Assembly (NCBI GenBank): GCA_026328835.1 | Contig: GCA_026328835.1_4850.1 | Length of the DNA: 46,457 bases | Source of the DNA: a phage | Strand: one strand, 5' to 3' | Shown here: in pieces, positions 1 through 46,457 of the stretch | How positions within the stretch are numbered: position 1 is the first letter of the stretch | Layout: each line of letters starts with the position of its first letter | Made by a program: the position numbers and the translations under genes | Notes under the pieces: generated by a model | What the model saw: only the letters and a program-made list of their open reading frames with translations | Told to the model about the DNA's origin: nothing | The model's database searches: none

Positions 1-256
1 GACCGTACATTAGCACGCCGTCAGGGTCTACAATTTTGCAGTGCATACCAACCGGAGGCAGACCTTCGCCGTTCCATGCTGGCTTTTGCAATGCGGCGAG
101 TGAGGATTCGTATTGCTGCTTAGTAACCACATCAGCAATCCAGTCGTCGCATTTTTTGAGCTTAAAGCCACTGCAATAGTCAGATTCCATTTCAAACAAC
201 TGGCCCTCACCGTCCTGCTCTACAGCGTCAATACCTGTTGTGATAGAATTAATCAT
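1..256 (-). CDS. hypothetical protein; reads through window start, frame continues at 46438-46457 if ends are joined
   Basis: ATG at 256-254 (reverse); open to position 1; translation MINSITTGIDAVEQDGEGQLFEMESDY... acidic and soluble; joined ends give stop TGA at 46440-46438. Confidence 0.4.
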   Translation of the reverse strand, partial: MINSITTGIDAVEQDGEGQLFEMESDYCSGFKLKKCDDWIADVVTKQQYESSLAALQKPAWNGEGLPPVGMHCKIVDPDGVLMYG

Positions 257-275
257 TATTTGAACAGGAGGCAGA

Positions 276-554
276 ATGAAACTATCGCAGCGCGGCATGG
301 AAACGCCTGGAATCACCGATGCCGTGGATATATCGCCTTACATCACCACCGAGACAACGCAGAATCAGTTTGATGCACTGACAAGTCTCGCCACCGACAT
401 CGGCATTGACACTTTCCGAAAATCAACGCTGTTGAAGAAGCATAATCTTCGCTGCTTCTCATGTGTCGTCGCGCACTTTGTTGTGTGGGGCGAGAAGACT
501 GACGACAAAGCAAAACGCAAAGCTGAAAAAGAGGTTTACTGGTATGGCTATTAG
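276..554 (+). CDS. GH24 (T4/P22-type) lysozyme-like protein, apparently internally deleted
   Basis: RBS AGGAGG at 266-271; C-terminal TQNQFDALTSLATDIGIDTFRKSTLLKKHN matches the conserved NQ(F/Y)DAL...ST.L..LN block of GH24 phage lysozymes as recalled; only 92 aa, no recognisable catalytic Glu/Asp region. Confidence 0.4.
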   Translation: MKLSQRGMETPGITDAVDISPYITTETTQNQFDALTSLATDIGIDTFRKSTLLKKHNLRCFSCVVAHFVVWGEKTDDKAKRKAEKEVYWYGY

Positions 555-1008
555 CAAAAACATGAAGGCGTTTCTGGATATGCTGGCGTACAGCGAGGGC
601 ACGGATAATGGGCGACAGAAAACCAATAATCATGGCTATGATGTAATTGTTGGTGGCTCACTGTTTACTGATTACTCCGACCACCCTCGCAAGCTGATTA
701 GCCTGCCAAAGCTTGGCATCAAATCCACTGCCGCCGGGCGCTATCAGGTACTGGCTAAATTTTATGACGCATACAAAAAGCAGTTGCGTTTACCTGACTT
801 CTCTCCTGTATCACAGGACGCTATTGCAATGCAGCTAATCCGTGAATGCAGGGCCACCGCTGATATTGAGGCTGGTCGCATTGATGATGCCATTCATAAA
901 TGCCGCTCGCGCTGGGCTTCATTGCCGGGCGCTGGTTATGGTCAGCATGAGCAGAAGCTGGATAAGCTGATTCAGGTATACAAGGATGCCGGCGGAGTTG
1001 CGGCATGA
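544..1008 (+). CDS. endolysin, lambda R-type lytic transglycosylase
   Basis: MAISKNMKAFLDMLAYSEGTDNGRQKTNNHGYDVIVGG..FTDYSDHPRK...WASLPGAGYGQ closely matches lambda R as recalled; ATG 544 preferred over ORF-track start 463. Confidence 0.85.
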   Translation: MAISKNMKAFLDMLAYSEGTDNGRQKTNNHGYDVIVGGSLFTDYSDHPRKLISLPKLGIKSTAAGRYQVLAKFYDAYKKQLRLPDFSPVSQDAIAMQLIRECRATADIEAGRIDDAIHKCRSRWASLPGAGYGQHEQKLDKLIQVYKDAGGVAA

Positions 1009-1244
1009 AAAAGCTAAGCAACTGGTTGCTCGGCGCATGGATTTCGTTCTGCTCACTGTTGCAACTATGGCCTGATGCAATGATGCATGTGTGGGTAATG
1101 ATGCCGGATGACCTGAAAGCGGCGCTACCGCCAATCGTGGTTAAAGGTGTGAGCTACTCCATCATGCTGATTGGTATCCTCGGCAAAATGCACGGCATGA
1201 GGAAGGAAAACCGGAGGCTACGCAATGATGTCGATTCTCGCTAA
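1005..1244 (+). CDS. putative holin (two predicted TM segments, charged C-terminus)
   Basis: 79 aa; hydrophobic LSNWLLGAWISFCSLLQLW and ALPPIVVKGVSYSIMLIGILG, basic tail KMHGMRKENRRLRNDVDSR; ATGA overlap with endolysin stop. Confidence 0.55.
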   Translation: MKKLSNWLLGAWISFCSLLQLWPDAMMHVWVMMPDDLKAALPPIVVKGVSYSIMLIGILGKMHGMRKENRRLRNDVDSR

Positions 1245-1716
1245 ATACTGGCGACCAATGGCAATTATTATAATTGTTGCTGCTGGCGCGCTGTGGGTGG
1301 CAAATAAGGTGTCCAGTTATGGTGAGCAGAGATACAACGACGGGTATGCGAAGGCCGTAGCCGAACAAAAGGCCGCAGACGAAAAAGAGGAGCAACGACG
1401 CAATGCAGAACTGCAAAAGATTCAGGCCGACGCACAGCAAAGGATTGATGCTGCGCGCAATGATGCTGTTAATGCTGCTGCTAAGTCTGGCAGGTTGCAG
1501 CAACAGCTCGCAAATATCCGCAAGCAGCTCGTCGGATATTCCACCTCTGAGTCCATTGGCAATCCAGCCGCAGAAACCGGAGTTTTGCTCTCAGACGTGC
1601 TCAGCAAATCTGTCGAAAGAAATAGACAACTGGCAGATTACGCTGACAGGGCAAGAGAAGCAGGATTAGCGTGTGAGGCGCAGTATAATTCGCTGCGCAA
1701 TAAAAAAGCCCCATAA
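1225..1716 (+). CDS. i-spanin (Rz-like)
   Basis: RBS GGAGG 8 nt upstream; N-terminal TM (MAIIIIVAAGALWVA) then coiled-coil periplasmic domain; position after endolysin/holin. Confidence 0.7.
   Translation: MMSILAKYWRPMAIIIIVAAGALWVANKVSSYGEQRYNDGYAKAVAEQKAADEKEEQRRNAELQKIQADAQQRIDAARNDAVNAAAKSGRLQQQLANIRKQLVGYSTSESIGNPAAETGVLLSDVLSKSVERNRQLADYADRAREAGLACEAQYNSLRNKKAP
1448..1669 (+). CDS. o-spanin (Rz1-like lipoprotein) embedded in +1 frame inside Rz
   Basis: MLRAMMLLMLLLSLAGC lipobox; proline-rich mature part SDIPPLSPLAIQPQKPE; RBS AAGGA 1439-1443; wholly inside 1225-1716. Confidence 0.65.
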   Translation: MLRAMMLLMLLLSLAGCSNSSQISASSSSDIPPLSPLAIQPQKPEFCSQTCSANLSKEIDNWQITLTGQEKQD

Positions 1717-1731
1717 TGGGGCTTTGTTTTA
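1704..1731 (+). terminator. rho-independent terminator
   Basis: aaagcccc-ataa-tggggcttt stem-loop followed by T-run. Confidence 0.7.
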
Positions 1732-1750
1732 GAATATACCAAGGTCAATT

Positions 1751-2011
1751 TCATTTATCATACAGCTTTCTCATTCTCTCTTCAGCTTCACTTTCTGTGA
1801 ATGTGAGACGCTCATTCATTGATTCTGCCTCATCAAGTGCTTTCCTGATCTCAAGTCCATTCATAGCATCAACAATTTTCATTGCGGCGTCGCAAAGTGC
1901 GTTGTTGCTCACCCAGCCATCAACAGACTCCACGGCATCCATAATGGCATTAGCTTCGCGCTCAGTTAATTGAATGATATAATTCTTATCTTCCATTTCA
2001 TCCTCACTCAT
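1751..2011 (-). CDS. hypothetical protein
   Basis: ORF track 1751-2125; internal start MSEDEMEDKNYIIQL at 2011 preferred. Confidence 0.4.
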   Translation of the reverse strand: MSEDEMEDKNYIIQLTEREANAIMDAVESVDGWVSNNALCDAAMKIVDAMNGLEIRKALDEAESMNERLTFTESEAEERMRKLYDK

Positions 2012-2150
2012 ACAGTGGTTTAATTTTATACCCAAACATAATTGCGTTCTGATGCTCAACGCTACCAGAAAACACCAGATAGCGACGACCACGATTATCC
2101 GTAACGATGTAGGCGGACGGCTCACTCTGCTGGCAGCGTTGCTGGTTCAT
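2004..2150 (-). CDS. hypothetical small protein
   Basis: ORF track 2004-2240; internal Met start; overlaps neighbours. Confidence 0.25.
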   Translation of the reverse strand: MNQQRCQQSEPSAYIVTDNRGRRYLVFSGSVEHQNAIMFGYKIKPLYE

Positions 2151-2430
2151 TAACAACCTCCTCAGCAGCTGTTTCAACGATGCGCACCAACGAACACTCA
2201 AGGTTCGGCGCATTATAATTGCCAGCCAGAAACAGCACACTACCAGTGCTAATCAGCACCTGCTTTGCATTTGCCTGTGACAGATTCTGCACGATGAATT
2301 GCGCTGTCTCTGTGCCGATTTTCAGCACTGCGCTGCCGTCGCTGTTCAGTGATACCAGTTGCGCGGATGTGTCAGCAATATTGGTAAAGTTCGCGTTTCG
2401 TTGCGCGATTGTGATGTCGCAGAATGACAT
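2122..2430 (-). CDS. hypothetical protein
   Basis: 102-aa ORF in co-directional minus-strand run. Confidence 0.45.
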   Translation of the reverse strand: MSFCDITIAQRNANFTNIADTSAQLVSLNSDGSAVLKIGTETAQFIVQNLSQANAKQVLISTGSVLFLAGNYNAPNLECSLVRIVETAAEEVVNEPATLPAE

Positions 2431-2732
2431 TATTTAATCTCTCCATTCAGTTCATTAACAATTAACGTTGCATAGCCAGCAATATCTTTCCAGCTGTCAT
2501 CATAAGTCGGGTCGCCATTCAGAATACGCCCAATCTTGTGCTGAATCATGTCGAGCGCCTCGCGCTGGCTTGGTGTCAGATTGTTCCACCCATCCACTTC
2601 GCGCATGACGGTTTTCAGTTCCTGCATGATTTCAGCGCCATCTTTGAATTTGCCGTATCGGCTACCGCGCGCGGTGATGAGTTGCTCTGTTGCGTCAGTA
2701 TGGCGCCTATCGCCCGTGATTTGTGAACTCAT
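2430..2732 (-). CDS. hypothetical protein
   Basis: 100-aa ORF; 1-nt overlap with downstream gene. Confidence 0.45.
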   Translation of the reverse strand: MSSQITGDRRHTDATEQLITARGSRYGKFKDGAEIMQELKTVMREVDGWNNLTPSQREALDMIQHKIGRILNGDPTYDDSWKDIAGYATLIVNELNGEIK

Positions 2733-3219
2733 TGTGATGTATTCTCCTGAATTCTTTTATTTTTGCTTCCGCTTCTCTTATGTCAGAAAAGTAACCAACT
2801 GTGAATCTTTTGCCATTTACTCCAACTCTTGCATGCCACTTGTTGTGCGATGAACTCCAGTTAACCCCCTTGATACCGCTAGTGTTGTTTTTGTTCATTG
2901 CTTTGTTGTGGCTATTCTCAAATTTGCTGGCCTCCCTTAAATTGCACGCCCTGTTGTCATTGCGAATTCCATTGATGTGATCAATCATTTCACTTGCTGA
3001 TGAGCCATGAATACATATCCATGCCAGTCTGTGAGCAAGAAAAGCCCTACCGCAAAGAATTATTTGCACATATCCATCTGGCTTTAAGTAGCCTGCAACG
3101 CTCCCTTTTTCTGCAATCCTATTCCTTGTCTTTAGCCATTTAAATTCCCCAGTTAGTGGATTGTAGTCAAGGTAACTCAATATAAACTCCCTACTCGGCT
3201 CCTCCCTCCTATGTCTCAT
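2707..3219 (-). CDS. HNH homing endonuclease with AP2-like DNA-binding domain
   Basis: HRLAW...DHINGIRNDNR..NLR HNH motif plus NTSGIKGVNW...W.A AP2-like segment. Confidence 0.8.
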   Translation of the reverse strand: MRHRREEPSREFILSYLDYNPLTGEFKWLKTRNRIAEKGSVAGYLKPDGYVQIILCGRAFLAHRLAWICIHGSSASEMIDHINGIRNDNRACNLREASKFENSHNKAMNKNNTSGIKGVNWSSSHNKWHARVGVNGKRFTVGYFSDIREAEAKIKEFRRIHHNEFTNHGR

Positions 3220-3422
3220 TTCTCAACCTCTTTCATCGTCACCAGATTATTTTCATCAACATTGAAGTTGTCCCTGATAAGGTTATACATCTCATCCTTC
3301 GGCATATCAGCCAGCGCCACATAGCAACGGGCAAAGTAGCGAACATCACGGAGTGTCAGCGGCTGACGCTTCTCCACAATGCTGGTGATAATGTCCATCG
3401 GCTCGCGTCGTGGTCTTGGCAT
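3216..3422 (-). CDS. hypothetical protein
   Basis: ORF track start 3458 is a TTG codon; ATG at 3422 preceded by AAGGAG preferred (MPRPRREPMDII...). Confidence 0.45.
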   Translation of the reverse strand: MPRPRREPMDIITSIVEKRQPLTLRDVRYFARCYVALADMPKDEMYNLIRDNFNVDENNLVTMKEVEK

Positions 3423-3522
3423 ATTTACTACTCCTTCTCGAAAATTATTGTTGACCAATCCACATCACTTAGTCAATACTTATTGACGTAGATTGTACCA
3501 CAACGGAAAAGGTGATGTGGAA

Positions 3523-3720
3523 ATGCGATACAAAGAAATAGCAGCGAGATATCAGAAGGAAGTTCGCGAGGTTATGGAAATCCTTAACGTTCGCGAGGAT
3601 ACCATTAAGTTTGTGGAAACTGCCATGTGCTCACTGGCGCTTGAAGCGGAGGTTGCAGGTCGTGAAAAGGCTGACGAACTTATATCTGCGGTGGTTTATA
3701 GTTCAACCAGTAACGGTTGA
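3523..3720 (+). CDS. hypothetical protein
   Basis: ATG 3523 with AAAGGTGA RBS (track start 3493 is TTG); MRYKEIAARYQKEV... Confidence 0.45.
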   Translation: MRYKEIAARYQKEVREVMEILNVREDTIKFVETAMCSLALEAEVAGREKADELISAVVYSSTSNG

Positions 3721-3780
3721 AGATGAAGGTTATCTGTGCGTTGAGCACGTTGTTATCAAATTCTACGGGAGAAATTATAA

Positions 3781-3975
3781 ATGGCGCATGACGAGCTGTA
3801 CGAAAAGTCGTTAATCCAGCGACTGAATGAAGTTGAACGCACTCGCGAATGGCTGGAGTGCGAGCTGCGAGAGGTGCGAAACCGACTGCAACGCAAGCGC
3901 AGTCAGCAGAAAGACGTTATCGACTGGTCCGGTGATGCACCTAAATTTAACAACATTGGAGAATGGTTGAAATGA
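3781..3975 (+). CDS. hypothetical protein (coiled-coil)
   Basis: 64-aa ORF. Confidence 0.45.
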   Translation: MAHDELYEKSLIQRLNEVERTREWLECELREVRNRLQRKRSQQKDVIDWSGDAPKFNNIGEWLK

Positions 3976-4220
3976 GCGCACCACATATGCCGATGATGAA
4001 TGATAACGGGTTGTTGTGCTGTCCATTCTGTGGCGGGAATGAAGTTTACTTGAATATTGATTTAGTGCTTGTATCTGTCGAATGCGGAGATTGCTGTGCT
4101 AGTTCAGGTGAATGGGGTTCACCGGAAACCGCTGTCAGGCACTGGAACACCCGAAACGGACACCTATACACCGCCGACGACTTCAATCAGGCAGCAGAGG
4201 AACGCGATAATGGACTATAA
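3972..4220 (+). CDS. Lar-like restriction alleviation protein (Cys-rich zinc ribbon)
   Basis: CPFCGG....(20)...CGDCC four-Cys arrangement in a small protein; ATGA overlap with upstream gene. Confidence 0.5.
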   Translation: MSAPHMPMMNDNGLLCCPFCGGNEVYLNIDLVLVSVECGDCCASSGEWGSPETAVRHWNTRNGHLYTADDFNQAAEERDNGL

Positions 4221-4698
4221 ATCACAAATCATGCGCGTAATAATCAATCATCCGGGAGCGACGCGTGCATACATTGAGAGGCATTGCAGAGGAAAGCACT
4301 CAAGCACCACAACGCATCGCCTGCATGAGATGCTTGCTCTTGGCTTCATTCGCCGCGAGAAGTCAGTGATTCGTGGAGGTAAGTGGCAGTACAAGTATTT
4401 CATCTCTGATGATGCGGCAGGTATTGATGATGCAATTAAGTGTCATTTGCTTGATAACGAAGGAGCAGAAGTGAAAGAAATCAGCGCAGCCACTGGCATT
4501 GATTACCGAATCGTAAAAAGCCGTATCCGCATTATGTTTCATAACGGCGATGTAACGCGAAGCTATGACCACCACAAGAAGCTGTGGCGCTACTCATGGC
4601 ATGAGCAGGAAGTAAACGTGAGCAACCTGTTTAATTCACTTCTTCGCAGCGCAAGAGGTCAGCATGGTAAAAGCGAAACGCAAGAAGCAAGAGTATGA
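4210..4698 (+). CDS. hypothetical protein, possible tandem winged-helix DNA-binding protein
   Basis: internal start MDYKSQIM at 4210 overlaps upstream stop; two helix-rich repeats. Confidence 0.45.
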   Translation: MDYKSQIMRVIINHPGATRAYIERHCRGKHSSTTTHRLHEMLALGFIRREKSVIRGGKWQYKYFISDDAAGIDDAIKCHLLDNEGAEVKEISAATGIDYRIVKSRIRIMFHNGDVTRSYDHHKKLWRYSWHEQEVNVSNLFNSLLRSARGQHGKSETQEARV

Positions 4699-4840
4699 GC
4701 CACTGCCGCCATGCGAAATGTCAGGAATTCCGCAGCAGGAGGTTGTGATTCTCACCGAAGCTGAGTGGCGCAAGGTGGCAAGAGTGCAAATCATGTTCCG
4801 CAAACTTGCTGAGGACGTACTAAATGAGATGGGCTATTAA
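4664..4840 (+). CDS. hypothetical small protein
   Basis: hand-translated 58-aa ORF MVKAKRKKQEYEPLPP...LNEMGY, frame checked codon by codon; not in >=60-aa ORF track. Confidence 0.3.
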   Translation: MVKAKRKKQEYEPLPPCEMSGIPQQEVVILTEAEWRKVARVQIMFRKLAEDVLNEMGY

Positions 4841-5102
4841 GCATAAATCTGGCAGAACTCTGTTTGCAACATCGGATGAGTTTATTGCCAATAACCGTAG
4901 AAAGATGGGCTGGATAGTGGAAGAGTTAACTGCATACGAAAGAATGAAAATCAATAATAAAGAAAATCAGAGAATTGTCTCTGTGAATGTTGGAGTCCTT
5001 AAAGCGGCATTAAGTGAGATTCGTGCTCACGTCGCAGTAAATGGCGAAGGCATCATGACCAGATCCATAATCAATGCATTAGAGGTGAATATAAAAAAAT
5101 GA
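4824..5102 (+). CDS. hypothetical protein
   Basis: 92-aa ORF. Confidence 0.45.
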   Translation: MRWAIKHKSGRTLFATSDEFIANNRRKMGWIVEELTAYERMKINNKENQRIVSVNVGVLKAALSEIRAHVAVNGEGIMTRSIINALEVNIKK

Positions 5103-5425
5103 TTATCCAACTAAACGACATCATGAAAGCAGACATTATTCAACTTGAAGATTATGACGTGCAACTGGCGTTTGAAATAGAAACCGTTGAGCGTCAACTG
5201 CAATATGCAGATAAGAAGAATGATCGTGTCTGGCACGAGAAAGCACTTAAGGCGCGCGACCACATGAAGCGCACGCGAGCACTCATCAAAACTCGTCTTG
5301 ATAAGCTGTATTACGGAGAGGAAAGATATTTGCATGGCGCGATACTGGCGCAAATCCGCAAGGAAATGCCAATTGGCAAGTTCATGTCATACGTTCACCG
5401 CGCAAAACAGGAGGCTGGGTTATGA
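5099..5425 (+). CDS. hypothetical protein
   Basis: 108-aa ORF; ATGA-type overlap. Confidence 0.5.
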   Translation: MIIQLNDIMKADIIQLEDYDVQLAFEIETVERQLQYADKKNDRVWHEKALKARDHMKRTRALIKTRLDKLYYGEERYLHGAILAQIRKEMPIGKFMSYVHRAKQEAGL

Positions 5426-5610
5426 GCGAACCAAAATTTCCAGAATTGCCAGTGGAGGTTCAGGTTGCATTGATTAATGCAGCAAGTGCAATGGCGACAA
5501 AGAAGATTGAGGCAATAGGCAGTGATTACAACAGGAATATAGACTGGTTTCAGAGGGAGTATCAAAAAATCTGCGACGCACTCTACAAAGAAAACAGGGG
5601 TAGACCATGA
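5422..5610 (+). CDS. hypothetical protein
   Basis: 62-aa ORF. Confidence 0.45.
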   Translation: MSEPKFPELPVEVQVALINAASAMATKKIEAIGSDYNRNIDWFQREYQKICDALYKENRGRP

Positions 5611-5753
5611 TTCCATTACTTTGGATATTATCAGTCTACGCATTCGCGCGGGTATTTGAGGCTGATACTCTGTACCAGATGATTTGCTATGGCGCTCTGT
5701 TCTGTCTCTCTGGTGCTGCGCTTGCATTTATGGATGATGTGATTTCAGACTAA
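5607..5753 (+). CDS. hypothetical small membrane protein
   Basis: hand-translated 48 aa MIPLLWILSVYAFARV...; ATGA overlap with upstream stop. Confidence 0.3.
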   Translation: MIPLLWILSVYAFARVFEADTLYQMICYGALFCLSGAALAFMDDVISD

Positions 5754-5808
5754 CTCCGTATATCTTTTGTTCATCATGGGCTGCTATCATTTAATCAGGA
5801 GGTAGCCC

Positions 5809-5931
5809 ATGAACATAATCCCTATCACTTACTTTCTCACGCTATACGCACTCACCAATTCGCCATTGTTTGCACTGGCTACCGCCTCATGGTGCTATAT
5901 CTCCCTGTGTTATAATTCGTCCACAAACTAA
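5809..5931 (+). CDS. hypothetical small membrane protein
   Basis: hand-translated 40 aa; AGGAGG RBS at 5797-5802. Confidence 0.35.
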   Translation: MNIIPITYFLTLYALTNSPLFALATASWCYISLCYNSSTN

Positions 5932-5946
5932 CCGTGGAGCTACGCG

Positions 5947-7703
<1,757 letters not shown>

Positions 7704-7705
7704 TA

Positions 7706-8776
7706 ATGGAAAAGATTATTTTTACCAAAGACTTGGTAGCCAACTCCGCAGTAGTGGCTGACCAGTGGAAACATCTCACTATCGACCGTAAGGTATTCTG
7801 CAATGCAGAAGCTGAACTAGCGAAAACCTACGGTGTTAACGCCACCGCACTGGTAACGAAAGATTACTGGCGCGACGTGGACAACGTCACCACCCGCGTT
7901 TTCCGCAACGAAGCTGGTCAGGACATGATGGCTGACCTGATGGGCATCGCGGCAAACATCAATATCGGTAAGACTGTGGCAATCAGCCGCATCGCTTCCG
8001 ATGCTGGTAAGGTTGTCCGCACTCTGTCTGGTCAGGAGCCGGAAGACTTGGACAAAACTCGCTACGATTACACTGGCGATGTGATTCCAATTTTCAAGAC
8101 TGGCTACAGCCGCGAATGGCGTGAACTGCTGGGTATGCAGTCTGAGGGCTTTGACCCACTGCTTGACGATCAGGCTAACGTCACCTTTAACCTGCGTTCC
8201 GACATGGCGCAGTATCTGCTGACTGGCGACCAGACTCTGAACGTGAACGGCGTTTACACTGGCTACGGTATCACCAACCACCCGAACACTGTTCAGGTTA
8301 ACCTGAATGCTTCCGGTGGTCTGAATATCGACCTGCAAACCGCAACGCCAGACGAAATCGTGAAATTCTTCAATCAGGATTTCCAGGCTATTCTGGATGC
8401 GCAGAACGTATTTGAGCAGGTGACTCTATGGGTTTCTCCGGCAGTGCGTCGTAGCTTCATGCGTCCGTATTCTGATGCGGCTGGCTTCAAAGGCGGCACT
8501 GTTGAGCAGTACATCACGCAGTTCGGCAATGGTCGCATCGGCAAGATTGGCACCAACTTCCTGCTGACTGGAAACCATTTCGTTGGCTACGTTCGCAACG
8601 ACATGTACATCCGACCGCGTGTTGCTCAGCCTGTTTCCACCTATGCGGCAGCCCGTGACAATCCGCACGATAACTTCAACTTCCTCGTGTGGTCAGCTTT
8701 TGGTCTTCAGGTGAGACGCGATTTTGCAGGGAAGTCAAAAGTGTTTAACGGCTACGGCACGCAAACTCCGCTGTAA
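7706..8776 (+). CDS. major capsid protein
   Basis: 356-aa ORF after scaffold; followed by terminator; strong codon usage. Confidence 0.7.
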   Translation: MEKIIFTKDLVANSAVVADQWKHLTIDRKVFCNAEAELAKTYGVNATALVTKDYWRDVDNVTTRVFRNEAGQDMMADLMGIAANINIGKTVAISRIASDAGKVVRTLSGQEPEDLDKTRYDYTGDVIPIFKTGYSREWRELLGMQSEGFDPLLDDQANVTFNLRSDMAQYLLTGDQTLNVNGVYTGYGITNHPNTVQVNLNASGGLNIDLQTATPDEIVKFFNQDFQAILDAQNVFEQVTLWVSPAVRRSFMRPYSDAAGFKGGTVEQYITQFGNGRIGKIGTNFLLTGNHFVGYVRNDMYIRPRVAQPVSTYAAARDNPHDNFNFLVWSAFGLQVRRDFAGKSKVFNGYGTQTPL

Positions 8777-8778
8777 TA

Positions 8779-8801
8779 AAAAAGGGGCGAAAGCCCCTTT
8801 A
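8779..8801 (+). terminator. rho-independent terminator
   Basis: aaaggggc-gaaa-gcccctt stem-loop after capsid gene. Confidence 0.7.
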
Positions 8802-8817
8802 TGAATTGAGGTGAATA

Positions 8818-9015
8818 ATGGCTAAGTACGAAGTCATCGCACGCGGAATCTTTGTCAAAGAAAAAGGCAAGATTCGTGAATTGCAGCTTGGCGAGGTTAT
8901 CACGGAACCTGCTGAGCATCTGCTACCAAAGCTGCGCGTTATGCCGGAACTGGAAAAGTCTTTCGAAGTCGCAACCCCGCAAGAAAAGACGACAAAGAGA
9001 AAGAAAGCAGAGTAA
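8818..9015 (+). CDS. hypothetical protein
   Basis: 65-aa ORF with RBS GAGGTGA. Confidence 0.45.
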   Translation: MAKYEVIARGIFVKEKGKIRELQLGEVITEPAEHLLPKLRVMPELEKSFEVATPQEKTTKRKKAE

Positions 9016-9019
9016 ACTG

Positions 9020-9044
9020 AACCCGCATAATGCGGGTTTTTTAT
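9020..9044 (+). terminator. rho-independent terminator
   Basis: acccgca-taa-tgcgggt stem then TTTTTT. Confidence 0.7.
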
Positions 9045-9055
9045 TGGGGGCTTCT

Positions 9056-9904
9056 ATGGCAGTAAGATACGACATATTCACCACACGCGAAGATGGCGAG
9101 GTGATGCTTGATGAGTTGATGTCCGCTGACTGGACTGCGCTACAGGTTAACGTGATGCCACTTGATTCATCTGGCGCATACACACCACTTGTCAGTGGAA
9201 CTGTGTCCGTGAAGGTGTCGCCATTTGAATCTGGCAACTACTGGATTGACGTCAACAATAATAATTATTACGGCGTAGCGCTGCGCCTGAAGATAATCAA
9301 AACGGAATTACCAGCAGCAGTAAGTTCGCTGCGCGTTTCGGTGTGGCGCGCTGGCGTTTCTCCACAATCGGTAGTAAACCTTCAGCCTGACGTGGCGATA
9401 AGCGATATCACCACGCAGTCATATATTGAACGCGCCAATAAGCAAGGCAAGCTGTTCACCGCGTCGCGTAGAGTAACTGATGTTTCTGGCGGCTCAAACA
9501 TTGACAGCATTTTTATCACCGGAACAAAGCAGGTGATATTCAACCAGCGCATTATTGGTTACACAGGGAAAGGTGTTATTGCGTCAATCTATCGCGGCGC
9601 AGTTGCCACAGGAGGCACAGCAGCAGAGATTAATAATCCAAACGATATAACACCACAGGCAGCTACGGCGCAGCTGCTGACTGGCGCTACTGTGACAAAC
9701 ATCGGACAGTTGACAGTTGCAGCAACGTATAGCGAAGGGAATGCATCGAATCAGGGGCAGGGTAACTCGCAGGCTAGATTAGGTGAGCAGATTATCATGG
9801 CACCAAACACGACGTACTTACTTCGCATAACATCACTGGATACTGCGGTGCAGAATATCAATGCTTACGTTTCGTGGTTTGAGGATGATACTTATCTGGC
9901 GTGA
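9056..9904 (+). CDS. putative virion structural protein
   Basis: internal ATG 9056 (MAVRYDIF...) after terminator preferred over track start 8852. Confidence 0.45.
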   Translation: MAVRYDIFTTREDGEVMLDELMSADWTALQVNVMPLDSSGAYTPLVSGTVSVKVSPFESGNYWIDVNNNNYYGVALRLKIIKTELPAAVSSLRVSVWRAGVSPQSVVNLQPDVAISDITTQSYIERANKQGKLFTASRRVTDVSGGSNIDSIFITGTKQVIFNQRIIGYTGKGVIASIYRGAVATGGTAAEINNPNDITPQAATAQLLTGATVTNIGQLTVAATYSEGNASNQGQGNSQARLGEQIIMAPNTTYLLRITSLDTAVQNINAYVSWFEDDTYLA

Positions 9905-9908
9905 TAAA

Positions 9909-9937
9909 ATAAAAGCCCCGTGAAGGGGCTTTTTATT
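9909..9937. terminator. bidirectional rho-independent terminator
   Basis: aaagcccc-gtgaa-ggggcttt between convergent genes. Confidence 0.7.
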
Positions 9938-9938
9938 G

Positions 9939-10478
9939 CTACAGACGCATCGGCATAACAACAATCTTCGCAGTCTCGCCAGATGGCGAATTAATACAGC
10001 AAACTGCGGCATTTGTGTTTCCATTTAGTTCAAACTTAACGCCACAGAATTTAGGATTAAACAGTTTTGCCACTTTCTCAATATTAACCAGATAGCCAGC
10101 ATTGAAGCCAATTTCCTCTGCTGCTTTCGTTTCCTTAGGTATCACGCGGTCAATGTCAGGGAATCGGCCGTCAATCTCTTCGCAGATACCAGCACCAACC
10201 ATTGTGTCCATATGACCGAAATGATAAGTAACGATTCCAGATTTTGTATCGATGATCGCATGGTTATATTTCTTTGTCGGAGACTTGCTTACCTTTACAA
10301 TCACATTTTCTGTCAGCTTATTGTCATGGCTTCCGCCAATAAACGCGCGATGACCGTCAGTTGATGCGATGCGACCATCTTGCATAAAGCAAATACCATT
10401 CAGGTAATACCGCACATCGTTGCGAGCCTGAAAGATTAATGCTGATTCAAGTAATAATTTGCTGATTTTTAGTTTCAT
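9939..10478 (-). CDS. truncated beta sliding clamp (DnaN)-like protein
   Basis: DVRYYLNG, TDGHR, DGRFPDIDRVIP and C-terminal VVMPMRL match E. coli DnaN domain II and the end of domain III as recalled; about 179 aa versus 366; start MKLKISK with RBS AAGGTGA. Confidence 0.7.
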   Translation of the reverse strand: MKLKISKLLLESALIFQARNDVRYYLNGICFMQDGRIASTDGHRAFIGGSHDNKLTENVIVKVSKSPTKKYNHAIIDTKSGIVTYHFGHMDTMVGAGICEEIDGRFPDIDRVIPKETKAAEEIGFNAGYLVNIEKVAKLFNPKFCGVKFELNGNTNAAVCCINSPSGETAKIVVMPMRL

Positions 10479-10675
10479 TACTTCACCTTTATCATGTGCT
10501 GTTTTGCAACCTTCAGGCATTCTTCAAAGATGCCACCCTTCTTTGCGCTCTGATTGCGCTTGTAATACTGAATCGCCGCATCAATTGCCATCTGGTCGAT
10601 ATCTGGCAGCTTGGCGCGAAGTTGTTTTTCGATGAATTGCTCAGCGTTCATTGTTCTCGCCTGCCATAAATCCAA
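10478..10675 (-). CDS. hypothetical protein
   Basis: 65-aa ORF; alternative internal start at 10651. Confidence 0.4.
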   Translation of the reverse strand: MDLWQARTMNAEQFIEKQLRAKLPDIDQMAIDAAIQYYKRNQSAKKGGIFEECLKVAKQHMIKVK

Positions 10676-10868
10676 TAAATTGCTTTGTGCACTTCAGGCA
10701 AAGCCACTTGCATTTCTGAATGTTAATCCCTCCGCAGTCCTGGCCAATACTCCCTCTGTATGCGACGGTAAGTTCTCCGCGCTCACCATCAATATACTCA
10801 TCAGGATTTTTAGTTTCATATCCGCATCTATCACACTTATGGATTGTTATGGTTATTTTCGCCATCAC
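10641..10868 (-). CDS. zinc-ribbon protein
   Basis: CDRCG...CLKC Cys pairs in 75 aa. Confidence 0.5.
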   Translation of the reverse strand: MMAKITITIHKCDRCGYETKNPDEYIDGERGELTVAYRGSIGQDCGGINIQKCKWLCLKCTKQFIGFMAGENNER

Positions 10869-11674
10869 ATCTTCTCCAGAATTGCCATGACCTCGTGAAT
10901 ATCAGCAACAGGAATCTGGATAAACTCCTCATCCTCAGCCACCACATGACCAGCAGGAAGAATTACATGATCTGCTGGCTTTAATAACTCAATCAGGCGG
11001 TCTACTGGCTTAATCTTTTTCGACTTCAGCACCTTTGCCGTGACCTTGTCCTTGCCTTGTGCTTTGGCCTCTTCGACTGCCTCGTCGATAACTTTAACCG
11101 CATCATCGCCATGTTCACGCGTTACTGCTACGGCATTTGCATAGCTGATTTGTCCTGCACTGATGCGCGCTTTTACTTCTGCTGGCACATCACCCAGCGA
11201 CAGGTGCATTTGCACGTCAGATACTGAGCGGCCTACCTTCTTGGCGATTTCTTCATTTGTCCAGCCAAATCCTTTCAATCGCGTGTAAGCCTTTGCACGC
11301 TCAAACGGGTCAAGCTGCTTGCCCTGACTGGATGACACCATGAAGGCGATTTTGTCCGCCTCGTCGCCAGTGAAATCCTTGCACTCAATGCGAACGATTG
11401 GTGCGCCGCGTTCAATGGCTCGTAGTGCACCAAGATAGCGATGCTGACCATCAAGAATGCGGATTCCTTTGTCGTCAGGGATAACTGTTAATGCTGGCAA
11501 TGGCTGACCTGATTCCCAGCACTGAGCGAAATATTCAACGTGTTGCTCATCTGCTTCACGGATGTTATATCCCGGCTCCAGATAGATTCGCTCCACTGGC
11601 ACGAGATAGGTTTTGTTAACAGCAATACCGTTGCGCGTTTCTTTGTCTGAATAGATTTTGCTTAGTGTTTTCAT
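10865..11674 (-). CDS. ParB-like (ParB/Srx N-terminal domain plus HTH) protein
   Basis: DGQHRYLGA GxxR-type motif followed by HTH-like EEIAKKVGRSVSDVQMHLSL. Confidence 0.65.
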   Translation of the reverse strand: MKTLSKIYSDKETRNGIAVNKTYLVPVERIYLEPGYNIREADEQHVEYFAQCWESGQPLPALTVIPDDKGIRILDGQHRYLGALRAIERGAPIVRIECKDFTGDEADKIAFMVSSSQGKQLDPFERAKAYTRLKGFGWTNEEIAKKVGRSVSDVQMHLSLGDVPAEVKARISAGQISYANAVAVTREHGDDAVKVIDEAVEEAKAQGKDKVTAKVLKSKKIKPVDRLIELLKPADHVILPAGHVVAEDEEFIQIPVADIHEVMAILEKM

Positions 11675-12015
11675 TGTTTCTTTCCTAATGCTTTCTTGAT
11701 AGATTCTTCAGCTAACAGCAATTCTTCTGGGTATTGCTCATTCCAGTTTTGTTTGTATGCCTTGCCAAGCATTTTTTGCAGAGCTTCAAGCAACTCAGGT
11801 GCTGCGGCTATTAACTTTGCATTTGCACGCGTTTCATCAGCCTCTCTGGCATGAACATTTTCATAAACAGGTGTTAATACATTTGCCACCTTATATCGAT
11901 GACCAATAATTGCGCCTCTGATTCTGATGTATGGCTTATCTACTTCTTCTGGTAAAACCTGCCACGGACCTTTTGTACCTTTGAATTCATCTTTCATATC
12001 ACTCACCTCTAACAT
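11671..12015 (-). CDS. Ead/Ea22-like protein
   Basis: KGPW ... ANAKLIAAAPELLEAL pattern. Confidence 0.5.
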   Translation of the reverse strand: MLEVSDMKDEFKGTKGPWQVLPEEVDKPYIRIRGAIIGHRYKVANVLTPVYENVHAREADETRANAKLIAAAPELLEALQKMLGKAYKQNWNEQYPEELLLAEESIKKALGKKQ

Positions 12016-12037
12016 TTATTGTTGTTTCTACGTCATT

Positions 12038-12066
12038 ACTATAAACACCTCACCAATCTACGTCAA
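12038..12066 (-). promoter_or_regulatory. sigma70-like promoter for the minus-strand island
   Basis: minus strand TTGACG (12066-12061), 17-nt spacer, TATAGT (12043-12038). Confidence 0.5.
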
Positions 12067-12074
12067 CAGGAATA

Positions 12075-12083
12075 TGCTAAAAT
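12075..12083 (+). promoter_or_regulatory. extended -10 promoter element (TGcTAAAAT)
   Basis: TG-N-TAAAAT about 30 nt upstream of the ORF at 12114. Confidence 0.35.
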
Positions 12084-12113
12084 CATGCTAATCAAACAAC
12101 AGGAGATTTAAAC

Positions 12114-12233
12114 ATGGGTTCCACCAATTCGCCTTCTCGTTCACGCGCAACTGGCAATACCAAAACTGGCGGCAAAACTGGCGCAGTGAAGCCAAACGGC
12201 TCCACCCGTTCACCGTCGCGCGGTAAGAAATAA
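12114..12233 (+). CDS. small highly basic Ser/Thr/Gly-rich protein
   Basis: hand-translated 39 aa MGSTNSPSRSRATGNTKTGGKTGAVKPNGSTRSPSRGKK; strong RBS AGGAGA; stop overlaps next ATG. Confidence 0.4.
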   Translation: MGSTNSPSRSRATGNTKTGGKTGAVKPNGSTRSPSRGKK

Positions 12234-12673
12234 TGTTCGGCGCAGATATTGCCATCATGATCATGTATGTGCTTGGCTTTGCCTGCACGGGCATGATTGC
12301 GTTTCTGGTGTTCATTCCGGCAATGGTGATGTCTGTGTATCTTGGATGGGTGCTTGTTGATTCATTTCCCGCCGAATATCTGTATTACCTTGCGCAGTCT
12401 ATGATCTGGTTGTTTCCGGCTATTGCGCTGCGCAAAAGTACAAAGATGGCGCTCTGCGTGCTTACGATGAGCCTTTACGAATGGCTGGTTGTGATAGAGT
12501 CATTCGTATGGGAATTTATCACGCCTGTAGAAACGCCGCTTCATGCGCAGTACGCATTTATTATTATCGGCATCCATCTGTTCATCCTTTCCATCACTTT
12601 TAAATGGGGCGGCGAAATTGGACATTATTCTTGGCGTGGTCGCCATTGTTTTTTCGCTGATTCAAATCTATAA
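12233..12673 (+). CDS. integral membrane protein
   Basis: 146 aa with about four hydrophobic segments. Confidence 0.45.
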   Translation: MFGADIAIMIMYVLGFACTGMIAFLVFIPAMVMSVYLGWVLVDSFPAEYLYYLAQSMIWLFPAIALRKSTKMALCVLTMSLYEWLVVIESFVWEFITPVETPLHAQYAFIIIGIHLFILSITFKWGGEIGHYSWRGRHCFFADSNL

Positions 12674-12705
12674 GTGCTGGAAACATATCATCAGCGAGAC
12701 GCACA

Positions 12706-12990
12706 ATGAACGGAGCACTAAGGCAGGCCGCAGAGCAGATTATAAGCGGAACGGCAGGGCAGGTGATTGACAAGGCTGGATACGCTTCTATTGGTACTGG
12801 TATTGGCCTGAAAGTTGCAGAGCAAACACCTGTCACGCAATCTTATTTTGAGGCTATGATTCCACACAGCCTGACAGAGTGGGCGGCAGTAGCGTCAATC
12901 CTCGGCGCTCTGTCTCTGGTAATAAAGAATCTGTTTGAAATGTGGTGGAAGGTACGGGAGTCGAAAAAAAATGGCAGCACCAACACCTGA
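12706..12990 (+). CDS. hypothetical membrane protein
   Basis: 94 aa; C-terminal TM LTEWAAVASILGALSLVIKNLF then charged tail. Confidence 0.4.
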   Translation: MNGALRQAAEQIISGTAGQVIDKAGYASIGTGIGLKVAEQTPVTQSYFEAMIPHSLTEWAAVASILGALSLVIKNLFEMWWKVRESKKNGSTNT

Positions 12991-13369
12991 AGAATTAGTA
13001 AGCCAGATGGCATCCCGTGGAATGACTATCACCACAACGGATGCGTCGGGTATTCTGTGTCTTGTGGCATCAATCAGTGAATGCCTTGAACTGAACTATC
13101 CAAATGATGAATGCCGACAAAATGCGATCATGCTGTGGGCTTCCATCCTGATTAGCGCAAATACCGCTGGTCGCTACGTTACCAGTCAGAGCGCACCATC
13201 TGGCGCTTCACAATCATTCGCATATGGCAGCAAGCCGTGGGTGGCGCTGCACAATCAGATGAAGCTACTGGATACAGCCGGATGCACTGGCGATTTGGTG
13301 GAAGACCCTGACGGAAGTGGTAAACCATGGTTTGCGGTTGTGCGTGGTTCACGTTGCGGAGGTAGGTGA
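12971..13369 (+). CDS. putative head-tail connector protein
   Basis: start MAAPTPEEL at 12971 with RBS GGGAG; ~130 aa; position before neck genes. Confidence 0.45.
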   Translation: MAAPTPEELVSQMASRGMTITTTDASGILCLVASISECLELNYPNDECRQNAIMLWASILISANTAGRYVTSQSAPSGASQSFAYGSKPWVALHNQMKLLDTAGCTGDLVEDPDGSGKPWFAVVRGSRCGGR

Positions 13370-13593
13370 TGGCGCTTATTTTTGGTCGAGTTGATAAAAC
13401 TCAGTGGGAGTATGCTGCGCTATTTGCCAACATTGTCCCAGTTTATATCAATAATATTGATTCAGAATCACCGAACATAACTTGTGCAAACGGATGTCCT
13501 GATTGGGTGCTTTCGCTAGTTACATGGCTTGTTTGTAATGTGCCTATGCCTTATGACGGATTCATGTTTACACATGTAAGGAGGATTAATTGA
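13366..13593 (+). CDS. hypothetical protein
   Basis: 75-aa ORF in structural operon. Confidence 0.45.
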   Translation: MMALIFGRVDKTQWEYAALFANIVPVYINNIDSESPNITCANGCPDWVLSLVTWLVCNVPMPYDGFMFTHVRRIN

Positions 13594-13931
13594 CCTCATT
13601 AGCTAACTGGAGTTACACGCAATCATGCACCATCTGGCACAAAAGCGGTACGGACAAGTACGGAAAGCCGACTTTTGACGCGCCAGTAAGCATCATGTGC
13701 GATTATGGCTTTAACGATGATGTATCGACCGATGCGAAAGGAAATGAGATTGTGCAGAAGAATACTTTCTGGACAGAATACACTGACGCGAAGGTTGGTG
13801 ATTACATTATGATTGGCATGGTAACAGATGCTGACCCGCTGGCGGCTGGCGCAAACCAGATTCTGAATGTAATTAACTACGGCAACACGTTCAATCGCGC
13901 TGAGCCGCCTGACTTTGCGCTGGTGACATGA
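13590..13931 (+). CDS. putative head-tail joining protein
   Basis: 113-aa ORF; operon position. Confidence 0.45.
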   Translation: MTSLANWSYTQSCTIWHKSGTDKYGKPTFDAPVSIMCDYGFNDDVSTDAKGNEIVQKNTFWTEYTDAKVGDYIMIGMVTDADPLAAGANQILNVINYGNTFNRAEPPDFALVT

Positions 13932-14395
13932 TGGTGGCGAAATTAAGAGGTATTCAGGAGGCAATTCGCAAAACTGAGCAGATAGTTGGCACTATCACGG
14001 CAGAAAAAGCGGTGAGAGCAATCAAAAGTGCCAACTATATTATTCGCACAGAAGCGGCGACAATAACGCCAATTGACACATCAACCCTTATCAATAGCCA
14101 GTATGATACGGTCGAGGTATCAGGAATGAGGATAACAGGGAAAATAGGTTACTCTGCTGATTATGCTCTATATGTTCACCGCGCGCCAGGAACACTAAAA
14201 GGGAAGCCCCGCGCTCATTTTGGTAAAACCAGTAACAGGTCAGAGTTCGGGCCAAAGCAGGTAAAGGAATTTGGTGGTGGCTCGCTGACTGGTAATTATT
14301 GGGACCCCAATGCTGAGCCTCAATTCCTGACAAAGGCGGCACAGCGCACGAAAGACCTGGTTGACAGCGTGATTAAGAAGGAGATGAAACTGTGA
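13928..14395 (+). CDS. HK97 gp10-like neck/tail component
   Basis: 155 aa; YALYVHRAPGT...G..KPRAHF resembles gp10 family as recalled. Confidence 0.5.
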   Translation: MMVAKLRGIQEAIRKTEQIVGTITAEKAVRAIKSANYIIRTEAATITPIDTSTLINSQYDTVEVSGMRITGKIGYSADYALYVHRAPGTLKGKPRAHFGKTSNRSEFGPKQVKEFGGGSLTGNYWDPNAEPQFLTKAAQRTKDLVDSVIKKEMKL

Positions 14396-14766
14396 ATATG
14401 CTTGCCCTGGTTGACGCATATCTTCAGGATGCCGGGTTGTATAATGGCTGGACTTCGCAGTTGCAGTTCTGGAATGATACCGGAGATGGCAACGAGCAAT
14501 TTATTGTCCTGCAATCCAACGGTGGCACGCAGGTTATGGATGGAATAGGTGGTGACTTCTATTTCTCATTGTATATTGTCGGCAAACATGGACAGTACAA
14601 CGTTGCTGATGTTGATGCGAAGGCGCTGGAGATTATCGAATACATCAAAACCCATCCGATTGATTCATGCGTTAACTACATCCAGTTGCAGGCTCCGCTC
14701 GGACGACCAATGTTGACGGAAGAGAAGCGCCCTGTGCATGAGTTGCTTTTGCGGGTTGTGAAATAA
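14392..14766 (+). CDS. putative tail completion protein
   Basis: 124-aa ORF ending at terminator. Confidence 0.45.
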   Translation: MNMLALVDAYLQDAGLYNGWTSQLQFWNDTGDGNEQFIVLQSNGGTQVMDGIGGDFYFSLYIVGKHGQYNVADVDAKALEIIEYIKTHPIDSCVNYIQLQAPLGRPMLTEEKRPVHELLLRVVK

Positions 14767-14767
14767 A

Positions 14768-14792
14768 TAAAGCCGCATGAAGCGGCTTTATT
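14768..14792 (+). terminator. rho-independent terminator
   Basis: aaagccgc-atga-agcggcttt then T-rich tail. Confidence 0.7.
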
Positions 14793-15311
14793 ACTGGTTT
14801 AAGCATTGCCAGCGTGCTTTCTTAATATCCAGTCCCGTAACCCATACATACCCCTACATATGATTGCGATAATGCTGGATATTAAGTGTTGTTGTGGCCG
14901 GTGCTGATCTCCGGCTTGCGGTTATTTCAGACTCTCACGGGCGTTTAATTGCCCCGCCGAACAGCTCTTTTCCGCAATAGCTGCAATGTCTTTCGCGCAT
15001 CAGCCTGCGCATTCACCACAACGGCAAGAACACTGGCTAACCACGCGCGCAGACTCTTCAGGATTATCTGCTCAATGCTCTTACCTGTTGTGTTCCCTGA
15101 CTTATTAATCACACCTCAGGGACGCAGTGCGCCGAATTTGTTTACAAGGAATCGGAATACCTTGCTGACTTACAGGCTATTACGCCGCCATCAGAACAAC
15201 ATCATCGTTTGCATTTGTCTTTGTGGTCAGTTTCTAAAAAGTCCGCAAAGTCGCTCACGAAAACTATCTGAAATACAATCTACACCACAAAATAATCACT
15301 GTCAACACCTG

Positions 15312-15320
15312 TGATATAAT
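15312..15320 (+). promoter_or_regulatory. extended -10 promoter element TGATATAAT
   Basis: TG-N-TATAAT 36 nt upstream of major tail gene; followed by palindrome gttagc-a-gctaac. Confidence 0.5.
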
Positions 15321-15356
15321 CACCACGTTAGCAGCTAACACAATTCGGAGATCGAA

Positions 15357-16076
15357 ATGGCTATTTGTGCAAATGATAAAGGCGTTCTGGTCGGTCGCAT
15401 GACCAGACTGTTCCTTGCTGAAGGGTGCGGTGACGCAGTTCCGGATGCGGGAGACTGGAAATATTTAGGCTCAACCACCAGTAAAGGTGTTGACTACTCG
15501 CCGCAGACCACTACGTCGGAAGCGGATACCGCTGGCGGTTTTGTTTCCACTCTCGTTACCAGCTCTGATATGACCATCAGTGCAGAGGTTGAAATCCGCA
15601 AGAATGACCCGAGCGATGAATTTGGCTTCCATCGTCTGGTTGAGATTTACGCCACTGAACTGAAAGCGCGTCGTCAGCCTTCCTTGTGGGTGCGTGAAGT
15701 AACTGGCGCGACTATCGTTACCGCGTATTGCAACATCACCAGCATCAGTTATGAAGGTGGCACAAACGACATCGTGACTGGCAGCCTTGAGTTCAAGGTT
15801 TACGATTCCGACAGCGTTACCGTCGAAAGCCTTGAGCCTCTGGCGTTCACTACCGACCTGCAATCAACTGGCACGGCTGGCAGCCCGTTAACTGTTGCTG
15901 TTGAAGGTGGCGTTGCACCATACACCTATGTGTGGCGAAAAGATGGCGTAGTTGTTGGTGGCGAATCTGGCGCAACACTGGCAAGCCCAACAGCTGGTGT
16001 ATATACCGTCACGGTAACTGATTCTTCTACTGACCCGGAAATTATCATCAGCACGGCTTGCACTGTGTCCGCATAA
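15357..16076 (+). CDS. major tail protein with C-terminal Ig-like domain
   Basis: 239 aa; C-terminal ~80 aa Ig-like (PLTVAVEGGVAPYTYVWRKDG...GVYTVTVTD); followed by terminator. Confidence 0.6.
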   Translation: MAICANDKGVLVGRMTRLFLAEGCGDAVPDAGDWKYLGSTTSKGVDYSPQTTTSEADTAGGFVSTLVTSSDMTISAEVEIRKNDPSDEFGFHRLVEIYATELKARRQPSLWVREVTGATIVTAYCNITSISYEGGTNDIVTGSLEFKVYDSDSVTVESLEPLAFTTDLQSTGTAGSPLTVAVEGGVAPYTYVWRKDGVVVGGESGATLASPTAGVYTVTVTDSSTDPEIIISTACTVSA

Positions 16077-16079
16077 AGA

Positions 16080-16108
16080 AAAAGCCCCGAAAGGGGCTTT
16101 GTTTTATT
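16080..16108. terminator. bidirectional rho-independent terminator
   Basis: aaagcccc-gaaa-ggggcttt between convergent genes. Confidence 0.7.
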
Positions 16109-16304
16109 CTTGTGGTGGTTCTGGCAACGGCATCCAGTGCGTTACATATTTTCCGTAGTGATTCCAGAATGGCTTTCTCTCGTCGTCAGGAACAATGTAG
16201 TAGTCGTGCTGAACGGCATTATTCAAAGTTTCATACACCAAGAACTCTTTATCTGTACTACCGTTACCAGGTAGCAGTTCACTACACTTAATCCACTGAC
16301 TCAT
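16104..16304 (-). CDS. DUF551-like phage protein
   Basis: 66 aa; W...LP ... HWMPLPEPP pattern. Confidence 0.45.
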   Translation of the reverse strand: MSQWIKCSELLPGNGSTDKEFLVYETLNNAVQHDYYIVPDDERKPFWNHYGKYVTHWMPLPEPPQE

Positions 16305-16444
16305 ATCACCTTATCCTCATCAAAAATCACACCAATAACGCGAAGCAAGTCTTTCGCCATTCTCTCTGCTTCTTCGTAATCGTAACCTGCATCAACATAC
16401 AGTTCAGTGTAGAAAATCAGGTCTGCTTTTGTTTGTTCGTTCAT
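16301..16444 (-). CDS. hypothetical small acidic protein
   Basis: hand-translated 47 aa; ATGA overlap with downstream gene. Confidence 0.3.
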   Translation of the reverse strand: MNEQTKADLIFYTELYVDAGYDYEEAERMAKDLLRVIGVIFDEDKVI

Positions 16445-16453
16445 GACTAAGCC

Positions 16454-16747
16454 TTACATCCCTTGCTTTTCACACAAAGTAACAGCCACATTGCGCAATT
16501 GCTCTTTGGTCATGTCCTTGCGTGCATAAACCATTTCTACGATAGCAAGGCCGATCATTTCTGCTGCTTCGTTGTTTTTTGCAGCACCTTTTACCACAAC
16601 TTCAGCAAGATTCTTGCTGATACCGTTATCGCGAGCATCAGCAGTATTTAATGCGATGTCGCCAATATTCTTGCACACCTCGGAAGTTGCTACAGCAGAG
16701 AAAGAAGAAACCAATAGTGCAGACGCAATCAACATTTTAATTTTCAT
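16454..16747 (-). CDS. secreted/periplasmic small protein (YmgD-like, two Cys)
   Basis: N-terminal signal peptide MKIKMLIASALLVSSFSAVA; two Cys about 70 aa apart. Confidence 0.45.
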   Translation of the reverse strand: MKIKMLIASALLVSSFSAVATSEVCKNIGDIALNTADARDNGISKNLAEVVVKGAAKNNEAAEMIGLAIVEMVYARKDMTKEQLRNVAVTLCEKQGM

Positions 16748-16826
16748 AACTCACCTCATTTATTCATCACTCGTTTCGATGACTTGAATCTACATCACCA
16801 CCTCGCAGGTGTCAACATCACCGAGA

Positions 16827-16835
16827 TGATATAAT
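16827..16835 (+). promoter_or_regulatory. extended -10 promoter element TGATATAAT
   Basis: identical to element at 15312; upstream block aatctacatcac...gtcaaca also shared. Confidence 0.5.
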
Positions 16836-16855
16836 CAACATCAGTCAAATTCAGG

Positions 16856-17572
16856 ATGCAAAACATGAGCAATCGCACGCCACTAACAGAAATCGGAGAG
16901 ATGCGCATCTCGCTTTCCGACAGGAGTTTTTTCTTCAAGCCATCATTCCGCGCCATGAATGAAATCGGCACACCAAAAGAAATCGTTGAGGTGTGCGCCA
17001 GACTCAATGGCATTGATTATGTTGCGCCATTACAGCACGTCGAATATCTGCCATTTGGCGCTCAAATGCAGGTCATGAAGACTATCAGCAAGCCAGTGTA
17101 TGGTCGGCACGTACTGAGTGCCGCCTATATCGTCATGCAGTCATGCTGTGAAGATGATATTTCTGTTCTGATTGGTGGATGGAAGCCAACACCGCGCGGT
17201 GTGCGATATGTTCCCGGCATCATGCCAGTGAACGACATTATTATTATTGCGCGCAACCTGATGCAGCACGGCGTCATTGGCAAATCCCCACTCAAGGTGC
17301 CTGAACGTCTGGAAGAACAGGGTAAGAAAACCACAAACGAGTTTCATGCGTCGCAATACATCATCTCGGCGCGCACGCATTTCGACATGACGCGCGATGA
17401 GGCAGAAAACCTGTCTATGACAGAGTTTCAGATGATGATTAAGAATAAATATCCAGAGCCGAAAGGGTTAACGAAAGAAGAGCGCGCAGCCGAGTACGAT
17501 CAGGCCAAAGCAGACCGTGAACGCATGAAGGCACTGGCTGAACGCAAAGCGAAAAAAGCGAGGAATACATAA
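16856..17572 (+). CDS. tail assembly chaperone
   Basis: 238-aa ORF immediately before tape measure gene; basic C-terminus. Confidence 0.5.
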   Translation: MQNMSNRTPLTEIGEMRISLSDRSFFFKPSFRAMNEIGTPKEIVEVCARLNGIDYVAPLQHVEYLPFGAQMQVMKTISKPVYGRHVLSAAYIVMQSCCEDDISVLIGGWKPTPRGVRYVPGIMPVNDIIIIARNLMQHGVIGKSPLKVPERLEEQGKKTTNEFHASQYIISARTHFDMTRDEAENLSMTEFQMMIKNKYPEPKGLTKEERAAEYDQAKADRERMKALAERKAKKARNT

Positions 17573-20058
17573 TGGCTGAAGAAGTCGGCGGAATTGTCTA
17601 TGAAGTCGGGATGGATGTATCAGGACTGACGACTGGCGGGCAAAAGGTAAACAAGGTTCTTCAGGAGATTGAGAAATCAATTGATGAGTCAATTGCTGGG
17701 ATAAATAAACTTGACACGGGACTAAAAAACACCGCATCGACAGTTGAGAAATCTGGCAGGAGTTTCTCCAGTTTAAATAACGCCATGCGACAGGGTGGCT
17801 ACCAGATTCAGGACTTTGTAGTTCAGGTGCAGAGTGGACAATCAGCACTTGTTGCTTTAAGTCAACAAGGTAGCCAGTTATTAAGCGTCTTTGGTTCTGG
17901 TGGTGCGGTTGCCGGTGCATTGTTAACCATCGGTACGGTAATCGTTGGCTCATTAATTGCCGGCATGGATAACGCAACCGTTTCCACAAAGGCGCTCACC
18001 GCCGCACAGCAGAGACTTGCTGACATATTCCAGCTTTCTGCTAATGGGGTTGTCGTTCTCTCTGACAAGTTTGCAACACTGGCTAAACAGTCAGAAAACG
18101 CCGCCAGAGCACAGTTAACAATGGCTCTGATTGATGCAAACAACATCATCAAGGCTTCAGTGCAGGGCGTCAATGAGCTTGGCGACGCACTTGGCTCGTG
18201 GAAAGCACCACTATCCGCCGCCATAAGTCAACTTGACACGCTGAAAGCAAGAGGTATCGATGTAAACGCAGCGCTAAAGAACCTTGGCGGGACATATGAG
18301 GGTAATATTCTCGGACTAAACCAACTCAATCAGGTGGTAAAAAGTCTGGCTGATGAGTTTGGCATAAGCGCAGATGACGCCCTGAAACTGGTTGAAGCTC
18401 TGGCAGCCGTAAGAAAAAATGCCAATCCTGAAACAATAGCGGAGTTGCGCGACCTGACTGTTGACCTTAGTCAGAAATATGGATATGCAAACAAGTCACT
18501 ATCTGAGCTTACTGGCAAGGTTGGCGAGTATTCAATTTCGGCAGATCAGGCAGCAGAATCTACAAAGCTGGCTACCGATATGCTGAACGGGCACAAAGTA
18601 GCTTCAGAAGAGGATGCGAGAGCCACTGAAGAAAACACGAAAAGGCTTCAGGCTTACATCCAGTCGATTAAGGAAGAAGGTGAAACCATCGCCTTTACAG
18701 CAAGACAAAAGGCACTGTACAGAGCTGAACAGCTTGGGGCAAGTGATGCAGACAAGCAAACAATCAACTCGTCATTCGACAAGATAGAGGCATACAAGGC
18801 TGAGCTTGCTGCAAAAAAAGAGCAGGAAAAGCAAGACAAAAAACGCATAGCTGCGTCAACAAAGCAAGCCAACCTTGAAGAGTCGGTAGCACAAAAGCTG
18901 GAGAAATTACGCCAGCAAACCATGCTTAATGCCACATCTACCAGCGAACTCTCCCGCGAGCAAGCAATCCTCAACGCACAGCAATCGCTTGGCAAAGCTG
19001 CAACTCAGGAGCAGATAAAACTGGCTGGCGAGTACGCTGCGAAGATTTGGGACCAGAAGAATGCACTGAAGGAGCAAGCGGCAGCGGAGAAGGAAAGGCA
19101 GCGTATAGAGAAATCATATCAGGGGTTGCGCGCCATTGCGTCGCCAACCACTGGCATTGACAGTGAATACCAGCAACGTATGGCTGACCTTGACGCCTAC
19201 GCCGCAGCATATCCGCAGAAAATCACGGAGATTGAACAAACTCGCGCAGCAATTGAAGCACAATATCGCCAGCAGAGAATGGACGCCATGTGGGCTGAAT
19301 GGCAGCAACAAAGCCTCGGTGCGCAGCTTTTCGGCACTGCTCTTGATTCAGCGATGAGCGCGGCATCAAACAGCATCACCGGATTGCTGACGGGCACAAT
19401 GAGCGTGCAGGATGCAATGCGCAGCCTAGGCTCTACGGTGCTTAACTCTCTGGTAAATAGTTTCGTCGAAATGGGCGTTCAGTGGGTTAAATCTGCAGTT
19501 ATGGGACAGACTGCGCAGGTTGCGGCTACGGCAACCACAACAGCAGCGCAAACGGCTGGACTGGCAACCACAACAGCAGCATCCACTGCGGCGGCAGCAA
19601 CCACTACGGCAGCATGGACTCCCGCAGCAATCGTCGCATCAATCGGTTCATTCGGTGGTGCAGCAGCAATTGGTGTAGGTGCCGTTCTCGGAGCGCTGGC
19701 GATGGGTATCGCTGGCAAGCGAAAAAATGGTGGGCCTGTTAGTGCCGGAAGTATGTACGAAGTGGGCGAGGGAAACGCCCCAGAAATATTCCAGGCCAGC
19801 ACAGGCAGGCAATACATGATACCTGGCAACTCAGGAAAGGTTATCAGCAATAAGGATATTTCCGGTGGAGTGGGTGGTGTTGTTGTTTATAATAATGTTT
19901 ACAATAATTCAAGCAATGCTAGCGCAACAAGCAGAGCCACTGATAACGGTGATGGTTCGATAACTATTGAGACATTTATATCCGATATGAATGAAGGCGG
20001 ACCGATGAGCCAATCTATCTCAAGAAACTTTAATACCAACAGGAGGGCAACAGAGTAA
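17572..20058 (+). CDS. tail tape measure protein
   Basis: 828 aa; long helical region; Ala/Thr-rich hydrophobic segment; RBS GAGGAA. Confidence 0.85.
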   Translation: MAEEVGGIVYEVGMDVSGLTTGGQKVNKVLQEIEKSIDESIAGINKLDTGLKNTASTVEKSGRSFSSLNNAMRQGGYQIQDFVVQVQSGQSALVALSQQGSQLLSVFGSGGAVAGALLTIGTVIVGSLIAGMDNATVSTKALTAAQQRLADIFQLSANGVVVLSDKFATLAKQSENAARAQLTMALIDANNIIKASVQGVNELGDALGSWKAPLSAAISQLDTLKARGIDVNAALKNLGGTYEGNILGLNQLNQVVKSLADEFGISADDALKLVEALAAVRKNANPETIAELRDLTVDLSQKYGYANKSLSELTGKVGEYSISADQAAESTKLATDMLNGHKVASEEDARATEENTKRLQAYIQSIKEEGETIAFTARQKALYRAEQLGASDADKQTINSSFDKIEAYKAELAAKKEQEKQDKKRIAASTKQANLEESVAQKLEKLRQQTMLNATSTSELSREQAILNAQQSLGKAATQEQIKLAGEYAAKIWDQKNALKEQAAAEKERQRIEKSYQGLRAIASPTTGIDSEYQQRMADLDAYAAAYPQKITEIEQTRAAIEAQYRQQRMDAMWAEWQQQSLGAQLFGTALDSAMSAASNSITGLLTGTMSVQDAMRSLGSTVLNSLVNSFVEMGVQWVKSAVMGQTAQVAATATTTAAQTAGLATTTAASTAAAATTTAAWTPAAIVASIGSFGGAAAIGVGAVLGALAMGIAGKRKNGGPVSAGSMYEVGEGNAPEIFQASTGRQYMIPGNSGKVISNKDISGGVGGVVVYNNVYNNSSNASATSRATDNGDGSITIETFISDMNEGGPMSQSISRNFNTNRRATE

Positions 20059-20061
20059 AAA

Positions 20062-20085
20062 ATAAGCCCCTCACGGGGCTTTGTT
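20062..20085. terminator. rho-independent terminator
   Basis: aagcccc-tcac-ggggctt stem-loop. Confidence 0.6.
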
Positions 20086-20949
20086 CATTATCTCGTCCAT
20101 TAATTCAGGTGAATATTTAAGCCACTCCGTTGCGCCATCAAACCCTGTCAGTCCTGCACTTTCGTATTTCTTATGATAGTACCTTTCAATAGCAAGAGCA
20201 TCACAACCTATTGTCTTTATTTTTGATATGACGTGAAAATCAAATGGTGTGTTTTTCTTTAACTGACAAACTCTACGCCTAAGATTGTTAGTGATCCCAA
20301 CTTTAATTTCGTTTCCTGAGAACAAGAAGTAAACAAAGGCCTTTTCTTTCAGCTTGAAACCTCCCTTGGAGCAATGAGGGCAACCTTGCCCTTGGAGATG
20401 CTTATCTGGCGTCTTTGTAAACCACCCATGCTCTGGGCATTTTATTCTCATTTTTGTTGTCACATTAATGTATGACAAGCAATCATAATGGTACTTATTC
20501 CCATGAATTATAATGGCATCTTTCTTGAACTTATTGAACCCCTTAGTTACAGATGCTGTAATTTTCTCCCTTGCGCAAACAGGGCAACCACACCCATTAA
20601 GGTGGCTGTTGGCCTCCTGAGAAAACTCAAAGTTATGTACTTTGCATATTATTTTTACTTTCTTGTGACCACCTTTGTATTCAACTTTAGAATAATCATA
20701 AGAGTCACCATGCTTTGCAATCGCATCAGCCACAAATTCACGCGTTGTTTTCTTCTTATTTCCAGAGCAAGAAGGGCATCCAGCTCCATTCAAATGAGAG
20801 TTTGGAGTCTGCTCAAATAGCCCATGCTTACGGCATGTTATCTTTACCTTTATCGAACTTTTTATATAAGAAACAGCATCATAAAGATATTTATCACCAT
20901 GAATATCTCTGGCTTTTATAATAAATTCTTCAGCGGTTGACTTGCTCAT
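20071..20949 (-). CDS. putative nuclease: three tandem Cys/His zinc-ribbon repeats plus T5orf172 (GIY-YIG-like) C-terminal domain
   Basis: three ~65-aa repeats HG.KY.Y...C..HG.F...P..HL.G.GCP.C; C-terminal VYFLF..NEIKVGIT.NL.RR...EWL. Confidence 0.55.
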   Translation of the reverse strand: MSKSTAEEFIIKARDIHGDKYLYDAVSYIKSSIKVKITCRKHGLFEQTPNSHLNGAGCPSCSGNKKKTTREFVADAIAKHGDSYDYSKVEYKGGHKKVKIICKVHNFEFSQEANSHLNGCGCPVCAREKITASVTKGFNKFKKDAIIIHGNKYHYDCLSYINVTTKMRIKCPEHGWFTKTPDKHLQGQGCPHCSKGGFKLKEKAFVYFLFSGNEIKVGITNNLRRRVCQLKKNTPFDFHVISKIKTIGCDALAIERYYHKKYESAGLTGFDGATEWLKYSPELMDEIMNKAP

Positions 20950-21086
20950 GATTGAATCCTCGGTTAAAGGTGGTTTGAAGTGATGCAGCAGGCGATAACC
21001 AATCGCTTTTCATCTGGCCGGACTAGCTGCACTTATGATTGTACCATCAGCGTGCTAAAATACAACAACACAAGATGGAGACTATC

Positions 21087-22451
21087 ATGGCCATAATACC
21101 CTATCCAAGCTGGTTGCCTTTAGCTCAGAGGGCCAGCAAGAATTTGACATTTCAAACCCCATTCAGACAGGATGTTCCTGCTGTTGGCGCACCTATTTTT
21201 CAAAAATTAACGACTGATATAAGTTCGCAGTGGTCACTGACGTGGAAGTTTACACTGGCGGAAGAACGTGCATTTATCCAGTGGTTGCGCAGCTCACGCT
21301 ACCTGAATAAGTGCAATAACTGGTTTACCATGATGATTGACCTCGGCGGCAGCGGATTGCAGGAGCAGACGCTGCATTTTACCGATTATCCAGTGCAAAC
21401 CAGTATCGATGGTGGCGTTGTTACATGGACTGGTAACGTTATTGCTAAAAAACTCAACAACACGATGGATGAGTTTGATGATGTCCTGGTCGAACTGGAT
21501 TACAGATGGTACAGCTGGCTGGATGAAGTTGTTAACCGTGAACTTCCGCAAGTATATATGACACCAATATTGCATATGCCAATTAACATGCTGTCATCCA
21601 CGCTTGATAGCCGCATTGTGTATGATGGACCACAGGTTTATTACATCAACAGAAACGGTAATCTTGTGCAGTCCGCCGTCAATGAATGGCCTCTTACGTT
21701 TATTGACGGGGTCGCTGTCGGGCGTGTACCGCCGGAAAATGTCCGCGTTAATTTCGCAGTAAATAACGCTGACATATCCAGCGCCGCATGGGTGAAGATT
21801 AATATGTCTGTTTCTGAATATGACACCATCACCGGAGGGTATGCCCTAACCCCGACCACAAAAAATGGCACGCACAATTTAAACCAAACTGTGACAAACA
21901 CGACGCACCAGGTAGGTAGTTTGGTTACAGTTAGTTACATGGTCAAGGCTAACGGCTATGATTTCTTCCGCGTAAGAGTAGCTGACAGTTTAGGCTTCCT
22001 GGGGGATGTAGTAATAAACTCTACTTCAGGGGAGGTTGTTAGCGGCTATGGTGTGTCAACAGTACAAAATCTTGGAGGTGGACTGTTTCGGGTTACCAAA
22101 ACAGTAACAATACGGGTGGGTGGAACAACAAGTATACTTATGCAGTGTTTTGTGGACGCCGACGGGTTGAAGTCAACCTATCCTGGAGACGGGGTCAGCG
22201 GTGCGGTTATTTTGCTGCCACAAATAGAAAAATCTTCATTCGCTACGTCACCAATAGTAACTGACGCATCGCCATCTACACGCCCGGCGGCATCCGCAAA
22301 AGTAGCAATGAACGGCGCAACAAGCATCGACATTGCCTATTCAGACGGCTCCATAGTGAACGTTCCGGCGGTTGACGATTATGCAACCATCCCACAGGCT
22401 GATTCAGCGTGGGGAAGTAAGTACATCACAACAATAAAATTCAACGTCTGA
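21087..22451 (+). CDS. minor tail protein (distal tail protein-like with C-terminal extension)
   Basis: ATG 21087 with GGAG RBS preferred; position between tape measure and L-like gene. Confidence 0.45.
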   Translation: MAIIPYPSWLPLAQRASKNLTFQTPFRQDVPAVGAPIFQKLTTDISSQWSLTWKFTLAEERAFIQWLRSSRYLNKCNNWFTMMIDLGGSGLQEQTLHFTDYPVQTSIDGGVVTWTGNVIAKKLNNTMDEFDDVLVELDYRWYSWLDEVVNRELPQVYMTPILHMPINMLSSTLDSRIVYDGPQVYYINRNGNLVQSAVNEWPLTFIDGVAVGRVPPENVRVNFAVNNADISSAAWVKINMSVSEYDTITGGYALTPTTKNGTHNLNQTVTNTTHQVGSLVTVSYMVKANGYDFFRVRVADSLGFLGDVVINSTSGEVVSGYGVSTVQNLGGGLFRVTKTVTIRVGGTTSILMQCFVDADGLKSTYPGDGVSGAVILLPQIEKSSFATSPIVTDASPSTRPAASAKVAMNGATSIDIAYSDGSIVNVPAVDDYATIPQADSAWGSKYITTIKFNV

Positions 22452-22457
22452 CAGTAA

Positions 22458-25795
<3,338 letters not shown>

Positions 25796-25834
25796 TACAA
25801 TATACATCAAATTCACAAAGGAGCATTTACTATA

Positions 25835-27820
25835 ATGGCTACCGTACCAACCAACAAACCAATTCCGTCTGAAGACCCGCGAGACCTGAAGTTTAATGCC
25901 GGAAAAATTGACGAGGTAGTGACATCTGAAGCACATTACTACAACGATCGCTTTGGCGTGCGCCGCTGGACTATTGCTGGATTCCAGCACACAGCAGAAG
26001 AAGCTATCCGCAACTATGGTTACATCACGATGGACAGCTTTGAAGATGGAGCGACACTAACGCTACCTAATCAGGTGCTGCGCTATGAGGCTACTGGCGA
26101 ATATTACCGTTGGGATGGGGAGTTTCCAAAAACAGTGCCTGCAGGTTCAACCCCTGAAACATCTGGTGGCATTGGTCTTGGTGCGTGGGTCAGTGTTGGT
26201 GATGCGTCTTTAAAGACCATGCTTTATGGGTGGCAGGGCTACTCATTCATTGACGGTGGTAACTTATCATTATACAAAAAGAAAGGCATCTTTGGTGATT
26301 CAGGGGTAATTCAAAACAAATATGAAGTAATTAAATATTCTGATGGGTTTTGGTATAAATATAACAACTCATTGCCATTCTCTTACGGTTCATCCCCTGA
26401 TTCCAATTGGACTAACGTAGGCAAGCTGAATGGGTTTGACGAGAATACCCCAGATAATTTCGGGGCGGTTGTAAATGACAGTACGTATGACTGCCTTGAC
26501 GCCATTAACAAGGCAATGGCTACTGGATTTTTACGACTCACTGCTGGTGCCACTTATTTTGTTAGCGATGAAGTTGTTATCCCATCTAATTTAGTGATGG
26601 AAACAAACGGCGCAACTATTAAAGCGATGAGTGGATATTCATGGGGTGGAAAGGCTGTAGTTAGAGCCAGCAAAAAACCAGTAGGGACATCTCCGGACCT
26701 TTCATTGCCTGAACAACAAGTTCGTGGAATTAGGCACGTTGGTACATTAAATATTGATGCTAACAATGTTGCGCCTTACGGTTTTTATGGTTTTGGTGTA
26801 GTCGCAGAATCTGCCACAGACATTATATATGCTTATAATGCCACAGAAGTTGGAATTGTACTTCTTGGGAGTTGGTATCATAAAGTAAACCAATATATGG
26901 CGATTGATTGTGCAAGAGGTGTATCTCTGGCGCATGGTTTCTCAGGTGAAACAGGAGACGTAAACGTTAATGGTGTTGAATTTGGTGTCGTCGCTGCGTA
27001 TAACACATCAAAATCTTTGTCCTATGGGTATGACCCGTATTCATCATCTTTAACCCCACAGCTCATAGGTGCTGGTGTCACTCTCGGGCAAGGACTGGCA
27101 TCAAGAATAGGAACATTAATAGCTGAAACTACAGCAGGCGCTGGTTTAGCTACTGTTAACGCTGTTAGTTGGTCTGTTGGTTCTATGTACTTCGAAAAAT
27201 GCAGTGAAGCGCTTGAAGATAGCGCAGAGCCTGATATTGCGATATTATCAACTACAGGAAATGTCGAGGACCACGTATTTGACGTAGGTAATATCCATTT
27301 CGGCATAGGGACTGGTATACTGCAAAGAGCAACGGCAAGTGAGTTTCTCAACATCCAGTCCATATACCGTATGGACAATAAAAAAACATGGCATAGTTTT
27401 TCAAAGGCGTCTTCAAGTTTTGTAAATTTCGTAAACTATTACGTTCTCAACCCTTATGATTACGTTAAACCTGTTCAACTGACTCATGACGTAGGCAAAG
27501 AGGTCGTCAGTTCATCGTCAATGCTTAACTTTAAGGATTTTTCAAATACGCCAATTATACCTTTTGTATACACCGGAGGTGAGATAGCGATTCACGTTTC
27601 CATTTCTTACGGCAGTGTATTATCTACTGAATTTCAGGTAACTTCTGATTCAGGAATAGAATACATCACATGCACTGGATCACCTTTTCAGTTTAACCTT
27701 ACGCAGCCAAGGACAGTAGGTAATACCTATACTGTGACGTTATCAACTGCGAAATCAGCAGCTTCTGGTCAAGGGGCGATACATATACTGAAACAAAAAC
27801 CAAGTCAATGGCTTAGGTAA
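25835..27820 (+). CDS. tailspike / tail fiber with beta-helix depolymerase-like domain
   Basis: 661 aa; N-terminal anchor domain then DNFGAVVNDSTYDCLDAINKAMA (pectate-lyase-like start) and Gly/Val-rich beta-repeat region. Confidence 0.65.
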   Translation: MATVPTNKPIPSEDPRDLKFNAGKIDEVVTSEAHYYNDRFGVRRWTIAGFQHTAEEAIRNYGYITMDSFEDGATLTLPNQVLRYEATGEYYRWDGEFPKTVPAGSTPETSGGIGLGAWVSVGDASLKTMLYGWQGYSFIDGGNLSLYKKKGIFGDSGVIQNKYEVIKYSDGFWYKYNNSLPFSYGSSPDSNWTNVGKLNGFDENTPDNFGAVVNDSTYDCLDAINKAMATGFLRLTAGATYFVSDEVVIPSNLVMETNGATIKAMSGYSWGGKAVVRASKKPVGTSPDLSLPEQQVRGIRHVGTLNIDANNVAPYGFYGFGVVAESATDIIYAYNATEVGIVLLGSWYHKVNQYMAIDCARGVSLAHGFSGETGDVNVNGVEFGVVAAYNTSKSLSYGYDPYSSSLTPQLIGAGVTLGQGLASRIGTLIAETTAGAGLATVNAVSWSVGSMYFEKCSEALEDSAEPDIAILSTTGNVEDHVFDVGNIHFGIGTGILQRATASEFLNIQSIYRMDNKKTWHSFSKASSSFVNFVNYYVLNPYDYVKPVQLTHDVGKEVVSSSSMLNFKDFSNTPIIPFVYTGGEIAIHVSISYGSVLSTEFQVTSDSGIEYITCTGSPFQFNLTQPRTVGNTYTVTLSTAKSAASGQGAIHILKQKPSQWLR

Positions 27821-27822
27821 AA

Positions 27823-27853
27823 CAAAACCCCGCTTCTGCGGGGTTAGTTTTAT
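27823..27853. terminator. bidirectional rho-independent terminator
   Basis: aaccccgc-ttct-gcggggtt between convergent genes. Confidence 0.7.
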
Positions 27854-27855
27854 CA

Positions 27856-28344
27856 TCAGAAGGGTATTGAATCATCGAGGTCCATCGGAGGCTCGTTTCC
27901 TCCTTGCTGTGTCTGTTGTTTTGGCGATTGCTGTTGTTGTTGCTGTTGCGGTTGTTGTCCTGATTGCTGGCGTGGTTGCTGACAAGAATCATCACGTTTA
28001 CCGCCAAGCATCTGCATAACGCCACCCATCTGCGGAATGACAATCTCAGTGGTGTATTTATCCACTCCGTTGCTGTCAGTCCACTTACGAGTGCGTAGCT
28101 GTCCTTCGATATAAACCTGCGAACCTTTGCGAAGGTATTCTCCTGCTACTTCTGCAAGTTTTCCGAAGATGACCACGCGATGCCACTCGGTCTGTTCTTT
28201 CTTTTCTCCTGTTTGCTTGTCTTTCCACTGCTCAGATGTTGCAACGGAAAGATTGGCAATTGCAGAGCATGATGCTGAATATTTAACTTCAGGGTCGTTT
28301 CCGAGAGTGCCGACAATAATTACTTTGTTTACGCCGCGTGCCAT
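27856..28344 (-). CDS. ssb: single-stranded DNA-binding protein
   Basis: OB-fold start [20 protein letters not shown], Gln-rich linker, acidic tail DDDIPF. Confidence 0.9.
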
Positions 28345-28347
28345 TTA

Positions 28348-29007
28348 TTAAAATCCTTCAATTGGAGTTGGTTTATGTTCGGTTTTTTCTTCCTGCGGTT
28401 CTGGCTGTTGAGTTTGCGGTTTGGCCAGTTTCGCAGGGTTGAATGATTCGCCTGATACCATGAATTTTGCCTTCATCTCCTGATACGCTCCAACAATAAC
28501 GCGAGTTGCCGCATCATCACCACGAAACGCCTTGTATTCCTCGCCATAGATCGCTGTCAACTCTTCCATGCTGGATGCGTTGCGAATCAATGCGACAGCA
28601 TCTTTTGGAGATTTGCGAGCTGCATTACCGTCATCATCAGCTTGCGCAATACCAAACATTGCCGCGATAGAATATCTGCGTGCATATGTCATTGCGGAAC
28701 CGTATCCTTGCGCATCCTTCTTAGCTACTGGCATCGGCATCACTGATGACATGTACTCGCCAGATTCATGCATTATCGTTGTTTCAAGTTTAAGCACATC
28801 CATTGAATCACCATCAATGGCATTCTGGATGATTATAAGACCGTTAGCCTCAAGCGCTGGGCGTATTGCATCAAGAAACGACTCAAGGTTTGCGTAATTG
28901 CTTTTCAGGTGTGGGTTTTTGGCGTTTTTCTTTGCGCCGCTACTCATCACCTTACGAGCCTCAACCAGCGACTTAATCAGATTTGCTTTCTGTTCTGAAA
29001 AAATCAT
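28348..29007 (-). CDS. Erf-family single-strand annealing protein
   Basis: KSNYANLESF ... GSAMTYARRYS motifs; start ATG 29007 with GAGGTG RBS preferred. Confidence 0.65.
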   Translation of the reverse strand: MIFSEQKANLIKSLVEARKVMSSGAKKNAKNPHLKSNYANLESFLDAIRPALEANGLIIIQNAIDGDSMDVLKLETTIMHESGEYMSSVMPMPVAKKDAQGYGSAMTYARRYSIAAMFGIAQADDDGNAARKSPKDAVALIRNASSMEELTAIYGEEYKAFRGDDAATRVIVGAYQEMKAKFMVSGESFNPAKLAKPQTQQPEPQEEKTEHKPTPIEGF

Positions 29008-29024
29008 TTTCATCACCTCGCTAA

Positions 29025-29963
29025 TTATAAATTGAACTGCTTTTTGAACCATTCAGGAGTTTCCATTTCTATGACAGGATTGCCCATTGAATAACCCGGC
29101 CACGAATTGGCTTTTTTGCACGCCTTGTAAATTTCCATTGCGCCATGCAACTGAATTCGACCAATATGCAACTGCTCTTCCGTTAATCGAATTAACGCAG
29201 GAATAAACGGAGCTTTCTTTTCCTGCACAAGAAGATTGACAGATCGTGGCGGATGCGGATATGCCGCGCAAAACATGTCGTGTTGCATAGCCATTTTCAT
29301 AAAGTATCCAAGTCGCGCAGCATGGCGGAAAAACTCATCAGGCTTAGCGCTAACCGCCGTCTTATAGTCTATGATGTCACCACCTTTTGTCAGACAGTCA
29401 AAACGAACCTTTGCTTTTTCTCCGTTAAGTTCACCTAGAATTGACACTTCAGCATAAGCACCAGCAAGAAGGCTGCTGTAGTAGCTGTTTGCGTGTATTA
29501 CAGCACGCATTTGCTGAATTGCGTCATAATCATTACCTTCTAACATAATGCGACCATTGGCGTTAATTTCAGCAATAAGACGCTCTTCGTCGTAAATCTT
29601 CACTGGTTCACCAGTTGCACGAATGATTTTTATCACCTCAGCTTTCGACTTCCCTGATAGCCCTTTAATTCCGCGTTCTTTTGCCCATGAGTTCATATCG
29701 CTTACAGTAACAAGCAGATCCTCGCCGAAATCCTCTTTCGTCGGCATACGGGCATATTCTGCATCGAAGCGCTCAGGTTCAAGCAACGCGGTATGGCTGC
29801 CAGTTCCGAAGACAAGAGCTTTTGACTGCTCATCTTCTTCGTCTTTGTAGCGCCAAGCTGCGGGGCATCTGTCATATATGTTCCACAAACCAGAACCATT
29901 AATATGCTCTGTGTCGGCGTGGTATTGCTCGTTAGTTAATTCATTATTGAAATAGACTTTCAT
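29025..29963 (-). CDS. PD-(D/E)XK family exonuclease (RecE/YqaJ-like)
   Basis: 312 aa; GGDIIDYKT-type D/E-x-K motif; adjacent to Erf and SSB. Confidence 0.6.
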   Translation of the reverse strand: MKVYFNNELTNEQYHADTEHINGSGLWNIYDRCPAAWRYKDEEDEQSKALVFGTGSHTALLEPERFDAEYARMPTKEDFGEDLLVTVSDMNSWAKERGIKGLSGKSKAEVIKIIRATGEPVKIYDEERLIAEINANGRIMLEGNDYDAIQQMRAVIHANSYYSSLLAGAYAEVSILGELNGEKAKVRFDCLTKGGDIIDYKTAVSAKPDEFFRHAARLGYFMKMAMQHDMFCAAYPHPPRSVNLLVQEKKAPFIPALIRLTEEQLHIGRIQLHGAMEIYKACKKANSWPGYSMGNPVIEMETPEWFKKQFNL

Positions 29964-30244
29964 TTTCCATCCTTAGCGATGCGAATAGCCGCATCAATAC
30001 CTGAAGTTTTAATCTGAGGAAAATCTTTTTCCTTTGAAGCAAATACCGTGAGGGTTGATGGATAAAAACTAACTCTTCGAACTCCACCAAGAATAGTCAA
30101 ATGCCTTACCTCACTATCATGCTCACTATTGTTTTCATGTTCATAAACGGAAAGCCCACAAGAAACTATCTTCTCAATAGCATCGCGAACTTGCATTTTT
30201 GCTTTCTTTTTCACTGTTTTAGTTTTACTCATGATTAACCTCAC
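29960..30244 (-). CDS. hypothetical protein
   Basis: 94-aa ORF; ATGA overlap with exonuclease start. Confidence 0.45.
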   Translation of the reverse strand: MRLIMSKTKTVKKKAKMQVRDAIEKIVSCGLSVYEHENNSEHDSEVRHLTILGGVRRVSFYPSTLTVFASKEKDFPQIKTSGIDAAIRIAKDGK

Positions 30245-30279
30245 TCATCATCACGTAAATGAATCTACATCAATCTACG

Positions 30280-30711
30280 TCATTCATCAAGTCCAAAATA
30301 GAATAAAGTTGCTTTTTTTAGTTCATCAAGACCGTAAGCGATGGCGGCATAATGACCAATCCTGCACATCTCAGTTAACACAGCGGATTGCTCTTTGCTA
30401 ACCCTGCTTTTGCTTTTATCGCGACGCTTTGCTTCAATCATCCCGCAACCGTGATTCGCACCCGGCGTCATTATCACATTGTCGCCTATTCCAGTCTTAA
30501 CCCCCATCTTCTGGCGCTTCAGCACAAACTGCACCCTGCTTGATGTGCCAGTTTCGTTGGGTACATGAAACCACAGAACATCAGGGAAGCGGTGTTGCAT
30601 CCATGTGCCGTAACCCATCTGGTCAGTCTCCTCCTTCGGACACTCCCCACGATAACCGCTATCAAATACCCATATACCGCTATCAAGCTGCTTCACTTTG
30701 CTCACCTGCAA
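30280..30711 (-). CDS. VRR-NUC domain nuclease
   Basis: GIGDNVIM...GCGMIEAK...S.EQ pattern; next to helicase. Confidence 0.6.
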   Translation of the reverse strand: MQVSKVKQLDSGIWVFDSGYRGECPKEETDQMGYGTWMQHRFPDVLWFHVPNETGTSSRVQFVLKRQKMGVKTGIGDNVIMTPGANHGCGMIEAKRRDKSKSRVSKEQSAVLTEMCRIGHYAAIAYGLDELKKATLFYFGLDE

Positions 30712-32617
30712 AATCTTTTCTGTGTATTATGTCACGGCCTTTATCGTTAATACGATGTGTGATGCGTTTTGGCGCTTTAATCAACCCCGCATACATCATG
30801 AACTGCTTGGCGTTCTGGCATTTCAGGATTTTCCCAGCTATTGATTTATCATCAAGGTGAGGGAAGATGGCCTTTGCCTTGAACATGTTTTTCATGTGGG
30901 TTGCTCCGCCGTAAGGGTAGAAAACCTCGTTAGCCCAGCCTTCTTTGCCATCACAACGATTAATCCAGTAGCGATATAAAATTCCCTCTCCATCCTTCGT
31001 CAACTGGACTTTGAAGTCAATAACATCAGCCCATTCGTTGTCGGTATACGCACGCTCATTCAGTGCCGCATTTGGGTCTCGCAAAACATGATCGCAATGT
31101 CGGCAATAGCGCGCCGTAGGGTCGTTTTTAGTTCCGCAACCATCATCAAAAATACGGATGCCATGCTTATCGAAGCCGCAACGGATGTAGCTGAAAAATT
31201 CTTCGCAGCGACCATCTGGAGATAGTGCATCTTTGCCAATACAGCGGCGAGCATATGGGCTGTTCATTGTTCCACATTTTGGACACGGAACCTGTTCGCC
31301 ACTGCGTTTTGAACGTTGCGCTTCAGCCTCTTCCAGAATAGGGTCTTCATACAGCTGACCAAGCTCAAACATCGTGCCTGAGAAATCCAGAACCAGATGG
31401 TCTTCTTTATGATACCCGGCATCAATTTGCTCTTTCTTCAGCAGGCGCATTCCGCGACCAAGCAACTGAACGAGAAGGGTGAGTGACATTATTTTTCGTA
31501 ATATGACGCTTACATCCCATAATGGGATATTAACGCCAGTTGTAAGCGCGGCGATCTGGAATGTGTATTTTATTTTGCCAGTGTACGCATCCCTCAGGGC
31601 TTTGCGTCTTGCTTTTTGCCCCATATCTTCAGTAACAATCGCGTAGCTGCCTTCAGGAAGGTATTTAGCAGCCTCCAAGCAATGCTTCTTGCCTGCGCAG
31701 GTAATTAATACCCCATTTCTGTCTTTTGTAAGCTCCATCACTTTGAGCATGATTTTCTGTGTAAGAGTTCCTTGTTCAAGTATTTCCTCCTGCATCTGCT
31801 TGAGCTGCTCTGCGGTGAAGTCCTGCGTCCCGTCAACATCTGAGCCATGGAAGTTATGCAGGTCGTATTGCAAGTCATCAACATCATGAAGACCAAAGAT
31901 TGTTGGAACAACAAATCCACGATCTACCATGTACTTTGTGTCAATGTTTATTATTTCATTTTTCCAGTACGCGCCTTTCATTGATTCAGTACCACGGAAT
32001 GGACTTCCGGTGAATCCAATTGTTATCATCTCATGACCATATTTTTCCTTGCATCGCCTGTTAAGCTCAGTAAGTATTACGCCATATTGTGTTGTTGGAT
32101 TCTCACTAATAATGTCCTGCCATGGCACTTGGTGCCCTTCATCACAAAGGCAAAATCTAGGGGTAAAGTCACTCAACCCACCTTTCTTAACGTCACCGTT
32201 TGATTCATCTTTTTTATCAAAAAGTGCGTTAACTATTGTTCCTTCAGTGCCGCATATAATAGGGTATGCTGTACTTTTCCTACCAAGAGATGCGCTATAA
32301 AGAGAGTTTTTTACACCACACTCCCACATCATTTCAGCATTCTGCTCAGCTATCTCGCCCTGCCTTGAGATTACAAGACCCTCCCACCCCATATCCTGAA
32401 ATCTACTGCAAAGCATTGAAATCATCACGGTCTTTCCTGATGAAACAGACGCTGTAACATAGCTTGGCTCTGGTTTCTTTCCAAAATTACGAATAACCTC
32501 AGCGCACTTTGCGTAAACAAGCCATTGGTAATCATATGGCTCTATGGAACCTAATTTTATTGATTTCTTTAATTTATCTATATCAATTTCTGAAATCATC
32601 TTGTCTATTTTATGCAT
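30683..32617 (-). CDS. superfamily 2 DNA helicase with C-terminal zinc ribbons
   Basis: Walker A SVSSGKT; DEGH box (LCDEGHQV); QLLGRGMR arginine finger; CPKCG and CRHC pairs. Confidence 0.85.
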   Translation of the reverse strand: MHKIDKMISEIDIDKLKKSIKLGSIEPYDYQWLVYAKCAEVIRNFGKKPEPSYVTASVSSGKTVMISMLCSRFQDMGWEGLVISRQGEIAEQNAEMMWECGVKNSLYSASLGRKSTAYPIICGTEGTIVNALFDKKDESNGDVKKGGLSDFTPRFCLCDEGHQVPWQDIISENPTTQYGVILTELNRRCKEKYGHEMITIGFTGSPFRGTESMKGAYWKNEIINIDTKYMVDRGFVVPTIFGLHDVDDLQYDLHNFHGSDVDGTQDFTAEQLKQMQEEILEQGTLTQKIMLKVMELTKDRNGVLITCAGKKHCLEAAKYLPEGSYAIVTEDMGQKARRKALRDAYTGKIKYTFQIAALTTGVNIPLWDVSVILRKIMSLTLLVQLLGRGMRLLKKEQIDAGYHKEDHLVLDFSGTMFELGQLYEDPILEEAEAQRSKRSGEQVPCPKCGTMNSPYARRCIGKDALSPDGRCEEFFSYIRCGFDKHGIRIFDDGCGTKNDPTARYCRHCDHVLRDPNAALNERAYTDNEWADVIDFKVQLTKDGEGILYRYWINRCDGKEGWANEVFYPYGGATHMKNMFKAKAIFPHLDDKSIAGKILKCQNAKQFMMYAGLIKAPKRITHRINDKGRDIIHRKDFAGEQSEAA

Positions 32618-33222
32618 TATTTTACCCTACCAAATTCACCATGAAGACTTGATGATGCTTTTGCATACGCTTTATGTGCATCCTCAGGGGTATTAAAATA
32701 ACCAATAACTTTCTTTTTACCTCTAACCCAAATCTGAGCAACCCACCGTTTCTCCCTTTTGAACCAACTAACACCTTTGTATCCGCTAGTGTTATTTGAT
32801 GATAAGCCTTTATTCCATTTGTTTTGACTGCAATCAGCCAACCTGAGATTTTCTATCCTGTTATCGTTCTTAATTGTATTGATGTGATCAATGTCCATAG
32901 CTCCAGGGTCTTGCTGTTTGCATATGGCCCATACAATTCTATGTGCTTTATAATAAACACCATCAATCATCACAAGCCTGTAATTCATTTTGTCAACCTT
33001 ATTGTCAGCAGGTTTCCCCGGATACCGTGAATTCCATGTTTTGTGATATGGCGTTAATTCATCTCTCCTTTTCCAATACAGGCGTCCATTGACAACCTCT
33101 AACCTTGATGTCACGTAATCAACATCAATTTTTAGCACCTTTCTTTTTTTCTCTAAAACTTTTGAGTCGGCACCCTGAGCAACAGAACTCAGCCCTTGCT
33201 GTTCCATAGAATTCCCCCCCAC
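32617..33222 (-). CDS. HNH homing endonuclease with AP2-like domain
   Basis: HRIVW...DHINTIKNDNRIENLR plus NTSGYKGVSW...W.A. Confidence 0.8.
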   Translation of the reverse strand: MGGNSMEQQGLSSVAQGADSKVLEKKRKVLKIDVDYVTSRLEVVNGRLYWKRRDELTPYHKTWNSRYPGKPADNKVDKMNYRLVMIDGVYYKAHRIVWAICKQQDPGAMDIDHINTIKNDNRIENLRLADCSQNKWNKGLSSNNTSGYKGVSWFKREKRWVAQIWVRGKKKVIGYFNTPEDAHKAYAKASSSLHGEFGRVK

Positions 33223-33360
33223 AGTTTTTGCACTTTTTCAGAGTGATAGCCATTTCTTATCCTCGATATTAAACTCAGTTGCGTTTCATGTCAATAACGC
33301 TTGTGCGTTTCATGCGAGTAAATTACAATGATTCTACATCAACGTCAACAGGAAGATTTT

Positions 33361-34314
33361 ATGAGATACGACTGGAAAGACATTGAGCCAAAAATGCTCG
33401 GCAACTGGCAGGCTGCCATCATGTCTATCGTCAATGTGGATAGCAGAGTTTTCAATGGCAAGCACCAGCCTTGCCCGTCATGCTCAGGCAAAGACAGGTA
33501 TCGCTTTGATGATAACTTCGAAACAAAAGGCGATGGTGGCGCAATCTGCAATCAGTGCGGTTCCGGCAGCGGCATGAACTGGCTGATGAAACTCTCCGGA
33601 ATGAGCTTTCCTGAAGCACTGGAGGCGCTTGGAGGATTCCTGAACATGAACCCACGTGAAAAGCTGGAGGCAATCAGGAAAGAGTTACCGAAGATAAATT
33701 ACAATGATGACTTCATCACCGAGCAGGAAGTCGCAGCAATCATGGCTAAAACGACGCGTGTCGCGATGAATGAGTGGACTTTGATAAATGGCATTGGTTG
33801 CGACGTTAGCGTCGTCAGAGGCAAATCTGGAGAGCTTGTTGCGGTTGAGTTGATGCGCGCAGACACAATGAAGCCGTGCAATGTGGCGTTCATTGGCATG
33901 GATGGTGATGCATTCAGAACATTTTATAAAGCAGGGTACAACAAGGACTCAGCCATCAACGGTAAACTCACGCGCGGCGCGATAAGCACAATCGGAGAAG
34001 ACAACGGAAAGTTCATTTATCTTGTTTCTGATTATGCCGACGCGTGGAAGTGCCATTACTTCACTGGCGCTCATGTCTGGTGCTGCTGGTCGCCGGAAAA
34101 CATATGGGAAGTGGTGCGATCTGTTAGTGATGAGACGAAAGCACGGTTACGCTGCATAGTTAATTATAAATTCGACGAACTATGCGCGGCAGAAAATGCA
34201 GGACTTCCGGTGATGCTGCCTGATGATGCTGACACTATCAGGATGGCGAAACGAATCAGAAGAAAGATTTATGACGCTGGCGAGCTTATAGAGAAAATGT
34301 CAGTCAGCAGATAA
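33361..34314 (+). CDS. DNA primase (zinc-ribbon N-terminus)
   Basis: CPSCSGKDRYRFDD...CNQCGSGSGMNWL zinc-binding motif; ATG 33361 with AGGAAG RBS preferred over track start 33328. Confidence 0.6.
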   Translation: MRYDWKDIEPKMLGNWQAAIMSIVNVDSRVFNGKHQPCPSCSGKDRYRFDDNFETKGDGGAICNQCGSGSGMNWLMKLSGMSFPEALEALGGFLNMNPREKLEAIRKELPKINYNDDFITEQEVAAIMAKTTRVAMNEWTLINGIGCDVSVVRGKSGELVAVELMRADTMKPCNVAFIGMDGDAFRTFYKAGYNKDSAINGKLTRGAISTIGEDNGKFIYLVSDYADAWKCHYFTGAHVWCCWSPENIWEVVRSVSDETKARLRCIVNYKFDELCAAENAGLPVMLPDDADTIRMAKRIRRKIYDAGELIEKMSVSR

Positions 34315-34317
34315 AAG

Positions 34318-34346
34318 AAACCCTCCAATCGGAGGGTTTTTGTTAT
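34318..34346. terminator. bidirectional rho-independent terminator
   Basis: aaccctcc-aatc-ggagggtt between convergent genes. Confidence 0.7.
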
Positions 34347-34759
34347 TCATTGAACTCTGGCGCTTCAGTCCAGAAGACCACATTTCGCAGCGACTTACCC
34401 GTGTGATTACACCAGTATATTCCTGAGTCATCATACTTAGCAGTAACCTTGACGCGATCAGCATCAATAATAATAACCTCCTGTCCATCTTTAGGGTCGA
34501 AAAGACGCGCATCTTTCCAGTTAACAATCTCATTAAGACTAAGAAGTACATAGCCGGGAAGATAATCGCCAACATCAGCTATGTGAACTATGGTTCGCTC
34601 CGTTCTTTCACCTGTGTAGTCTCCATTCCACTCCCAAAGAATAATCGTGTCTCCAACCTTAAAATCACGGTCATTCTTTCTTAACTCTGCTTTCTTGTGA
34701 CAGGTGACGACAGGCCAGAAGTGCTCAGGTAAGATTTTTAGTTCGTGTGTTTTGCTCAT
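34343..34759 (-). CDS. ASCH/PUA-like domain protein
   Basis: start MSKTHELKILPEHFWPV at 34759; K..E.R.ND..F.VGD pattern. Confidence 0.45.
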   Translation of the reverse strand: MSKTHELKILPEHFWPVVTCHKKAELRKNDRDFKVGDTIILWEWNGDYTGERTERTIVHIADVGDYLPGYVLLSLNEIVNWKDARLFDPKDGQEVIIIDADRVKVTAKYDDSGIYWCNHTGKSLRNVVFWTEAPEFNE

Positions 34760-34760
34760 T

Positions 34761-35015
34761 TCAATCCTCCAATATCCAAACCGAATTACCAATTCGACTA
34801 TTATTTAAATCCTTTGACACAAGGCCATCATTACAAAGAGAAATCAGAACCTTCCGTAACTTTGCTGCTGTCCATTCATCATCAGGAAATTCATTCACCA
34901 TCGATAGACGTAAACTCCACGTAGCCACGGAGAACTTGCGAAAAATTCCAAGCGACTCTTCATCAATGGATTTTCTCTTTCTCATCACGTATAAAACTTT
35001 ATCTTTCACATCCAT
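34761..35015 (-). CDS. hypothetical protein
   Basis: 84-aa ORF. Confidence 0.45.
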   Translation of the reverse strand: MDVKDKVLYVMRKRKSIDEESLGIFRKFSVATWSLRLSMVNEFPDDEWTAAKLRKVLISLCNDGLVSKDLNNSRIGNSVWILED

Positions 35016-35025
35016 TTTCTTGTCC

Positions 35026-35219
35026 TCACTTAATCATCAATTTTGAAATATCAACATAACCAACACAAAATCTGTGCCAGTAATCATCAAGCACGTGGTA
35101 ATTAGATCGAAACCATGCTTTGTTAATTCCACTCCAGAAAAACCACGTCGAATAACCATACGGTCTGAAATGCCATGAACCTTCTGAGCGGCAAAGTTCG
35201 CCTGATATTGTTCTCATTT
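35026..35219 (-). CDS. hypothetical small protein
   Basis: internal start MRTISGEL adjacent to upstream stop. Confidence 0.3.
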
Positions 35220-36842
35220 TAAGTTCCTCATAAATCTCATTCTCTTCATTGCTGATGACAGGATATTCCTGACTGATGAGTTCATCCGCAAACCAGACCA
35301 TGATCCGCCACCAGAAAGCCTGATATTGGATGGATTTTCGGGATCTAACTCTATTGGTGAATGCCTGTTTTCAGATATCGCAATGATGACCTCGTAAGTA
35401 AATTTATCCGGCGTAACCTGAATTGAGTTTGAATCGGCAGCTGAAATTATCTTACTGATTCTGTCGCGACAAAGTTTGTTTTTGACAACTGAAATATAAG
35501 GCTTTTCAGAGAAAGCCTTTGATTCGATGCATTTTTTAACCTTCATAACAATGTTGTCCCACTCAGTGTTTTCAAGGCCATCAAACTCTGCTTCTCCCTC
35601 AAGATAATCACGCAGGTCGTACATGCTGTTCATTACGGTTGCATACGCCCATTCAATATGGCATTCCTTTATCTGCGGAGTCATGCCATTGCGCGATGAT
35701 AAATCAGCAAATGCACAAAGAGTCGCAAGCTCAATAACCATCTGAGCAGAGCGAGGGCCGACGCTACCAATTACACCGGGAATGTTGCTTGACTTGTCTA
35801 TGCGCCTGCGCAACATCTCATAGTATTTAGAAACGCCATCATTTGCATATTCCACATTAAAGAATCCACCTGGAATTCTTGGTTTCCATTCGTTTATTAT
35901 TGTTTTATTGATTTCCATGTCAGGGGTATTCTTAAGTTCTGGCATGTGTTCATGACCTTTAATGAAAAGAGATCTCCCCATGCCGCCATCCTTTTCCCAT
36001 CTCCTTACTGTTGCAATCCCCTGCTCTGGGGTAACCGTTATGAACGGAATGAACCTTACGTTCTGTATTCCCTTCTCGTTAATGCACAGGTCATAACATT
36101 GCATGGCGTGATTTAATCTTCTTCCAATATCATGGTTCATTTTTGCAAGTCGTCGATAATCTATAGCGCCATCAGATTCACCGATGCGAGGTATCATCCA
36201 CCCCTGAGCCTGCGCAGCAGAGAGTATTAACTTCGGGTTTTGAGCACTAGCCAGCTTCTCCTGAAACAATGTAACGACAGGAGACTCAGGGAACCAGTCA
36301 CCACTAATCGATGTCCTGAACCATGAAGCCGTTTCACCAAGCGGTGAGCGCGTATCTGACCAAGACTGAAGATGTTCAGGGCAATCATCCGCGATATAAA
36401 GCAAGAAACCATCAGCCTCAATGAGTCGTTCTTTGATTTGTCGCAATGATGTTACGGTGCTTTTTGATACGCGCGGAGTGATTCCAAGATTCTCTGAGTA
36501 AGCCTTAACAAAATCAGATGGAGCACCCTTACCTGCGCCAGAGCGACCAACAATAAATGTCCCAGTGGCACACTTGTTTTTTGCGCTTGGTCCAATGATG
36601 TATCTGCCAGCCATCACCTGAGCAAGCGCGATAGCACCCGGCAATCTGTACACCTCTCCTTCTTCGCGATTTTCAAAATGATTCTCTATCTCGCACATGA
36701 ATTCACCAAGAGAACCGGGAGGAATTTTGTATCCTTCTCTGAATTCTGGCACGTCAATTTCATCAAGTGGATTTCCAGAATCAGGCTTACCTGTTGGCTT
36801 CAGAGATTCCTTTAGTTCAATGATTTGCTTTGAATCAGTCAT
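35214..36842 (-). CDS. large early protein of unknown function (Gly-rich loop GRSGAGKG; candidate replication-associated protein)
   Basis: 542-aa ORF; second gene of minus-strand operon leaving the repeat-rich region; Gly-rich loop lacks canonical GK[ST]. Confidence 0.55.
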   Translation of the reverse strand: MTDSKQIIELKESLKPTGKPDSGNPLDEIDVPEFREGYKIPPGSLGEFMCEIENHFENREEGEVYRLPGAIALAQVMAGRYIIGPSAKNKCATGTFIVGRSGAGKGAPSDFVKAYSENLGITPRVSKSTVTSLRQIKERLIEADGFLLYIADDCPEHLQSWSDTRSPLGETASWFRTSISGDWFPESPVVTLFQEKLASAQNPKLILSAAQAQGWMIPRIGESDGAIDYRRLAKMNHDIGRRLNHAMQCYDLCINEKGIQNVRFIPFITVTPEQGIATVRRWEKDGGMGRSLFIKGHEHMPELKNTPDMEINKTIINEWKPRIPGGFFNVEYANDGVSKYYEMLRRRIDKSSNIPGVIGSVGPRSAQMVIELATLCAFADLSSRNGMTPQIKECHIEWAYATVMNSMYDLRDYLEGEAEFDGLENTEWDNIVMKVKKCIESKAFSEKPYISVVKNKLCRDRISKIISAADSNSIQVTPDKFTYEVIIAISENRHSPIELDPENPSNIRLSGGGSWSGLRMNSSVRNILSSAMKRMRFMRNLK

Positions 36843-37120
36843 CAGAGGACTCTCCAGATATACATGAATTTTTTGCTTTCACTGGTTTTTGTTTTGATGA
36901 CCATGCCTTGTTCATTGGCTATTCTGGTGCAGTAAGACCTGAACATGTTGTGCGTCATGCGGTGCTTTTCATCGATCACTACAGAACAGCAATTTTCCTT
37001 TTCTCCTTTGATGATTTCGCTTGAGTATTCATTCTCGAAGTGAATACCAACCAGTTCGCCAGATTTCATTGAAGATAACAGCTCGTATGCAAACATTAAT
37101 TTAGTGCCATCTGGGTACAT
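36842..37120 (-). CDS. hypothetical protein
   Basis: 92 aa; RBS AAGGAGG at 37123-37129 (minus). Confidence 0.5.
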   Translation of the reverse strand: MYPDGTKLMFAYELLSSMKSGELVGIHFENEYSSEIIKGEKENCCSVVIDEKHRMTHNMFRSYCTRIANEQGMVIKTKTSESKKFMYIWRVL

Positions 37121-37145
37121 TCAGTCCTCCTTTTGTGATGTAAAA

Positions 37146-37174
37146 AATATACATGAATATTATGTACACGTCAA
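37146..37174 (-). promoter_or_regulatory. sigma70-like promoter for minus-strand early operon
   Basis: minus strand TTGACG (37174-37169), 17-nt spacer, TATATT (37151-37146). Confidence 0.5.
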
Positions 37175-37215
37175 CGACAGCAAGATAACGTTCTAGCTTA
37201 CACATCTTTACAGTA

Positions 37216-37600
37216 GTTACCGGAGTTACCGGGTTTTTACCGATCAGTTACCGATGCAAGTTACTGATAAATATAGAGTTACCGGAGTTACCGGATTTTT
37301 TGCATATGAGTCTATAAAATATCGAAAATGAGAATTTGTATCAAAATTGAATAAAATGCTTATAAATCATGTATATAATAAGAAATTAAACCCTTTTTAT
37401 ATATGTAAGGAGTTACCCGGTAAATCCGGTAACTATCCTGAGATCCTTGCTGTTCGCGGGTTTCAAGTTACCTGACGTCCGGTAACTCCGGTAACTTTTT
37501 AATGGCAAAACCGGCATAAAAACAACATAAGTAATTGATTTGTAACAGTTACCGGTTTTTATGTTCCGAGTTACCGGATTTTGCGTTACTTGGGTAACTT
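37216..37600. repeat. array of GTTACCGG / CCGGTAAC repeats flanking an AT-rich core
   Basis: at least 11 copies in both orientations, e.g. 37216, 37225, 37278, 37287, 37412, 37427, 37479, 37488, 37548, 37570; AT-rich 37300-37410. Confidence 0.75.
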
Positions 37601-37604
37601 GCTG

Positions 37605-37633
37605 TTGACGTAGAATCATCATTGATGTAGATT
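37605..37633 (+). promoter_or_regulatory. sigma70-like promoter for plus-strand early operon
   Basis: TTGACG, 17-nt spacer, TAGATT; 30 nt upstream of first early ORF. Confidence 0.45.
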
Positions 37634-37663
37634 GAACTCATCGAAACAAACGAGGGTGAAGAG

Positions 37664-37819
37664 ATGAAACCTACCAAATATGCAATAACTCTGTATTGCG
37701 AGGTAAAGGGTGATGCGCGCAAATTTATTGATGAGATGATCATGATTGGAAAGACCTTTGCGTATGCAGAAAAACAATATTACGCATGTAAAAAACTTTC
37801 ATATAACAGGTACGCATAA
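37664..37819 (+). CDS. hypothetical small protein
   Basis: hand-translated 51 aa; RBS GAGGGTGAAGAG. Confidence 0.35.
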   Translation: MKPTKYAITLYCEVKGDARKFIDEMIMIGKTFAYAEKQYYACKKLSYNRYA

Positions 37820-37965
37820 TGAAAATCAAAGACCGTGAAGAATTTGAAGATGCACAGGCTATGGCACGTATCGCAGTTGAGCACACAAACAACAGCATTC
37901 CTGCAGAAGCATTCTGGAACGCAGCAATGCAGGCTTTAATCTCAGCGTATGGTTTAAGCAAATGA
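37819..37965 (+). CDS. hypothetical small protein
   Basis: hand-translated 48 aa; start overlaps upstream stop. Confidence 0.35.
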   Translation: MKIKDREEFEDAQAMARIAVEHTNNSIPAEAFWNAAMQALISAYGLSK

Positions 37966-38057
37966 CAGGCGCATCATTCGAGCTTATATTCAGTCTGGTT
38001 ATCGTGGCATTCATCGTTATCGCAGTGGCAGTTTCTAAATCAGGGTATAAGGAGTAA
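37962..38057 (+). CDS. hypothetical small membrane peptide
   Basis: hand-translated 31 aa with one TM; ATGA overlap. Confidence 0.25.
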   Translation: MTGASFELIFSLVIVAFIVIAVAVSKSGYKE

Positions 38058-38060
38058 CAA

Positions 38061-38243
38061 ATGGCAAAGACTATCTATCGTCGCGAAAAGCTGGAACCCG
38101 AACTCGGTCACGTTGGCGCACAGAACTTTATGAGTAAGCAGGCACGCAATGCAATGGAATCTATCCGCGTAAATCGCGTTGTGCGCGTGTTTAATGGTGA
38201 AGGTAAGCGCAGAGTAATGGATGAGCTGATTATCGTGTTTTGA
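38061..38243 (+). CDS. hypothetical protein
   Basis: 60-aa ORF; RBS AAGGAG. Confidence 0.45.
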   Translation: MAKTIYRREKLEPELGHVGAQNFMSKQARNAMESIRVNRVVRVFNGEGKRRVMDELIIVF

Positions 38244-38279
38244 CCTCGATTCAGGTGGCTTATTTTAAATGGTGATGAC

Positions 38280-38513
38280 ATGGCAAAAGTGAAAACATAC
38301 GAGTTCTGGTTTGTGCAGAACAAAATGTATGCCAGCAAGACAATCAAGCGAGCGCACTGGTGGAATAAGTGGCTAACCATTTCCGGCTGCATTGTGCTGG
38401 CAAAGTGCAAATTCAAAGCGATTGACATCACAGATGATGATGCACTCAAAATCGCAAAGATTGAGTTTGAAGAAGATGGTTATTACGAAGAAATTATGGG
38501 GGTTAGGGTATGA
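38280..38513 (+). CDS. hypothetical protein
   Basis: 77-aa ORF. Confidence 0.45.
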   Translation: MAKVKTYEFWFVQNKMYASKTIKRAHWWNKWLTISGCIVLAKCKFKAIDITDDDALKIAKIEFEEDGYYEEIMGVRV

Positions 38514-38905
38514 GTGAAGTAAAGATATACACATTGGTTATGGGAGAAAAAGAGATTCTTAATTTTAAGCATGGAGAAGAGCTGAGGCTCGGGCATTTCG
38601 TTAAATACAAGGATTATGCAGCACTCGAAACTAAATGCGCGGAGCTGGCAGCGGAGAATGCGGCGCTTAAACAGTCGGAGAAGGAATTTAATAACTTCTG
38701 TCGTCAGGAGTACTACGGTTGGGAGGACAACTTCACTGAAACCCCAGCCACCGACGCTTTCCTGGCTGAAATTGAACGCAAAGCAATCCGCAAGTTCATT
38801 AACAGCATTGAACACATCCTGCGTGACAAGTTGTCACCGTATGACACCGAAGAGATGCTTGAGGCTATGCGTATTTTTCTGGAAGAACAAGGAGCAAAAC
38901 GATGA
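38510..38905 (+). CDS. hypothetical protein
   Basis: 131-aa ORF; ATGA overlap. Confidence 0.5.
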   Translation: MSEVKIYTLVMGEKEILNFKHGEELRLGHFVKYKDYAALETKCAELAAENAALKQSEKEFNNFCRQEYYGWEDNFTETPATDAFLAEIERKAIRKFINSIEHILRDKLSPYDTEEMLEAMRIFLEEQGAKR

Positions 38906-39033
38906 AAAGAGCATCGCCAGTTGAATTAAGGCAGTCGCTTGAAATGGCTAATGCACTTGCATCAGCAGGAATCAGGTTTGTACCAGTCCCTGTCATTAAT
39001 GATGCTGGATTTAACAGGCTCGTTGAAGAGTAA
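38902..39033 (+). CDS. hypothetical small protein
   Basis: hand-translated 43 aa; RBS AAGGAG. Confidence 0.3.
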   Translation: MKRASPVELRQSLEMANALASAGIRFVPVPVINDAGFNRLVEE

Positions 39034-39046
39034 AGGGAGATTATTG

Positions 39047-39184
39047 ATGGCATGCTTATTGAGGCGGAGCATGACACCACCAACCAGCAATTCGAAAGCC
39101 TGGCTAAAAGTGAATAACTACCTGTTCATGTTAATTATCAGTGCGCTCTATGTGGCGCACGCTTTAGTGGAGGCATATCTATGA
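39047..39184 (+). CDS. hypothetical small membrane protein
   Basis: 45 aa; RBS AGGGAGA; C-terminal TM. Confidence 0.3.
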   Translation: MACLLRRSMTPPTSNSKAWLKVNNYLFMLIISALYVAHALVEAYL

Positions 39185-39375
39185 CAAACCACGACGCAAC
39201 AAAATTCGACCAGGCGTTTTTGATTAACAAATTCTATGAGCGTTATCCACTTTCTGGATTTAAGAGTGATTCAGAGCGAGCTGAGGCGCTTGGTTACTTC
39301 ATGGCTGGTGCAGAGTTGCAGCGACTTGGAAAGTTCATCGAATACAATGATGAGGATGATAGCGATGATTACTAA
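39181..39375 (+). CDS. hypothetical protein (acidic C-terminus)
   Basis: 64-aa ORF. Confidence 0.45.
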   Translation: MTNHDATKFDQAFLINKFYERYPLSGFKSDSERAEALGYFMAGAELQRLGKFIEYNDEDDSDDY

Positions 39376-39475
39376 ATATCAACGACGCCGATACACCACT
39401 GGCGCTAAAATCTTCCTTGCTGTTTATACGCTGACGCTGGTAGCAGCTATTGCAGGAGTTGTGCATTATGTTTAA
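39365..39475 (+). CDS. hypothetical small membrane protein
   Basis: 36 aa; internal Met of ORF 39236-39475. Confidence 0.3.
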   Translation: MITKYQRRRYTTGAKIFLAVYTLTLVAAIAGVVHYV

Positions 39476-39647
39476 CGATATCAGTGACGCAATGCAAAAC
39501 ATGTGGGAACGCTACTGGGATAGCATGAAGACGTGTCACTACATGATGGTGCAGATAGGTAACTACATTGAGGTTGTGCCTGATAACGGCGTGCATGACA
39601 TTAAGTGCATGTGCTCAACGAGGGATTATGCTAATGCAAACCACTAA
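39450..39647 (+). CDS. hypothetical protein
   Basis: 65-aa ORF. Confidence 0.4.
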   Translation: MQELCIMFNDISDAMQNMWERYWDSMKTCHYMMVQIGNYIEVVPDNGVHDIKCMCSTRDYANANH

Positions 39648-39807
39648 GCAGAAGGTCTGGCAACTCGCCAAGCAGCACGAATTGGACGATTTCATCGCGA
39701 AGGTGGCAAAGGCATTCCCTGATGCGCTTGAAATCGTTCATGTGCAGACGCGAACAGAAAATGCATGGTGCTATGCTGGCAAGCGTGATAATGATGGTGT
39801 ACAATAA
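39628..39807 (+). CDS. hypothetical protein
   Basis: 59 aa; internal Met of ORF 39568-39807; followed by terminator. Confidence 0.4.
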   Translation: MLMQTTKQKVWQLAKQHELDDFIAKVAKAFPDALEIVHVQTRTENAWCYAGKRDNDGVQ

Positions 39808-39851
39808 GCACATAACCACCATTGCTTCACTCATATCATCACCCAACCTTT

Positions 39852-39877
39852 AACCCGCCTTGTGCGGGTTCTTTTTT
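39852..39877 (+). terminator. rho-independent terminator
   Basis: aacccgc-cttgt-gcgggtt then CTTTTTT. Confidence 0.7.
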
Positions 39878-39924
39878 ATCTGTGTTAAACTAACGGTATC
39901 GAAATACGAAAAGACGAAAACAGA

Positions 39925-40368
39925 ATGGCTAATCCAAACCCTGTCATGAAATTTTCCTCTGAGTACCAGCCTGCTGGCAGAGGATTAAGCTACAGAAACA
40001 GGCTTATTGAAGCATTAAAGCGATGTGGGCTTGGCGAAGAGGAGTTTCTTGACGCATTCATCAGGACGTCAATCAGGATGACCGAGGAAAACCCGACTCA
40101 GGGTGTGCAGATGCTGAAGGAGATATTCCTGCGCATCAGTCCCGTGCAGAAAAGTATGGCGCCTCCGGTTAATTTTAAATACCGCAAAGATGCCACGCCG
40201 GTAGAGCAGATAGAGGATGTCATTCAATCTGTTTCCAGCGGTGAACTCCCAATTGACGTGGCGTCTCAGGTTGTGTCTATGATTAAGGTTGGTCTTGACG
40301 TGAAAGAGTTAACCGAACTCGCAGCGCGCCTTGAGCGACTGGAGAAATTACTGGAGCAGCAACAATAA
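39925..40368 (+). CDS. putative terminase small subunit
   Basis: 147 aa directly upstream of terminase large subunit (interrupted by HNH gene). Confidence 0.5.
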   Translation: MANPNPVMKFSSEYQPAGRGLSYRNRLIEALKRCGLGEEEFLDAFIRTSIRMTEENPTQGVQMLKEIFLRISPVQKSMAPPVNFKYRKDATPVEQIEDVIQSVSSGELPIDVASQVVSMIKVGLDVKELTELAARLERLEKLLEQQQ

Positions 40369-40374
40369 CTCATT

Positions 40375-40380
40375 TATAAT
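40375..40380 (+). promoter_or_regulatory. -10 hexamer TATAAT preceding HNH leader
   Basis: TATAAT 7 nt upstream of structured element. Confidence 0.35.
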
Positions 40381-40387
40381 AATCAAT

Positions 40388-40433
40388 GCGGCAAAGGGTA
40401 GCTCCCTGCCCGGATTGGTCTCCGGGCTGCCGC
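40388..40433 (+). ncRNA. conserved structured 5' leader element (copy A)
   Basis: outer stem gcggca/tgccgc enclosing hairpins aggg-tagct-ccct and gcccgga-ttggtc-tccgggc; near-identical copy at 45501-45546. Confidence 0.5.
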
Positions 40434-40471
40434 ATCCAACCAATAGACCGCCTGTAACCGAGGATTCAATC

Positions 40472-40990
40472 ATGTCATCATTAAAAGAGTTGCCACTCAC
40501 TCAAGAAAGACTTAAACATCTCCTGCATTACAATCCAGACACCGGTGTTTTCACGTGGTTAAGTAAGCCAAGCAGAAGAATAAATTCTGGAAGCATTGCT
40601 GGCAGGATAAAACCTAAGAAGGGGTATGTGGAAATAGGAATAAGTGGAAGGATCTATCTTGCTCATAGGCTGGCATGGCTTTACATCTATGGAACTTGGC
40701 CTAAAGAACAAGTTGACCACATTAATGGCATTCGTAACGATAACAGGATTAAGAATTTAAGGCTGGCCACAACATCACAGAATCAGTGGAACAAGAAGAT
40801 GCAAAAAAACAACACATCTGGAATTAAGGGGGTTAGCTGGGATAATCAACGGGGAAAATGGATAGCCCAATGCTGGTTATTTGGCAAGTATCACAAAATA
40901 GGTAGGTTTTCATCAATTGATGATGCTGAACGTGCAATAAGACAGTTCAGGGAGAAACATCAGGGGGAATTTTGCAATCATGGCGCGTAA
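40472..40990 (+). CDS. HNH homing endonuclease with AP2-like domain
   Basis: start MSSLKEL at 40472; HRLAW...DHINGIRNDNRIKNLR; NTSGIKGVSW. Confidence 0.8.
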   Translation: MSSLKELPLTQERLKHLLHYNPDTGVFTWLSKPSRRINSGSIAGRIKPKKGYVEIGISGRIYLAHRLAWLYIYGTWPKEQVDHINGIRNDNRIKNLRLATTSQNQWNKKMQKNNTSGIKGVSWDNQRGKWIAQCWLFGKYHKIGRFSSIDDAERAIRQFREKHQGEFCNHGA

Positions 40991-42404
40991 AAGACTCTCA
41001 AGCGTTGCGATAGAAAAACTTGAGCAAGCAGTAGGCAATTCAACTGCAAAGCCAGAGTCCGCTGTTTTCGGCCTTGTCGATAAGATATTGTCTGACGGTA
41101 CACCAAATGTGGTTAAGTGCCTTAAAATGACAGCCACTGGCGTGTCAGAAACAGACGAGAAGCCAACAATATTAATCCCTGAGCGAATGGAGCTGCTGCT
41201 TTATCCTCGCCGTTTCAAAGTGTTCTATGGTGGCAGGGGAAGCGGAAAGACGGCTAACGTTGTTTCTTACCTTATAGAAAAGGCAAGATTTCGCAACAGC
41301 CGCGTCGGATGCTTCCGTGAGATACAGAACTCAATCAAAGAATCAAGCTATGCCGAGCTGGTCGATGAGATAAACAGGAAGGGGCGCACTCAGGAATATC
41401 GTTGCGTGGATGGCGAGATAACACACCACACAACGAGATCAAAGTTTGTTTTTCGTGGCCTTTGGCGAAACATAACCGCAATCAAGGGCATGGCTGGACT
41501 TACAGATGTGTTCTGCGAAGAATCCGAAAACATCAGTCAGGTGTCATGGGATACGTTAATCCCAACGGTGCGCGCCTCTGGTTCTGAAATTATTATTGTT
41601 TTTAACCCAAATAAAGAGACGGACCCGACGTGGACTAACTTTGTTGAGCCTTACATCGGCAAAATGGTTGACGGCATATATCAGGATGATGACATCGTTG
41701 TTGTTAATGTTAACTACGTCCACAACCCGTGGTTCACGGAAGAACTTAAACAGCACATGAACCAGATGAAGGCTGTGGATTATGATCGCTACCTTTGGGT
41801 GTATGAAGGTAAATTCAACAAACGCAGTGACGAACAGGTATTCGGCGGCAAATGGCGCATTGATAACTTTGAGGTCAAGCCTGAATGGCACGGCCCATAC
41901 TTCGGGATGGACTTCGGGTTCAGTACGGACCCCACTGCAATGGTTGAGGTTTACATCGAAGAACTGCCTGGTGGACGGCGCAACATTTATATTAATCGCG
42001 AGTATGGCAAGGTTGGACTTGAGATTACCGATACGCCAGCCGCGATGGAGCAATCATTCCCGATGGCTAAGCGCGCACGATGGTATGCCGACTGCGCTCG
42101 ACCTGAAACTATCAGCCACATCAAGCGTTCTGGATTTGACATTCACCCATGCACGAAATGGCCTGGGAGCGTTGAGGATGGCGTAACATGGTTGCGCGGC
42201 TGCGACAGTATCATCATTCATGACAGGTGCAAGGAAATGCAAAATGAGGCTGCAATGTACAGCTACAAGGTTGATAAGCTGACTGGCAACGTGCTGACTG
42301 ATATTGTCGATGCATTCAACCACTTCTGGGATGCTGTTCGCTATGCGCTTAATGACCATATCGTCCAGCGCGGTAGTGGAATGCTAATCCGGCGCAGGCG
42401 TTAA
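40980..42404 (+). CDS. terminase large subunit
   Basis: 474 aa; Walker A YGGRGSGKT; C-terminal nuclease-like region. Confidence 0.9.
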   Translation: MARKRLSSVAIEKLEQAVGNSTAKPESAVFGLVDKILSDGTPNVVKCLKMTATGVSETDEKPTILIPERMELLLYPRRFKVFYGGRGSGKTANVVSYLIEKARFRNSRVGCFREIQNSIKESSYAELVDEINRKGRTQEYRCVDGEITHHTTRSKFVFRGLWRNITAIKGMAGLTDVFCEESENISQVSWDTLIPTVRASGSEIIIVFNPNKETDPTWTNFVEPYIGKMVDGIYQDDDIVVVNVNYVHNPWFTEELKQHMNQMKAVDYDRYLWVYEGKFNKRSDEQVFGGKWRIDNFEVKPEWHGPYFGMDFGFSTDPTAMVEVYIEELPGGRRNIYINREYGKVGLEITDTPAAMEQSFPMAKRARWYADCARPETISHIKRSGFDIHPCTKWPGSVEDGVTWLRGCDSIIIHDRCKEMQNEAAMYSYKVDKLTGNVLTDIVDAFNHFWDAVRYALNDHIVQRGSGMLIRRRR

Positions 42405-42420
42405 ATCCACACCACAACAC

Positions 42421-42449
42421 TTGACCAATCTACACCATGCGCATATAGT
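42421..42449 (+). promoter_or_regulatory. sigma70-like promoter
   Basis: TTGACC, 17-nt spacer, TATAGT. Confidence 0.55.
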
Positions 42450-42479
42450 ATCTACATCGGAAACATCGGAGATGCTACT

Positions 42480-42686
42480 ATGCGCAGCTATGCAGGATTT
42501 ACACAGGAGGAAAAAGAACAGGTTTATTCACTGGCGCGCGCTGGTGTTCCTGATGATGTCATATGCCGTCGTTATGATATCGACGAGGATTTCCTGCTGC
42601 GCGTCATTGACGATGTGTTCGTTAACCTGCAAGAGAGGCGCGGATATACTGGCATCTGCTGCAAGAATGATTTTTTGAGAGGGTGA
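42480..42686 (+). CDS. hypothetical protein
   Basis: 68-aa ORF downstream of promoter. Confidence 0.45.
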   Translation: MRSYAGFTQEEKEQVYSLARAGVPDDVICRRYDIDEDFLLRVIDDVFVNLQERRGYTGICCKNDFLRG

Positions 42687-42857
42687 TGTGATGAAAATTG
42701 AGGAAACGGTTAACTGCATGGCGATTAATGCATTTACCGATTACGACACCATTTGCGTGCAAGATTTTACTGGCGATTATGTAAGGCTGGACAAGCACCA
42801 AGCCGCGCAACTCATCGAAGTGCTGCAAAAGTGGATTGATGGCGAGGAGATTGAGTA

Positions 42858-43100
42858 ATGGCTGCTACGATTCTTGCTCTTACCGTTACGGTTTTCTTTA
42901 TTTACATCCTGATAAGAAATCAGTTTGTCTATATTGAGCGCGGCATGTTTATAAAATACTTCTATGAGGAAGACACAGAAGGATATGCAGCAGGTAAGCG
43001 ATTCCATGAGGCGTTACCAAGTTACGACGAGATGCTGTGGAAATTTTGGGTATGGCCTTTGTCAAAATTCTATCCAGCGTACAGAAATCGCAACAAGTGA
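42858..43100 (+). CDS. hypothetical membrane-anchored protein
   Basis: 80 aa; N-terminal TM AATILALTVTVFFIYILI. Confidence 0.45.
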   Translation: MAATILALTVTVFFIYILIRNQFVYIERGMFIKYFYEEDTEGYAAGKRFHEALPSYDEMLWKFWVWPLSKFYPAYRNRNK

Positions 43101-43108
43101 CCATGATA

Positions 43109-43135
43109 TAATCCCCTTAATTGGGGATTTTTTAT
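43109..43135 (+). terminator. stem-loop plus T-run (terminator or 5' hairpin of portal transcript)
   Basis: atcccc-ttaatt-ggggat then TTTTTTATT; overlapped upstream by TGATATAAT 43104-43112. Confidence 0.5.
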
Positions 43136-43141
43136 TGGTGA

Positions 43142-45485
<2,344 letters not shown>

Positions 45486-45488
<3 letters not shown>

Positions 45489-45494
45489 TATAAT
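45486..45494 (+). promoter_or_regulatory. extended -10 promoter element TGATATAAT preceding HNH leader
   Basis: 7 nt upstream of structured element copy B. Confidence 0.45.
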
Positions 45495-45500
45495 TTACTT

Positions 45501-45546
45501 GCAGCAAAGGGTAGCTCCCTGCCCGGATTGGTCTCCGGGCTGCTGC
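45501..45546 (+). ncRNA. conserved structured 5' leader element (copy B)
   Basis: identical inner hairpins to copy A; outer stem gcagca/tgctgc carries compensatory change. Confidence 0.5.
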
Positions 45547-45585
45547 ATCCAATCAATAGACCATCCTTATGACCGAGGACTCAAA

Positions 45586-46137
45586 ATGAAATCAATAAAC
45601 CGCAACAAAATGCCTGCAATGGCTCGCCTTTCACATCTATTCATTATTTCCAATGATGGAACAATCAAGCGCAGAATTGCTGCTGGCAATAGAGCGGCAG
45701 GCAGCAGCGCAGAAAGGAGTTTGTGTGGAAGTGACTATACATGCATAACTGTTGATGGCGTAAGATACCTAACCCATAGGGTTATTTGGTTCTTCTTTAC
45801 TGGTGAAGAGCCTGATTATCTTGATCACATAAATAGAAACAAAAAGGACAACAGACTATGCAATTTGAGGCCAGTATCCGCCACAGGAAACAGAAGTAAC
45901 ACTGATTTGATGAACAACAACACAACTGGATATATTGGTGTTTATTGGTATTACTACAAAGGAACTCCTAGATGGAGAGCTGCTTGCAACGATAAACATC
46001 TTGGGTATTACAGTTCGCTTGTCTCGGCAGTAAAGGCATATAATCGTTATGTGACAAGTATTTATGGTGATGAGGCATTAGCAAAGGTTGAGCATAACAA
46101 GAGGATGATCAAAGAATCTTTTGGTATTGAACTGTAG
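45586..46137 (+). CDS. HNH homing endonuclease with AP2-like domain
   Basis: start MKSINRNK at 45586; HRVIW...DHINRNKKDNRLCNLR; NTTGYIGVYW. Confidence 0.75.
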   Translation: MKSINRNKMPAMARLSHLFIISNDGTIKRRIAAGNRAAGSSAERSLCGSDYTCITVDGVRYLTHRVIWFFFTGEEPDYLDHINRNKKDNRLCNLRPVSATGNRSNTDLMNNNTTGYIGVYWYYYKGTPRWRAACNDKHLGYYSSLVSAVKAYNRYVTSIYGDEALAKVEHNKRMIKESFGIEL

Positions 46138-46142
46138 CAAAC

Positions 46143-46173
46143 AAAAAGCCCTCTAAGTGAGGGCTTTGCTTTA
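46143..46173. terminator. bidirectional rho-independent terminator
   Basis: aaagccctc-taagt-gagggcttt between convergent genes. Confidence 0.7.
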
Positions 46174-46243
46174 TCTTATCAGCATGCACAGAACAAATAT
46201 TATTATCGCATAGCACAATATCTCTACGACGCTGAATATTGTT

Positions 46244-46441
46244 TTAATCATCCAGTTTCACGCCGGGAATCTTGCCTGCTGAGATGGCGTCGTAAATGAT
46301 TTCGTATTCGCTATAAATCCAGTTATCACCCTCGTTAGCTTCTCTCTGCATTGCTTCTATTGCTGCATCGCGATTCTTTTCTGCTTCTGAACGGTAAGGT
46401 CGCAGGAATCTAGCTTCAAAACAACCAAGTCCGTAGCTCAT
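46244..46441 (-). CDS. hypothetical protein
   Basis: 65-aa acidic ORF; its ATG (46441-46439) would overlap the TGA of the junction-spanning gene. Confidence 0.45.
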   Translation of the reverse strand: MSYGLGCFEARFLRPYRSEAEKNRDAAIEAMQREANEGDNWIYSEYEIIYDAISAGKIPGVKLDD

Positions 46442-46457
46442 GCGAATAACTGCGGTA

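Follow-up and report, generated by a model that had tools for sequence, protein, structure and literature searches.

A half-lysozyme gene under purifying selection at the head of a siphophage lysis cassette

Three functions, those of holin, endolysin and spanin, are generally considered necessary for phage lysis of Gram-negative hosts, and globular endolysins are treated as single-function enzymes. The locus described here raises the question of why a phage with an intact endolysin gene should carry, overlapping its start, a short gene that resembles only part of a lysozyme. It lies in a stretch of 46,457 nucleotides of phage DNA (GenBank assembly GCA_026328835.1, contig GCA_026328835.1_4850.1), hereafter the window, which comes from a siphophage in the Skatevirus group; over bases 226-1800 it shares about 90% identity with the Salmonella phages Skate and STGO-35-1, the E. 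coli phages Bas77-79 and many others. An original prediction described the short ORF as a degenerate second lysozyme gene fused onto the start of the functional endolysin, and proposed either an endolysin replacement with a remnant left behind or a non-catalytic derivative.

The lysis cassette and its first gene

The window holds a canonical Gram-negative lysis cassette, in which co-oriented and overlapping genes for an endolysin, a holin and i- and o-spanins are followed by a terminator (Table 1). The short gene, here called the half-lysozyme gene, is an additional cistron placed first in this otherwise canonical arrangement. It runs from an ATG at 276 to a TAG at 552-554 and encodes 92 aa. 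As its upstream neighbour is on the opposite strand, the gene opens the lysis operon. A candidate extended -10 element, read by eye, may serve the cassette; a DNA alignment shows it conserved among the window, Skate, a type-2 locus (see below), Escherichia phage HC6 and Klebsiella phage 6991, where it reads TGATAAAAT. On the plus strand upstream, a two-hexamer promoter scan gave no sigma-70 site and did not call this candidate.

The second gene encodes the catalytic endolysin, a lambda R-type transglycosylase that belongs to GH104 by full-length homology and by its catalytic Glu. It is 66% identical to lambda R, its residues 3-152 align with residues 4-152 of structure 1AM7 (E=4.7e-61), and the Glu of the SEG motif is present (AYSEGTD aligned with AWSEGTD). 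The transglycosylase ATG at 544 and the half-lysozyme stop overlap by 11 nt, and the Shine-Dalgarno sequence of the transglycosylase gene (GAGG) is located within the half-lysozyme ORF. The two ORFs are in different frames and, contrary to the original prediction, are not fused.

Table 1 Features of the lysis cassette, in coordinates of the window
Feature	Position	Strand	Description	Evidence
Candidate extended -10 promoter element for the lysis cassette	241..249	+	TGaTAGAAT	By-eye reading; inference
Ribosome-binding site of the half-lysozyme gene	266..271	+	AGGAGG, 4 nt 5' of the ATG	Sequence
Half-lysozyme gene	276..554	+	92 aa; GH24 C-terminal lobe, catalytic N-lobe deleted	ORF, PF00959, AlphaFold, dN/dS
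Retained original 5' end	276..302	+	Codons 1-9, MKLSQRGME	Homology with full-length GH24 N-termini in sister phages
Lysozyme-homologous helical core	330..500	+	Codons 19-75; most constrained	Extent of Pfam match; dN/dS 0.057
H56-x3-C60-x2-C63 motif	441..464	+		Alignments
Lambda R-type lytic transglycosylase (catalytic endolysin)	544..1008	+	154 aa	1AM7/3D3D, E about 5e-61, full length
Class II holin	1005..1244	+	79 aa, DUF7940	Pfam PF25612, E=1e-9; phrog_13249 'holin', E=6e-52; Skate annotation
i-spanin	1225..1716	+	163 aa, DUF2514	Pfam PF10721, E=7e-30; Skate annotation
Embedded o-spanin	1403..1669	+	Lipobox LAGC	ORF and translation; Skate equivalent annotated O-spanin
Terminator at cassette end	1705..1725	.	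GC-rich hairpin, probably bidirectional	Terminator-like site; same place annotated in Skate

The half-lysozyme is a GH24 homologue over its C-terminal lobe only. Its match to the PF00959 Phage_lysozyme profile (E=1e-9, 39.3 bits) is above the curated Pfam cut-off of 22.3, and it is confined to residues 19-75, aligned with profile positions 55-111 of 125. Solved structures give the same picture, with residues 19-76 matching chain positions 71-128 of 146 in the P22 lysozyme 2anv, and a further match to 6et6 (E=3e-8). The N-terminal 54 profile positions, which include the catalytic Glu, Asp and Thr, have no counterpart. The original prediction was right on these points: it had named the strong ribosome-binding site, the 92-aa length, the GH24-like C-terminus, the lack of the catalytic Glu/Asp region and the stop overlapping the start of an intact lambda R-type transglycosylase.

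Origin from a full-length lysozyme and predicted fold

Comparison with sister phages places the half-lysozyme gene in a longer history. Klebsiella phage 6991 and Escherichia phage HC6 share the local synteny, which consists of the portal gene, a head-morphogenesis gene, a few minus-strand genes and the lysis cassette. In the position of the half-lysozyme gene they have a single full-length GH24 gene (145/146 aa), followed directly by holin and spanin genes and with no transglycosylase gene. The rest of the cassette is close: the holin of HC6 is 97.5% and its spanin 91% identical to that of the window, and the DNA from the promoter region through the ribosome-binding site to codon 7 is nearly identical between the two. 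The nearest transglycosylases outside the phage group of the window are at most 69% identical. The synteny with one GH24 gene and no transglycosylase indicates, by parsimony, that the ancestral cassette was GH24-holin-spanin, and that in the lineage of the window a lambda-type transglycosylase gene was inserted after the GH24 gene, which lost its catalytic lobe. How insertion, deletion and a swap to a GH108 enzyme (discussed below) were ordered, and how many swaps there were, are likewise parsimony readings, made in a highly mosaic phage group.

Alignment with the full-length relatives locates what was lost. The start of the half-lysozyme, MKLSQRG, is the start of the full-length enzymes. After this retained N-terminus some 50-58 residues are missing, including the equivalents of E15, D24 and T33 of HC6, that is, the whole N-terminal lobe; a second deletion has removed a loop of 5-7 residues near the C-terminus. 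With tblastn, HC6 residues 1-9 match window positions 276-302 (8/9 identical) and HC6 residues 68-143 match positions 327-539 (43% identity, E=1e-19), and HC6 residues of about 10-67 are replaced by about 8 residues, the borders being approximate. Local DNA alignment of codons 7-22 from four of the short genes with the HC6 and 6991 genes returned only chance-level matches of 7-15 nt for the deletion end-points. On these alignments the half-lysozyme is the product of an in-frame internal deletion that retained the original start, and not of a simple N-terminal truncation. The proposed comparison with lysozymes, P22 and T4 among them, has in this way confirmed the GH24 similarity and mapped the N-lobe deletion approximately.

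The half-lysozyme and the GH24 lysozymes (T4 E, P22 gp19, HC6 and 6991) have the C-terminal helical lobe in common, with 43-52% identity to the HC6 and 6991 enzymes. The motifs QFDA[LM]xSLA, STLLxKHN and CxxC occur in both the half-lysozyme and the full-length HC6 and 6991 enzymes, and the promoter, the ribosome-binding site, the first codons and the first place in the lysis cassette are also the same. The motif H56-x3-C60-x2-C63 is invariant in all types of the short protein and in the full-length lysozymes of HC6 and 6991, and is absent from the P22 and T4 lysozymes. Unlike the full-length enzymes, the half-lysozyme is without the Glu/Asp/Thr-bearing segment and beta-sheet lobe and without the C-terminal loop; it has a new aromatic tail, E[VI]Y[WY]YGY, and altered cleft-lining residues, and it always has a second, catalytic endolysin alongside.

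The features by which a GH24 enzyme would be recognised are accordingly reduced to the sequence profile. The catalytic Glu that closes helix A in the full-length enzymes (T4 E11, P22 E16, HC6 E15) falls in the deleted region, and E9 of the window's own type (type 1, see below) is not conserved in the two other types. For the Asp or Cys and Thr of the beta-hairpin (E-x8-D/C-x5-T, then T-x-G-x-G), we found neither a TxGxG sequence nor strands in the model. In place of two lobes with a cleft between them, only the helical C-lobe is predicted. The AlphaFold2 model, from an alignment of 36 sequences, has a pLDDT of 90.4 and a pTM of 0.84, and is all helical with zero strands. Its best PDB matches in Foldseek are GH24 endolysins over their C-lobes (P22 lysozyme, rmsd 2.5 A over 74 residues), and TM scores are 0.66-0.71 when normalised to the query and 0.34-0.45 when normalised to the full-length targets. 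For the KFS-SE2 homologue, a BFVD model made independently overlays the half-lysozyme model at TM 0.98. A split enzyme, with the N-lobe encoded separately, was considered and rejected: tblastn of the N-lobes of HC6, 6991, P22 and T4 against the whole window gave only chance matches besides the first 9 codons of the half-lysozyme gene itself, and no GH24 N-lobe elsewhere.

Conservation, selection and neighbouring endolysins

We collected 60 loci with the same type of gene as the window (type 1) from IMG/VR, metagenomes and GenBank. The ORF is intact at 92 aa in all 60, with the same start and an almost invariant overlap junction. The ribosome-binding site is kept with minor variants, and GGAGG is retained in nearly all loci. 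Among 34 distinct sequences, dN is 0.042 and dS 0.376, giving a dN/dS of 0.11 (Nei-Gojobori), and the same DNA read in the two other frames gives 1.46 and 1.98. These values are pairwise, from non-independent pairs, rather than tree-based estimates; even so, the off-frames differ by a wide margin. Constraint differs along the gene, with codons 1-18 the least constrained at 0.32 against 0.057 in the core, and the neighbouring transglycosylase and holin genes give 0.033 and 0.089.

Two further types extend this pattern. Type 2 has 93-96 aa, is 51-54% identical and has the same architecture and deletions, with a dN/dS (omega) of 0.10. Type 3 has 85-98 aa and is about 45% identical, with an omega of 0.025-0.14; it was the sole further clade in an exhaustive profile search of 1.84 billion cluster representatives. 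At about 45-54% identity, each of the three types keeps its length (85-98 aa overall), start, core and C-terminus, and the pattern Q..[DE]A[LM].SLA..IG.[DE].F..S.L[LI].KHN..C[FY].C....F..W...R...E.E[IV]Y[WY]YGY is invariant in all of them. The frameshifts, stops and variable length expected of a pseudogene are absent from the type-1 loci, and types 2 and 3 are likewise intact; nor is dN/dS near 1 in either type 1 or type 3. The half-lysozyme gene is under purifying selection at the amino-acid level and is not decaying. A few variants depart from the pattern. Two metagenomic sequences (P0029 and P0033) have compensated frameshift stretches in the C-terminal third, and in one contig with 2.5x coverage (L085), the single such case, the two ORFs are fused into one; if these variants are real, part of the half-lysozyme can be dispensable.

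At the positions that line the cleft in active GH24 enzymes, the [FY]-N before a conserved G is T-D, T-S, A-A or A-S among the types, and the residues following the conserved Trp also differ among the three. Canonical glycan binding in the old cleft is therefore not obviously conserved.

In every case the gene heads the lysis operon and overlaps the start of a catalytic endolysin gene. At loci with a transglycosylase at least 80% identical to that of the window, a short gene overlaps it upstream in 34/34, and a transglycosylase-only cassette was not found among these 34 close loci, which were searched from the transglycosylase side. More distant transglycosylase loci have a GH24-like neighbour in 0/13. 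In isolate genomes, a close transglycosylase is present in 143 records and a close type-1 gene in 140, with type 2 in addition. Type-2a proteins that are 54% identical adjoin transglycosylases 94-95% identical to that of the window. The type-3 gene overlaps a transglycosylase 74% identical to that of the window in two contigs (L056 and L057), and in two others (L052 and L055) it overlaps, via ATGA, an endolysin gene with GH108 and PG_binding_3 domains (Pfam E=8e-26 and 1e-15), and genes for a DUF7940 holin and spanins come next; L052 is a 45-kb contig with the same synteny. The short protein is thus retained beside two unrelated catalytic enzymes.

Two other explanations of the junction were tried and rejected. 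The aromatic tail YWYGY might have been explained only by the overlap with the transglycosylase start; it is also kept where a GH108 gene follows with a different junction. The transglycosylase frame is open for 36 codons 5' of its ATG in 58/60 loci, and a programmed frameshift could have fused the two ORFs; the off-frame dN/dS of 1.5-2.0 gives no coding sign, and the sole fusion is the low-coverage contig described above.

These results change how the original prediction reads. The word degenerate does not hold for a gene that is intact in every type-1 locus and constrained in frame. Of the proposed endolysin replacement with a remnant left behind, the history is upheld by HC6 and 6991, with their one GH24 gene and no transglycosylase, and the remnant is not, given an intact and selected gene in three types and beside two enzymes. 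The evidence favours the other suggestion, a non-catalytic derivative. The locus comparison that had been called for shows the short gene intact in relatives, and a full-length GH24 homologue in the same place in the sister phages.

Possible roles of the half-lysozyme and their implications

We consider it probable, at roughly 70%, that the half-lysozyme is a selected, catalytically inert, stand-alone accessory lysis protein derived from a GH24 endolysin by internal deletion. The deletion removed most of helix A with the catalytic Glu and the beta-sheet lobe with the Asp and Thr, leaving the promoter, the ribosome-binding site and about nine codons in place, and the remaining part is predicted to fold as the helical C-terminal lobe. 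Wall cleavage is supplied by the downstream lambda-R-type transglycosylase in most of the phages, and by the GH108/PG_binding_3 enzyme in some. Synthesis of the half-lysozyme would fall late in infection and accompany that of the endolysin, probably through translational coupling, and the protein would act non-enzymatically as an accessory lysis factor. In the most likely mode of action, the retained helical lobe would bind to the cell wall, to wall precursors or to a constant partner in lysis, for example the DUF7940 holin.

Four other readings were weighed against this one. That the ORF is a neutral remnant, a pseudogene fragment of the replaced endolysin merely awaiting deletion, would fit the missing catalytic lobe, the intact endolysin directly downstream and the sister phages, which show that an endolysin change occurred. 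It is nevertheless extremely improbable: the ORF is intact in 60/60 loci, its dN/dS of 0.11 compares with 1.5-2.0 in the off-frames at a dS of 0.38, three types have diverged to about 45-54% identity and still share length, start, core and C-terminus, and none of the 34 cassettes found from the transglycosylase side has the transglycosylase alone. Selection might instead act on the nucleotide arrangement in cis, with the ORF a translated leader for re-initiation on the overlapping endolysin gene (translational coupling) and its protein functionless. The ATG...TAG overlap with its almost invariant junction, the similar ATGA overlap with the GH108 gene and the endolysin Shine-Dalgarno GAGG inside the short ORF all speak for such coupling, which would constrain the open frame and the last few codons. 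It leaves unexplained an omega of 0.057 over codons 19-75, where synonymous sites are free, and a conserved length of 85-98 aa where a leader of few codons would suffice, and we regard a role in cis only as unlikely. Similarly doubtful is a dedicated partner of the lambda-type transglycosylase, be it a subunit of a heterodimer, a chaperone or an inhibitor. Perfect co-occurrence with the close transglycosylase and a gene overlap that favours equimolar synthesis agree with this, but the same short family also precedes the unrelated GH108/PG_binding_3 endolysin, the type-2a proteins at 54% identity beside transglycosylases at 94-95% show no co-variation, and lambda R and other relatives work without such a partner (0/13 distant loci).

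The reading that database records imply is an active muramidase, in which the half-lysozyme would be a second, very small endolysin. GenBank and PHROG label the family 'endolysin/glycosidase', 'muraminidase' and, for phrog_10457, 'endolysin', and the swi2 paper (PMC8185280) reports about 1 log of killing by 'lysin2', a 279-nt homologue that is 89% identical. The type-1 residues E9-x8-D18-x5-T24 also mimic the spacing of the GH24 catalytic triad, and the Skate record notes an 'Ex5Dx8T motif'. Against this, the deletion took away the entire beta-sheet lobe as well as the end of helix A that carries the Glu, and the model is without strands; the acidic/Thr pattern is lost in type 2 (K9/E10; S, R or K at 24) and in type 3 (no D18); and it falls within or next to codons 1-18, the least constrained part of the gene (omega 0.32). 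We therefore rejected 'Ex5Dx8T' or E-x8-D-x5-T as a relic active site, as it is not conserved across types and has no TxGxG or beta structure around it, and consider the type-1 spacing a coincidence. The swi2 assay used a 52-kDa trigger-factor fusion, with an effect of about 1 log at P between 0.01 and 0.05; the true endolysin of swi2, without holin, gave an equal effect, and the paper shows no peptidoglycan-cleavage assay (PMC8185280). An active muramidase is very unlikely on this evidence.

The reading as an inert accessory protein leaves room for different functions. Its retention with two unrelated enzymes suggests that its role is probably not tied to one enzyme. In HC6, whose genomic background is almost the same, a full-length GH24 gene takes the place of the short gene, so the function is either contained in the full enzyme or non-essential; as HC6-type phages manage with the full-length GH24 alone, the role may already reside in the ancestral C-lobe. 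The variation in cleft-lining residues argues against simple retention of the old sugar-binding groove. Tentatively, and as a possibility that we hold less than likely, the half-lysozyme may be a new kind of non-enzymatic lysis accessory whose C-lobe retains a second activity that the full-length ancestor already had and that is needed with either a GH104 or a GH108 enzyme. Candidates for it are binding of the wall or its precursors and tuning of the DUF7940 holin, possibly via H-x3-C-x2-C.

Inactive or partial lysis proteins have precedents, none of them the same. In Gram-positive phages, non-catalytic endolysin subunits are known from PlyCB, and CTP1L, CD27L and Lys170 yield products with only the cell-wall-binding domain from internal starts. 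They resemble the half-lysozyme as small non-catalytic lysis-locus proteins that accompany a catalytic enzyme. They differ in being wall-binding domains that assemble with their own catalytic chain, whereas the half-lysozyme is the relic of a different catalytic domain, a separate gene, and part of a Gram-negative phage. The C-terminal subdomain of T4 lysozyme (helix A plus residues of about 60-164) is an autonomous folding unit in protein-folding work, and the half-lysozyme, with the start of helix A and the C-terminal helices, is predicted to be similarly compact. The T4 subdomain is a laboratory construct; the half-lysozyme is natural and selected, with about 9 N-terminal residues kept and the Glu-bearing end of helix A lost. 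The conceptually closest case, by analogy, is SpmX of Caulobacterales, in which the muramidase domain of a phage GH24 lysin was co-opted and detoxified (bioRxiv 10.1101/418723). In both, selection maintains a GH24 phage lysozyme domain for something other than bulk hydrolysis of the wall, and SpmX is among both the fold and the NCBIfam matches of the half-lysozyme. SpmX is a bacterial protein that joins the complete two-lobe domain to other domains, unlike the free 92-aa C-lobe in a phage lysis operon.

The gene family itself is not new, being already in databases, with the swi2 homologue expressed. The swi2 'lysin2', the Skate gp15 'endolysin/glycosidase' and phrog_10457 are the same gene family (89% identical); these records treat the protein as an active endolysin, whereas the catalytic half is absent here, and the 'endolysin' label in databases and in one paper is probably wrong. 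In the literature, searches for a lysozyme of these phages described as truncated or inactive turned up the swi2 paper and genome announcements only, and no text recognising the family as a catalytic-lobe-less derivative under selection. The Skate announcement mentions the transglycosylase-type endolysin only, and the comparative paper on the proposed 'Skateroufviridae' has the endolysin among the conserved genes without comment. About 140 GenBank genomes, a PHROG family and one experimental paper call the protein an endolysin, which implies an annotation correction. Many phages of the group are under development for biocontrol, and enzybiotic work that chooses the half-lysozyme as a lysin candidate is probably handling an inactive protein.

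Selection has preserved a lysozyme fragment that lacks its catalytic lobe while the catalytic endolysin changed at least once and probably twice. This retention points to an additional, undescribed role in these phages, which form a large group infecting Salmonella, E. coli and Klebsiella. The resemblance of the remaining part to the T4 lysozyme C-terminal subdomain also makes the locus a natural experiment on the autonomy of protein domains. If the half-lysozyme does keep a second activity of its ancestor, some 'simple' globular endolysins of Gram-negative phages would be bifunctional.

Endolysin exchange beside a retained half-lysozyme

Some relatives with a type-3 half-lysozyme (the short GH24 protein that lacks the catalytic N-lobe) carry a GH108 + PG_binding_3 endolysin in place of the lambda-type transglycosylase (related loci L052, at 4294–4809, and L055), and in these the half-lysozyme, the DUF7940 holin and the spanins are all retained. 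Half-lysozymes linked to GH108 are interleaved with those linked to the transglycosylase, that of L055 being nearer to those of L056 and L057 than to that of L052, which suggests that the module exchange has been repeated.

The transglycosylase frame is open for 36 codons 5′ of its ATG (window 463–543) in 58 of 60 relatives, and off-frame dN/dS gives no sign of coding in this upstream extension. On one low-coverage metagenome contig (L085, 646–1377) a frame shift joins half-lysozyme and transglycosylase into a single 243-aa ORF, and in two metagenomic proteins, P0029 and P0033, the C-terminal third contains stretches of compensated frameshift. Both the fusion and the shifts could be errors of sequencing, or they could be genuine variants that are tolerated.

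Motifs of the half-lysozyme

The H-x3-C-x2-C motif is invariant across every half-lysozyme type as well as the full-length GH24 proteins of the sister phages HC6 and Klebsiella 6991; P22 and T4 lysozymes lack it. A role in metal binding or redox chemistry is conceivable for this site. Type-1 proteins also contain E-x8-D-x5-T (E9, D18, T24; window 300–347), whose residues are spaced like those of the catalytic triad of GH24, and which is the stretch meant by the ‘Ex5Dx8T motif’ of the Skate GenBank note. The segment that holds it has no homology to the GH24 catalytic region, and types 2 and 3 do not conserve the motif.

Coordinates of features in the window and of short GH24 proteins elsewhere
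Feature	Sequence	Position	Strand	Length	Remark
Minus-strand ORF	window	2–256	−		continues past left window end; first ATG at 256
H-x3-C-x2-C (H56, C60, C63)	window	441–464			in half-lysozyme
HNH_3/AP2-like ORF	window	2707–3219	−	170 aa	resembles homing endonuclease
P0177	L135	3001–3333		110 aa	‘KLEGG’ Glu kept
P0070	L054	120–425		101 aa	SLTADIGIDKF signature present

Mosaicism along the window

Most relatives' matches start at 226 and window 1–225 is not syntenic with them, so a mosaic junction lies right at the candidate promoter. The first ATG of the minus-strand ORF, 20 nt from the half-lysozyme ATG, sits over the conserved extended −10 element (candidate, 226–275 region). Many relatives (L006, L010, L011, L020, L021, L029, L030 and others) have an extra insert of ~120–190 nt between holin and i-spanin, which in L006 (4950–5120) contains a 56-aa ORF and which is absent from the window. 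Further along the window, an ORF of 170 aa on the minus strand resembles a homing endonuclease of the HNH_3/AP2 type; the ORF in the syntenic position of L005, also 170 aa long, is labelled PF13392 HNH_3. Such an ORF is in keeping with how strongly mosaic these phages are.

Short GH24 proteins in other contexts

Short, internally deleted GH24 proteins also occur in unrelated contexts, as in P0177, directly after a 1722-aa ORF on a 46-kb contig that also carries PolA, and in P0070. For both, the best-scoring family is phrog_10457, that of the half-lysozyme. Half-lysozymes may have more than one origin.

Follow-up and report, generated by a model that had tools for sequence, protein, structure and literature searches.

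What does a small zinc-ribbon protein labelled 'restriction alleviation' do for the phage that carries it? The question is raised by a gene on the plus strand (3972-4220) of the window analysed here, a stretch of 46,457 nucleotides that represents the ~46-kb genome of a Skatevirus-like siphophage. Its nearest record, Escherichia phage ClaudiaMuster (Bas77), shares ~90% nucleotide identity over ~79% of the first 25 kb. The initial annotation had read the gene product as a Lar-like Cys-rich protein with a CPFCGG...CGDCC pattern and as a candidate anti-restriction factor. The family call reproduces pipeline annotation, which itself rests on a single protein studied in 1995, and the label is spreading to hundreds of phage genomes; close relatives of the window phage show normal sensitivity to two type I systems. 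As near-identical orthologues already bear the label, the Lar-like call is not new. As far as literature searches show, the new points are two clade-specific extensions of the protein and the exchanged core cassette that lies between them.

Gene model and family assignment

The gene, recognised from its sequence and from profile and BLASTP matches, comprises 82 codons plus TAA and translates into an 82-aa product, MSAPHMPMMNDNGLLCCPFCGGNEVYLNIDLVLVSVECGDCCASSGEWGSPETAVRHWNTRNGHLYTADDFNQAAEERDNGL. Its ATG at 3972 shares the tetranucleotide ATGA (3972-3975) with the stop of the upstream gene and is preceded by a Shine-Dalgarno-like GGAG, read from the sequence 10 nt before it on the same strand (3958-3961); its own stop, TAA, occupies 4218-4220. 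An in-frame ATG at 3963, listed by the ORF tool, was rejected as the start: it lacks a Shine-Dalgarno sequence, and annotated orthologues start elsewhere. The gene is genuine: it occurs in 202 phage records (tblastn, coverage >=80%), and its conserved ends are under purifying selection (pN/pS 0.21 over codons 1-21 and 0.16 over codons 58-82). It looks expressed, and its product is an acidic Cys4 zinc ribbon that belongs to the Lar family.

The gene is a conserved component of Skatevirus/Roufvirus-type siphophages and a published comparison counts it in the core gene set of the proposed Skatevirinae (PMC11769527, Table 2). Its orthologue in Bas77, Bas77_0030, is 96% identical and annotated as 'Lar-like restriction alleviation protein', a label also found on the orthologues of the other phages in the Bas77-81 series, Vi II-E1 (VIP0012), Skate, swi2, and many others. 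The annotated orthologues, from Skatevirus, Macdonaldcampvirus, and Roufvirus-type phages, share the locus, the neighbours, and the conserved ends with the window gene. The GenBank record of Vi II-E1 additionally places a 276-bp 'repeat_region' over the Lar-like gene (L002, 3535-3810), in which we saw only short, chance-level repeats.

Profile searches agree with this label at the family level. The protein matches Pfam PF14354 (Lar_restr_allev) with 33.7 bits against a gathering score of 28.6 (E 4.4e-8, profile positions 3-58 of 58) and PHROG 599, 'Lar-like restriction alleviation protein', with E 1e-13. In BLASTP, it aligns with RalR/Lar of the Escherichia coli K-12 Rac prophage at 33% identity over 45 aa (E 6e-8), a match that spans both zinc knuckles and the WNxR motif. 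The initial annotation thus had both the coordinates and the motif exactly right, and the Pfam search that it proposed as a check came out positive. We consider it very probable that the window protein belongs to the Lar family. It falls short of two narrower cutoffs, however, scoring 35.2 bits against the 39.6 of NCBIfam TIGR03655 (anti_R_Lar) and 19.1 against the 113 of the RalR equivalog NF007260, and since both are missed, it is, by its profile scores, a divergent family member and not an orthologue of RalR. PF14354 is the sole Pfam family reported at E values up to 1, with no match to the lambda Ral family. The records of LPST10 and LPSTLL annotate a primase-helicase zinc-binding domain instead; we rejected this assignment, as PF08273 (Zn_Ribbon_Prim) does not match the protein, whereas the true primase of the window (33328-34314) does match it (E 3.9e-12).

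Aligning 58 homologues resolves the protein into conserved and variable parts. Codons 1-16 (3972-4019, plus strand) encode a clade-specific N-terminal extension, MSAPHMPMMNDxGLLx, supported by the alignment and by pN/pS, in which P4, P7, M8, M9, N10, and L15 are nearly invariant; this extension lies outside the Pfam match, which begins at residue 14. The first zinc knuckle, C17-P-F-C20 (4020-4031, plus strand), has C17, P18, and C20 conserved in at least 90% of sequences, and the second, C38-G-D-C41 (4083-4094, plus strand), has C38 and C41 invariant in all 58. Two glycines follow the first knuckle and C42 follows the second, giving the CPFCGG and CGDCC strings. The protein therefore shows the Cys4 arrangement of PF14354, a CPFCG knuckle and, 15-25 residues later, a CxxC knuckle, and is predicted from sequence to bind zinc. 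The helix-then-WNxR arrangement of this family is likewise present, with a helix at 51-58 and W58-N-T-R61 (4143-4154, plus strand), the Lar-family signature that closes the Pfam domain; W58 and R61 never vary, N59 and T60 are kept in at least 90% of sequences, and the motif aligns with WNKR of RalR. Beyond it, the alignment reveals a conserved, acidic, and clade-specific C-terminal extension, NGHLYTADDFNQAAEERDxGL (4155-4217, plus strand), which is missing in RalR. Overall, the window protein has a net charge of -9 and a pI of 4.27, close to the family median of ~4.5.

An AlphaFold2 model built with the 58-sequence alignment (mean pLDDT 84.5, >93 for residues 11-60) predicts a zinc ribbon plus helix, with a beta hairpin (25-30/33-38) between the knuckles, the helix at 51-58, short strands past WNTR, and a low-confidence C-terminal helix at 68-79. 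Foldseek against the PDB returned only generic zinc ribbons, none below E 0.08, and the top non-significant hits come from transcription and translation factors, TFIIB/Brf and RPB9 among them. In a comparison with predicted viral structures, proteins bearing a Lar-family annotation ranked first. Searching solved structures by sequence gave a single match, to a snake venom metalloprotease (E 0.09), which we dismissed as chance.

A hypervariable core cassette

The two ends of the alignment read MSAPHMPMMNDEGLLxCPFCG and WNTRNGHLYTADDFNQAAEERDxGL, and the middle is scrambled. Nucleotide diversity and typing define this middle as a hypervariable, laterally exchanged core cassette of approximately codons 17-57 (4021-4140, plus strand), which covers the inter-knuckle hairpin, the second knuckle, the loop, and most of the helix. 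Across a three-gene stretch, nucleotide diversity is 0.39-0.58 within the cassette versus 0.09-0.25 in the flanks, with sharp edges. Synonymous differences follow the same pattern, with a saturated pS of 0.74 in the core versus 0.44-0.56 in the flanks, and because synonymous sites are affected, the core represents deep allelic lineages and not mere relaxation. The saturation also makes between-type dN/dS uninterpretable as a measure of positive selection. In 32 IMG/VR loci with the same backbone, the flanking genes are 88-100% identical to those of the window, and the Lar protein, with three exceptions, reaches only 52-63%. Similarly, most annotated orthologues carry another core cassette and are 45-63% identical to the window protein overall, whereas those of Bas77 and Bas79 match it at 96% along its full length. 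Few phages have the window-type cassette, which turned up in 2 of the 202 isolate records and in 3 of the 58 IMG/VR loci.

Clustering the cores of 59 genes (from as many genomes) at 70% identity yields 23 discrete types. Several types are common to the Skatevirus-like backbone and a distant backbone whose neighbouring genes are only 35-52% identical, identical cassettes occur where the neighbours share 35-49% identity, and cassette type is independent of host genus, types being shared by phages of Salmonella and E. coli and by Roufvirus-like (Klebsiella-phage-type) backbones. The clearest exchange is seen between loci L013 and L038, where the cassette proteins do not differ at all (100% identity) and the genes are 80-100% identical in DNA, while the surroundings are essentially unalignable. 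Within types, the core is under purifying selection as strong as that at the ends (pN/pS 0.07-0.35), which rules out relaxed constraint as the source of the variability. Among genes of the window's type, the core has diverged less at synonymous sites than the ends have (0.10 versus 0.28-0.36), and this difference suggests that the cassette spread recently across backbones. HMMER searches of 1.84 billion representatives with the core alone retrieved 60 diverse small proteins at 35-58% identity, with no close outside donor of the window's cassette among them. Retroelement-type diversity generation was also considered and set aside, the window holding no paralogue, template repeat, or second Lar-like gene.

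The protein thus consists of a conserved N-terminal peptide, a swappable core of ~40 residues, and a conserved WNTR-plus-acidic tail, and its core types are anciently diverged, each selectively maintained, and swapped between phages by recombination. Judging from the sequence comparisons, they are probably discrete and old alleles, each functional in its own right, which homologous recombination has shuffled at or close to the conserved ends of the gene.

Could such variability arise without any function of the core? A tolerant scaffold might accumulate it, since family recognition needs only the knuckles and WNxR, or it might be the scar of gene conversion driven by homing endonucleases; the window has four HNH genes, one of them ~750 nt from the Lar-like gene, and in Bas78 and 64795_sal3 an HNH gene directly adjoins it. 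Yet the within-type purifying selection excludes relaxed constraint, the island has diverged more than the flanks at synonymous sites, and homing would tend to homogenise the locus instead of keeping 23 deep types. We regard this explanation as very improbable. Homing-endonuclease activity may nevertheless contribute to the exchange at this locus, because an HNH gene adjoins the Lar-like gene in Bas78 and similar genomes.

In Bas78 (L063, 1465-2206), the HNH gene lies directly 3' of the Lar-like gene and replaces the winged-helix gene found there in the window, and the Lar C-terminal tail is replaced as well; the hits in 64795_sal3 and KpnS_VR6602 suggest that the locus is arranged likewise there. 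The four free-standing HNH_3 genes of the window lie at 2707-3219 (minus strand), 32617-33222 (minus), 40331-40990 (plus), and 45499-46137 (plus), and an AP2 domain accompanies HNH_3 in the two that we examined (2707 and 32617). Inside the tail module lies a further gene, with a DUF4379/T5orf172 (GIY-YIG-like) domain (20071-20949, minus). This load of homing-endonuclease-like genes is unusually heavy for a 46-kb phage, and their positions are unlike those in Bas77.

Genomic setting and restriction of relatives

A rightward run of small genes, most of which overlap (~3517-5753), has the Lar-like gene in third place; the run is flanked by a divergent intergenic region and the head genes. The intergenic region (3447-3521) has weak sigma-70-like hexamers on both strands, identified as consensus matches only (9 observed versus 5.6 expected), and is a possible start of a rightward small-gene operon. 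Placing the gene in an 'early region', as proposed initially, is plausible from this arrangement. Immediately upstream lies a gene for a 64-aa, coiled-coil-like protein (phrog_15697; 3781-3975, plus strand), whose stop overlaps the Lar start and whose product is 89-100% identical in relatives with a different Lar core. In approximately half of the relatives, an extra gene for a 73-aa basic protein lies between this gene and the Lar-like gene (Bas77_0029; L003, 11479-11700); the window lacks it (junction 3972/3975), and its presence is uncorrelated with cassette type.

Downstream, a gene for a 162-aa, MarR-like winged-helix protein (phrog_1687; 4210-4698, plus strand) starts within the last 11 nt of the Lar-like gene. 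The protein looks like two winged-helix units, with a MarR_2 match below threshold (residues 6-52) and a TrmB-like one (residues 80-121), as well as a weak match to the PHROG 'Ren-like exclusion protein' (E 1.9e-5, residues 63-135). The proximity of the two genes raises an alternative, in which the Lar-like protein would serve gene expression of the phage itself as a partner or regulator, working with the translationally coupled winged-helix protein. The 11-nt overlap fits this idea, as does the adjacency of the two genes, which is kept in both the Skatevirus-like and the Klebsiella phage branches, and the best solved-structure matches, although not significant, are the transcription-factor zinc ribbons of TFIIB/Brf and RPB9. 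But the two proteins do not co-vary, the winged-helix protein staying 88-94% identical while the Lar core changes type; Bas78 keeps the Lar-like gene even though its winged-helix gene is replaced by an HNH gene; and a strongly acidic protein is unlikely to bind DNA. A regulatory role therefore appears improbable.

Published plating data bear more directly on restriction. The BASEL collection (S1 Data in PMC11990801) includes phages that all carry the gene and that were challenged with plasmid-borne EcoKI and EcoCFT_I, for which each phage has one site and two or three sites, respectively. With EcoKI, EOP values were 0.04-0.1 for Bas77, 0.02-0.03 for Bas78, 0.03-0.1 for Bas79, and 0.04-0.2 for Bas80; with EcoCFT_I, they were 6e-4 to 1e-3, 2e-4 to 6e-4, 1e-4 to 6e-4, and 2e-4 to 1.3e-3 in the same order. 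The BASEL authors describe these phages as 'markedly sensitive to RM systems' (PMC11990801). The window's cassette is present, at 96% identity, in Bas77 and Bas79, and three other types are found in Bas78, Bas80, and Bas81; the plating of phages with different cassette types is indistinguishable, and restriction by both systems is clear. The gene hence gives no Ocr-like immunity, and the cassette type is irrelevant for EcoKI and EcoCFT_I. Because Bas77-80 are similarly restricted despite their different cassettes, the data point to weak or absent alleviation of these plasmid-borne systems by the Lar-like protein and are compatible with a partial, Ral-like effect. Of the original description as a candidate anti-restriction factor, the Lar-family part stands; the anti-restriction part is a family label, with some evidence against a strong effect. 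In the same dataset, these near-isogenic phages are not equally sensitive to the Old system, with an EOP of ~1-2 for Bas80 versus 0.001-0.5 for Bas77-79 (PMC11990801).

With relatives showing normal type I sensitivity, the label is best read as the name of a fold and not of a function. One alternative is that the protein counters host defence or assists host takeover through a target other than type I enzymes, such as another polymorphic defence or a protein of a competing phage or prophage, the label being a family name only. The allelic-cassette pattern fits any polymorphic target, relatives with different cassettes are equally restricted by two type I systems, and the gene lies in an accessory region whose neighbouring genes are gained and lost. 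The difference in Old sensitivity (EOP ~1 in Bas80 against 0.001-0.5 in Bas77-79, with different cassettes) points the same way, as a correlation across four phages only. On the other hand, the sole experimental precedent in the family concerns EcoKI. We consider a non-type-I target to be on the unlikely side.

Part of the rationale for a type I target comes from the window itself, in which avoidance of EcoKI and EcoBI sites is not seen in site counts (4 and 18 sites, respectively) and which lacks two proteins of Bas77. These are a C5 DNA methyltransferase and a PHROG-annotated 'anti-restriction protein', encoded in Bas77 between the RusA-like and lipoprotein genes (L003, 17503-19738); tblastn found no counterpart of either in the window. 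A methyltransferase family was likewise not found when the larger non-structural ORFs and part of the small ones were scanned with Pfam, in agreement with the initial annotation, which had recognised no methyltransferase gene in the genome. The window has instead, at 10520-12320 (minus strand), a 113-aa phrog_1273 gene (11671-12015) and a 74-aa orphan (12088-12315), and this variable locus may be a more typical anti-defence hot spot than the region of the Lar-like gene. A further difference from Bas77 lies immediately behind the major capsid gene, where the window has a 350-aa ORF that starts with TTG (8852-9904, plus strand), matches no Pfam family, and matches phrog_5335 in its C-terminal half; Bas77 has only a 65-aa ORF there.

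Candidate function and comparison with known systems

Taken together, conserved ends, a sharply bounded core island, exchange between backbones, and within-type purifying selection suggest, at the level of sequence patterns, that the core is a specificity module aimed at a polymorphic partner. The variability and lateral exchange indicate selection of the arms-race type and leave the target unnamed; a cassette structure of this kind is the signature of an arms-race specificity determinant. That the protein acts in counter-defence or host interaction on a polymorphic target seems to us about evenly balanced. The best explanation as a whole, which we hold tentatively and at somewhat less than even confidence, is a Lar-family host-interaction or counter-defence protein with a swappable core, for which type I enzymes are the leading candidate target. 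Against it count the similar restriction of Bas77-80 by EcoKI and EcoCFT_I, the missed NCBIfam Lar cutoff, and a charge opposite to that of RalR.

According to this preferred explanation, the small-gene operon would supply a host-interaction (counter-defence) accessory protein whose conserved ends form a constant module and whose swappable zinc-ribbon face sets which polymorphic partner is bound. With a net charge of -9 and a pI of 4.27, compared with +5 and 9.1 in RalR, the protein would be expected to bind protein rather than cut DNA. Type I restriction-modification enzymes of the host offer, in their methyltransferase core, the leading specific candidate for a target. Acted on in the way that lambda Ral and Rac Lar reportedly do, the methyltransferase would methylate unmodified DNA, and phage DNA would thereby be modified instead of cut. 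By analogy with these two proteins, such a type I alleviation mechanism is possible, if doubtful.

A more elaborate version holds that a constant docking or effector module, made up of the N- and C-terminal peptides, carries an exchangeable zinc-ribbon cassette of ~40 residues, each type recognising a different host-defence variant, such as one of several type I methyltransferase or specificity subunits. By recombining ~120-250 nt, a phage would then redirect its counter-defence, and the cassette types in circulation among siphophages of Salmonella, E. coli, and Klebsiella number at least 23. We consider this version unlikely in its full form. Bas77-81, which were isolated on E. coli K-12 and carry four natural versions of the gene, make the function of Lar-family proteins tractable for testing.

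Beyond Rac Lar/RalR, our literature searches found no experimental work on Lar-family proteins, and that protein has been given two roles, restriction alleviator and DNase toxin (PMC4041452). The alleviator description goes back to King and Murray 1995, as cited in PMC4041452, where Rac Lar is credited with alleviation of EcoKI (type IA) restriction and enhancement of modification like that by lambda Ral. The toxin description suggests a further alternative, a RalR-like non-specific DNase that would act as a toxin or degrade host DNA; RalR, the founding member of the family, reportedly cleaved DNA in vitro and was toxic (PMC4041452). The window protein agrees poorly with such a role. Its score against the RalR equivalog is 19.1 versus 113 bits, and its pI is 4.3 versus 9.1. 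The RalR positions important for toxicity (14, 37, 39, 49, 51, and 52) align with G22, S45, E47, H57, N59, and T60, so that only N51 is kept, and K52, whose replacement in K52Q abolishes DNase activity, aligns with the near-invariant T60. In addition, no RalA-like RNA or other Rfam match beyond chance was found among modelled RNAs in 3000-5500. A DNase function is therefore extremely improbable and, given the opposite charge, the mechanism of RalR need not carry over.

Three known systems frame these proposals. Lambda Ral is the functional model, a small phage protein that alleviates EcoKI by turning its maintenance methyltransferase (M.EcoKI) into a de novo enzyme (PMC3874165), and Lar has been described as functionally analogous to it; Ral nonetheless belongs to an unrelated fold family, with no sequence relationship to the window protein. 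The DNA mimics Ocr and ArdA, which act on type I systems, are also small and acidic (pI ~4, bioRxiv 10.1101/2023.04.06.535777, compared with 4.27 here), but they share neither sequence nor fold with the zinc ribbon of the window, and Ocr-bearing phages escape EcoKI, whereas relatives of the window phage do not. Closest is RalR/Lar itself (Rac, b1348, 64 aa), the founding member of PF14354 and TIGR03655, which has in common with the window protein the Cys4 ribbon, the CPFCG and CxxC motifs, and the helix followed by WNxR; both are encoded by small phage-borne accessory genes. Compared with RalR, the window protein has 16 additional conserved residues at its N-terminus and 21 at its C-terminus and is acidic (pI 4.3) where RalR is basic (net charge +5, pI 9.1), and its gene resides in a lytic siphophage beside a winged-helix gene, whereas that of RalR lies beside recET.

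Follow-up and report, generated by a model that had tools for sequence, protein, structure and literature searches.

The window analyzed here, that is the whole 46,457-nucleotide stretch of phage DNA, carries a block of five minus-strand open reading frames, all in one direction (11671-12015, 10865-11674, 10641-10868, 10478-10675 and 9939-10520), which together occupy 9939-12015 and sit amid plus-strand genes, with the capsid on one side and head completion on the other. A sequence-only reading had described such a five-gene island within the structural module, equipped with a promoter and a bidirectional terminator of its own, and genes, promoter and terminator were all found in place. Upstream on the plus strand lie the gene of the major capsid protein (7706-8776) and two ORFs that are small or variable; downstream come a lipoprotein gene, a membrane protein gene and head-tail genes. 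Homologues and annotated relatives refined the start codons of the first gene (11997), the small ORF (10651) and the clamp fragment (10478), and adjacent genes overlap by 1-11 nt, a tight packing. Since every island ORF has homologues in other genomes, these are genuine genes and not chance ORFs. The features of the island are:

12066-12038, minus strand: promoter-like site TTGACG-N17-TATAGT (promoter scan, 10 of 12 positions matched)
12066-12054, minus strand: promoter core motif TTGACGTAGATTG, the first 13 nt, conserved in relatives
12024-12036, minus strand: degenerate second motif copy, ATGACGTAGAAAC, immediately 3' of the -10 element (read from the sequence)
11671-11997, minus strand: first gene of the operon, 108 aa, PF27050 / phrog_1273 (phrog_1273 at 3.2e-23)
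10865-11674, minus strand: ParB/Spo0J-family protein, 269 aa, N-terminal ParB domain followed by a ParB/KorB-type HTH (Pfam, PHROG and structures)
10641-10868, minus strand: 75-aa protein with two CxxC pairs, a variable island member (translation)
10478-10651, minus strand: 57-aa protein, phrog_4439 (3.7e-22, residues 9-65 matched)
9939-10478, minus strand: mini-clamp, 179 aa, made up of DnaN domain II and, from domain III, the last beta-alpha-beta-beta-beta repeat (family profile)
9911-9933, both strands: bidirectional intrinsic terminator hairpin AAAAGCCCC-GTGAA-GGGGCTTTT (terminator scan and sequence)

The closest relatives of the phage are the Jersey-like siphoviruses Segzyvirus, Skatevirus and Buchananvirus, which replaces an initial description of the genome as T1-like. 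The terminator hairpin is flanked by A- and T-runs and is common to the capsid genes on the plus strand and the island on the minus strand. It belongs to a family of four copies (1699, 9905, 16074 and 20056), one per convergent strand switch (4/4), and a similar hairpin was detected with a strict pattern directly 3' of the mini-clamp gene in 10 of 30 relatives. Two further minus-strand cassettes lie in the tail module, where relatives carry superinfection-immunity-type genes.

The ORF of the first gene runs mechanically to 12015; its homologues are 108 aa long, and the SD sequence GAGGTGA precedes the ATG at 11997. There are 594 homologues, all with PF27050 among the matches listed, and the family has a conserved N-terminal core (GPW...IRIRG...ANAxLIAAAPELLEAL). 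Both PF27050 and phrog_1273 are families of unknown function, and the family profile found no solved relative. An Ead/Ea22-like identity, proposed earlier for this gene, was rejected: Pfam Ead_Ea22 (PF13935) matches lambda Ea22 at 1.1e-28 but gave no match to the first gene at E<=1, and BLASTP of the first gene against lambda Ea22 returned E = 1.3. The zinc ribbon suggested for the 75-aa protein is made plausible by the two CxxC pairs, although no Pfam, PHROG, NCBIfam or PADLOC family matched it; homologues of this gene occur in five of 33 related loci (L002, L009, L011, L019 and L070). For the 57-aa gene, the mechanical ORF reaches a TTG at 10675, the PHROG match begins at residue 9 and the counterpart in phage Skate measures 174 nt. 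Its stop codon overlaps the mini-clamp start codon (ATGA), and it lies directly upstream of the mini-clamp gene in every Jersey-like locus and is absent from distant mini-clamp loci.

The ParB-like gene, the 57-aa gene and the mini-clamp gene were present, all three, in 31 of 33 related loci, between the capsid and membrane-protein genes, and these core genes were found in every related locus reaching their position; about 200-205 phage records match the island region. Variation is confined to the zinc-ribbon gene and to the first gene; of the 33 loci, 19 have a homologue of the latter leading the island. Island GC is 0.43-0.46 compared with about 0.46 genome-wide, and PADLOC returned no defence-system match in the island. 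In relatives, the slots around the core are occupied by anti-restriction, methyltransferase (C5 or N6), DUF551 and HNH genes. Of the properties of a moron, the island has a promoter and terminator of its own within a late operon, but its core genes show neither patchy presence nor deviant base composition. The proposal of an acquired accessory cassette thus holds for the promoter, the terminator and the slots around the core, which are accessory, but not for the core itself, which is fixed, unremarkable in GC and, in the case of the mini-clamp, found in replication modules elsewhere. That proposal was to be given up if the same five genes occupied this position in most related phages with assigned functions; the position is shared by three of the five, and the assigned functions are database labels only, one of which (RusA-like resolvase) is wrong. 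In Jersey-like siphoviruses the island is an ancestral operon, transcribed separately, and not a recent import; as such it is ordinary, a trait conserved in a phage group that has been sampled well.

The same data bear on the idea that the whole island is an accessory counter-defence cassette, in which the ParB-like protein and the clamp fragment would oppose host immunity, for instance by masking phage DNA or neutralizing a clamp-dependent defence, and would not serve replication. This role would fit an island that has a promoter and terminator to itself and lies within the structural module on the opposite strand, as well as the kinds of genes in the slots around the core of relatives and the superinfection-immunity-type genes in the two tail-module cassettes. 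We consider it unlikely, however, as the core genes are invariant across the clade, unlike typical accessory genes, neither PADLOC nor GC content marks the island as such a cassette, and elsewhere the mini-clamp gene lies between cII and O/DnaB or adjoins a helicase.

Five promoter-like sites were found in the region, compared with 6.8 expected, so that the island site alone is no better than chance. Its core motif TTGACGTAGATTG recurs unchanged in 29 of 30 related phages and with a single mismatch in the remaining one, and its distance from the divergent gene is fixed. The 13-nt motif has nine sites in the window (1.3 expected), with copies at 3483 (+), 30261 and 30271 (-), and 37605 and 37622 (+) preceding other non-structural operons; for most copies no good -10 element stands at the correct spacing. 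The recurring motif (TGAYGTAGATT) is a direct repeat and not a palindrome, and the degenerate copy ATGACGTAGAAAC is a possible operator candidate. An iteron array, with the iteron AGTTACCGG, is located at 37215-37577. Because its promoter shares the 13-nt motif with early and replication-recombination operons, the island would most likely be expressed together with those genes and not with the late structural genes around it. We infer this early timing from the shared sequence motif; a search of the literature for a Jerseyvirus transcriptome time course found nothing relevant.

The ParB-like protein had been credited with a GxxR motif and an HTH, and both were confirmed (GxxR in the form DGQHR; Pfam HTH_ParB at 2.6e-11, above the cut-off). 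It also matches Pfam KorB (7.2e-6) and phrog_1033 (6.7e-91), aligns with Spo0J (1vz0) over residues 41-202 (4.7e-13), and is homologous to ParB, Noc and KorB structures over the N-terminal domain and HTH, while scoring below the NCBIfam cut-offs. With the CTP-dependent DNA clamps ParB, Spo0J, Noc and KorB it shares the N-terminal ParB domain and the ParB-type HTH (about 160 residues alignable), but its CTP motifs are not conserved, neither a ParA nor a palindromic parS family was found, and its genome is that of a lytic-type phage. GERRxRA and ENLQR are the CTP-binding and hydrolysis motifs of ParB; in the alignment DGQHRYLGA replaces GERRxRA and SSSQGKQ replaces ENLQRE, by which the CTPase motifs of the island protein are judged to be decayed. 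A ParA-type partner was found neither in the island nor among the annotated genes in the complete genome of the relative Sa179lw, and a partition system was rejected for want of a ParA. No repeated palindrome (parS-like) family was detected in the window, which contains 76 near-palindromes compared with 44-72 in shuffles; most of the 76 are terminators, and the repeated motifs present are non-palindromic. The HTH helix holds QMHLSL, a match to the strict clamp-binding-motif pattern that is probably due to chance.

ParB-family proteins have been recruited for other tasks: KorB, borne by a mobile element, sets the precedent of a transcriptional regulator from the ParB family (PMC11790492), and phage ParB homologues activate thymine dioxygenases, with mutations of NTP-binding/hydrolysis residues having no functional effect (PMC13229309). 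The thymine-dioxygenase ParBs are likewise phage ParB homologues serving outside chromosome segregation, but they lack a DNA-binding domain and are paired with 5mYOX, whereas the island protein has an HTH and the island no dioxygenase. Our literature search found no study of the ParB-like protein in Jersey-like phages. The ParB-like protein could itself be the main actor of the island, either as a KorB-like global regulator or as a centromere or origin binder, with the mini-clamp as an unrelated neighbour. This would agree with the KorB-domain and ParB-HTH matches, the homology to KorB and Noc structures, the recurrence of the motif at several promoters, its own included, and the iteron array. 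The recurring motifs, however, are direct repeats and not the palindromes usual for ParB/KorB dimers, and neither a repeated palindrome family nor a ParA-type partner was found. The ParB-like gene also adjoins the mini-clamp gene in each of three distinct genomic settings, and this speaks for a functional connection between the two; we find this reading quite improbable.

The DnaN-like character ascribed to the mini-clamp from its sequence was borne out, as the family profile matches beta clamps at 1e-15. The profile aligns two stretches, residues 8-159 with beta 136-293 and residues 121-179 with beta 315-366; the C-terminus, VVMPMRL, is the same ending as that of beta. The C-terminal module scores 72.5 against beta 312-366 and 39.5 against beta 268-306, and overall the mini-clamp covers beta 136-250 plus approximately 312-366. 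The DnaN-type fold is present with detectable sequence homology, but the 179-aa protein has neither the three domains nor the approximately 366 aa of a full DnaN, and its scores lie below the curated limits (TIGR00663, 37.3 bits compared with a cut-off of 137.65; Pfam DnaN domain matches below gathering scores). No RusA domain match was obtained for the mini-clamp and its fold is that of DnaN, and the label RusA-like resolvase (PHROG 3007, RefSeq) was rejected as an annotation error.

In bacteria, the beta cleft docks Pol III alpha and epsilon, clamp-loader delta, Pol II/IV/V, MutS/MutL and Hda via their clamp-binding motifs. When the clamp-binding-motif pocket is taken as the 18 residues defined in PMC11139829, 16 are the same as in E. 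coli beta at the sequence level, the changes being L177 to A45 and V344 to T155; the equivalents of R176 and M364 vary across the mini-clamp family. In a family alignment of 136 members (26-88% identity), nine of the twelve most conserved columns are pocket residues, and the mean top-residue frequency is 0.73 in pocket columns compared with 0.37 in the rest (p = 6e-7). By these residues, the mini-clamp keeps the clamp-binding cleft (subsites I and II). The pocket is also the most conserved part of true DnaN, and its retention could therefore partly reflect fold constraints or recent descent.

Domain I is missing from the mini-clamp, and with it K74, I78, R96, R103, R105 and F106, as is the first repeat of domain III, the dimer-interface repeat. 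The equivalents of E298, E300, E301, E303 and E304 are S, E, T, K and I, of which one in five is acidic, and the head-to-tail dimer interface (I78/F106 against I272/L273; basic domain I against E298-E304) is not present. An AF2 model based on the 136-sequence alignment places a loop where beta has the second inner (DNA-facing) helix of domain II; it replaced a model from 20 close homologues that was discarded (pLDDT 42.8). The protein is basic (pI 8.8). Its helix-end motif KLFNPKF, invariant within the Jersey-like group, resembles beta 271-278 (AILSNEKF), the site of the interface residues I272 and L273, a likeness that may indicate some oligomerisation or docking on host beta.

Such features leave room for a true processivity clamp, in which four three-repeat copies, or a mini-clamp paired with host beta, would encircle DNA and tether the polymerase. 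The DnaN fold with an intact polymerase-docking cleft and the KLFNPKF segment speak for it, short clamps of the same fold (180-250 aa) are common in phages, and three repeats times four gives twelve, as in beta2 or PCNA3, which is arithmetic and not a test. Yet domain I and four of the five acidic interface residues are missing, a loop is predicted to replace one DNA-facing helix, and neither the window nor the annotated relatives showed a clamp-loader gene; we doubt that the protein works in this way. Compared with bacterial beta (E. coli or Enterobacter, 366 aa, ring-forming domains), the mini-clamp has no dimer interface and one inner helix fewer. Full-length phage clamps (DnaN homologues of 345-400 aa; T4 gp45) belong to the same phage-borne clamp fold superfamily but are complete rings, whereas the mini-clamp is half-sized, forms a separate family of about 180 aa and comes from a genome in which neither a polymerase nor a loader was detected; T4 gp45 operates with a phage-encoded polymerase and clamp loader.

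The replication genes in the window encode a helicase, primases, ERF, an exonuclease and SSB, and no DNA polymerase family was detected among them. In relatives likewise no polymerase is annotated, except for one 'primase/polymerase' note, which would point to reliance on the polymerase of the host. The 542-aa replication protein of the window matched nothing in PDB or Pfam. For a related Kagunavirus, one paper names another of that phage's genes 'DNA polymerase I', and the absence of a polymerase in these phages is therefore not airtight.

The mini-clamp family comprises 1942 cluster representatives at E<=1e-3, with a tail that includes full-length clamps, and among the best 150 matches 130 are 165-215 aa long. 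A pseudogene or remnant was rejected on the grounds of these roughly 1900 representatives (E<=1e-3), the best of which are mostly about 180 aa, and of the conserved functional residues. In 48 distant viral loci, the immediate neighbours of the mini-clamp gene include CII (16), replication protein O (12), a DnaB-type helicase (19), lambda P (3) and a DnaC-like loader, the gene being placed between cII and the O/DnaB-type replication genes. In two loci (L033 and L037) the gene order is ParB-like, mini-clamp, SF2 helicase, and in L037 all three are homologous to the window's proteins. Pantoea chromosomes hold mini-clamp copies according to a cluster look-up; when a lambdoid mini-clamp locus was compared with E. 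coli genomes by megablast, the match was confined to a neighbouring segment. No study of truncated phage clamps was found in the literature.

The position of the mini-clamp gene among late genes would be explained if the clamp fragment coupled late transcription to replication, in the way that full clamps do in T4 and with MuC in Mu. The gene does lie between head and neck genes, and phage use of the clamp docking cleft for late transcription has precedent (PMC12867686). Opposed to this, no Mor/MuC-like factor and no convincing clamp-binding motif were found among the phage's proteins, in most other phages the gene is part of an early replication operon, and a ring-less fragment cannot track along DNA, all of which makes such a coupling very improbable. 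The scan of the phage proteome with the strict clamp-binding-motif pattern gave five internal matches, and a looser terminal pattern added one head protein. Among the replication proteins none had a terminal clamp-binding motif by the looser pattern, which covered termini only, and the partner of the mini-clamp therefore has to be guessed.

The reading that we put forward, and to which we give an even chance, is that the mini-clamp is a free docking module capturing host clamp-binding proteins for phage replication. It is a fragment of a gamma-proteobacterial-type beta that has kept exactly the part forming the cleft and shed the parts that close the ring, and most likely it does not encircle DNA. 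From the host replisome it would then capture at least one protein with a clamp-binding motif, to be either brought to phage DNA, with the mini-clamp as an adaptor, or withheld from the host chromosome, with the mini-clamp as a decoy. The ParB-like protein would probably supply DNA binding or regulation, and together with the mini-clamp and the phage SF2 helicase, encoded contiguously in other phages, it would belong to a replication module. Binding of clamp-binding motifs, the partner, the direction of the effect and a physical link to the ParB-like protein are all elements that we infer.

More broadly, and with the balance somewhat against it, the proteins of about 180 aa may represent widespread, unstudied phage 'clamp mimics', soluble copies of the beta cleft that tap or jam the clamp-binding-motif network of the host. 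These would serve phages without a polymerase of their own, with clamp-loader delta, Pol III alpha and Hda as candidate targets; clamp-loader delta binds monomeric beta approximately 50-fold more tightly than the ring (PMC11139829). In a more radical variant of the clamp-mimic idea, the proteins would form a sliding clamp with a non-canonical number of subunits. Twort Gp168 (an inhibitor, PDB 7EVP) and Mu MuC (which has clamp-binding motifs) act on the same network of beta cleft and clamp-binding motifs, but they bind the host clamp, whereas the mini-clamp is a phage copy of the cleft and would consequently compete for or recruit the partners of the clamp and not the clamp itself.

For annotation, our analysis indicates that the label 'DNA polymerase III beta subunit' is misleading and the label 'RusA-like resolvase' wrong for these proteins, and both are widespread. 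The beta cleft, an antibiotic target, is the hub that organises all five polymerases of E. coli as well as mismatch repair and the brake that Hda puts on initiation. If the proposed reading is true, the mini-clamp would offer a natural, minimal and probably monomeric cleft for biochemistry and inhibitor work, and it would help to explain how small siphoviruses without a recognisable polymerase recruit Pol III. The existence of a large phage family that retains only the cleft suggests a takeover strategy complementary to that of the clamp binders Twort Gp168 and Mu MuC.

The window comprises an entire phage genome (~46 kb), and the five-gene opposite-strand island that the sequence-only reading had placed in its structural module was confirmed: all five minus-strand ORFs were found in place, co-directional and flanked on both sides by plus-strand structural genes. 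Three gene starts were refined from homologues and annotated relatives. Neighbouring genes overlap by 1-11 nt, the stop codon of the 57-aa gene overlapping the start of the gene for the mini-clamp, a fragment of the beta sliding clamp (DnaN).

Island genes and flanks:
7706-8776, plus strand: major capsid gene, flank of the island
9939-10478, minus strand: mini-clamp gene, 179 aa
10478-10651, minus strand: 57-aa gene
10641-10868, minus strand: possible zinc-ribbon gene, 75 aa
10865-11674, minus strand: ParB-like gene, 269 aa
11671-11997, minus strand: first gene of the island, 108 aa
from 12233, plus strand: head-completion and tail genes, other flank

Besides the island, the structural module holds two minus-strand insertions, both inside the tail module: a cassette at ~16100-16800, with superinfection-immunity-type genes in relatives, and one at 20071-20949, encoding a DUF4379 plus T5orf172/MUG113 protein. 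Immediately upstream of the lipoprotein gene, a plus-strand ORF (12114-12233) encodes a low-complexity, very basic peptide of 39 aa (MGSTNSPSRSRATGNTKTGGK...); in phage Skate this slot is occupied by a hypothetical gene annotated at 120 nt, a match in position.

The island's own promoter-like site, TTGACG-N17-TATAGT, was found on the minus strand at 12066-12038. The promoter scan alone was at chance level (5 sites found, 6.8 expected), and the site is credible because its 13-mer, TTGACGTAGATTG, is conserved: of 30 related phages, 29 carry it unchanged and the remaining phage has one mismatch, and it always lies ~160 nt from the divergent gene. The corresponding motif, TGAYGTAGATT(G), has nine sites in the window against 1.3 expected, often as direct repeats with a spacing of 10-31 bp.

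Copies of TGAYGTAGATT(G):
3483-3495, plus strand: in front of a non-structural operon
12024-12036, minus strand: second, degenerate copy near the island promoter, possible operator
12054-12066, minus strand: at the island promoter, near invariant in 30 relatives
near 15283 and 16793, minus strand: related copies
30261-30283, minus strand: copies 30261 and 30271, in front of a non-structural operon
37605-37634, plus strand: copies 37605 and 37622, in front of a non-structural operon

It is possibly an element specific to this phage, serving as promoter or operator, and its recurrence suggests that the island is co-regulated with early and replication genes. A role of the mini-clamp in coupling late transcription to replication, as for Mu MuC (PMC12867686) and T4, appears highly improbable. 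The predicted terminator hairpin at the island end was likewise present (9911-9933, AAAAGCCCC-GTGAA-GGGGCTTTT), and is one of a family of four bidirectional hairpins (AAAGCCCCnnnnGGGGCTTT) standing at all four convergent strand switches (1699-1728, 9905-9934, 16074-16103 and 20056-20085).

Phage records matching the island region number 205 (80-95% identity), and almost all are Jersey-like siphoviruses of Salmonella, Klebsiella, Escherichia or Shigella. The nearest records belong to this group (Segzyvirus, Skatevirus, Buchananvirus and kin), and the genome is not T1-like. Gene order was invariant across 33 related loci:

Locus start (window orientation), plus strand: capsid gene, 65-aa small ORF, optional 282-aa ORF
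Locus middle, minus strand: mini-clamp, 57-aa gene, variable slot, ParB-like, second variable slot
Locus end, plus strand: optional lipoprotein gene, then membrane-protein gene

The ParB-like, 57-aa and mini-clamp genes were found in each of the 33 loci wherever sequence covers their position, and the GC content of the island is ordinary. Given this invariant synteny, constant core and GC content, the island is ancestral within the clade and consists of a fixed core with accessory slots around it. The earlier notion of an acquired accessory cassette thus holds for the slots around the core and fails for the core itself. The reading had also named the recurrence of the same genes in related phages as evidence against it; the three core genes do recur in position, whereas only 19 of the 33 loci have a first-gene homologue at the head of the island and only five have the zinc-ribbon gene. 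The variable slots of relatives carry genes annotated as an anti-restriction protein, a C-specific or other DNA methyltransferase, DUF551 or an HNH endonuclease. Such company might be taken to mean that the core genes, too, serve counter-defence, which we consider unlikely. The capsid-side flank is another variable slot, since no more than about half of the relatives have the 282-aa gene between capsid gene and island (9056-9904, plus strand; phrog_5335, unknown function), Skate being among those lacking it.

The first gene falls in phrog_1273, and PF27050 is found in its homologues; neither family has a known function. Its product had no match in the Pfam copy searched and no solved relative, and is not Ead/Ea22-like as had been proposed. 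For the 75-aa protein, two CxxC pairs agree with the suggested zinc ribbon, and family searches returned no match to support it. The 57-aa protein matches phrog_4439. The ParB-like protein was correctly recognized, being homologous to ParB/Spo0J over the N-terminal domain and HTH. Its CTPase signatures are decayed (DGQHRYLGA at GERRxRA, SSSQGKQ at ENLQRE), no ParA partner was found, and a search for palindromes gave no parS-type repeat. The homology could also point to the ParB-like protein as the main actor, in a regulatory or centromere role beside an incidental clamp fragment, a reading that we regard as quite unlikely. Residues 155-160 (QMHLSL) fit the hexameric clamp-binding-motif pattern, probably by chance, since they lie inside the HTH region aligned to structured ParB helices.

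The identification of the mini-clamp as DnaN-like stood firmly, its family profile matching beta clamps at 1e-15. In the profile alignment, beta 136-293 is covered by residues 8-159 of the mini-clamp, and beta 315-366 by residues 121-179. The domain II-III linker DGRFPD..RV.P is common to both proteins, and the C-terminus, VVMPMRL, is exactly that of E. coli beta. For the C-terminal module, the better alignment is with the last repeat of domain III (score 72.5; 39.5 for the first repeat), and this last repeat holds all domain III residues contributing to the docking cleft for clamp-binding motifs. Using the published definition of the cleft (PMC11139829), 16 of 18 residues are identical to beta at the sequence level. 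Among 136 family members (26-88% identity), cleft residues make up nine of the 12 most conserved columns (R152, L155, T172, G174, H175, P242, Y323, M362 and P363), and mean conservation is 0.73 in cleft columns against 0.37 elsewhere (p = 6e-7).

Ring closure presents the opposite picture. Domain I is absent, and with it I78, F106 and basic interface residues; the first repeat of domain III, home of I272 and L273, is deleted; and only one of the acidic residues E298-E304 has an acidic equivalent. All ring-closing parts are thus deleted or altered. Domain II moreover has a conserved loop, SKSPTKxY, in place of its second DNA-facing helix in the predicted model, and the protein falls outside the sliding clamps (DnaN) on length, curated score and dimer interface. 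A short KLFNPKF stretch resembles the first repeat of domain III, at the helix end bearing I272/L273, and may therefore keep some residual interface. Such a remnant could serve a ring of non-canonical build or a hetero-oligomer formed together with host beta, an alternative that we judge unlikely.

The family extends well beyond the Jersey-like group. A sensitive search gave 1942 cluster representatives at E<=1e-3, with some full-length clamps in the tail, and 130 of the best 150 measure 165-215 aa. By tblastn the family occurs in 291 phage records, including phages of Vibrio, Acinetobacter, Burkholderia, Proteus, Pseudomonas and Pantoea, and many viral proteins of 180-210 aa in BFVD share the fold (TM 0.8-0.9). 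Database labels are hypothetical protein, 'DNA polymerase III beta subunit' or 'RusA-like resolvase', and one genome paper names an orthologue simply sliding clamp. The label 'RusA-like Holliday junction resolvase' (PHROG 3007, many RefSeq phage records) was rejected as a propagated annotation error, because the protein lacks a RusA domain and has the DnaN fold.

Immediate neighbours were tallied in 48 viral loci from beyond the Jersey-like group: CII (16), replication protein O (12), a DnaB-type helicase (19), lambda P (3) and a DnaC-like loader; the mini-clamp gene therefore heads the replication genes in lambdoid phages, which replicate with host Pol III. Outside the Jersey-like group, the ParB-like protein accompanies the mini-clamp in just two viral contigs, L033 and L037, unrelated to each other, where they form contiguous, co-directional trios with an SF2 helicase of 656-661 aa bearing zinc ribbons:

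L033, 876-4199: ParB-like, mini-clamp, SF2 helicase
L037, 3167-6556: ParB-like, mini-clamp, SF2 helicase

All three L037 proteins are homologous to those of the window, as are the ParB-like protein and mini-clamp of L033. The window's SF2 helicase (30683-32617) lies ~20 kb from the island. The other replication genes of the window encode primases, ERF, a PD-(D/E)XK exonuclease and SSB, and the searches detected no family of polymerases or clamp loaders.

At 37215-37577, where the replication genes and the plus-strand early genes diverge, the intergenic region carries thirteen copies of the 9-mer AGTTACCGG with 0-1 mismatch, in both orientations and on either side of an AT-rich stretch (18 matches in the window, 4.1 expected); the whole looks like an iteron-type origin or centromere-like array. 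Elsewhere, repeats of 50-63 nt are common to the DNA of four ORFs, identical or complementary at 72-95% of positions (one pair at 95%); these ORFs look like scattered paralogous HNH homing-endonuclease genes; the one tested encodes an HNH_3 plus AP2 protein:

2707-3219, minus strand
32617-33222, minus strand
40331-40990, plus strand
45499-46137, plus strand

The best-supported reading, to which we give about even chances, is that the mini-clamp is a free docking cleft that captures host clamp-binding-motif proteins, with the ParB-like protein in the same module. It would not encircle DNA; its copy of the beta cleft would capture host proteins bearing such motifs, which would be delivered to phage replication complexes or withheld from the host, and the ParB-like protein would provide DNA binding or regulation. 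Clamp-loader delta binds monomeric beta ~50-fold tighter than the ring (PMC11139829), which makes it one attractive, if speculative, partner. Phage proteins that bind the host clamp, such as Gp168 (PDB 7EVP) and MuC, represent the converse arrangement, the mini-clamp being a phage copy of part of the clamp; no study of truncated phage clamps of this type was found in the literature searched. As a feature of genomes, the island can already be found, with annotation, in hundreds of records. What is new is the recognition of a large family of ring-less, cleft-retaining clamps, together with their replication-module context.

Follow-up and report, generated by a model that had tools for sequence, protein, structure and literature searches.

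A phage family of half-size beta clamp homologs that keeps the clamp-binding-motif pocket: a possible self-assembling mini-clamp

What would a phage gain from half of a bacterial sliding clamp? The question arises from a minus-strand gene (Table 1) in the window, that is, the whole stretch of 46,457 nt that was analysed. The clamp-binding-motif (CBM) pocket of the beta clamp, a target for antibiotics, is the hub at which all five E. coli polymerases dock, as do the clamp loader, Hda and the mismatch repair proteins. A sequence-only reading had described the product as a phage-encoded, half-size homolog of the beta clamp (DnaN) that is missing domain I as well as the first half of domain III and keeps the residues of the peptide-binding cleft; as avowed speculations, it added a decoy for clamp-binding motifs and a non-canonical ring with 1.5 domains per protomer. 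At about 46.5 kb, the window represents a complete siphovirus genome, with roughly 90% nucleotide identity to phages of the Swiduovirus/Skatevirus group, in agreement with the phage origin. We refer to the product as the mini-clamp.

Alignment, which had been proposed as a check, bore out the homology. A phmmer search of the PDB matched the product to E. coli beta at E=2e-12, and a profile of the family matched beta clamps at E=1.5e-24, its PDB matches being beta clamps exclusively. The nearest cellular relatives are gammaproteobacterial beta clamps. Scores against the curated models are low: the match to TIGR00663 (E=1.6e-9, 37 bits) is below the cut-off of 137.65, and those to Pfam DNA_pol3_beta_2 and DNA_pol3_beta_3 (17.8 and 13.8 bits) are below the cut-off of 27. 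Judged by these searches, the protein is a homolog of DnaN and is not a canonical three-domain DnaN, which has about 366 aa and scores above the cut-offs.

Table 1. Features of the mini-clamp gene, its product and its operon (window coordinates; aa numbers are those of the mini-clamp)
Feature	Coordinates	Strand	Basis or detail
Mini beta-clamp CDS, 179 aa (MKLKISK...VVMPMRL)	9939..10478	minus	ORF list and sequence; stop codon 9939-9941
Shine-Dalgarno-like AAAGGTG	10484..10490	minus	ahead of mini-clamp ATG (10476-10478)
aa 1-112, beta domain II homolog (E. coli about 130-247)	10143..10478	minus	alignments
aa 113-179, connector and single beta-alpha-beta-beta-beta half-domain (E. coli 312-366, domain III C-terminal half)	9942..10142	minus	alignment, AF2 DSSP
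DVRYYLNG, aa 21-28, identical to E. coli 150-157	10395..10418	minus	pocket R23 (=R152), L26 (=L155)
TDGHR, aa 40-44 = E. coli 172-176	10347..10361	minus	pocket T40, G42, H43, R44 (=T172, G174, H175, R176)
DGRFPDIDRVIP, aa 103-114, against E. coli DGRFPDYRRVLP; inter-domain connector	10137..10172	minus	pocket P107, R111, V112 (=P242, R246, V247)
EIGFNAGY, aa 122-129, against E. coli EIGFNVSY 316-323	10092..10115	minus	subsite II N126, Y129 (=N320, Y323)
VVMPMRL, aa 173-179 = E. coli 360-366, C-terminal	9942..9962	minus	pocket V173, M175, P176, M177, R178 (=V360, M362, P363, M364, R365)
G+C-rich hairpin, 9 pairs, A and T runs on flanks	9911..9933	n/a	terminator-like
Upstream genes, one minus-strand operon with the mini-clamp	10478..12015	minus	ORF list, family scans
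114-aa ORF	11671-12015	minus	phrog_1273
ParB/KorB-HTH-like 269-aa ORF	10865-11674	minus	mini-clamp operon
CxxC protein, 75 aa	10641-10868	minus	mini-clamp operon
65-aa ORF	10478-10675	minus	phrog_4439
Sigma-70-like promoter candidate, TTGACG-17-TATAGT, 10/12 matches	12038..12066	minus	consensus match only; upstream of operon

In order to define the truncation, the C-terminal part had to be assigned to one half of domain III. The main HMMER alignment suggested III-a, and this was rejected on the local BLOSUM62 score of the C-terminal 66 aa (68 against III-b, E. coli 312-366, and 38 against III-a), on the EIGFN..Y and VVMPMRL blocks and on the multiple alignment. With six distant phage homologs, MAFFT placed a gap of ~60 aa at E. 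coli 253-311. The mini-clamp has nothing that corresponds to E. coli residues 1-129 and 253-311, and the proposed loss of domain I and of half-domain III-a is correct. The deleted segments contain all the canonical dimer-interface residues I78, F106, I272 and L273 and all the K74/R96/R103/R105-E298..E304 ion pairs. By alignment, neither half of the canonical dimer interface is left, and the head-to-tail domain I/domain III dimer is not provided for. Most of the DNA-contact residues of E. coli beta map to the missing domain I, and the parts needed for the delta-wrench contact are deleted. A frameshifted or split full-length dnaN, the alternative that the sequence-only reading had itself named, was excluded: tblastn with E. 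coli DnaN matched 9957-10460 alone in the window, and the ORFs upstream of the mini-clamp are unrelated small proteins. Since the window holds no second dnaN fragment, the gene is not a frameshifted full-length dnaN.

The pocket was evaluated using an 18-residue list from a review (PMC11139829). In the alignment, domain II and half-domain III-b together carry all 18 listed positions, and 16 of the 18 are identical to E. coli, compared with 27.5% identity elsewhere (Fisher p=6e-7). A hydrophobic CBM pocket between domains II and III, with subsites I and II, is predicted on this basis. The two exceptions are L177, which is replaced by A (A45, right after TDGHR), and V344, which is replaced by T. 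N20, just upstream of DVRYYLNG, occupies the position of the E. coli DNA-contact residue Q149. The blocks DVRYYLNG, TDGHR, DGRFPDIDRVIP and VVMPMRL that had been quoted earlier were all found where they had been placed; the EIGFNAGY block was absent from that first list. As a conservation set we used the 131 of the 150 best cluster representatives (50% identity) that are 160-220 aa long. Mean identity in these 131 short homologs is 0.70 at pocket positions and 0.29 elsewhere, and reaches 0.97 at R152, 0.99 at G174 and P242, 0.95 at M362, and 0.93 at H175 and Y323. The pocket positions are the best conserved of the whole short-homolog family. The retention of the cleft residues, as put forward in the sequence-only reading, is borne out by both measures.

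We also examined the predicted fold. DSSP analysis of the AlphaFold (AF2) model gave strand 122-126, helix 127-140 and strands 146-150, 158-163 and 169-174 for the half-domain. In domain II a short loop, SKSPTKKYN (10263-10289), takes the place of the second helix in the prediction; the model is helix-free between strands 59-63 and 73-77 with pLDDT above 90. The loop has a length of 11 residues in 92 of the 109 members compared, and Pro67 is kept in 81% of the 131 short homologs. Each 1.5-domain protomer would contribute two long helices according to DSSP, and the twelve channel-lining helices of a clamp, two for each domain, are not reached in the prediction. With the second channel-lining helix of domain II lost, as predicted, a ring would have 8 helices, not 12.

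Oligomers were modelled by running AlphaFold on linker-fused copies, which is a workaround. The fused dimer gave a pLDDT of 86 and a pTM of 0.80, with disorder confined to the linker. The tetramer model is ring-like with a pTM of 0.62, and the five tetramer models vary, their mean pLDDT ranging from 75 down to 55. Between 197 and 214 aa of the tetramer model fit beta chains. On a single-chain PCNA ring (3k4x_A), 343 aa of the tetramer model fit at 4.2 A, and 151 aa of the dimer model fit. The models predict that the 1.5-domain protomer retains clamp-like geometry and, confidently, that two protomers form a homodimer; less confidently, they predict that four protomers can form a ring-like assembly of six domain-equivalents. 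The earlier speculation about a ring of 1.5-domain protomers thus receives moderate computational support from the fused-copy models. The charge of the protein also differs from that of E. coli beta, with a pI of 8.8 (family median 8.5) compared with 5.25, and the basic positions R19, K70, K135, K138 and K143, which lie on or near helices, are conserved. An acidic pI (4.9) has been described as typical for a clamp served by a loader (PMC4889955); the basic pI argues against dependence on a clamp loader such as the gamma/tau complex, which loads the closed, processivity-conferring ring of canonical beta around DNA.

The protein matched PHROG 3007 over its full length (E=6.8e-61, protein residues 1-179, profile 1-186 of 190), and it shares with that family the length (~165-215 aa), the combination of domain II with III-b and the occurrence in tailed-phage genomes. 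The short family comprises 291 phage records from many genera and hosts and at least 131 clusters at 50% identity, with the architecture kept throughout. Longer members (236-244 aa) were considered as intermediates with two full domains and were rejected as such; their architecture is unchanged, and the extra length lies in loop insertions and C-terminal tails. Compared with the ortholog of phage swi2, dN/dS was 0.17, which indicates purifying selection.

Short phage polIII-beta homologs have been known since 2011, so the gene itself is not new. Literature searches for a function assigned to such homologs yielded the 2011 survey alone (Kazlauskas and Venclovas, NAR 2011, PMC3201878). Its main text presents five cases in one sentence, without function, and judges horizontally acquired clamp homologs to be likely dispensable for replication; pocket analysis, an oligomer model and function are all absent from that main text. 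The 2011 homologs probably belong to the same family as the mini-clamp: our homolog matches include Pseudomonas phage TC7 and relatives from Burkholderia phages, as do the cases in that text. Compared with the short polIII-beta set as it stands there, the third domain here is a half-domain only, and the family runs to about 130 clusters. The transcriptome paper on Kagunavirus K1B4 does not mention the mini-clamp gene. The 1.5-domain architecture and the conservation of the pocket appear to be undescribed so far.

Pfam and PHROG scans found no DNA polymerase domain in any large ORF of the phage, and a polymerase is also absent from the annotation of the close relative swi2; at this level of detection, the earlier statement that the genome encodes no DNA polymerase holds. 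The phage does encode its own helicase, primase, SSB and recombinase. Its SSB ends in MDLDDSIPF and resembles the tip of E. coli SSB (MDFDDDIPF), a likeness that would fit reliance on host replisome partners. The location of the mini-clamp gene varies. It adjoins a DNA polymerase gene in BcepC6B and genes for a helicase and a VRR-NUC protein in LIET2, and it is near primase and helicase genes in Skarpretter. In Kagunavirus, in Gorganvirus and in the phage studied here, it is not part of the replication module and is surrounded by structural genes of the other strand. No neighbour gene is conserved across the family, the context varying by genus. An exclusive link to polymerase-less genomes was also considered and was rejected, as Kagunavirus XY2 and BcepC6B encode polymerases; since the family is present in polymerase-encoding phages, it is not tied to polymerase-less genomes. 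These polymerase-encoding carriers, the 2011 report and the predicted loss of the second helix of domain II are points that go beyond the sequence-only reading.

Within the operon, the ATG of the mini-clamp overlaps the TAA (10478-10480) of the upstream 65-aa ORF in a TAATG, which suggests translational coupling. The hairpin lies between the mini-clamp gene and a convergent plus-strand gene that ends at 9904, and it is terminator-like for both. The order of the operon genes matches the swi2 annotation from gp78 to gp73. Sigma-70-like sites are no more frequent in the region than expected from shuffled sequence, which bears on the promoter candidate of Table 1. PADLOC returned no defence or anti-defence match for any gene of the operon.

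We favour, tentatively and at somewhat less than an even chance, the view that the protein self-assembles into a mini-clamp by which CBM proteins of the host, Pol III among them, are captured on phage DNA. In its favour we count the homology and architecture, the near-intact pocket and its conservation across the family, the purifying selection, the loss of the canonical interface, the basic charge with its conserved positions, the fused-copy models, the lack of a polymerase domain together with the SSB tip, and the placement of the gene in replication modules of BcepC6B, LIET2 and Skarpretter. It would be a basic, self-associating mini beta-clamp composed of beta domain II and the C-terminal half of domain III, with a pocket that would bind CBM-bearing host proteins, most plausibly Pol III alpha or epsilon; delta, Hda, and repair and translesion factors are further possible partners. 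Its basic charge and its assembly from several subunits may let the mini-clamp associate with phage DNA independently of the clamp loader of the host. Host polymerase would thereby be tethered to replication or recombination intermediates of a phage that supplies helicase, primase, SSB and recombinase without a polymerase. Several observations count against this reading. A scan of all ORFs of this phage, and of the polymerases encoded by XY2 and BcepC6B, for CBM-like motifs (QLxLF, QxxLxF) gave nothing convincing, and the family also occurs in phages with a polymerase of their own. In this phage, Kagunavirus and Gorganvirus it lies at a non-replication locus. A helix of domain II is predicted to be lost, and the DNA contacts of beta lie mostly in the missing domain I. 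The tetramer model is moderately confident and variable between the five models. Finally, the main text of the 2011 survey takes horizontally acquired homologs to be likely dispensable (PMC3201878).

The main rival, which we consider rather unlikely, is that the protein remains soluble and off DNA as a decoy and draws host proteins with a CBM away from the beta clamp of the cell by titration. Targets such as Hda, delta, Pol II/IV/V or MutS/MutL would be sequestered, and host replication, repair or RIDA would be shut down or deregulated to the benefit of the phage. The confinement of strong conservation to the pocket and its surroundings would suit such a role, as would the deletion of all the parts for the canonical ring and the delta-wrench contact and, as is often the case with host-takeover genes, the location in a small operon that has a sigma-70-like promoter and is remote from the genes for replication. 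There is also a precedent, in that overexpressed MuC, which bears CBMs, disturbs the interplay of clamp and Hda and leads to over-initiation (PMC12867686). However, a soluble sink has no use for a basic pI and conserved helix lysines or for the predicted self-assembly into clamp-like arcs or rings, and in several other phages the gene is located in the replication module. An indiscriminate CBM sink would also hurt the phage, since the phage appears to need host Pol III.

The structural prediction bears on another alternative, that host beta, as monomers or as opened clamps, pairs with the edges that the truncation leaves exposed, which would give hybrid or poisoned clamps or marked clamps on phage DNA. 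The protomer would have unsatisfied clamp-type edges and an exposed half-domain core, and its closest cellular relatives are the gammaproteobacterial clamps, the hosts' own type. We nevertheless regard this as improbable, as the beta-beta contact residues are missing and homo-oligomerization in AF2 (pTM 0.80) already satisfies the free surfaces. A coupling to transcription, in which the mini-clamp on replicating DNA would recruit a CBM-bearing phage activator and so turn on late genes, draws on the gene's place inside the late structural region beside the gene for a ParB/KorB-HTH-like DNA-binding protein, and on the use of clamps as late-transcription co-activators in T4 (gp45 with gp33/gp55) and Mu (host beta with MuC) (PMC12867686). 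This is about as improbable in our view: no phage ORF has a terminal CBM, the sole loose match in the operon, QMHLSL, being located within the HTH region of the ParB-like protein; the 35 ORFs scanned against family libraries included no sigma-like and no Mor/MuC-like protein; and the genomic neighbourhood varies across the family. That the gene is a functionless, decaying relic of a horizontally acquired host dnaN would agree with the assumption in the main text of the 2011 survey that HGT-derived clamp homologs are dispensable (PMC3201878). It is hardly credible, given the dN/dS of 0.17, an architecture kept in so many clusters, genera and hosts, and a confident model (pLDDT 86).

Several known systems can be compared with the mini-clamp. 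It is homologous to bacterial DnaN (E. coli beta, PDB 2POL/1MMI; PF00712, PF02767, PF02768; TIGR00663), with which it shares the pocket, including the C-terminal VVMPMRL. It differs from DnaN in having 179 rather than 366 aa, with neither domain I nor half-domain III-a, in the absence of any canonical dimer-interface residue, in its basic pI and in the predicted absence of the second helix of domain II. Mu MuC (a CBM-bearing activator, PMC12867686) and Twort Gp168 (PDB 7EVP) address the same interaction hub of the beta clamp; these are ligands or inhibitors of the host clamp, whereas the mini-clamp is a copy of the receptor site of the clamp itself.

E. coli beta* and the mini-clamp are both N-terminally shortened and lack domain I. 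beta* (Skaliter, Paz-Elizur and Livneh, 1996) is a shortened beta that is induced by UV and begins at a start site within dnaN; it is reported to re-oligomerise, as a trimer, to a six-domain ring that acts as a processivity clamp. beta* keeps complete domains II and III (about 26 kDa), whereas the mini-clamp, with its 1.5 domains, would reach six domains in four copies and, unlike beta*, belongs to a separate, diverged gene family. In T4 gp45 and PCNA (two domains x 3), each protomer consists of whole domains, the ring is head-to-tail with C3 symmetry, the pI is acidic and a loader is needed. A 4 x 1.5 arrangement would split a domain between subunits and would probably need two-fold (head-to-head) interfaces. 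UL44 forms a two-fold, head-to-head, C-shaped dimer. The herpesvirus processivity factors are PCNA-like two-domain proteins that have no sequence relation to the mini-clamp and bind the C-terminus of their own viral polymerase, whereas the mini-clamp has a bacterial CBM pocket and occurs in a phage without a polymerase. The mini-clamp has a basic pI and a predicted clamp fold; direct binding of DNA and of a polymerase tail would complete the parallel. Herpesviral clamp proteins of the UL42, UL44 and BMRF1 type bind DNA directly, without a clamp loader (PMC4889955). By analogy, these factors may be the best functional parallel to a basic, self-associating mini-clamp.

The boldest reading would be a fourth sliding-clamp architecture: four 1.5-domain protomers in a six-domain ring with two kinds of two-fold (head-to-head) interfaces, assembled on DNA without a loader, by which polymerase-less phages commandeer the host Pol III core. 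We consider this reading quite unlikely. In such a ring, one pseudo-domain would be built from two half-domains of different subunits, and the ring would be without front/back polarity and would carry bacterial CBM pockets on both faces. If true, it would be a new way of building a sliding clamp, probably a loader-independent one.

A widespread phage family has pared the clamp to little beyond its pocket under strong selection, and it offers a pocket module minimised by nature. Small siphoviruses and podoviruses that have helicase, primase, SSB and recombinase but lack a polymerase could use this family to recruit host Pol III or, alternatively, to disarm host replication or repair. Its names need correction. 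In PHROG, RefSeq and GenBank the family is called 'RusA-like Holliday junction resolvase' or 'DNA polymerase'. We considered the resolvase label given by PHROG and RefSeq and rejected it: a Pfam scan to E=1 returned DNA_pol3_beta_2, DNA_pol3_beta_3 and one noise match, and the profile matches in the PDB point the same way. On these searches, the RusA-like resolvase label appears to be an annotation error.

The 179-aa product, called the mini-clamp here, is a DnaN homolog of about half size, as the sequence-only reading had claimed. A phmmer search of PDB sequences matched it to the E. coli beta clamp (E=2e-12), essentially all matches at E<0.1 being beta clamps, and a 109-member family profile found beta clamps only (E=1.5e-24). 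Because of its truncation, the protein scores below the curated Pfam and TIGRFAM cut-offs. The ~112 N-terminal residues correspond to beta domain II. The main HMMER alignment places the C-terminal part on the first half of domain III. We rejected this placement, since the second half (E. coli 312-366) fits better (local score 68 versus 38), is supported by EIGFN..Y and the verbatim C-terminus VVMPMRL, and a MAFFT alignment with six distant phage homologs leaves a ~60-residue gap at E. coli 253-311. The scores and the gap bear out the earlier claim that the first half of domain III is missing. A tblastn search with E. coli DnaN found no further dnaN fragment in the window, so the gene is not a broken or frameshifted full-length dnaN, the case named earlier as fatal to the claim.

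The pocket that docks clamp-binding motifs (CBMs) was taken from a review (PMC11139829) as 18 distinct residues over two subsites: R152, L155, T172, G174, H175, R176, L177, P242, R246, V247, V360 and M362 in subsite I, and H175, N320, Y323, V344, M362, P363, M364 and R365 in subsite II. Sixteen of the 18 are the same in the mini-clamp. The differences are L177 to A and V344 to T, and V344 is one of two non-conserved pocket residues according to the same review. Of the remaining 149 aligned positions, 27.5% are identical (Fisher p=6e-7), so the cleft residues are retained as proposed. All residues of the canonical beta dimer interface (I78, F106, I272, L273 and the ion pairs of K74/R96/R103/R105 with E298-E304) lie within deleted segments. 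What was kept is therefore domain II, with one side of the pocket, and the half of domain III carrying the remaining pocket residues. That the protein would bind some partner through a genuine CBM pocket is strongly supported.

Scanned exhaustively with HMMER, 1.84 billion cluster representatives yielded 1942 matches. Among the best 150, 131 were 160-220 aa long; full-length DnaN (373 aa) was first met at E ~5e-13. Family members of 236-244 aa have the same architecture. Mean identity to the query across the 131 short representatives was 0.70 at pocket positions and 0.29 elsewhere, with some ascertainment bias as the same motifs also drive detection, and most of the best-conserved columns were pocket positions. 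A homolog occurs in 291 records of a phage collection, from phages of Salmonella, Escherichia, Vibrio, Klebsiella, Acinetobacter, Burkholderia, Proteus, Pseudomonas and others, in genera including Swiduovirus, Skatevirus, Skarprettervirus, Kagunavirus, Gorganvirus, Lietduovirus and Ryyoungvirus. In Burkholderia phage BcepC6B, a BPP-1-like podovirus (L006 2835-5573), the homolog gp31 is encoded immediately downstream of the DNA polymerase gp32, the closest association with a polymerase met in the family; no terminal CBM was seen in gp32.

Five minus-strand genes (12015 to 9939) form a block that ends with the mini-clamp gene and is flanked by plus-strand genes, those on its left being the capsid genes. 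The start codon of the mini-clamp gene overlaps, as TAATG, with the TAA that ends an upstream 65-aa ORF. An in-frame ATG at 10520 (stretch 10479-10520, minus strand) would give 193 aa; we took 10478 as the start because the longer form overlaps the upstream gene. Some gene callers pick the longer form for homologs, and numerous database entries of 192-193 aa probably stem from the same mis-start. The co-transcribed ParB/KorB-HTH-like protein holds a loose CBM-like hexamer, QMHLSL (aa 155-160), probably inside the folded HTH region.

Coordinates of features in the window
Feature	Position	Strand	Remarks
Mini-clamp ORF	9939-10478	-	179 codons; ORF list and sequence
Shine-Dalgarno-like AAAGGTG of mini-clamp gene	10484-10490	-	sequence
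Sigma-70-like promoter candidate	12066-12038		upstream of five-gene block; consensus match only
Hairpin terminator	9911-9933		downstream of mini-clamp gene; common to convergent plus-strand gene
ParB/KorB-HTH-like protein, 269 aa	10865-11674	-	co-transcribed with mini-clamp
75-aa protein with two CxxC pairs	10641-10868	-	co-transcribed with mini-clamp
Phage SSB, 162 aa	27856-28344	-	PF00436; Gln-rich linker, ends MDLDDSIPF
542-aa protein	35214-36842	-	replication region; weak phrog_3022 match only ('DNA primase', E=6e-13)
DUF3850 ORF	34343-34792	-	ASCH-like, PHROG 'RNA-binding protein'; adjoins primase gene
HNH_3 ORF, one of four paralogs	2707-3219	-	
HNH_3 ORF, one of four paralogs	32617-33222	-	
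HNH_3 ORF, one of four paralogs	40331-40990	+	
HNH_3 ORF, one of four paralogs	45499-46137	+	
T5orf172/MUG113-type ORF	20071-20949	-	

Oligomers were modelled with AlphaFold as copies fused by 30-residue Gly-Ser linkers, with alignments of identically fused homologs supplied (34 sequences for the dimer, 16 for the tetramer). The fused dimer had a mean pLDDT of 86 and a pTM of 0.80, with disorder in the linker only. As a pTM of ~0.45-0.5 is expected for two independently floating 179-aa bodies, the model indicates a defined homodimer. By DSSP the predicted protomer runs strand-helix-strand x4, a 9-residue loop, strand x3, a connector and strand-helix-strand x3. The loop, SKSPTKKYN, replaces the second helix of domain II (E. 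coli ~197-208) in the model; 92 of 109 family members share its length, and conservation of Pro67 is 81%. Structure comparisons of the dimer model gave superpositions of 154-163 residues at 2.5-3.0 A, so a single protomer in the model keeps a native-like 1.5-domain geometry; one clamp aligned over 208 residues. Foldseek on the dimer was uninformative, a sequential alignment being forced through both copies. The fused tetramer reached a mean pLDDT of 75 and a pTM of 0.62, and its five models were uneven (mean pLDDT 75 down to 55). The tetramer prediction matches what we would expect if same-orientation protomers face each other on a six-domain ring. Geometrically, two half-domains could pair about a two-fold axis into a rebuilt pseudo-domain, in imitation of the pseudo-dyad found inside each clamp domain; the ring would have D2 symmetry and not be head-to-tail. 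The models are of moderate confidence and may reflect a bias of AlphaFold toward clamp geometry. We regard the homodimer as likely, a ring-like tetramer as plausible but unproven, and a new clamp architecture as quite improbable.

The window is a complete phage genome. Over the mini-clamp region it shares ~90% identity with swi2 (Swiduovirus) and C1, both Escherichia phages, with Shigella phage Sf11 (46,454 bp), and with IME207 and other related phages, among them Bas78 SandraMuster (Skatevirus). Its replication and recombination module (27.8-36.8 kb) encodes an SSB, an Erf annealase, a PD-(D/E)XK exonuclease, an SF2 helicase, an HNH endonuclease, a DnaG-type primase and the 542-aa protein. 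Profile searches found no polymerase domain in any large ORF and none is annotated in swi2, so the earlier statement that the phage has no DNA polymerase holds as far as profiles can detect one. For the 542-aa protein, Pfam, NCBIfam and PDB sequences gave no match; it may be an initiator or an AAA protein. In the phage Skarpretter an 'AAA domain' protein occupies a similar position. The SSB tail resembles the acidic tip of E. coli SSB, the docking site for chi and further host proteins; this would suggest that the phage protein connects to partners in the host replisome.

As to the partner or partners and the consequence of binding, we infer, tentatively, a mini-clamp or adaptor that would self-assemble, probably independently of a loader, and keep host CBM proteins, above all the Pol III core, on phage DNA. 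We favour it because the protein is basic (pI 8.8; family median 8.5, E. coli beta 5.25) with conserved basic positions (among them K135 and K138 in the half-domain helix, R19, K70 and K143), because its predicted self-assembly is clamp-like, because the replication module lacks a polymerase, is otherwise self-sufficient and has a host-type SSB tail, and because homologs sit in the replication modules of LIET2, Skarpretter and BcepC6B. Against the adaptor, family members are also present in phages that encode a polymerase, the gene is not part of the replication module here, one channel helix is predicted lost, and the missing domain I holds most DNA-contact residues of E. coli beta. No convincing CBM was found in the window ORFs or in the polymerases of XY2 (Kagunavirus) and BcepC6B, which also counts against it.

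The main rival, a soluble decoy that would use the same pocket to bind CBM proteins, we consider rather unlikely. Lesser alternatives are hetero-assembly with host beta and, by analogy with T4 gp45 or Mu MuC (PMC12867686), a possible role in replication-coupled transcription. A functionless relic, also a lesser alternative, is contradicted by purifying selection (dN/dS = 0.17 against the swi2 ortholog). Overall the sequence-only interpretation is supported, and its observation confirmed.

A DnaN-like gene in a phage is in itself no surprise. A survey had already listed short phage polIII-beta homologs, probably of this family, and regards HGT-derived clamp homologs as probably dispensable (Kazlauskas and Venclovas 2011, PMC3201878). 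Our literature search found no paper assigning a function to short phage DnaN homologs, nor a description of the half-domain architecture, pocket conservation, lost helix, basic charge or predicted oligomers. The mini-clamp thus belongs to a family glimpsed before but uncharacterised, and gives a precise, testable starting point for asking how small phages engage the replisome of their host. GenBank names the gene variously 'DNA polymerase III beta subunit' or 'DNA polymerase', and PHROG 3007 and RefSeq (NC_054649, NC_054636 and NC_054651 among others) label the family 'RusA-like Holliday junction resolvase'. We rejected a resolvase or polymerase identity, as only DnaN similarity was found; the resolvase and plain 'DNA polymerase' labels appear to be an annotation error that is propagating.

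The HNH_3 and T5orf172/MUG113-type ORFs are dispersed among replication and packaging genes, and three of the four HNH_3 paralogs also contain an AP2 domain. The load of homing-endonuclease-like genes looks heavy for a 46-kb genome.

Follow-up and report, generated by a model that had tools for sequence, protein, structure and literature searches.

Several described systems place a short repeated word within or beside a series of promoters. The lambda OR/OL operators (for Cro and CI) and the P22 Mnt and Arc operators are palindromes of roughly 17 bp that lie over the -35 hexamer, the -10 hexamer or the start point at several promoters. In T4 middle promoters, the 9-bp MotA box stands at -30 in fixed position and orientation, replacing the -35 hexamer ahead of a sigma70 -10. 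T7 A1-A3 and T5 PN25 are strong host sigma70 early promoters with near-consensus -35 hexamers and short leaders, and contain no fused -35/-10 word. The RK2 KorB/ParB system uses dispersed sites at many promoters, and parS and OB sites are palindromic. In phiEco32, middle and late promoters are read by the phage sigma factor gp36 through AATGTA centred at -11.5 (PMC12276001), and in Kagunavirus a PHIRE 'phage promoter' word, tgAATAGTa-ccTATTat, was ascribed by its authors to a phage RNA polymerase (PMC9825357, PMC7203180).

Our window, the whole stretch of 46,457 bases analysed here, is the complete genome of a small virulent siphophage of the 'Skatevirus and relatives' cluster. It is about 91% identical to Escherichia phage SandraMuster Bas78, with Salmonella phages 64795_sal3, Skate, seszw and Vi II-E1 as further kin; the gene map holds 80 genes, and 9.1% of the DNA is intergenic. 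Within it we find a word that is an undescribed example of a familiar type of phage regulatory element. A profile of 81 non-redundant sites defines its core as an 11-mer, TGRYGTAGAWW, with sharp edges, and a palindrome test on these sites showed it to be asymmetric. The window contains 13 copies over eight promoter regions. A search of one literature library for four 11-mers (the two commonest forms on each strand) returned no paper with any of them.

The 11-mer resembles the lambda and P22 operators in its placement over -35, -10 or start point and in having its presumed regulator gene beside its sites and behind one of them. Unlike those palindromes, it is asymmetric, occurs in either orientation at irregular spacing, recurs at promoter regions round a virulent genome, and has halves that mimic both sigma70 hexamers, its own operator role being putative. 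With the T4 MotA box it shares the character of an asymmetric phage-specific box of about 9 bp joined to sigma70 elements, but it ranges from -36 to +7 in both orientations, and the proteins scanned contain no MotA or AsiA domains. The word of Kagunavirus, a neighbouring genus, is comparable as a genus-specific repeated intergenic word of small enterobacterial siphophages found by repeat searching; identity with it was rejected, as it is a different, partly palindromic sequence.

Enrichment between genes was consistent across measures. The form ATCTACRTCA has 6 matches in the window against 0.17 expected, a number reached in none of 100 shuffles, and an unbiased k-mer comparison of intergenic with coding DNA returned GTAGATTG with 7 intergenic and 0 coding occurrences. 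A 14-mer position weight matrix gave 17 matches at >=12 bits, nearly all intergenic, compared with 1.3 in Markov simulations; one weak match, at 25797(-), is not a member, being the reverse complement of the extended -10 promoter TGATACAAT. The initial annotation had staked its reading on a comparison of intergenic with coding frequency, and this comparison gave 11 intergenic and 0 coding copies of the 9-mer core TGRYGTAGA (p about 4e-12, given the intergenic share of 9.1%). Even the bare 5-mer GTAGA is preceded by TGRY in 11 of 17 intergenic copies and in none of 29 coding copies; since TGRY precedes GTAGA only between genes, the extended word is not an artefact of site selection. The ten or so intergenic sites in both orientations listed earlier are all real to within a few bases, and the list lacked two copies, 12025-12035(-) and the variant 3457-3467(-). 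The full catalogue is as follows.

3457..3467, minus strand: variant copy TGATGTGGATT, in the spacer of a rightward TTGACC-18-AATACT; it points leftward to the winged-helix gene, 34 nt from its ATG at 3422.
3484..3494, plus strand: TGACGTAGATT, back-to-back with the copy at 3457-3467; its TAGATT stands as a -10, with 3523-3720 starting 28 nt on.
12025..12035, minus strand: TGACGTAGAAA, 2 nt after a TATAGT -10 (about -4 to +7), with ATG 11997 27 nt on.
12055..12065, minus strand: TGACGTAGATT, which with the preceding T forms the -35 TTGACG of TTGACG-17-TATAGT (12066..12038) and also overlies the zone where the rightward extended -10 promoter TGCTAAAAT (12075) would have its -35.
15277..15287, minus strand: TGGTGTAGATT, the -10 of TTGACA-17-TAGATT (15305..15277), leftward without a called gene downstream; overlaps back-to-back with TGATATAAT (15312), the rightward promoter of the major tail gene.
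16787..16797, minus strand: TGATGTAGATT, the -10 of TTGACA-17-TAGATT (16815..16787), 39 nt before ATG 16747; the -35 zone is common to a rightward TGATATAAT promoter (16827).
30262..30282, minus strand: tandem pair TGACGTAGATTGATGTAGATT (30262-30272 and 30272-30282, one T in common); the proximal copy gives the -10 of TTGATG-17-TAGATT, with ATG 30232 of the exonuclease/Erf/SSB operon 29 nt on.
33331..33341, minus strand: TGATGTAGAAT, with an adjoining TTGACG half-copy; on the plus strand a reversed copy, TACAAT-g-ATTCTACATCA, 1 nt after the -10 of the primase promoter, which was picked out by eye as TTGTGC-17-TACAAT, and 31 nt before ATG 33361.
37606..37616, plus strand: TGACGTAGAAT, giving the -35 TTGACG of promoter 37605..37633.
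37623..37633, plus strand: TGATGTAGATT, giving the -10 TAGATT of promoter 37605..37633, 30 nt before ATG 37664.
42427..42437, minus strand: reversed copy, TGGTGTAGATT on the minus strand, in the spacer, beside the -35, of a rightward TTGACC-17-TATAGT (42421..42449).
42449..42459, minus strand: reversed degenerate copy CGATGTAGATA, directly after TATAGT (about -6 to +5), 30 nt before ATG 42480.

The copies at 37606 and 37623 are offset by 17 nt and both serve one promoter. The arrangement at 42449 reads TATAGT-ATCTACATCG, and Bas78 has the same design with CATAGT-ATCTACATCA; the orthologue of the variant copy at 3457-3467 is GTGATGTAGAAACG in both Bas78 and sal3. Spacing between neighbouring copies is irregular (10, 17, 22, 28 and 30 nt), and therefore gives no sign of a fixed dimeric binding geometry.

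The placement of these copies makes it well supported, at the level of sequence, that the 11-mer is embedded in sigma70-type promoter cores: all 13 overlap the expected polymerase footprint, at about -36 to +7 of a promoter-like site, in line with the earlier proposal that the word belongs to promoters. The best sigma70-like sites of the window use motif hexamers (16815..16787, 15305..15277, 12066..12038 and 37605..37633). In the commonest arrangement the motif's TAGATT takes the -10 position 27-39 nt before a start codon (3484, 3457, 16787, 30262 and 37623), so that TAGATT is a -10 at five to six window sites; in this role TAGATT and TAGAAT match the form TAnnnT and are followed by a normal leader. 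At two sites, 12055 and 37606, the motif instead gives TTGACG as a -35 with the -10 17 bp downstream. Elsewhere a copy follows directly on a separate -10 and lies across the start point, forward at 12025 (TATAGT-aa-TGACGTAGAAA) and reversed at 42449 and 33331, or lies reversed in the spacer by a TTGACC -35 (42427 and 3457). A TTGACA-like -35 at 16-18 bp is seen at 15277, 16787, 37623, 30262 and 12038 and is absent at 3484, 3457 and 12025.

The initial annotation was thus largely right but stressed the -35 role, although the motif more often supplies the -10. Its pairing of TTGACG with a -10 hexamer 17 nt away applies only to 12066..12038 and 37605..37633; the TATATT promoter (37174..37146) has TTGACG and lacks the motif. 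It also held that no -10 fits at 3484 and 30263, but the motif's own TAGATT is the -10 at both, so these sites need no separate explanation. Host sigma70 RNA polymerase probably initiates at the motif promoters, and we infer their 'early' class from downstream gene content.

Sites in relatives show the same polarity. Among 79 non-redundant sites, 61 aim at a gene start on the same strand and 18 point away, and start-codon distances, counted from the final T of TAGATT, have a sharp peak at 27-35 nt. The final T of the -10 hexamer is missing in about 23% of copies; a 'T-7 rule', by which copies outside the -10 position lose this last T, was unsupported (22/28 versus 36/47, p=1.0). Since about 23% of copies are reversed or lie upstream of start points, an RNA-level element was rejected.

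Structural and lysis genes, all rightward, follow members of a putative second promoter class, extended -10 (TGnTAnnnT), 26-36 nt before start codons:

241, 5908, 12075, 15312, 16827, 25793, 39883 and 43104, rightward: extended -10 promoters, with three more at greater distance.

Leftward motif promoters overlap rightward TGATATAAT promoters of this class back-to-back at 15277 and 16787. That the 11-mer is a fixed-geometry activator of these adjoining late promoters was rejected, as gaps from reversed copy to -10 are 12, 27 and 32 nt.

An indication that the word is more than a pair of promoter hexamers comes from linkage between its halves, which we assessed on promoters chosen only by the pattern TTGACA-N17-TAGATT or TTGACR-N17-TAnnnT. 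In the first set, the last five spacer bases are always TG[GA][TC]G while the other twelve vary freely. In the second, TGRYG precedes a TAGAWT -10 in 18 of 20 cases and any other -10 hexamer in 0 of 20 (p=3e-9), and TTGACG leads on to TAGA in 18 of its 25 occurrences, TTGACA in none of 15 (p=6e-6). Copies in the -10 role often have GTGGTG as the left half; this is unlike a -35, and a second, concealed use by sigma70 therefore does not account for the left half. T-17, G-16, G-13 and G-10 are all conserved beyond the needs of sigma70.

About 80 relatives keep the word, with few copies outside intergenic DNA; phages of Salmonella, E. coli, Shigella and Klebsiella carry it, and in Bas78 and 64795_sal3 it stands at orthologous intergenic positions. 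Viral-contig loci anchored on a ParB-like protein contained the motif in 75 of 79 cases: it was present in all loci in which that protein is >=72% identical to the one in the window, and absent from four at about 45% and from one short 5.9-kb locus. Over all these loci the 9-mer core has 460 intergenic and 23 coding occurrences, and de novo k-mer enrichment in the 72% clade recovered GACGTAGA and CGTAGAT independently. In Salmonella phage SB28, the inserted genes, one anti-repressor-like and one encoding a homing endonuclease, come with motif copies of their own. Footprinting by column conservation in orthologous regions gave no information, since close relatives conserve intergenic DNA over its whole length.

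A more distant comparison was provided by Yersinia phage P400, in which the Skate-type word has 0 intergenic and 4 coding occurrences. De novo enrichment there returned GGGTAGAT (5 intergenic, 0 coding), at sites of the form M-G-G-GTAGATT, with start codons 30-37 nt further on; behind some of these sites stands a TTCATCGAAAC leader box, as in Skate-like phages. Relative to the Skate-like word, the right half is kept and the left half is altered at all sites together. Little or no difference in host sigma70 is expected between Yersinia and Salmonella. The halves are thus linked whichever one sigma70 uses, and the left half changed in concert in P400, which suggests that something reads the whole word; sigma70 recognition alone appears not to account for it. 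The earlier suggestion of a possible regulator binding site gains indirect support from these same two observations.

These patterns bear on one alternative, namely that the sites are plain sigma70 promoters only, with the extra bases spread by duplicated cassettes or gene conversion or reflecting a host polymerase preference upstream of the -10. TAGATT and TAGAAT do obey TAnnnT, half of the copies in the -10 role have a consensus -35 at 17 bp, start-codon distances are those of ordinary promoters, and the ASO78B record annotates the homologue of 12066..12038 only as a generic sigma70-like promoter. As in the T7 and T5 early promoters, -35 hexamers are near-consensus, leaders are short and promoters cluster at operon starts; unlike those promoters, the sites here have a fused word with positions conserved beyond sigma70 needs. 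Against this alternative, flanks, spacers and leaders of paralogous promoters are unrelated and yet the edges of the 11-mer are sharp. The final T, required by sigma70, is missing from about a quarter of copies, reversed copies at start points supply no hexamer, and the P400 change is not expected if an equivalent host sigma70 were the only reader. We consider this explanation unlikely.

We instead favour, with about even confidence, the reading that the 11-mer may combine a sigma70 hexamer with the operator of a small phage regulator that tunes or shuts non-structural operons. On this model the word would be a clade-specific cis-element in the promoter cores of operons for replication and recombination, the ParB/RusA operon and clusters of small ORFs. 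Host sigma70 polymerase would initiate, and a small phage-encoded sequence-specific DNA-binding protein would read the 11-mer as a unit. Once bound, it would lie within the polymerase footprint and block the promoter, leading to coordinated, probably autoregulated down-tuning or shut-off; we guess at repression, and not activation, from where the sites lie. With their separate extended -10 class, structural and lysis genes would escape this control. The halves that mimic -35 and -10 would let the element overlie either hexamer without extra intergenic space.

Three proteins were considered as readers of the word.

3216..3422, minus strand: stand-alone winged helix of 68 aa, encoded by the gene that opens the leftward operon from the double-motif region.
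42480..42686, plus strand: 68-aa three-helix HTH protein, first gene behind the promoter with two reversed copies.
10865..11674, minus strand: ParB-like HTH protein in the operon of the 12055/12025 promoter (Pfam HTH_ParB 2.6e-11, KorB 7e-6).

Only two small non-structural proteins are common to the window, the 72% clade and the distant P400. The best candidate reader, and a candidate only, is the 3216-3422 winged helix, with the 42480-42686 HTH, closest to sigma-factor region 4, LuxR-type domains and the Mu activator C, as the alternative. The winged-helix product is an ORFan confined to the clade, and every motif-positive genome encodes a homologue, among them SB28 (which lacks ParB), the minimal seszw mutant of 36 kb and those of the 72% clade, with some 200 genomes carrying the gene; its gene always stands directly behind motif copies, even in the most divergent contexts. 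With a pI of 6.2 the protein is not basic, and winged helices can serve in protein contacts as well. Motif and candidates co-occur, but all motif-positive genomes form one broad clade, so that shared ancestry confounds this co-variation. In P400 the winged-helix homologue is 38% identical, with the clade-invariant R25, R28 and R50 replaced by H, W and Q and the NFNVDxNN wing segment kept. This is how a co-evolving protein-site pair would look, though in a single comparison that is confounded by phylogeny.

A more tentative extension is that a monomeric 68-aa winged helix (or its sigma-region-4-like companion) acting on a dual-use word could form a compact early-to-late switch with co-evolved specificity (TGRY-GTAGATT versus MGG-GTAGATT in P400). 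Occupation of the dual-use sites would shut the early promoters. Several of these stand back-to-back with extended -10 promoters that lack a -35 and belong to tail, head and lysis genes, and those late promoters would then be freed from polymerase competition. If true, such a switch would serve a virulent siphophage without a sigma factor, antiterminator or polymerase of its own.

The 11-mer might also be a -10-region element for a phage specificity factor that redirects the polymerase, in the manner of phiEco32 or of T4 late promoters (gp55); such a factor could be sigma-like or sigma-appropriating and small, for instance the 42480-42686 product. The comparison with phiEco32 is apt in that there is a single, sharply bounded phage-specific element in the -10 region, often without a -35 (3484, 3457, 12025), and GATGTA resembles the phiEco32 consensus AATGTA (PMC12276001). 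Orientation bias and the fixed start-codon distance suit a promoter element, horizontally inserted genes carry the motif, and a sigma4-like fold is encoded in the clade. Against this, neither Sigma70_r2 nor a complete sigma-like protein was found in the 30 proteins scanned, which yielded only the isolated sigma4-like 68-aa HTH. A viable 36-kb seszw mutant keeps 13 intergenic copies and encodes no uncharacterized protein above about 115 aa except ParB, itself dispensable in SB28, and so offers no phage sigma candidate of adequate size. Nor are the copies placed and oriented in one fixed way with respect to the start point: they occur at the -35, in the spacer, at +1 and reversed, with about 23% reversed or at the start points of other promoters. 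Unlike the phiEco32 element, the 11-mer drives non-structural rather than late genes, and, since nearly all non-structural operons carry it, a phage factor on which they depended would have to be made from a promoter without the motif. A phage sigma factor or similar redirecting protein is thus quite unlikely to be the reader.

Conservation across phages of Salmonella, E. coli, Shigella and Klebsiella would also be expected if an enterobacterial transcription factor or nucleoid protein bound the 11-mer and was exploited by the phage. This is very improbable: P400 differs in the left half while keeping the architecture, the unrelated Salmonella myovirus PT1 has no copy, and we know of no convincing match to the 11-mer among the consensus sites of DnaA, IHF, MetJ, BaeR, EvgA, MetR, RcsB and NarL.

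That the ParB/KorB-like protein acts as a global repressor at dispersed operators in the style of RK2 KorB is barely credible: its Pfam matches, its gene's place behind two motif copies and the retention of that gene in all genome-reduced seszw mutants recall a ParB-family HTH encoded near its dispersed sites, but the fully syntenic SB28 has only a 44-residue ParB remnant and 15 intergenic core copies (including a pair before the remnant), the same ParB-less junction recurs in no fewer than eight other isolates, PT1 encodes a ParB that is 50% identical and has 0 copies, loci with an about 45% ParB are also motif-free, and the 11-mer lacks the palindromy of parS and OB sites.

With host sigma70 initiation and a small phage regulator as the favoured reading of the 11-mer, a regulatory map of the genome can be drawn that comprises about eight motif promoters for non-structural genes, about eleven extended -10 promoters for structural and lysis genes, and two small candidate regulators with DNA-binding folds; the protein annotated 'ParB-like' or 'transcriptional regulator' is excluded as reader. 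Skate-like siphophages have been widely isolated for biocontrol of Salmonella, E. coli and Klebsiella, and seszw is already a chassis for genome reduction; for phage engineering the motif could supply portable promoters and a candidate off-switch. The Skate-like phages and Yersinia phage P400 are a natural specificity-swap pair for studying the co-evolution of regulator and site.

Separately, a CCGGTAACT repeat array was found only in the helicase module of this window. A link between it and the 11-mer was rejected, the array being unique to the window and SB28 having different repeats at the same place.

A number of sites in the window carry an extended -10 element, TGnTAnnnT (mostly TGATATAAT), with no good -35 hexamer:
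241, 5908, 12075, 15312, 16827, 25793, 39883, 43104, plus strand: eight main extended -10 sites
21053, 23214, 45486, plus strand: further extended -10 sites, farther from start codons

Start codons lie 26-36 nt downstream of the eight main sites, and the genes behind extended -10 sites encode lysis, head, connector, major tail, tail chaperone, tailspike, terminase-region and portal functions. From their sequence, these sites look like a separate promoter class, probably late. Two of them are parts of overlapping back-to-back pairs:
15277-15320 and 16787-16838, both strands: leftward TTGACA-17-TAGATT with rightward TGATATAAT

The -35 zone is common to both promoters of each pair. No gene is called downstream of the leftward 15277 promoter, and the sequence there differs among relatives; the pairs could possibly reflect promoter competition or an antisense transcript.

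Two small proteins are candidate readers of the promoter-core motif TGRYGTAGAWW, and both are shared with the distant Yersinia phage P400:
42480-42686: stand-alone helix-turn-helix (HTH) protein, 68 aa, sigma-region-4-like fold
P400 20001-20210, plus strand: homologue of the winged-helix candidate

The HTH protein is encoded by a phage whose late promoters are predicted to be independent of -35 elements, and we speculate that such a sigma4 mimic could in principle disturb -35-dependent transcription. In the P400 GenBank record, the winged-helix homologue is not annotated, and an opposite-strand ORF (vBYenSP400_34) is annotated there. P400 (at 9656-9670 and near 28840) also carries a box that, in the window, comes after the motif at two paralogous promoters:
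37634-37650 and 16770-16786: leader box (A/G)(A/G)(C/T)TCATCGAAAC

This conserved box is possibly a 5'-UTR element. We take one promoter match among the relatives' loci, TTGACAGCTAGCTCAGTCCTAGGTATAAT, to be a synthetic Anderson-type promoter; it may derive from an engineered mutant of the related phage seszw.

A gene-free gap (37121-37663) contains a repeat array:
37216-37576, both orientations: (C)CGGTAAC(T), at least 10 copies

In the window, AGTTACCGG occurs nine times in intergenic and never in coding DNA. The array was found in the window only and accompanies a window-specific helicase module (35214-37120), of which no homologue occurs in Bas78, sal3, SB28 or seszw; at the equivalent position, SB28 has GGGCATA-type repeats instead. 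The array probably represents origin iterons specific to this module.

Convergent gene blocks are separated by GC-rich hairpins flanked by T-runs, which, as read from sequence, look like bidirectional intrinsic terminators:
16081-16100, 20064-20081, 27826-27845, 34316-34341, 46145-46167, both strands: five hairpins

Gene content varies among relatives at five endonuclease genes (three HNH plus AP2, one HNH only, one T5orf172/MUG113), the pattern expected of mobile homing endonucleases:
2707-3219 and 32617-33207, minus strand
40472-40990 and 45586-46137, plus strand
20071-20949, minus strand

Skate-like phages (Macdonaldcampvirus) also include a natural lineage lacking the ParB-like gene, comprising SB28 and further isolates (CHRF_10034, KE12, ST44/46/65, KE08, KE13 and CHRF_10023.1):
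SB28 14409-14707: ParB-less locus

Unlike this lineage, all sampled genome-reduced seszw mutants keep the gene.

Follow-up and report, generated by a model that had tools for sequence, protein, structure and literature searches.

Phage-borne relatives of tmRNA include complete tmRNAs (the Bxz1 group and Bacillus phage G) and the "TLD-only" tmRNA of mycobacteriophage DS6A, which is thought to inhibit host tmRNA (PMC4131195, PMC11915505). The same surveys list no phage tmRNA relative for Enterobacterales, the hosts of the RNA described here. In real tmRNAs, the stop codons are located in the loop of helix 5, and a role has been assigned to U85 and A86 of E. coli tmRNA (PMC1168896). RNase III sites have been reported in the lambda late leader, according to the passage of PMC7547250 that cites Daniels et al. 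1988. Our literature searches on the motifs, the tag peptides, tmRNA-like RNAs, phage tmRNA and antisense-to-tmRNA RNAs found no prior description of the RNA array analyzed below.

The window is the whole stretch of phage DNA that was analyzed (46,457 nucleotides), and the locus is the spacer in front of its major tail gene. A sequence-only reading had described this spacer as unusually long and gene-free, which was borne out: the gap is 590 bp long (14767-15356), bounded by the stop codon of a 124-aa tail-completion-like gene (14392-14766, plus strand) and the ATG of the major tail gene (15357, plus strand). The perfect 12-bp inverted repeat noted in that reading, CTTAATATCCAG/CTGGATATTAAG, is exact at 14821-14832 and 14875-14886, with 12 of 12 positions complementary and 42 nt between the arms; we estimate the chance expectation for such a repeat at ~0.005 (590 bp, arms ≤150 nt apart). 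We also agree that there is no convincing ORF. The Arg-rich plus-strand ORF at 14949-15314 (121 aa, TTG start) exists, yet its substitutions across relatives (0.159/0.140/0.162 at codon positions 1/2/3) lack codon periodicity, and the ribosome-binding site is absent, as had been stated. Its central part is swapped for unrelated sequence in relatives, with indels, and the longest stop-free plus-strand stretch at the gap ranges from 54 to 168 aa among them. The promoter-type motif TGATATAAT reported at the end of the gap is present, and CTGTGATATAATCA (15309-15322) is 100% conserved in relatives. This candidate promoter and the 5' UTR behind it would serve the tail gene and lie outside the leftward RNA described next.

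The gap appears, with moderate confidence, to be a minus-strand non-coding RNA transcription unit of ~500 nt, a version without tRNAs of a mosaic "RNA island" found in many enterobacterial phages. The earlier suggestion of a structured RNA was thus correct in kind, but the strand is the opposite one (minus) and the RNA is far more elaborate than a single hairpin. The minus-strand, non-coding reading is based on the wobble pairs in the 12-bp stem, the minimum free energy z-scores (-4.25 for the minus strand vs -3.0 for the plus strand), the lack of ORF periodicity, and the tRNAs and local transcription, which are co-oriented with the array in all contexts, including pR' (HK620, lambda) and dmt (P1-like). 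A minus-strand TTGACA-17-TAGATT element (15305 to 15277) matches the sigma-70 consensus better than the plus-strand tail-gene motif does, and sits back to back with the candidate tail-gene promoter. It is 100% conserved in 10 relatives, its TAGATT element is retained in other contexts (L082, L149, L168), and the leftward RNA is predicted to start near A15269/G15268. Transcription would proceed leftward from this promoter to the terminator at 14791-14767. A tail-gene regulatory site as the main role, which had been considered for the spacer, was not supported, as the same modules occur in lambdoid late leaders and in P1-like and N4-like phages without an adjacent tail gene.

Alignment with related phages, which the sequence-only reading had proposed as a check, revealed conserved modular non-coding sequence but also a mosaic with swapped segments and tRNA indels. 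One or two minus-strand tRNA genes, or a small ORF, are inserted at ~14790-14794 in relatives, between the terminator and the repeat hairpin and just upstream of the terminator on the minus strand; the insertion junctions were taken from pairwise BLAST and record annotations. The proposal that the spacer holds the remains of a deleted gene therefore applies to these insertions, which are missing here, but not to the remaining ~560 bp, which are not decayed coding sequence: they are conserved modular non-coding RNA sequence, common to many unrelated phages. ARAGORN found no tRNA in the 46-kb window and RF00005 had no match in the gap at E < 10, and a hidden tRNA or pseudo-tRNA was rejected on both grounds. 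nhmmer did align 15149-15104 with tRNA-Thr of RCS47, with low confidence and only through the shared CCUUGUAA. HNH endonucleases and varied tRNA sets are inserted near the array in relatives.

Lambda, HK620, P1-like, N4-like and Ackermannviridae phages also contain pieces of the array, without annotation, and matches to the gap were found in 665 phage records. The core module M4 (Table 1) was found in 591 of 5,426 complete E. coli genomes (about 11%) and in prophages of five other Enterobacterales genera. A scan of genome contigs gave only 6 matches, all in prophages, and no bacterial tmRNA with M4.

Table 1. Coordinates of the features of the gap, listed in the direction of the proposed leftward transcription.
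Feature	Position	Strand	Basis
Candidate major tail gene promoter, TGnTATAAT-type extended -10 (TGTGATATAAT), and 5' UTR with GGAG ribosome-binding site	15309-15356	plus	sequence; 100% conserved
Sigma-70-like promoter TTGACA-17 nt-TAGATT	15277-15305	minus	pattern scan, 10/12 matches
Module M4 (5' module, ~175 nt)	15094-15268	minus	tmRNA-like features
M4 5' arm GAUAGUUUUCGUGAGCGACUUUGCGGACUUUUUAGAAACUGACC, antisense to host tmRNA nt ~54-108	15225-15268	minus	RNAduplex, alignment
A-rich linker ACAAAGACAAAU upstream of the resume codon	15213-15224	minus	alignment A1
SsrA-like tag frame GCA AAC GAU GAU GUU GUU CUG AUG GCG GCG UAA UAG	15177-15212	minus	sequence
Helix-5-like stem-loop, stop codons in loop	15165-15194	minus	covariation
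Pseudoknot A: stem CAAGG/CCUUG, loop CCGA pairing with downstream UCGG	15132-15164	minus	covariation
Pseudoknot B: CGCACU pairing with GGUGUG in conserved loop GGUGUGAUUAAUAA of covarying hairpin	15094-15131	minus	covariation
Long hairpin SH: CACAAC-A-GGUAAGAGCAUUG (39-nt apex) CAGUGUUCUUGCC-GUUGUG	15017-15092	minus	conservation, covariation
Module M2: closing stem GUUGUGG/CCACAAC, 5' hairpin GCGCA-ggcuga-UGCGC, variable centre, 3' hairpin GCCGG-agaucagca-CCGGC	14891-15022	minus	covariation
Module M1: 12-bp inverted repeat hairpin, conserved 42-nt G-tract-rich loop	14821-14886	minus	compensatory and wobble changes
Possible small pseudoknot AAGCA-cg-CUGG-caa-UGCUU-aaa-CCAG, 3' end of M1	14794-14819	minus	sequence only
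Two-way hairpin terminator AUAAAGCCGC-uucau-GCGGCUUUAU	14767-14791	both ways	10-bp perfect inverted repeat

M4 resembles the tag-encoding half of tmRNA, and we see an even chance that it is a tmRNA-derived RNA without the tRNA-like domain (TLD). Its resume codon GCA (15212-15210) opens a frame of 10 codons, ANDDVVLMAA, followed by two stops (UAA-UAG), so that M4 shows a resume codon, an A-rich context and a short tag with a hydrophobic/Ala end and stops, as expected of a tmRNA. Within the linker, positions -4 to -1 (AAAU) are invariant in alignment A1, A-U-A occupies -6 to -4 in most M4 variants (the E. coli counterpart is A84-U85-A86), and the linker aligns with the Rfam tmRNA_permuted consensus ...UAAaUGCaAACGA. 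All true M4 homologues keep the 10 codons, as AND[DE]xx[LM]x[AV]A plus stop. There were 13 intact 10-codon tag variants, and two more with an altered first codon; the changes include synonymous ones (all four GCN codons at the last position, UUG/CUG, GAG/GAA and GUU/GUA), and variability by codon position was 0.20/0.10/0.28. Constraints of the helix-5 stem could account for part of this conservation. M4 is almost invariant within the window's own phage group, and selection is therefore not measurable there.

The stop codons of M4 lie in the loop of a helix-5-like stem, the arrangement of real tmRNAs. Its outer 4 bp were 96% paired, with one pair changing from A-U to G-C in 13 of 28 sequences, and the register of the inner stem differs between subfamilies. 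Downstream of helix 5, where tmRNAs usually have three pseudoknots, M4 has two of the H type, both supported by covariation. In pseudoknot A, both-sided changes were found in three of the five stem 1 pairs and in all four stem 2 pairs. The hairpin stem of pseudoknot B (here UCCCUGA/UCAGGGA) changes from C-G to G-C or U-A in stem 1, and stem 2 occurs in unrelated complementary versions (GCCC/GGGC, GGCGGGAG/CUCCCGCC, AUCCCGU/ACGGGGU and AUCC/GGAU). Over 19 pairs in four helices, including the crossing stem and one stem of the second pseudoknot, 96% were paired, vs 31-48% in slid controls, and 11 of the 19 showed both-sided changes. For PK1 upstream of the tag, RNAalifold showed no conserved pairing in the ~55 nt upstream; complementarity to host tmRNA occupies this stretch instead.

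A scan with Rfam/Infernal, also suggested in the sequence-only reading, gave a divided answer: tmRNA models do match within M4, yet at 11-33 bits, all under the gathering thresholds (47-84). Five Rfam tmRNA models matched the same spot in eight homologues (E = 1e-3 to 1e-1), the best homologue being IME11 (33.1 bits); the M4 of the window reached 18.6-25.3 bits against the threshold of 47 for RF04321, and 11-13 bits against 47 for RF00023. TLD columns are deleted in the Rfam alignments of M4. ARAGORN detected no tmRNA with a tRNA-like domain (acceptor stem with G3.U70, T arm, 3' CCA) in the window or in more than 60 homologous loci; its sole tmRNA call, in swi2, reuses a tRNA-Met and gives a nonsense tag. 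With no tRNA-like domain nearby, M4 cannot work as a tmRNA alone, and a complete one-piece or permuted tmRNA was rejected because the domain was not found in any context. We also rejected the SH strands flanking M4 as an acceptor-like terminal helix with G.U at position 3, since SH variants covary locally and not across M4 (L171, L138, IME11), and whole-RNA homology to E. coli ssrA, for which the local alignment score was not significant (23 vs 24 ± 3.5 for shuffles). Judged from sequence, the tmRNA likeness resides in the pattern, the covariance-model matches and the antisense arm.

This arm, the first ~45 nt of M4, is complementary to host tmRNA over the 3' half of PK1, the resume codon and the start of the tag frame. 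In this arm, UAGUUUUCGU (15257-15266) is predicted to pair with the host tag codons ACGAAAACUA, GCGAC with GUCGC (-3 to +2 of the resume codon), UUUGCGG with CCGCAAA, and UUUUUA with UAAAAA. Predicted by RNAduplex, the interaction had an energy of -43.3 kcal/mol, vs -29.2 ± 2.8 kcal/mol for 200 dinucleotide shuffles (z = -5.1, 0/200). The same tmRNA site (nt 54-108) was matched by 25 of the 28 variants at -40 to -49 kcal/mol (z = -3.3 to -6.5), and pairing of the arm with its own M4 body was far weaker (-17 to -37 kcal/mol). Only a 10-nt seed is retained in the other three variants (L091, L137, L173; z about 0), and the arm of two Rosenbergiella prophages is reduced to a 10-nt seed. Aligned with the reverse complement of E. 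coli ssrA, the window's arm was identical at 41 of 46 positions (~89%, tmRNA nt ~56-108), and arms overall matched at 37-41 of ~47. Conservation was 0.92 in tmRNA-paired columns vs 0.76 in unpaired ones, most arm indels were located in unpaired linkers, and RNAalifold found no conserved internal pairing of the arm. The arm might have been left behind by an old inverted duplication of part of ssrA.

We give an even probability to the reading, drawn from these sequence features, that the phage RNA anneals to host tmRNA and blocks or replaces the tag template. The ~45-nt arm would stand in place of the acceptor/PK1 part, and M4 would anneal to tmRNA from the 3' half of PK1 through the linker and the resume codon to tag codons 1-6. 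Once annealed, it would mask the host tag template, and its own resume codon would fall 12 nt past the heteroduplex; the E. coli resume codon presumably lies 11 nt after PK1. Trans-translation would then be either blocked or re-templated so as to append a phage-specified tag. The downstream modules would serve as flanking or processing hairpins and sRNA-like cargo, with tRNAs next in relatives. A more specific version, which we put forward only tentatively and think rather doubtful, is that M4 acts in trans as a surrogate template: it would graft itself by strand invasion onto charged tmRNA-SmpB of the host, the heteroduplex would replace PK1, and rescued ribosomes would resume on the phage codon. 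Phage tags (ANDDVVLMAA, ANEEMYLAVA, ANDDLMMVAA and others) would then replace ANDENYALAA, with loss of the SspB-binding ENY motif and an altered ClpX LAA end, which would change the fate of the rescued polypeptides. Reprogramming of ribosome rescue by such a template would represent a new class of phage counter-measure; M4 occurs in lambdoid, P1-like, N4-like, Vi01-like and Skatevirus-like phages. Interference with ribosome rescue may thus be found in many enterobacterial phages.

The modules 3' of M4 were also supported by comparison. SH occurred in 76 distinct versions, whose apexes consist of ~30-110 nt of unrelated sequence and in some cases contain tRNA-like fragments. Most stem positions were 91-100% paired; a U.G and the position of a U-U mismatch are conserved, and covariation backs SH as a local hairpin. 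Its helix geometry is compatible with a putative RNase III processing site. The same element lies directly 3' of tR' in lambda, as a hairpin to which the window's SH is 89% identical over 82 nt. An integron attC-like or MITE identity appears unlikely for SH, given the lack of an integrase or transposase context and core motifs that do not fit. Sequence 97-98% identical to M2 occurs without annotation in Stx phages, P1-like phages and hundreds of E. coli prophages, and the closing stem of M2 covaries (GUG/CAC, AUGA/UCAU, CUG/CAG, GUUGCG/CGCAAC). Its layout resembles that of STnc100 (closing stem ..UGGUG/CACCA.., 5' hairpin after GAAU and 3' hairpin CCGG..CCGG beside the closing stem), as seen in the Rfam alignment and in the window sequence. 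The STnc100 model (RF02076, threshold 47 bits) had no match in the window at E < 10, and it scored 38.3 bits in the sister module of RCS47 and 33.7 bits in that of Ag3, both under threshold. M1, limited to this phage group and a few others (BUCT618, a Pantoea prophage), contains a genuine RNA stem with a compensatory change from U-A to C-G; six kinds of its single changes form G.U on the minus strand and one kind on the plus strand only. The putative pseudoknot at its 3' end was invariant in 38 sequences, hence gave no covariation signal.

Several other explanations were weighed. That the array is only a cis-acting processing or stability scaffold (RNase III/RNase E/RNase P) for a tRNA operon or a lambdoid late mRNA, with an incidental tmRNA likeness, fits the tRNAs located 3' of it in most contexts, the ~20-bp SH helix with the conserved mismatch and wobble often seen in processing sites, the position of SH directly after lambda tR' in a leader with RNase III sites, as reported in the cited passage of PMC7547250, and the separate tRNA promoter in this region of Stx phages. 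We nonetheless find it unlikely, because the whole array is kept here despite zero tRNAs, and the tag frame, the resume context and the 45-nt tmRNA complementarity would go unexplained. A processing role could well hold for SH, M1 and M2 beside annealing of M4 to tmRNA. The sub-threshold Rfam matches in sister modules, the STnc100-like architecture and the location of PasA/C/D, STnc100, AgvB, AsxR and StxS, all in the lambdoid Q-holin leader, would suit trans-acting Hfq-type small RNAs, with the modules, especially the STnc100/PasD-like M2, regulating host mRNAs by pairing, as is the case for other late-leader sRNAs of prophages, and tmRNA merely one target of M4. This is a still slimmer prospect, given that M2 of the window lacks an STnc100 match even at E < 10 and that the 45-nt collinear complementarity of M4 far exceeds a typical seed.

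The array could also consist of inert leftovers of an ancient capture of host ssrA at a tRNA-cassette hotspot, a pure relic or recombination scar conserved by recent descent and horizontal spread. Mosaicism is extreme in the region, where phages have exchanged segments; HNH endonucleases and varied tRNA sets are inserted nearby, M4 is nearly identical within the window's group, and some SH apexes hold tRNA-like fragments. However, M4 retains 96% pairing with many double compensatory changes across unrelated phage families, its 10-codon frame is intact with synonymous changes, and the arm stays complementary to host tmRNA though the phage tag codons have diverged. Because relics do not keep pseudoknots by covariation, the covarying pseudoknots argue against this explanation, and we regard it as improbable. 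A protein-coding gene can hardly be entertained. Both candidates, the plus-strand 121-aa ORF and a minus-strand 55-aa ORF (14945-15112), are present in the sequence; the former is annotated as a hypothetical protein in Bas80 and others, and several deposited genomes have annotated plus-strand ORFs here. We rejected a coding role for either, since neither has codon periodicity and both are broken or replaced in relatives: the 121-aa ORF has no ribosome-binding site and a broken frame, and the 55-aa ORF is situated in M2 and the hypervariable apex of SH. Several proteins annotated as "hypothetical", and also the P1 genes plp and upl, are probably artefacts antisense to RNA genes.

Should M4 prove real, enterobacterial phages would have their first described tmRNA relative, which would also be the first to combine an antisense arm against host tmRNA with the absence of the tRNA-like half. 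It would connect phage infection with ribosome rescue, in a way open to testing, through non-coding DNA that has long been ignored, including the part of the lambda late leader beyond tR', the "plp/upl" region of P1 and the kilobase gaps in N4-like and Vi01-like phages. This could also explain the association of M4 with phage tRNA cassettes, whose presumed role is to counter translation-targeting defences. With a covariance model of M4, hundreds of phage genomes and about 600 E. coli genomes could be annotated, and the predicted phage tags are directly searchable in proteomics data.

Compared with known systems, the T4 species 1 and 2/RNA C and D are likewise structured RNAs co-transcribed with phage tRNAs and unexplained; they have no sequence relation to the array and no known tmRNA features. 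RNase III sites of the lambda/T7 type also repeat a ~20-bp irregular helix between functional RNAs, although T7 sites have no counterpart of the hypervariable SH apex. The late-leader sRNAs STnc100 (RF02076), PasA/C/D, StxS and AgvB/AsxR occupy the same lambdoid niche between Q/pR' and the holin gene, with a similar mosaic distribution beside tRNAs, and M2 shares the STnc100 architecture. None of them is reported to resemble or target tmRNA, and M4 here differs in having no terminator-type 3' end of its own, but the anti-sRNAs AgvB and AsxR are a precedent for a phage RNA that neutralises a host RNA by pairing. DS6A carries the tRNA-like domain only, whereas M4 comprises only the mRNA-like and pseudoknot part, plus the antisense arm. 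Relative to tmRNA (SsrA, RF00023) and its two-piece/permuted forms (RF04321, RF01849-51), M4 lacks the acceptor stem, D-loop analogue, T arm, CCA, G3.U70 in a tRNA context and PK1, has the antisense arm in place of the 5' part and two pseudoknots after the tag instead of three, and scores under all Rfam thresholds. It shares with them the A-rich resume context (..AUAAAU GCA AAC GA..), the 10-codon tag with an AND[DE] start and an Ala end, the UAA and second stop in a helix-5-type loop, and H-type pseudoknots directly 3' of the tag region. The proposed active form of M4 would, like the two-piece tmRNAs, consist of two base-paired RNAs.

The long non-coding spacer that the sequence-only reading had placed before the major tail gene is real. 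It spans 590 bp, from the end of a tail-completion-like gene (14392-14766, +) to the start of the major tail gene (15357-16076, +). The 12-bp inverted repeat is perfect and lies exactly where that reading put it, and the Arg-rich ORF 14949-15314 (121 aa) and the TGTGATATAAT motif (15311-15321) are also present. Absent from that reading were a 10-bp hairpin terminator directly behind the upstream gene, a minus-strand sequence that matches sigma-70 promoters strongly (TTGACA-17-TAGATT) and the finding that the whole 46-kb window has no tRNA genes.

The phage is a member of the Skatevirus / Deseoctovirus / Cedarrivervirus / Shuimuvirus group, which includes Sf11, IME207, DS8, C1, Akira, swi2 and BASEL Bas77-81. 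In relatives the equivalent gap is occupied by tRNA genes on the minus strand (Arg-UCU + Ser-GCU, Met, Ile, or Arg + Met) or by a small ORF on that strand. The insertion point always falls between terminator and repeat hairpin, at about window 14790-14794; the "empty" form is that of the window, AB4P2, Sa179lw and C1. The suggested remains of a deleted gene apply in a limited sense, to these tRNA genes or the small ORF that the window lacks; elsewhere in the gap, ~560 bp are made up of strongly conserved blocks. Hypervariable, indel-rich segments lie between these blocks, which are exchanged among phages. HNH homing endonuclease genes lie just upstream of the tail-completion gene in five related loci (L010, L013, L014, L018 and L006, first ~120-350 nt of each) and not in the window, which fits a recombination hotspot. 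One of these, L006 (OR544125.1, 'Acinetobacter phage vB_AbaM_AB4P2'), is ~84% identical to the coliphage/Salmonella-phage group over the whole gap with the same gene order, and its Acinetobacter host label and 'M' (myovirus) name look doubtful. Beyond the gap, three small ORFs (66, 47 and 97 aa; 16104-16747, -) converge on the end of the major tail gene; the 97-aa ORF has a signal-peptide-like N-terminus, and relatives are annotated at this position with a superinfection-immunity or moron-type gene.

The plus-strand ORF was rejected as a coding gene, because substitutions in its frame lack codon periodicity (0.159/0.140/0.162) and its centre is replaced by unrelated sequence in relatives. The suggestion of a structured RNA was borne out by folding and covariation signals, with the minus strand as the probable RNA strand. 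In the 12-bp stem one position changed from U-A to C-G, and six kinds of single change gave G.U on the minus strand versus one kind giving G.U on the plus strand only. The fold z-score was -4.25 on the minus and -3.0 on the plus strand. The relatives' tRNAs, the promoter match and the known transcription direction in other phages agree with this assignment. Plus-strand 'hypothetical proteins' are annotated across window-type gaps in Bas80, Bas77, Bas81, AB4P2 and KFSST1. In the P1-like phage RCS47 (L053, NC_042128.1), plp and upl CDSs are annotated at 984-1595 antisense over an SH/M2-type module array. The P1-type 'Upl' and 'Plp' are probably spurious ORFs, and the plus-strand hypothetical proteins look spurious in the same way.

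Features of the proposed leftward RNA array, listed 5' to 3' on the minus strand
Feature	Coordinates	Strand	Note
Promoter	15305-15277	-	sigma-70 match
M4 arm	15268-15225	-
M4 linker	15224-15213	-
M4 tag frame	15212-15183	-
M4 stops	15182-15177	-
Helix-5-like stem	15194-15165	-
Pseudoknot A	15164-15132	-
Pseudoknot B	15131-15094	-
SH hairpin	15092-15017	-
M2	15022-14891	-
M1 hairpin	14886-14821	-
Possible small pseudoknot	14819-14794	-
Terminator	14791-14767

The 5' module, M4, resembles the mRNA-like half of tmRNA in sequence. Its tag region reads ..AAAGACAAAU GCA AAC GAU GAU GUU GUU CUG AUG GCG GCG UAA UAG (ANDDVVLMAA and two stops), and the E. coli SsrA counterpart reads ..AAUAGUC GCA AAC GAC GAA AAC UAC GCU UUA GCA GCU UAA UAA (ANDENYALAA). 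In tmRNA, the resume codon GCA is nt 90-92, preceded by the U85/A86 context, two stops lie in the helix 5 loop, and the pseudoknots are of H-type design (PMC1168896). The chance of AND[DE]...AA-stop at one given position is ~7e-10 by our own estimate. The tag frame has exactly 10 codons in all true homologues, with 13 intact peptide variants (among them ANDDLMMVAA, ANEEMYLAVA, ANDEQFLAVA, ANDDLMLMAA and ANDDYKLAAA) and two in which the first codon is altered; A-A or V-A precedes the stop in each. Among the synonymous changes are UUG/CUG and, at the last position, every one of the four Ala codons, and variability per codon position is 0.20/0.10/0.28. An in-frame UAG lies eight codons upstream with no start codon between, which argues against ordinary initiation. 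The Rfam scan proposed for the gap matched tmRNA models (tmRNA_permuted, alpha, beta and RF00023 positions 83-140) to M4 in the window and seven homologues, but all matches (11-33 bits, best E 9e-4) fell below the gathering thresholds and aligned the resume and tag region only. Plain alignment of the whole RNA with E. coli ssrA was not significant. No tRNA-like domain (TLD) was found near M4 in the window or any homologous locus examined, indicating that M4 is not a member of the tmRNA family. An ARAGORN 'tmRNA' call in swi2 (L010, 689-1063, -; tag AKAVRLRKCSFRCGECAG) takes in the 3' half of tRNA-Met and is almost certainly a false positive; ~100 nt upstream of it there is a genuine tmRNA-like tag frame.

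Folding of M4 was examined in 28 sequences from five phage families, with slid-partner controls and 500 shuffles. The 19 pairs in four helices (helix 5, both pseudoknot A stems and pseudoknot B stem 1) were 96.0% paired, versus 31-48% with slid partners. Both-side changes occurred in 11 of the 19, including all four crossing-stem pairs, and none of the 500 shuffles reached the score of the real alignment. Stem 2 of pseudoknot B exists in several complementary versions of unrelated sequence, built around a loop, GGUGUGAUUAAUAA, that hardly varies.

Conservation is high in the ~55 nt before the tag, and the alignment contained no conserved internal pairing in them. With ssrA of E. coli MG1655 as the sole host tmRNA compared, this arm can pair collinearly with nt 54-108 in an interrupted duplex (-43.3 kcal/mol; z = -5.1 against dinucleotide shuffles). 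Within it, UAGUUUUCGU pairs with ACGAAAACUA (tag codons 3-6), GCGAC with GUCGC (-3..+2 of the resume codon), UUUGCGG with CCGCAAA, and UUUUUA with UAAAAA. Pairing at the same site was found for 25 of 28 arm variants (-40 to -49 kcal/mol, z = -3.3 to -6.5); no shuffle of 200 equalled the duplex in 22 of the 25, and 1-2 did in three. Pairing of the arm with its own downstream body was much weaker (-17 to -37 kcal/mol). Arms match the ssrA reverse complement at 37-41 of ~47 aligned positions, and in the L118 and P1-like subfamilies AGUUUUCGUC-a-CGUU-a-GCGAC is a nearly perfect antisense of GUCGCAAACGACGAAAACU. Conservation is higher in columns paired to tmRNA (0.92) than in those left unpaired (0.76), and insertions fall mostly in unpaired linkers. 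The exceptions, loci L091, L137 and L173 and two Rosenbergiella prophages, keep the AGUUUUCGUC seed alone. In the window's own phage group, sequences are too uniform for selection to be measured. An inverted duplication might have left the arm behind as a relic. Since phage tag codons 3-6 are unlike the host's, the arm appears to be aimed at host tmRNA. An 8-bp perfect inverted repeat (TTTGTGGT/ACCACAAA, 15220-15227/15284-15291) joins the tag-upstream linker and the promoter spacer.

The SH stem (CACAAC-A-GGUAAGAGCAUUG ... CAGUGCUCUUNCC-GUUGUG) is conserved, with 91-100% pairing at most positions, a conserved U.G and a conserved U-U mismatch. Its 76 distinct versions have apexes unrelated in sequence (roughly 30-110 nt), and P1-like phages carry repeated copies of it between their tRNAs and other modules. 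The closing stem of M2 covaries. The module shares its architecture with Rfam STnc100, whose model scored 34-38 bits on sister modules in RCS47 and Ag3 and did not match the window M2. The central GUUGUG (15017-15022) can pair with CACAAC at 15087-15092, extending SH, or at 14891-14896, closing M2. Compensatory change was seen in both pairings (GUUGCG with CGUAAC and with CGCAAC), which may be alternative folds. The M1 loop (14833-14874, minus strand) is rich in G tracts (GGGG..GGG..GGGG), a possible G-quadruplex or protein-binding site; in DS8 (L004) it has one extra copy of the 10-nt unit UAUGUAGGGG. The best explanation for SH, M1 and M2 is that the M4 transcript carries them as hairpins for processing or stabilisation and as sRNA-like cargo. 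The lambda late leader reportedly contains RNase III sites.

Pieces of the gap matched 665 phage records, among which no annotated feature for the RNA modules was seen. The core (15126-15264) is present in Ackermannviridae, N4-like Schitoviridae, P1-like phages, HK620 and FelixO1-like phages. Segment 14887-15023 shares 97-98% identity with Stx and P1-like phages, and 15011-15092 shares 89% with lambda directly 3' of tR' (Q-S late leader). In every context the element follows the local transcription direction, with tRNAs, where present, 3' of it. Among 5,426 complete E. coli genomes, 1,319 gave matches to the gap taken as a whole and 591 to the core module (484 P1-like plasmid and 150 chromosomal places, none with PGAP annotation). 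Species-representative genomes yielded six further prophage copies (Rosenbergiella, Pseudocitrobacter, Rouxiella, Erwinia, Pantoea). An SH-bearing viral contig (L159) has a CUA-anticodon tRNA (amber-suppressor type; ARAGORN: tRNA-Pyl) at 9535-9610 in a six-tRNA cluster. IME11 (L054) has, at ~1330-1265 (-), a minimal tRNA-like element with a 7-bp acceptor stem, canonical T arm, ACCA end and no anticodon arm (UCCGGUG...UCUGG-UUCGAGU-CCAGA-CGCCGGA-ACCA), in a 2-kb unannotated stretch together with M4, SH and M2. The only phage copies listed in tmRNA surveys are those of mycobacteriophages and Bacillus phage G and the TLD-only DS6A form; a later count has 79 phage sequences, from a pipeline that rejects truncated forms. 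The prophage sRNAs PasA/C/D, STnc100, StxS, AgvB and AsxR of the lambdoid Q-holin leader were described without a tmRNA link, and literature searches for M4 motifs, tag peptides and related terms found no description.

From these sequences we infer how the gap RNA might function. The simplest reading of an anti-host-template arm beside a template of its own is that M4 would anneal to host tmRNA. Lacking a TLD, M4 would be unable to be charged or to enter the ribosome by itself. Annealing would open pseudoknot 1 (PK1) and mask the resume codon and first tag codons. Tagging would then be inhibited, or would proceed with a phage-specified peptide; the conservation of the tag at the peptide level favours its use as a template. 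The SsrA tag carries an ENY motif bound by SspB and an LAA end recognised by ClpX; the phage tag would be without the ENY motif and would have an altered LAA end. The phage resume codon would lie 12 nt past the heteroduplex, comparable to the 11 nt from PK1 to G90 in E. coli, with the PK1 boundaries drawn in part from a published table (PMC1168896). The resulting hybrid would resemble a natural two-piece tmRNA, with the TLD part supplied by the host and the template by the phage.

Follow-up and report, generated by a model that had tools for sequence, protein, structure and literature searches.

A probable T5orf172-type homing endonuclease gene beside the tape-measure gene of a Skatevirus-cluster phage, and its int-alpA-like leader RNA

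Homing endonuclease genes (HEGs) of the T5orf172 type carry repeated zinc fingers of the CapR/DUF723/DUF4379 kind, as described by Barth, Dunham & Seed in 2023, and they cluster beside essential genes, the tape-measure gene among them (PMC10448857). Several HEG classes occupy the same loci, and HEGs are found at the boundaries of genetic exchange (PMC10448857). The T5orf172 domain of Odn cuts DNA and needs for this a glutamate equivalent to the one conserved in the protein described here (Odn E180A, PMC8263062), and DNA binding by the related CapR finger requires its Cys pairs (PMC8096241).

The window analysed here, a stretch of 46,457 nucleotides of phage DNA (contig GCA_026328835.1_4850.1), comes from an enterobacterial siphophage of the Skatevirus cluster, and swi2, 64795_sal3 and Bas77-81 are its nearest relatives (PMC11990801). 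Between its tape-measure gene (17572-20058, plus strand) and the next plus-strand tail genes (21087-22451; 22461-22937, encoding a minor tail protein; and 22900-23400), the ORF list contains a single long minus-strand reading frame, as the preliminary description of this DNA had noted, and the homologous loci of annotated phages have the same layout. We conclude that this gene is very probably a free-standing HEG of the T5orf172 branch of the GIY-YIG superfamily, the fingers of which would read a long site and the C-terminal domain of which would cut, with the gene spreading by homing. The gene itself is ordinary and adds one example to a described family. Its parts are as follows.

20071-20949, minus strand: HEG reading frame, 292 aa (ORF call; three Pfam DUF4379 stretches, T5orf172 and MUG113; PHROG; swi2 homologue)
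20761-20937, minus strand: zinc-finger repeat 1, aa 5-63, ligands C39, H42, C58 and C61 (repeat and family alignments; invariant Cys/His)
20551-20754, minus strand: zinc-finger repeat 2, aa 66-133, ligands C102, H105, C122 and C125 (repeat and family alignments)
20365-20544, minus strand: zinc-finger repeat 3, aa 136-195, ligands C171, H174, C190 and C193 (repeat and family alignments)
20080-20343, minus strand: T5orf172/GIY-YIG-fold nuclease domain, aa 203-290, with Y207, K216-V-G218, R226, E255, and FDGATEW containing E275

The preliminary description had proposed three tandem Cys/His zinc-ribbon repeats of about 65 residues followed by a T5orf172-like segment, and a domain search of the protein returned this architecture. 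The repeats are real, being 44-48% identical in pairwise comparison with 19 invariant columns that include the C-x2-H ... C-x2-C ligands of each repeat, and Pfam places DUF4379 in all three stretches above its gathering score (E 1.5e-10, 41.5 bits against a cutoff of 24.5). While the assignment as Cys/His zinc-finger repeats thus stands, the ribbon label does not, since Pfam gives the finger as a probable treble clef. In the DNA the repeats are barely visible, a repeat search finding only one 21-nt repeat of 71%, which argues for old duplications rather than the compositional artefact that had been considered. An AF2 model of repeat 2 alone reached a pLDDT of 95.8; compared with the PDB it was without a close solved relative, and its top matches were trypanosome mitoribosome assembly factors, one of which is named a DUF4379 protein. 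Homologues of the whole protein bear three to five fingers. The family is very large: 4568 proteins of the database match at E <= 1e-5, and 1192 phage records contain matches, frequently several per genome. The protein falls into phrog_681 of PHROGs, annotated as 'endonuclease' (1.7e-69). A search of NCBIfam with the protein gave no meaningful match. In the window itself the T5orf172 domain is present as a single copy, and no paralogue of the HEG was found there.

The C-terminal segment is likewise what it had been taken for. Residues 206-290 match T5orf172 (PF10544, 33.0 bits against a cutoff of 20) and MUG113 (PF13455, 38.9 against 22.3), and the predicted structure of the domain has the GIY-YIG alpha/beta fold, matching the nucleases Slx1, I-TevI and UvrC. 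The AlphaFold model of the whole protein, made with 20 homologues, has a pLDDT of 82 and a low pTM, the latter as expected of independent beads on a string. K216, G218, R226, E255 and the FDGATEW motif are invariant in homologues and Y207 is nearly so; the catalytic Arg and Glu, R226 and E255, do not vary in alignments of 20 and of 13 homologues. A weak hhalign alignment (probability 0.45) puts VYFL, KVG and R226 in register with GIY, YVG and R27 of I-TevI, and AIERYYH may correspond to IIERENFW (E75) of I-TevI, an equivalence made by inspection only. Where GIY-YIG has its second Tyr the protein has Lys, a usual substitution in T5orf172 domains. Searching PDB sequences with the whole protein, and with a profile built from the nuclease domain, yielded nothing useful. 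Taken as a working enzyme, the protein would use its three Cys/His fingers jointly to read a long DNA site, and the T5orf172 domain would cut near the site to which the fingers are bound.

How such an enzyme would have come to lie in the tail module can be read from the junctions of related phages.

20059-21086, no strand: cassette inserted relative to empty junctions (alignments with Bas77 and IME207; 60/75 IMG/VR junctions empty)
19880-21280, no strand: tract of near-identity to swi2, covering the cassette and about 200 bp on each side (mismatch counts)

At empty junctions, for example in Bas77 and IME207, the TAA of the tape-measure gene overlaps the ATG of the next tail gene (TAATG). Among 75 IMG/VR junctions, 60 are empty, 10 carry a T5orf172 HEG (39-98% identical to that of the window) and 5 carry other inserts; uninterrupted junctions are also found in 153 of 192 GenBank phage records. 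The insertion is a clean intergenic one between conserved genes, bringing its own predicted promoter, RBS and terminator, and GC is 38% in the HEG as against 46% in the window. Presence is thus sporadic, at one conserved site among close relatives, as expected of a free-standing HEG. Together with the domains and the predicted fold, this distribution supports the homing-type nuclease that the preliminary description had put forward with a moron as the other choice, and of these two labels moron is the weaker, because there is no sign of a benefit to the host.

The occupants of the junction differ widely. The swi2 protein (YP_010054114.1, 'endonuclease' in RefSeq) is 98.6% identical to that of the window, with four residue changes, at the same junction; the same site is occupied in 64795_sal3 by a four-finger allele (55% identity) and in BS5 and Bas80 by a further allele (40%). 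In the sal3 allele (L002 4571-4750 against window 20071-20250) the last 33 residues are identical to those of the window's protein, the DNA of this C-terminal end lying inside a block of 90.5% identity, whereas the finger region is diverged; from the sequences, this suggests recombination between alleles inside the HEG. Compared with swi2, the cassette is 98.9% identical and its flanks 92%, with at most 3 mismatches per 100 nt within about 19880-21280 and 5-14 outside (8-14 in most bins), so that the tract ends in a graded transition of about 200 bp. Such a tract is consistent with co-conversion of flanks during homing or with recent import of the cassette, and ordinary recombination is also possible. 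We infer that, when a relative lacking the HEG infects the same cell, the enzyme would cut that relative's uninterrupted junction between the tape-measure gene and the next tail gene, and that repair off the HEG-bearing genome would copy the cassette together with a few hundred bases of flank. The comparison also confirms this junction as a hotspot for selfish nucleases in Skatevirus-cluster phages, and it offers a natural pair with which homing by a T5orf172 enzyme could be studied, swi2-type phages being occupied and Bas77 and IME207 empty.

Several other features of these junctions deserve mention. In KFS-SE2 a KilA-N gene takes the place of the HEG; a minus-strand insert of about 850 bp is found there (L007 3580-4230) and at loci L092, L107, L119 and L120. 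The gene in the KFS-SE2 insert has a weak KilA-N match just under the Pfam cutoff (21.3 against 23.8 bits), and its RefSeq annotation as an 'amidase' is probably wrong. We considered whether the start of the downstream gene (MAIIPYPS or MAIIKYPD), or the last tape-measure codons, might mark immunity to the enzyme; this fitted eight loci and failed in 75, which include an occupied locus with KYPD (L102) and three empty ones with PYPS (L123, L124 and L149), and because these sequences do not cleanly track occupancy we name no target or immunity site. The downstream tail gene (21087-22451) is of the long form, 454 aa, like those of Bas77 and Bas80, and in swi2, sal3, BS5, IME207 and KFS-SE2 it encodes about 158 aa, without a segment of about 920 bp (window 21548-22467). 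The window is therefore a mosaic that is absent from the phage collection. The middle of the tape-measure gene (window 17640-18880 against L001 and L004-L006) is not alignable between relatives, and tape-measure proteins of 792, 828 and 1097 aa occur among them; because this length varies, the tails of these phages probably differ in length as well.

The cassette holds, apart from the reading frame, a compact set of putative expression signals.

20957-20961, minus strand: Shine-Dalgarno sequence GAGGA, 7 nt 5' of the ATG
20980-21034, minus strand: three-stem 5' leader RNA (P1 GCAGC/GCUGC, P2, P3), a relative of int-alpA (Rfam; our own models; covariation)
21038-21046, minus strand: predicted extended -10 promoter of the HEG, TGGTACAAT (sequence; TGnTAYAAT box before 6/6 aligned leaders)
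21053-21061, plus strand: predicted extended -10, TGCTAAAAT, toward the downstream tail genes (sequence; at all occupied junctions including the KilA-N cassette)
20064-20081, no strand: GC-rich hairpin with T-runs on both strands, bidirectional and terminator-like (sequence)

The HEG starts with an ATG preceded by GAGGA, and its TGA stop codon lies in the loop of the hairpin, which itself begins 6 nt past the stop of the tape-measure gene; the hairpin is thus a terminator-like element common to the tape-measure gene on the plus strand and the HEG on the minus strand. If it stops plus-strand transcripts, the downstream tail genes would have to rely on the predicted promoter at 21053-21061, which is followed by GGAG (21077-21080) and then by the ATG at 21087, and this outward promoter and RBS would probably restore expression of a tail gene that the insertion has uncoupled from the tape-measure gene. 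For its own expression, the cassette would supply an extended -10 promoter, a 5'-terminal three-stem leader, an RBS and the hairpin, as a terminator held in common with the tape-measure gene. The inserts of about 850 bp have the predicted outward TGCTAAAAT box and are without the leader RNA.

The leader belongs to a spacer of 137 bp that is conserved 5' of the HEG even where the HEG alleles differ. In other phages a 74-bp piece of this spacer recurs 5' of HNH-AP2 endonuclease genes that neighbour the lysis genes, and the leader likewise precedes HNH-AP2 HEGs in phages SB28 and Seszw_1. Six aligned leaders share the same order of elements, namely a TGnTAYAAT extended -10 box, the three-stem structure, a spacer of about 25 nt, GAGGA and ATG. 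At the junction the leader keeps company with T5orf172 HEGs, being present at 10/10 junctions so occupied, at 0/5 with other inserts and at 0/5 empty ones, and with our own covariance model the motif was found on the HEG strand, 5' of the gene, in about 29 of 80 IMG/VR T5orf172 loci. Covariation bears out the three stems: 12 of 15 base pairs are altered on both sides, 91.2% of leader cells are paired as against 22-56% in slid controls, and none of 500 shuffles reaches the observed score, in an alignment that was fitted to our own model and is biased toward the structure.

Two further HEGs of the window carry a leader of the same design.

40472-40990, plus strand: HNH_3-AP2 HEG between the terminase subunit genes, leader at 40384-40438
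45586-46137, plus strand: HNH_3 HEG after the head-morphogenesis gene, leader at 45497-45551

Both have a TGnTATAAT box and a three-stem leader in the architecture seen at the T5orf172 HEG, and the 17-nt block around its RBS (20950-20966) is identical to the block 5' of the HNH gene at 40472. The inner stems of the two HNH leaders are near-identical to each other and differ from those of the T5orf172 leader, and the outer stem differs in a compensatory manner, GCGGC/GCCGC in the HNH leaders as against GCAGC/GCUGC. We found this second type of leader in 34 phage records; its neighbour is an HNH gene in most of them and a T5orf172 HEG in one. A further match to the leader model at 42480-42605 on the plus strand, within a 68-aa ORF 3' of the large terminase gene, is weak (13.2 bits, E 0.1, with a 65-nt insertion) and probably due to chance.

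The closest described RNA is the Rfam family int-alpA (RF02996), with which the phage leaders have in common a three-stem junction and the joining sequences CUAG, GAAAAGC and CCUG. The leader of the window scores 26.6 bits (E 5e-4) and the aligned leaders 26.6-33.1 bits, all below the gathering score of 35.8, so that they are relatives and not members by the Rfam rule, whereas the more distant HEG leaders L046 (41.9 bits) and L024 (40.1 bits) pass it; our own models R1/R2 give scores of 74-80 bits. Tentatively, we propose that the T5orf172 and HNH HEGs of enterobacterial siphophages share an expression cassette, the core of which would be a 5'-terminal three-stem RNA of the int-alpA family. 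To our knowledge, int-alpA is an orphan Rfam motif, hitherto known only from integrated elements; we found nothing on its function in the literature, nor any published description of an int-alpA-like leader common to unrelated HEGs. The contexts differ. The family name points to integrase genes and the genes that follow them in integrated elements, a setting that the window's leader does not share: the phage leaders lie between promoter and HEG start codon in a lytic-type phage, and the int-alpA copies that we inspected come after integrase genes.

These copies, in two E. coli chromosomes (L090 3501-3558 and L091 3501-3544, beside yicC), lie just 3' of the integrase gene of integrated islands, between it and a gene of about 310 aa. 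The 310-aa genes show no Pfam domain, and no link to HEGs was found for them; they are followed by an HTH regulator in both chromosomes and, in L090, additionally by genes for Icd-like and toprim proteins. The L090 copy has a terminator-like U-run after its outer stem, and the phage leaders are without such a run.

The islands bear on the main alternative, that the enzyme serves chiefly in competition, cutting co-infecting relatives or satellites as the T5orf172 nuclease Odn does in ICP1 (PMC8263062), with the spread of its own gene being secondary. A leader akin to an RNA of integrated islands with HTH-regulator, Icd-like and toprim proteins would suit such a role, and homing and exclusion can coexist. 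Nevertheless, we consider this improbable. The DNA-binding part is a generic HEG finger array and not a replication-initiator domain borrowed from a satellite, as in Odn (PMC10448857), and a PADLOC search gave no match for the HEG, which together make a dedicated defence role less likely. Moreover, a sporadic distribution at a single locus with diverged alleles is the classic pattern of a HEG.

Less probable still is a domesticated regulator, one that would bind near the tail genes and tune their transcription after loss of the nuclease function. CapR evolved from the zinc-finger domain of HEGs of this type (PMC8096241), and I-TevI also serves as a repressor (discussed in PMC10448857). Here the CapR homology domain of Pfam (PF21817) matches repeat 2 at 20.3 bits, under its cutoff of 24.2; the fingers are related to CapR, yet are not of the CapR family by the Pfam rule. 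However, the full T5orf172 domain is kept, with its invariant Arg, Glu and FDGATEW motif, and absence of the HEG from about 80% of relatives indicates that it is dispensable. Just as doubtful is an inactive or decaying remnant without present function, for although HEGs frequently decay after fixation, and locus L121 has a 332-bp remnant insert at the junction, the reading frame is unbroken, no zinc ligand or catalytic residue has been lost, the expression signals are conserved, and the swi2 copy is near-identical with only four residues different.

With the reading as a homing endonuclease gene thus preferred, it is the leader that gives the more useful lead, as it ties an uncharacterised Rfam motif to the position between promoter and HEG start codon across nuclease classes. 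If it is a regulatory element, this would be the first function for int-alpA and a common control layer over selfish nuclease genes. As the outer stem begins only a few nt from the predicted transcript start, the most economical proposal is a 5' stem-loop by which the HEG mRNA would be protected or regulated; the leader might time or limit synthesis of the nuclease, stabilise its mRNA, or respond to some factor, of phage or host, to which satellites are sensitive too. Because the leader has a defined position, its function is directly testable by leader deletion or swap.

The nearest relative of the whole locus is gp06 of Escherichia phage vB_EcoS_swi2, which has the same junction, leader and flanks, the downstream tail gene being of the short form there and of the long form in the window. 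For T5orf172 HEGs of the ICP1 type, we know of no report of a leader RNA. The ICP1 genes (gp165 and gp174) are otherwise built like that of the window, with a C-terminal nuclease after repeated fingers, free-standing beside structural genes (PMC10448857), and as the HEG matches that description on every count, it belongs to an already described kind. Differences lie in the phage lineage, which here is the enterobacterial Skatevirus cluster, in the Pfam assignment of the fingers, DUF4379 with CapR below threshold, and in the ligands, C-x2-H...C-x2-C as against CxxC...CxC. Odn (Gp88 of ICP1), the only close experimental proof that a T5orf172 domain cleaves DNA, has the conserved Arg and Glu of this domain in common with the HEG (PMC8263062), but its RepA_N domain derives from the satellite that it targets, and its role is that of an anti-satellite weapon rather than a homing enzyme. 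From the T4 GIY-YIG enzymes (I-TevI and the Seg proteins) the HEG differs in having Lys for the Tyr of YIG; in addition, its nuclease domain is at the C-terminus and its DNA-binding part is a zinc-finger array, whereas I-TevI has an N-terminal nuclease domain and binds DNA through a linker with a zinc finger and a helix-turn-helix.
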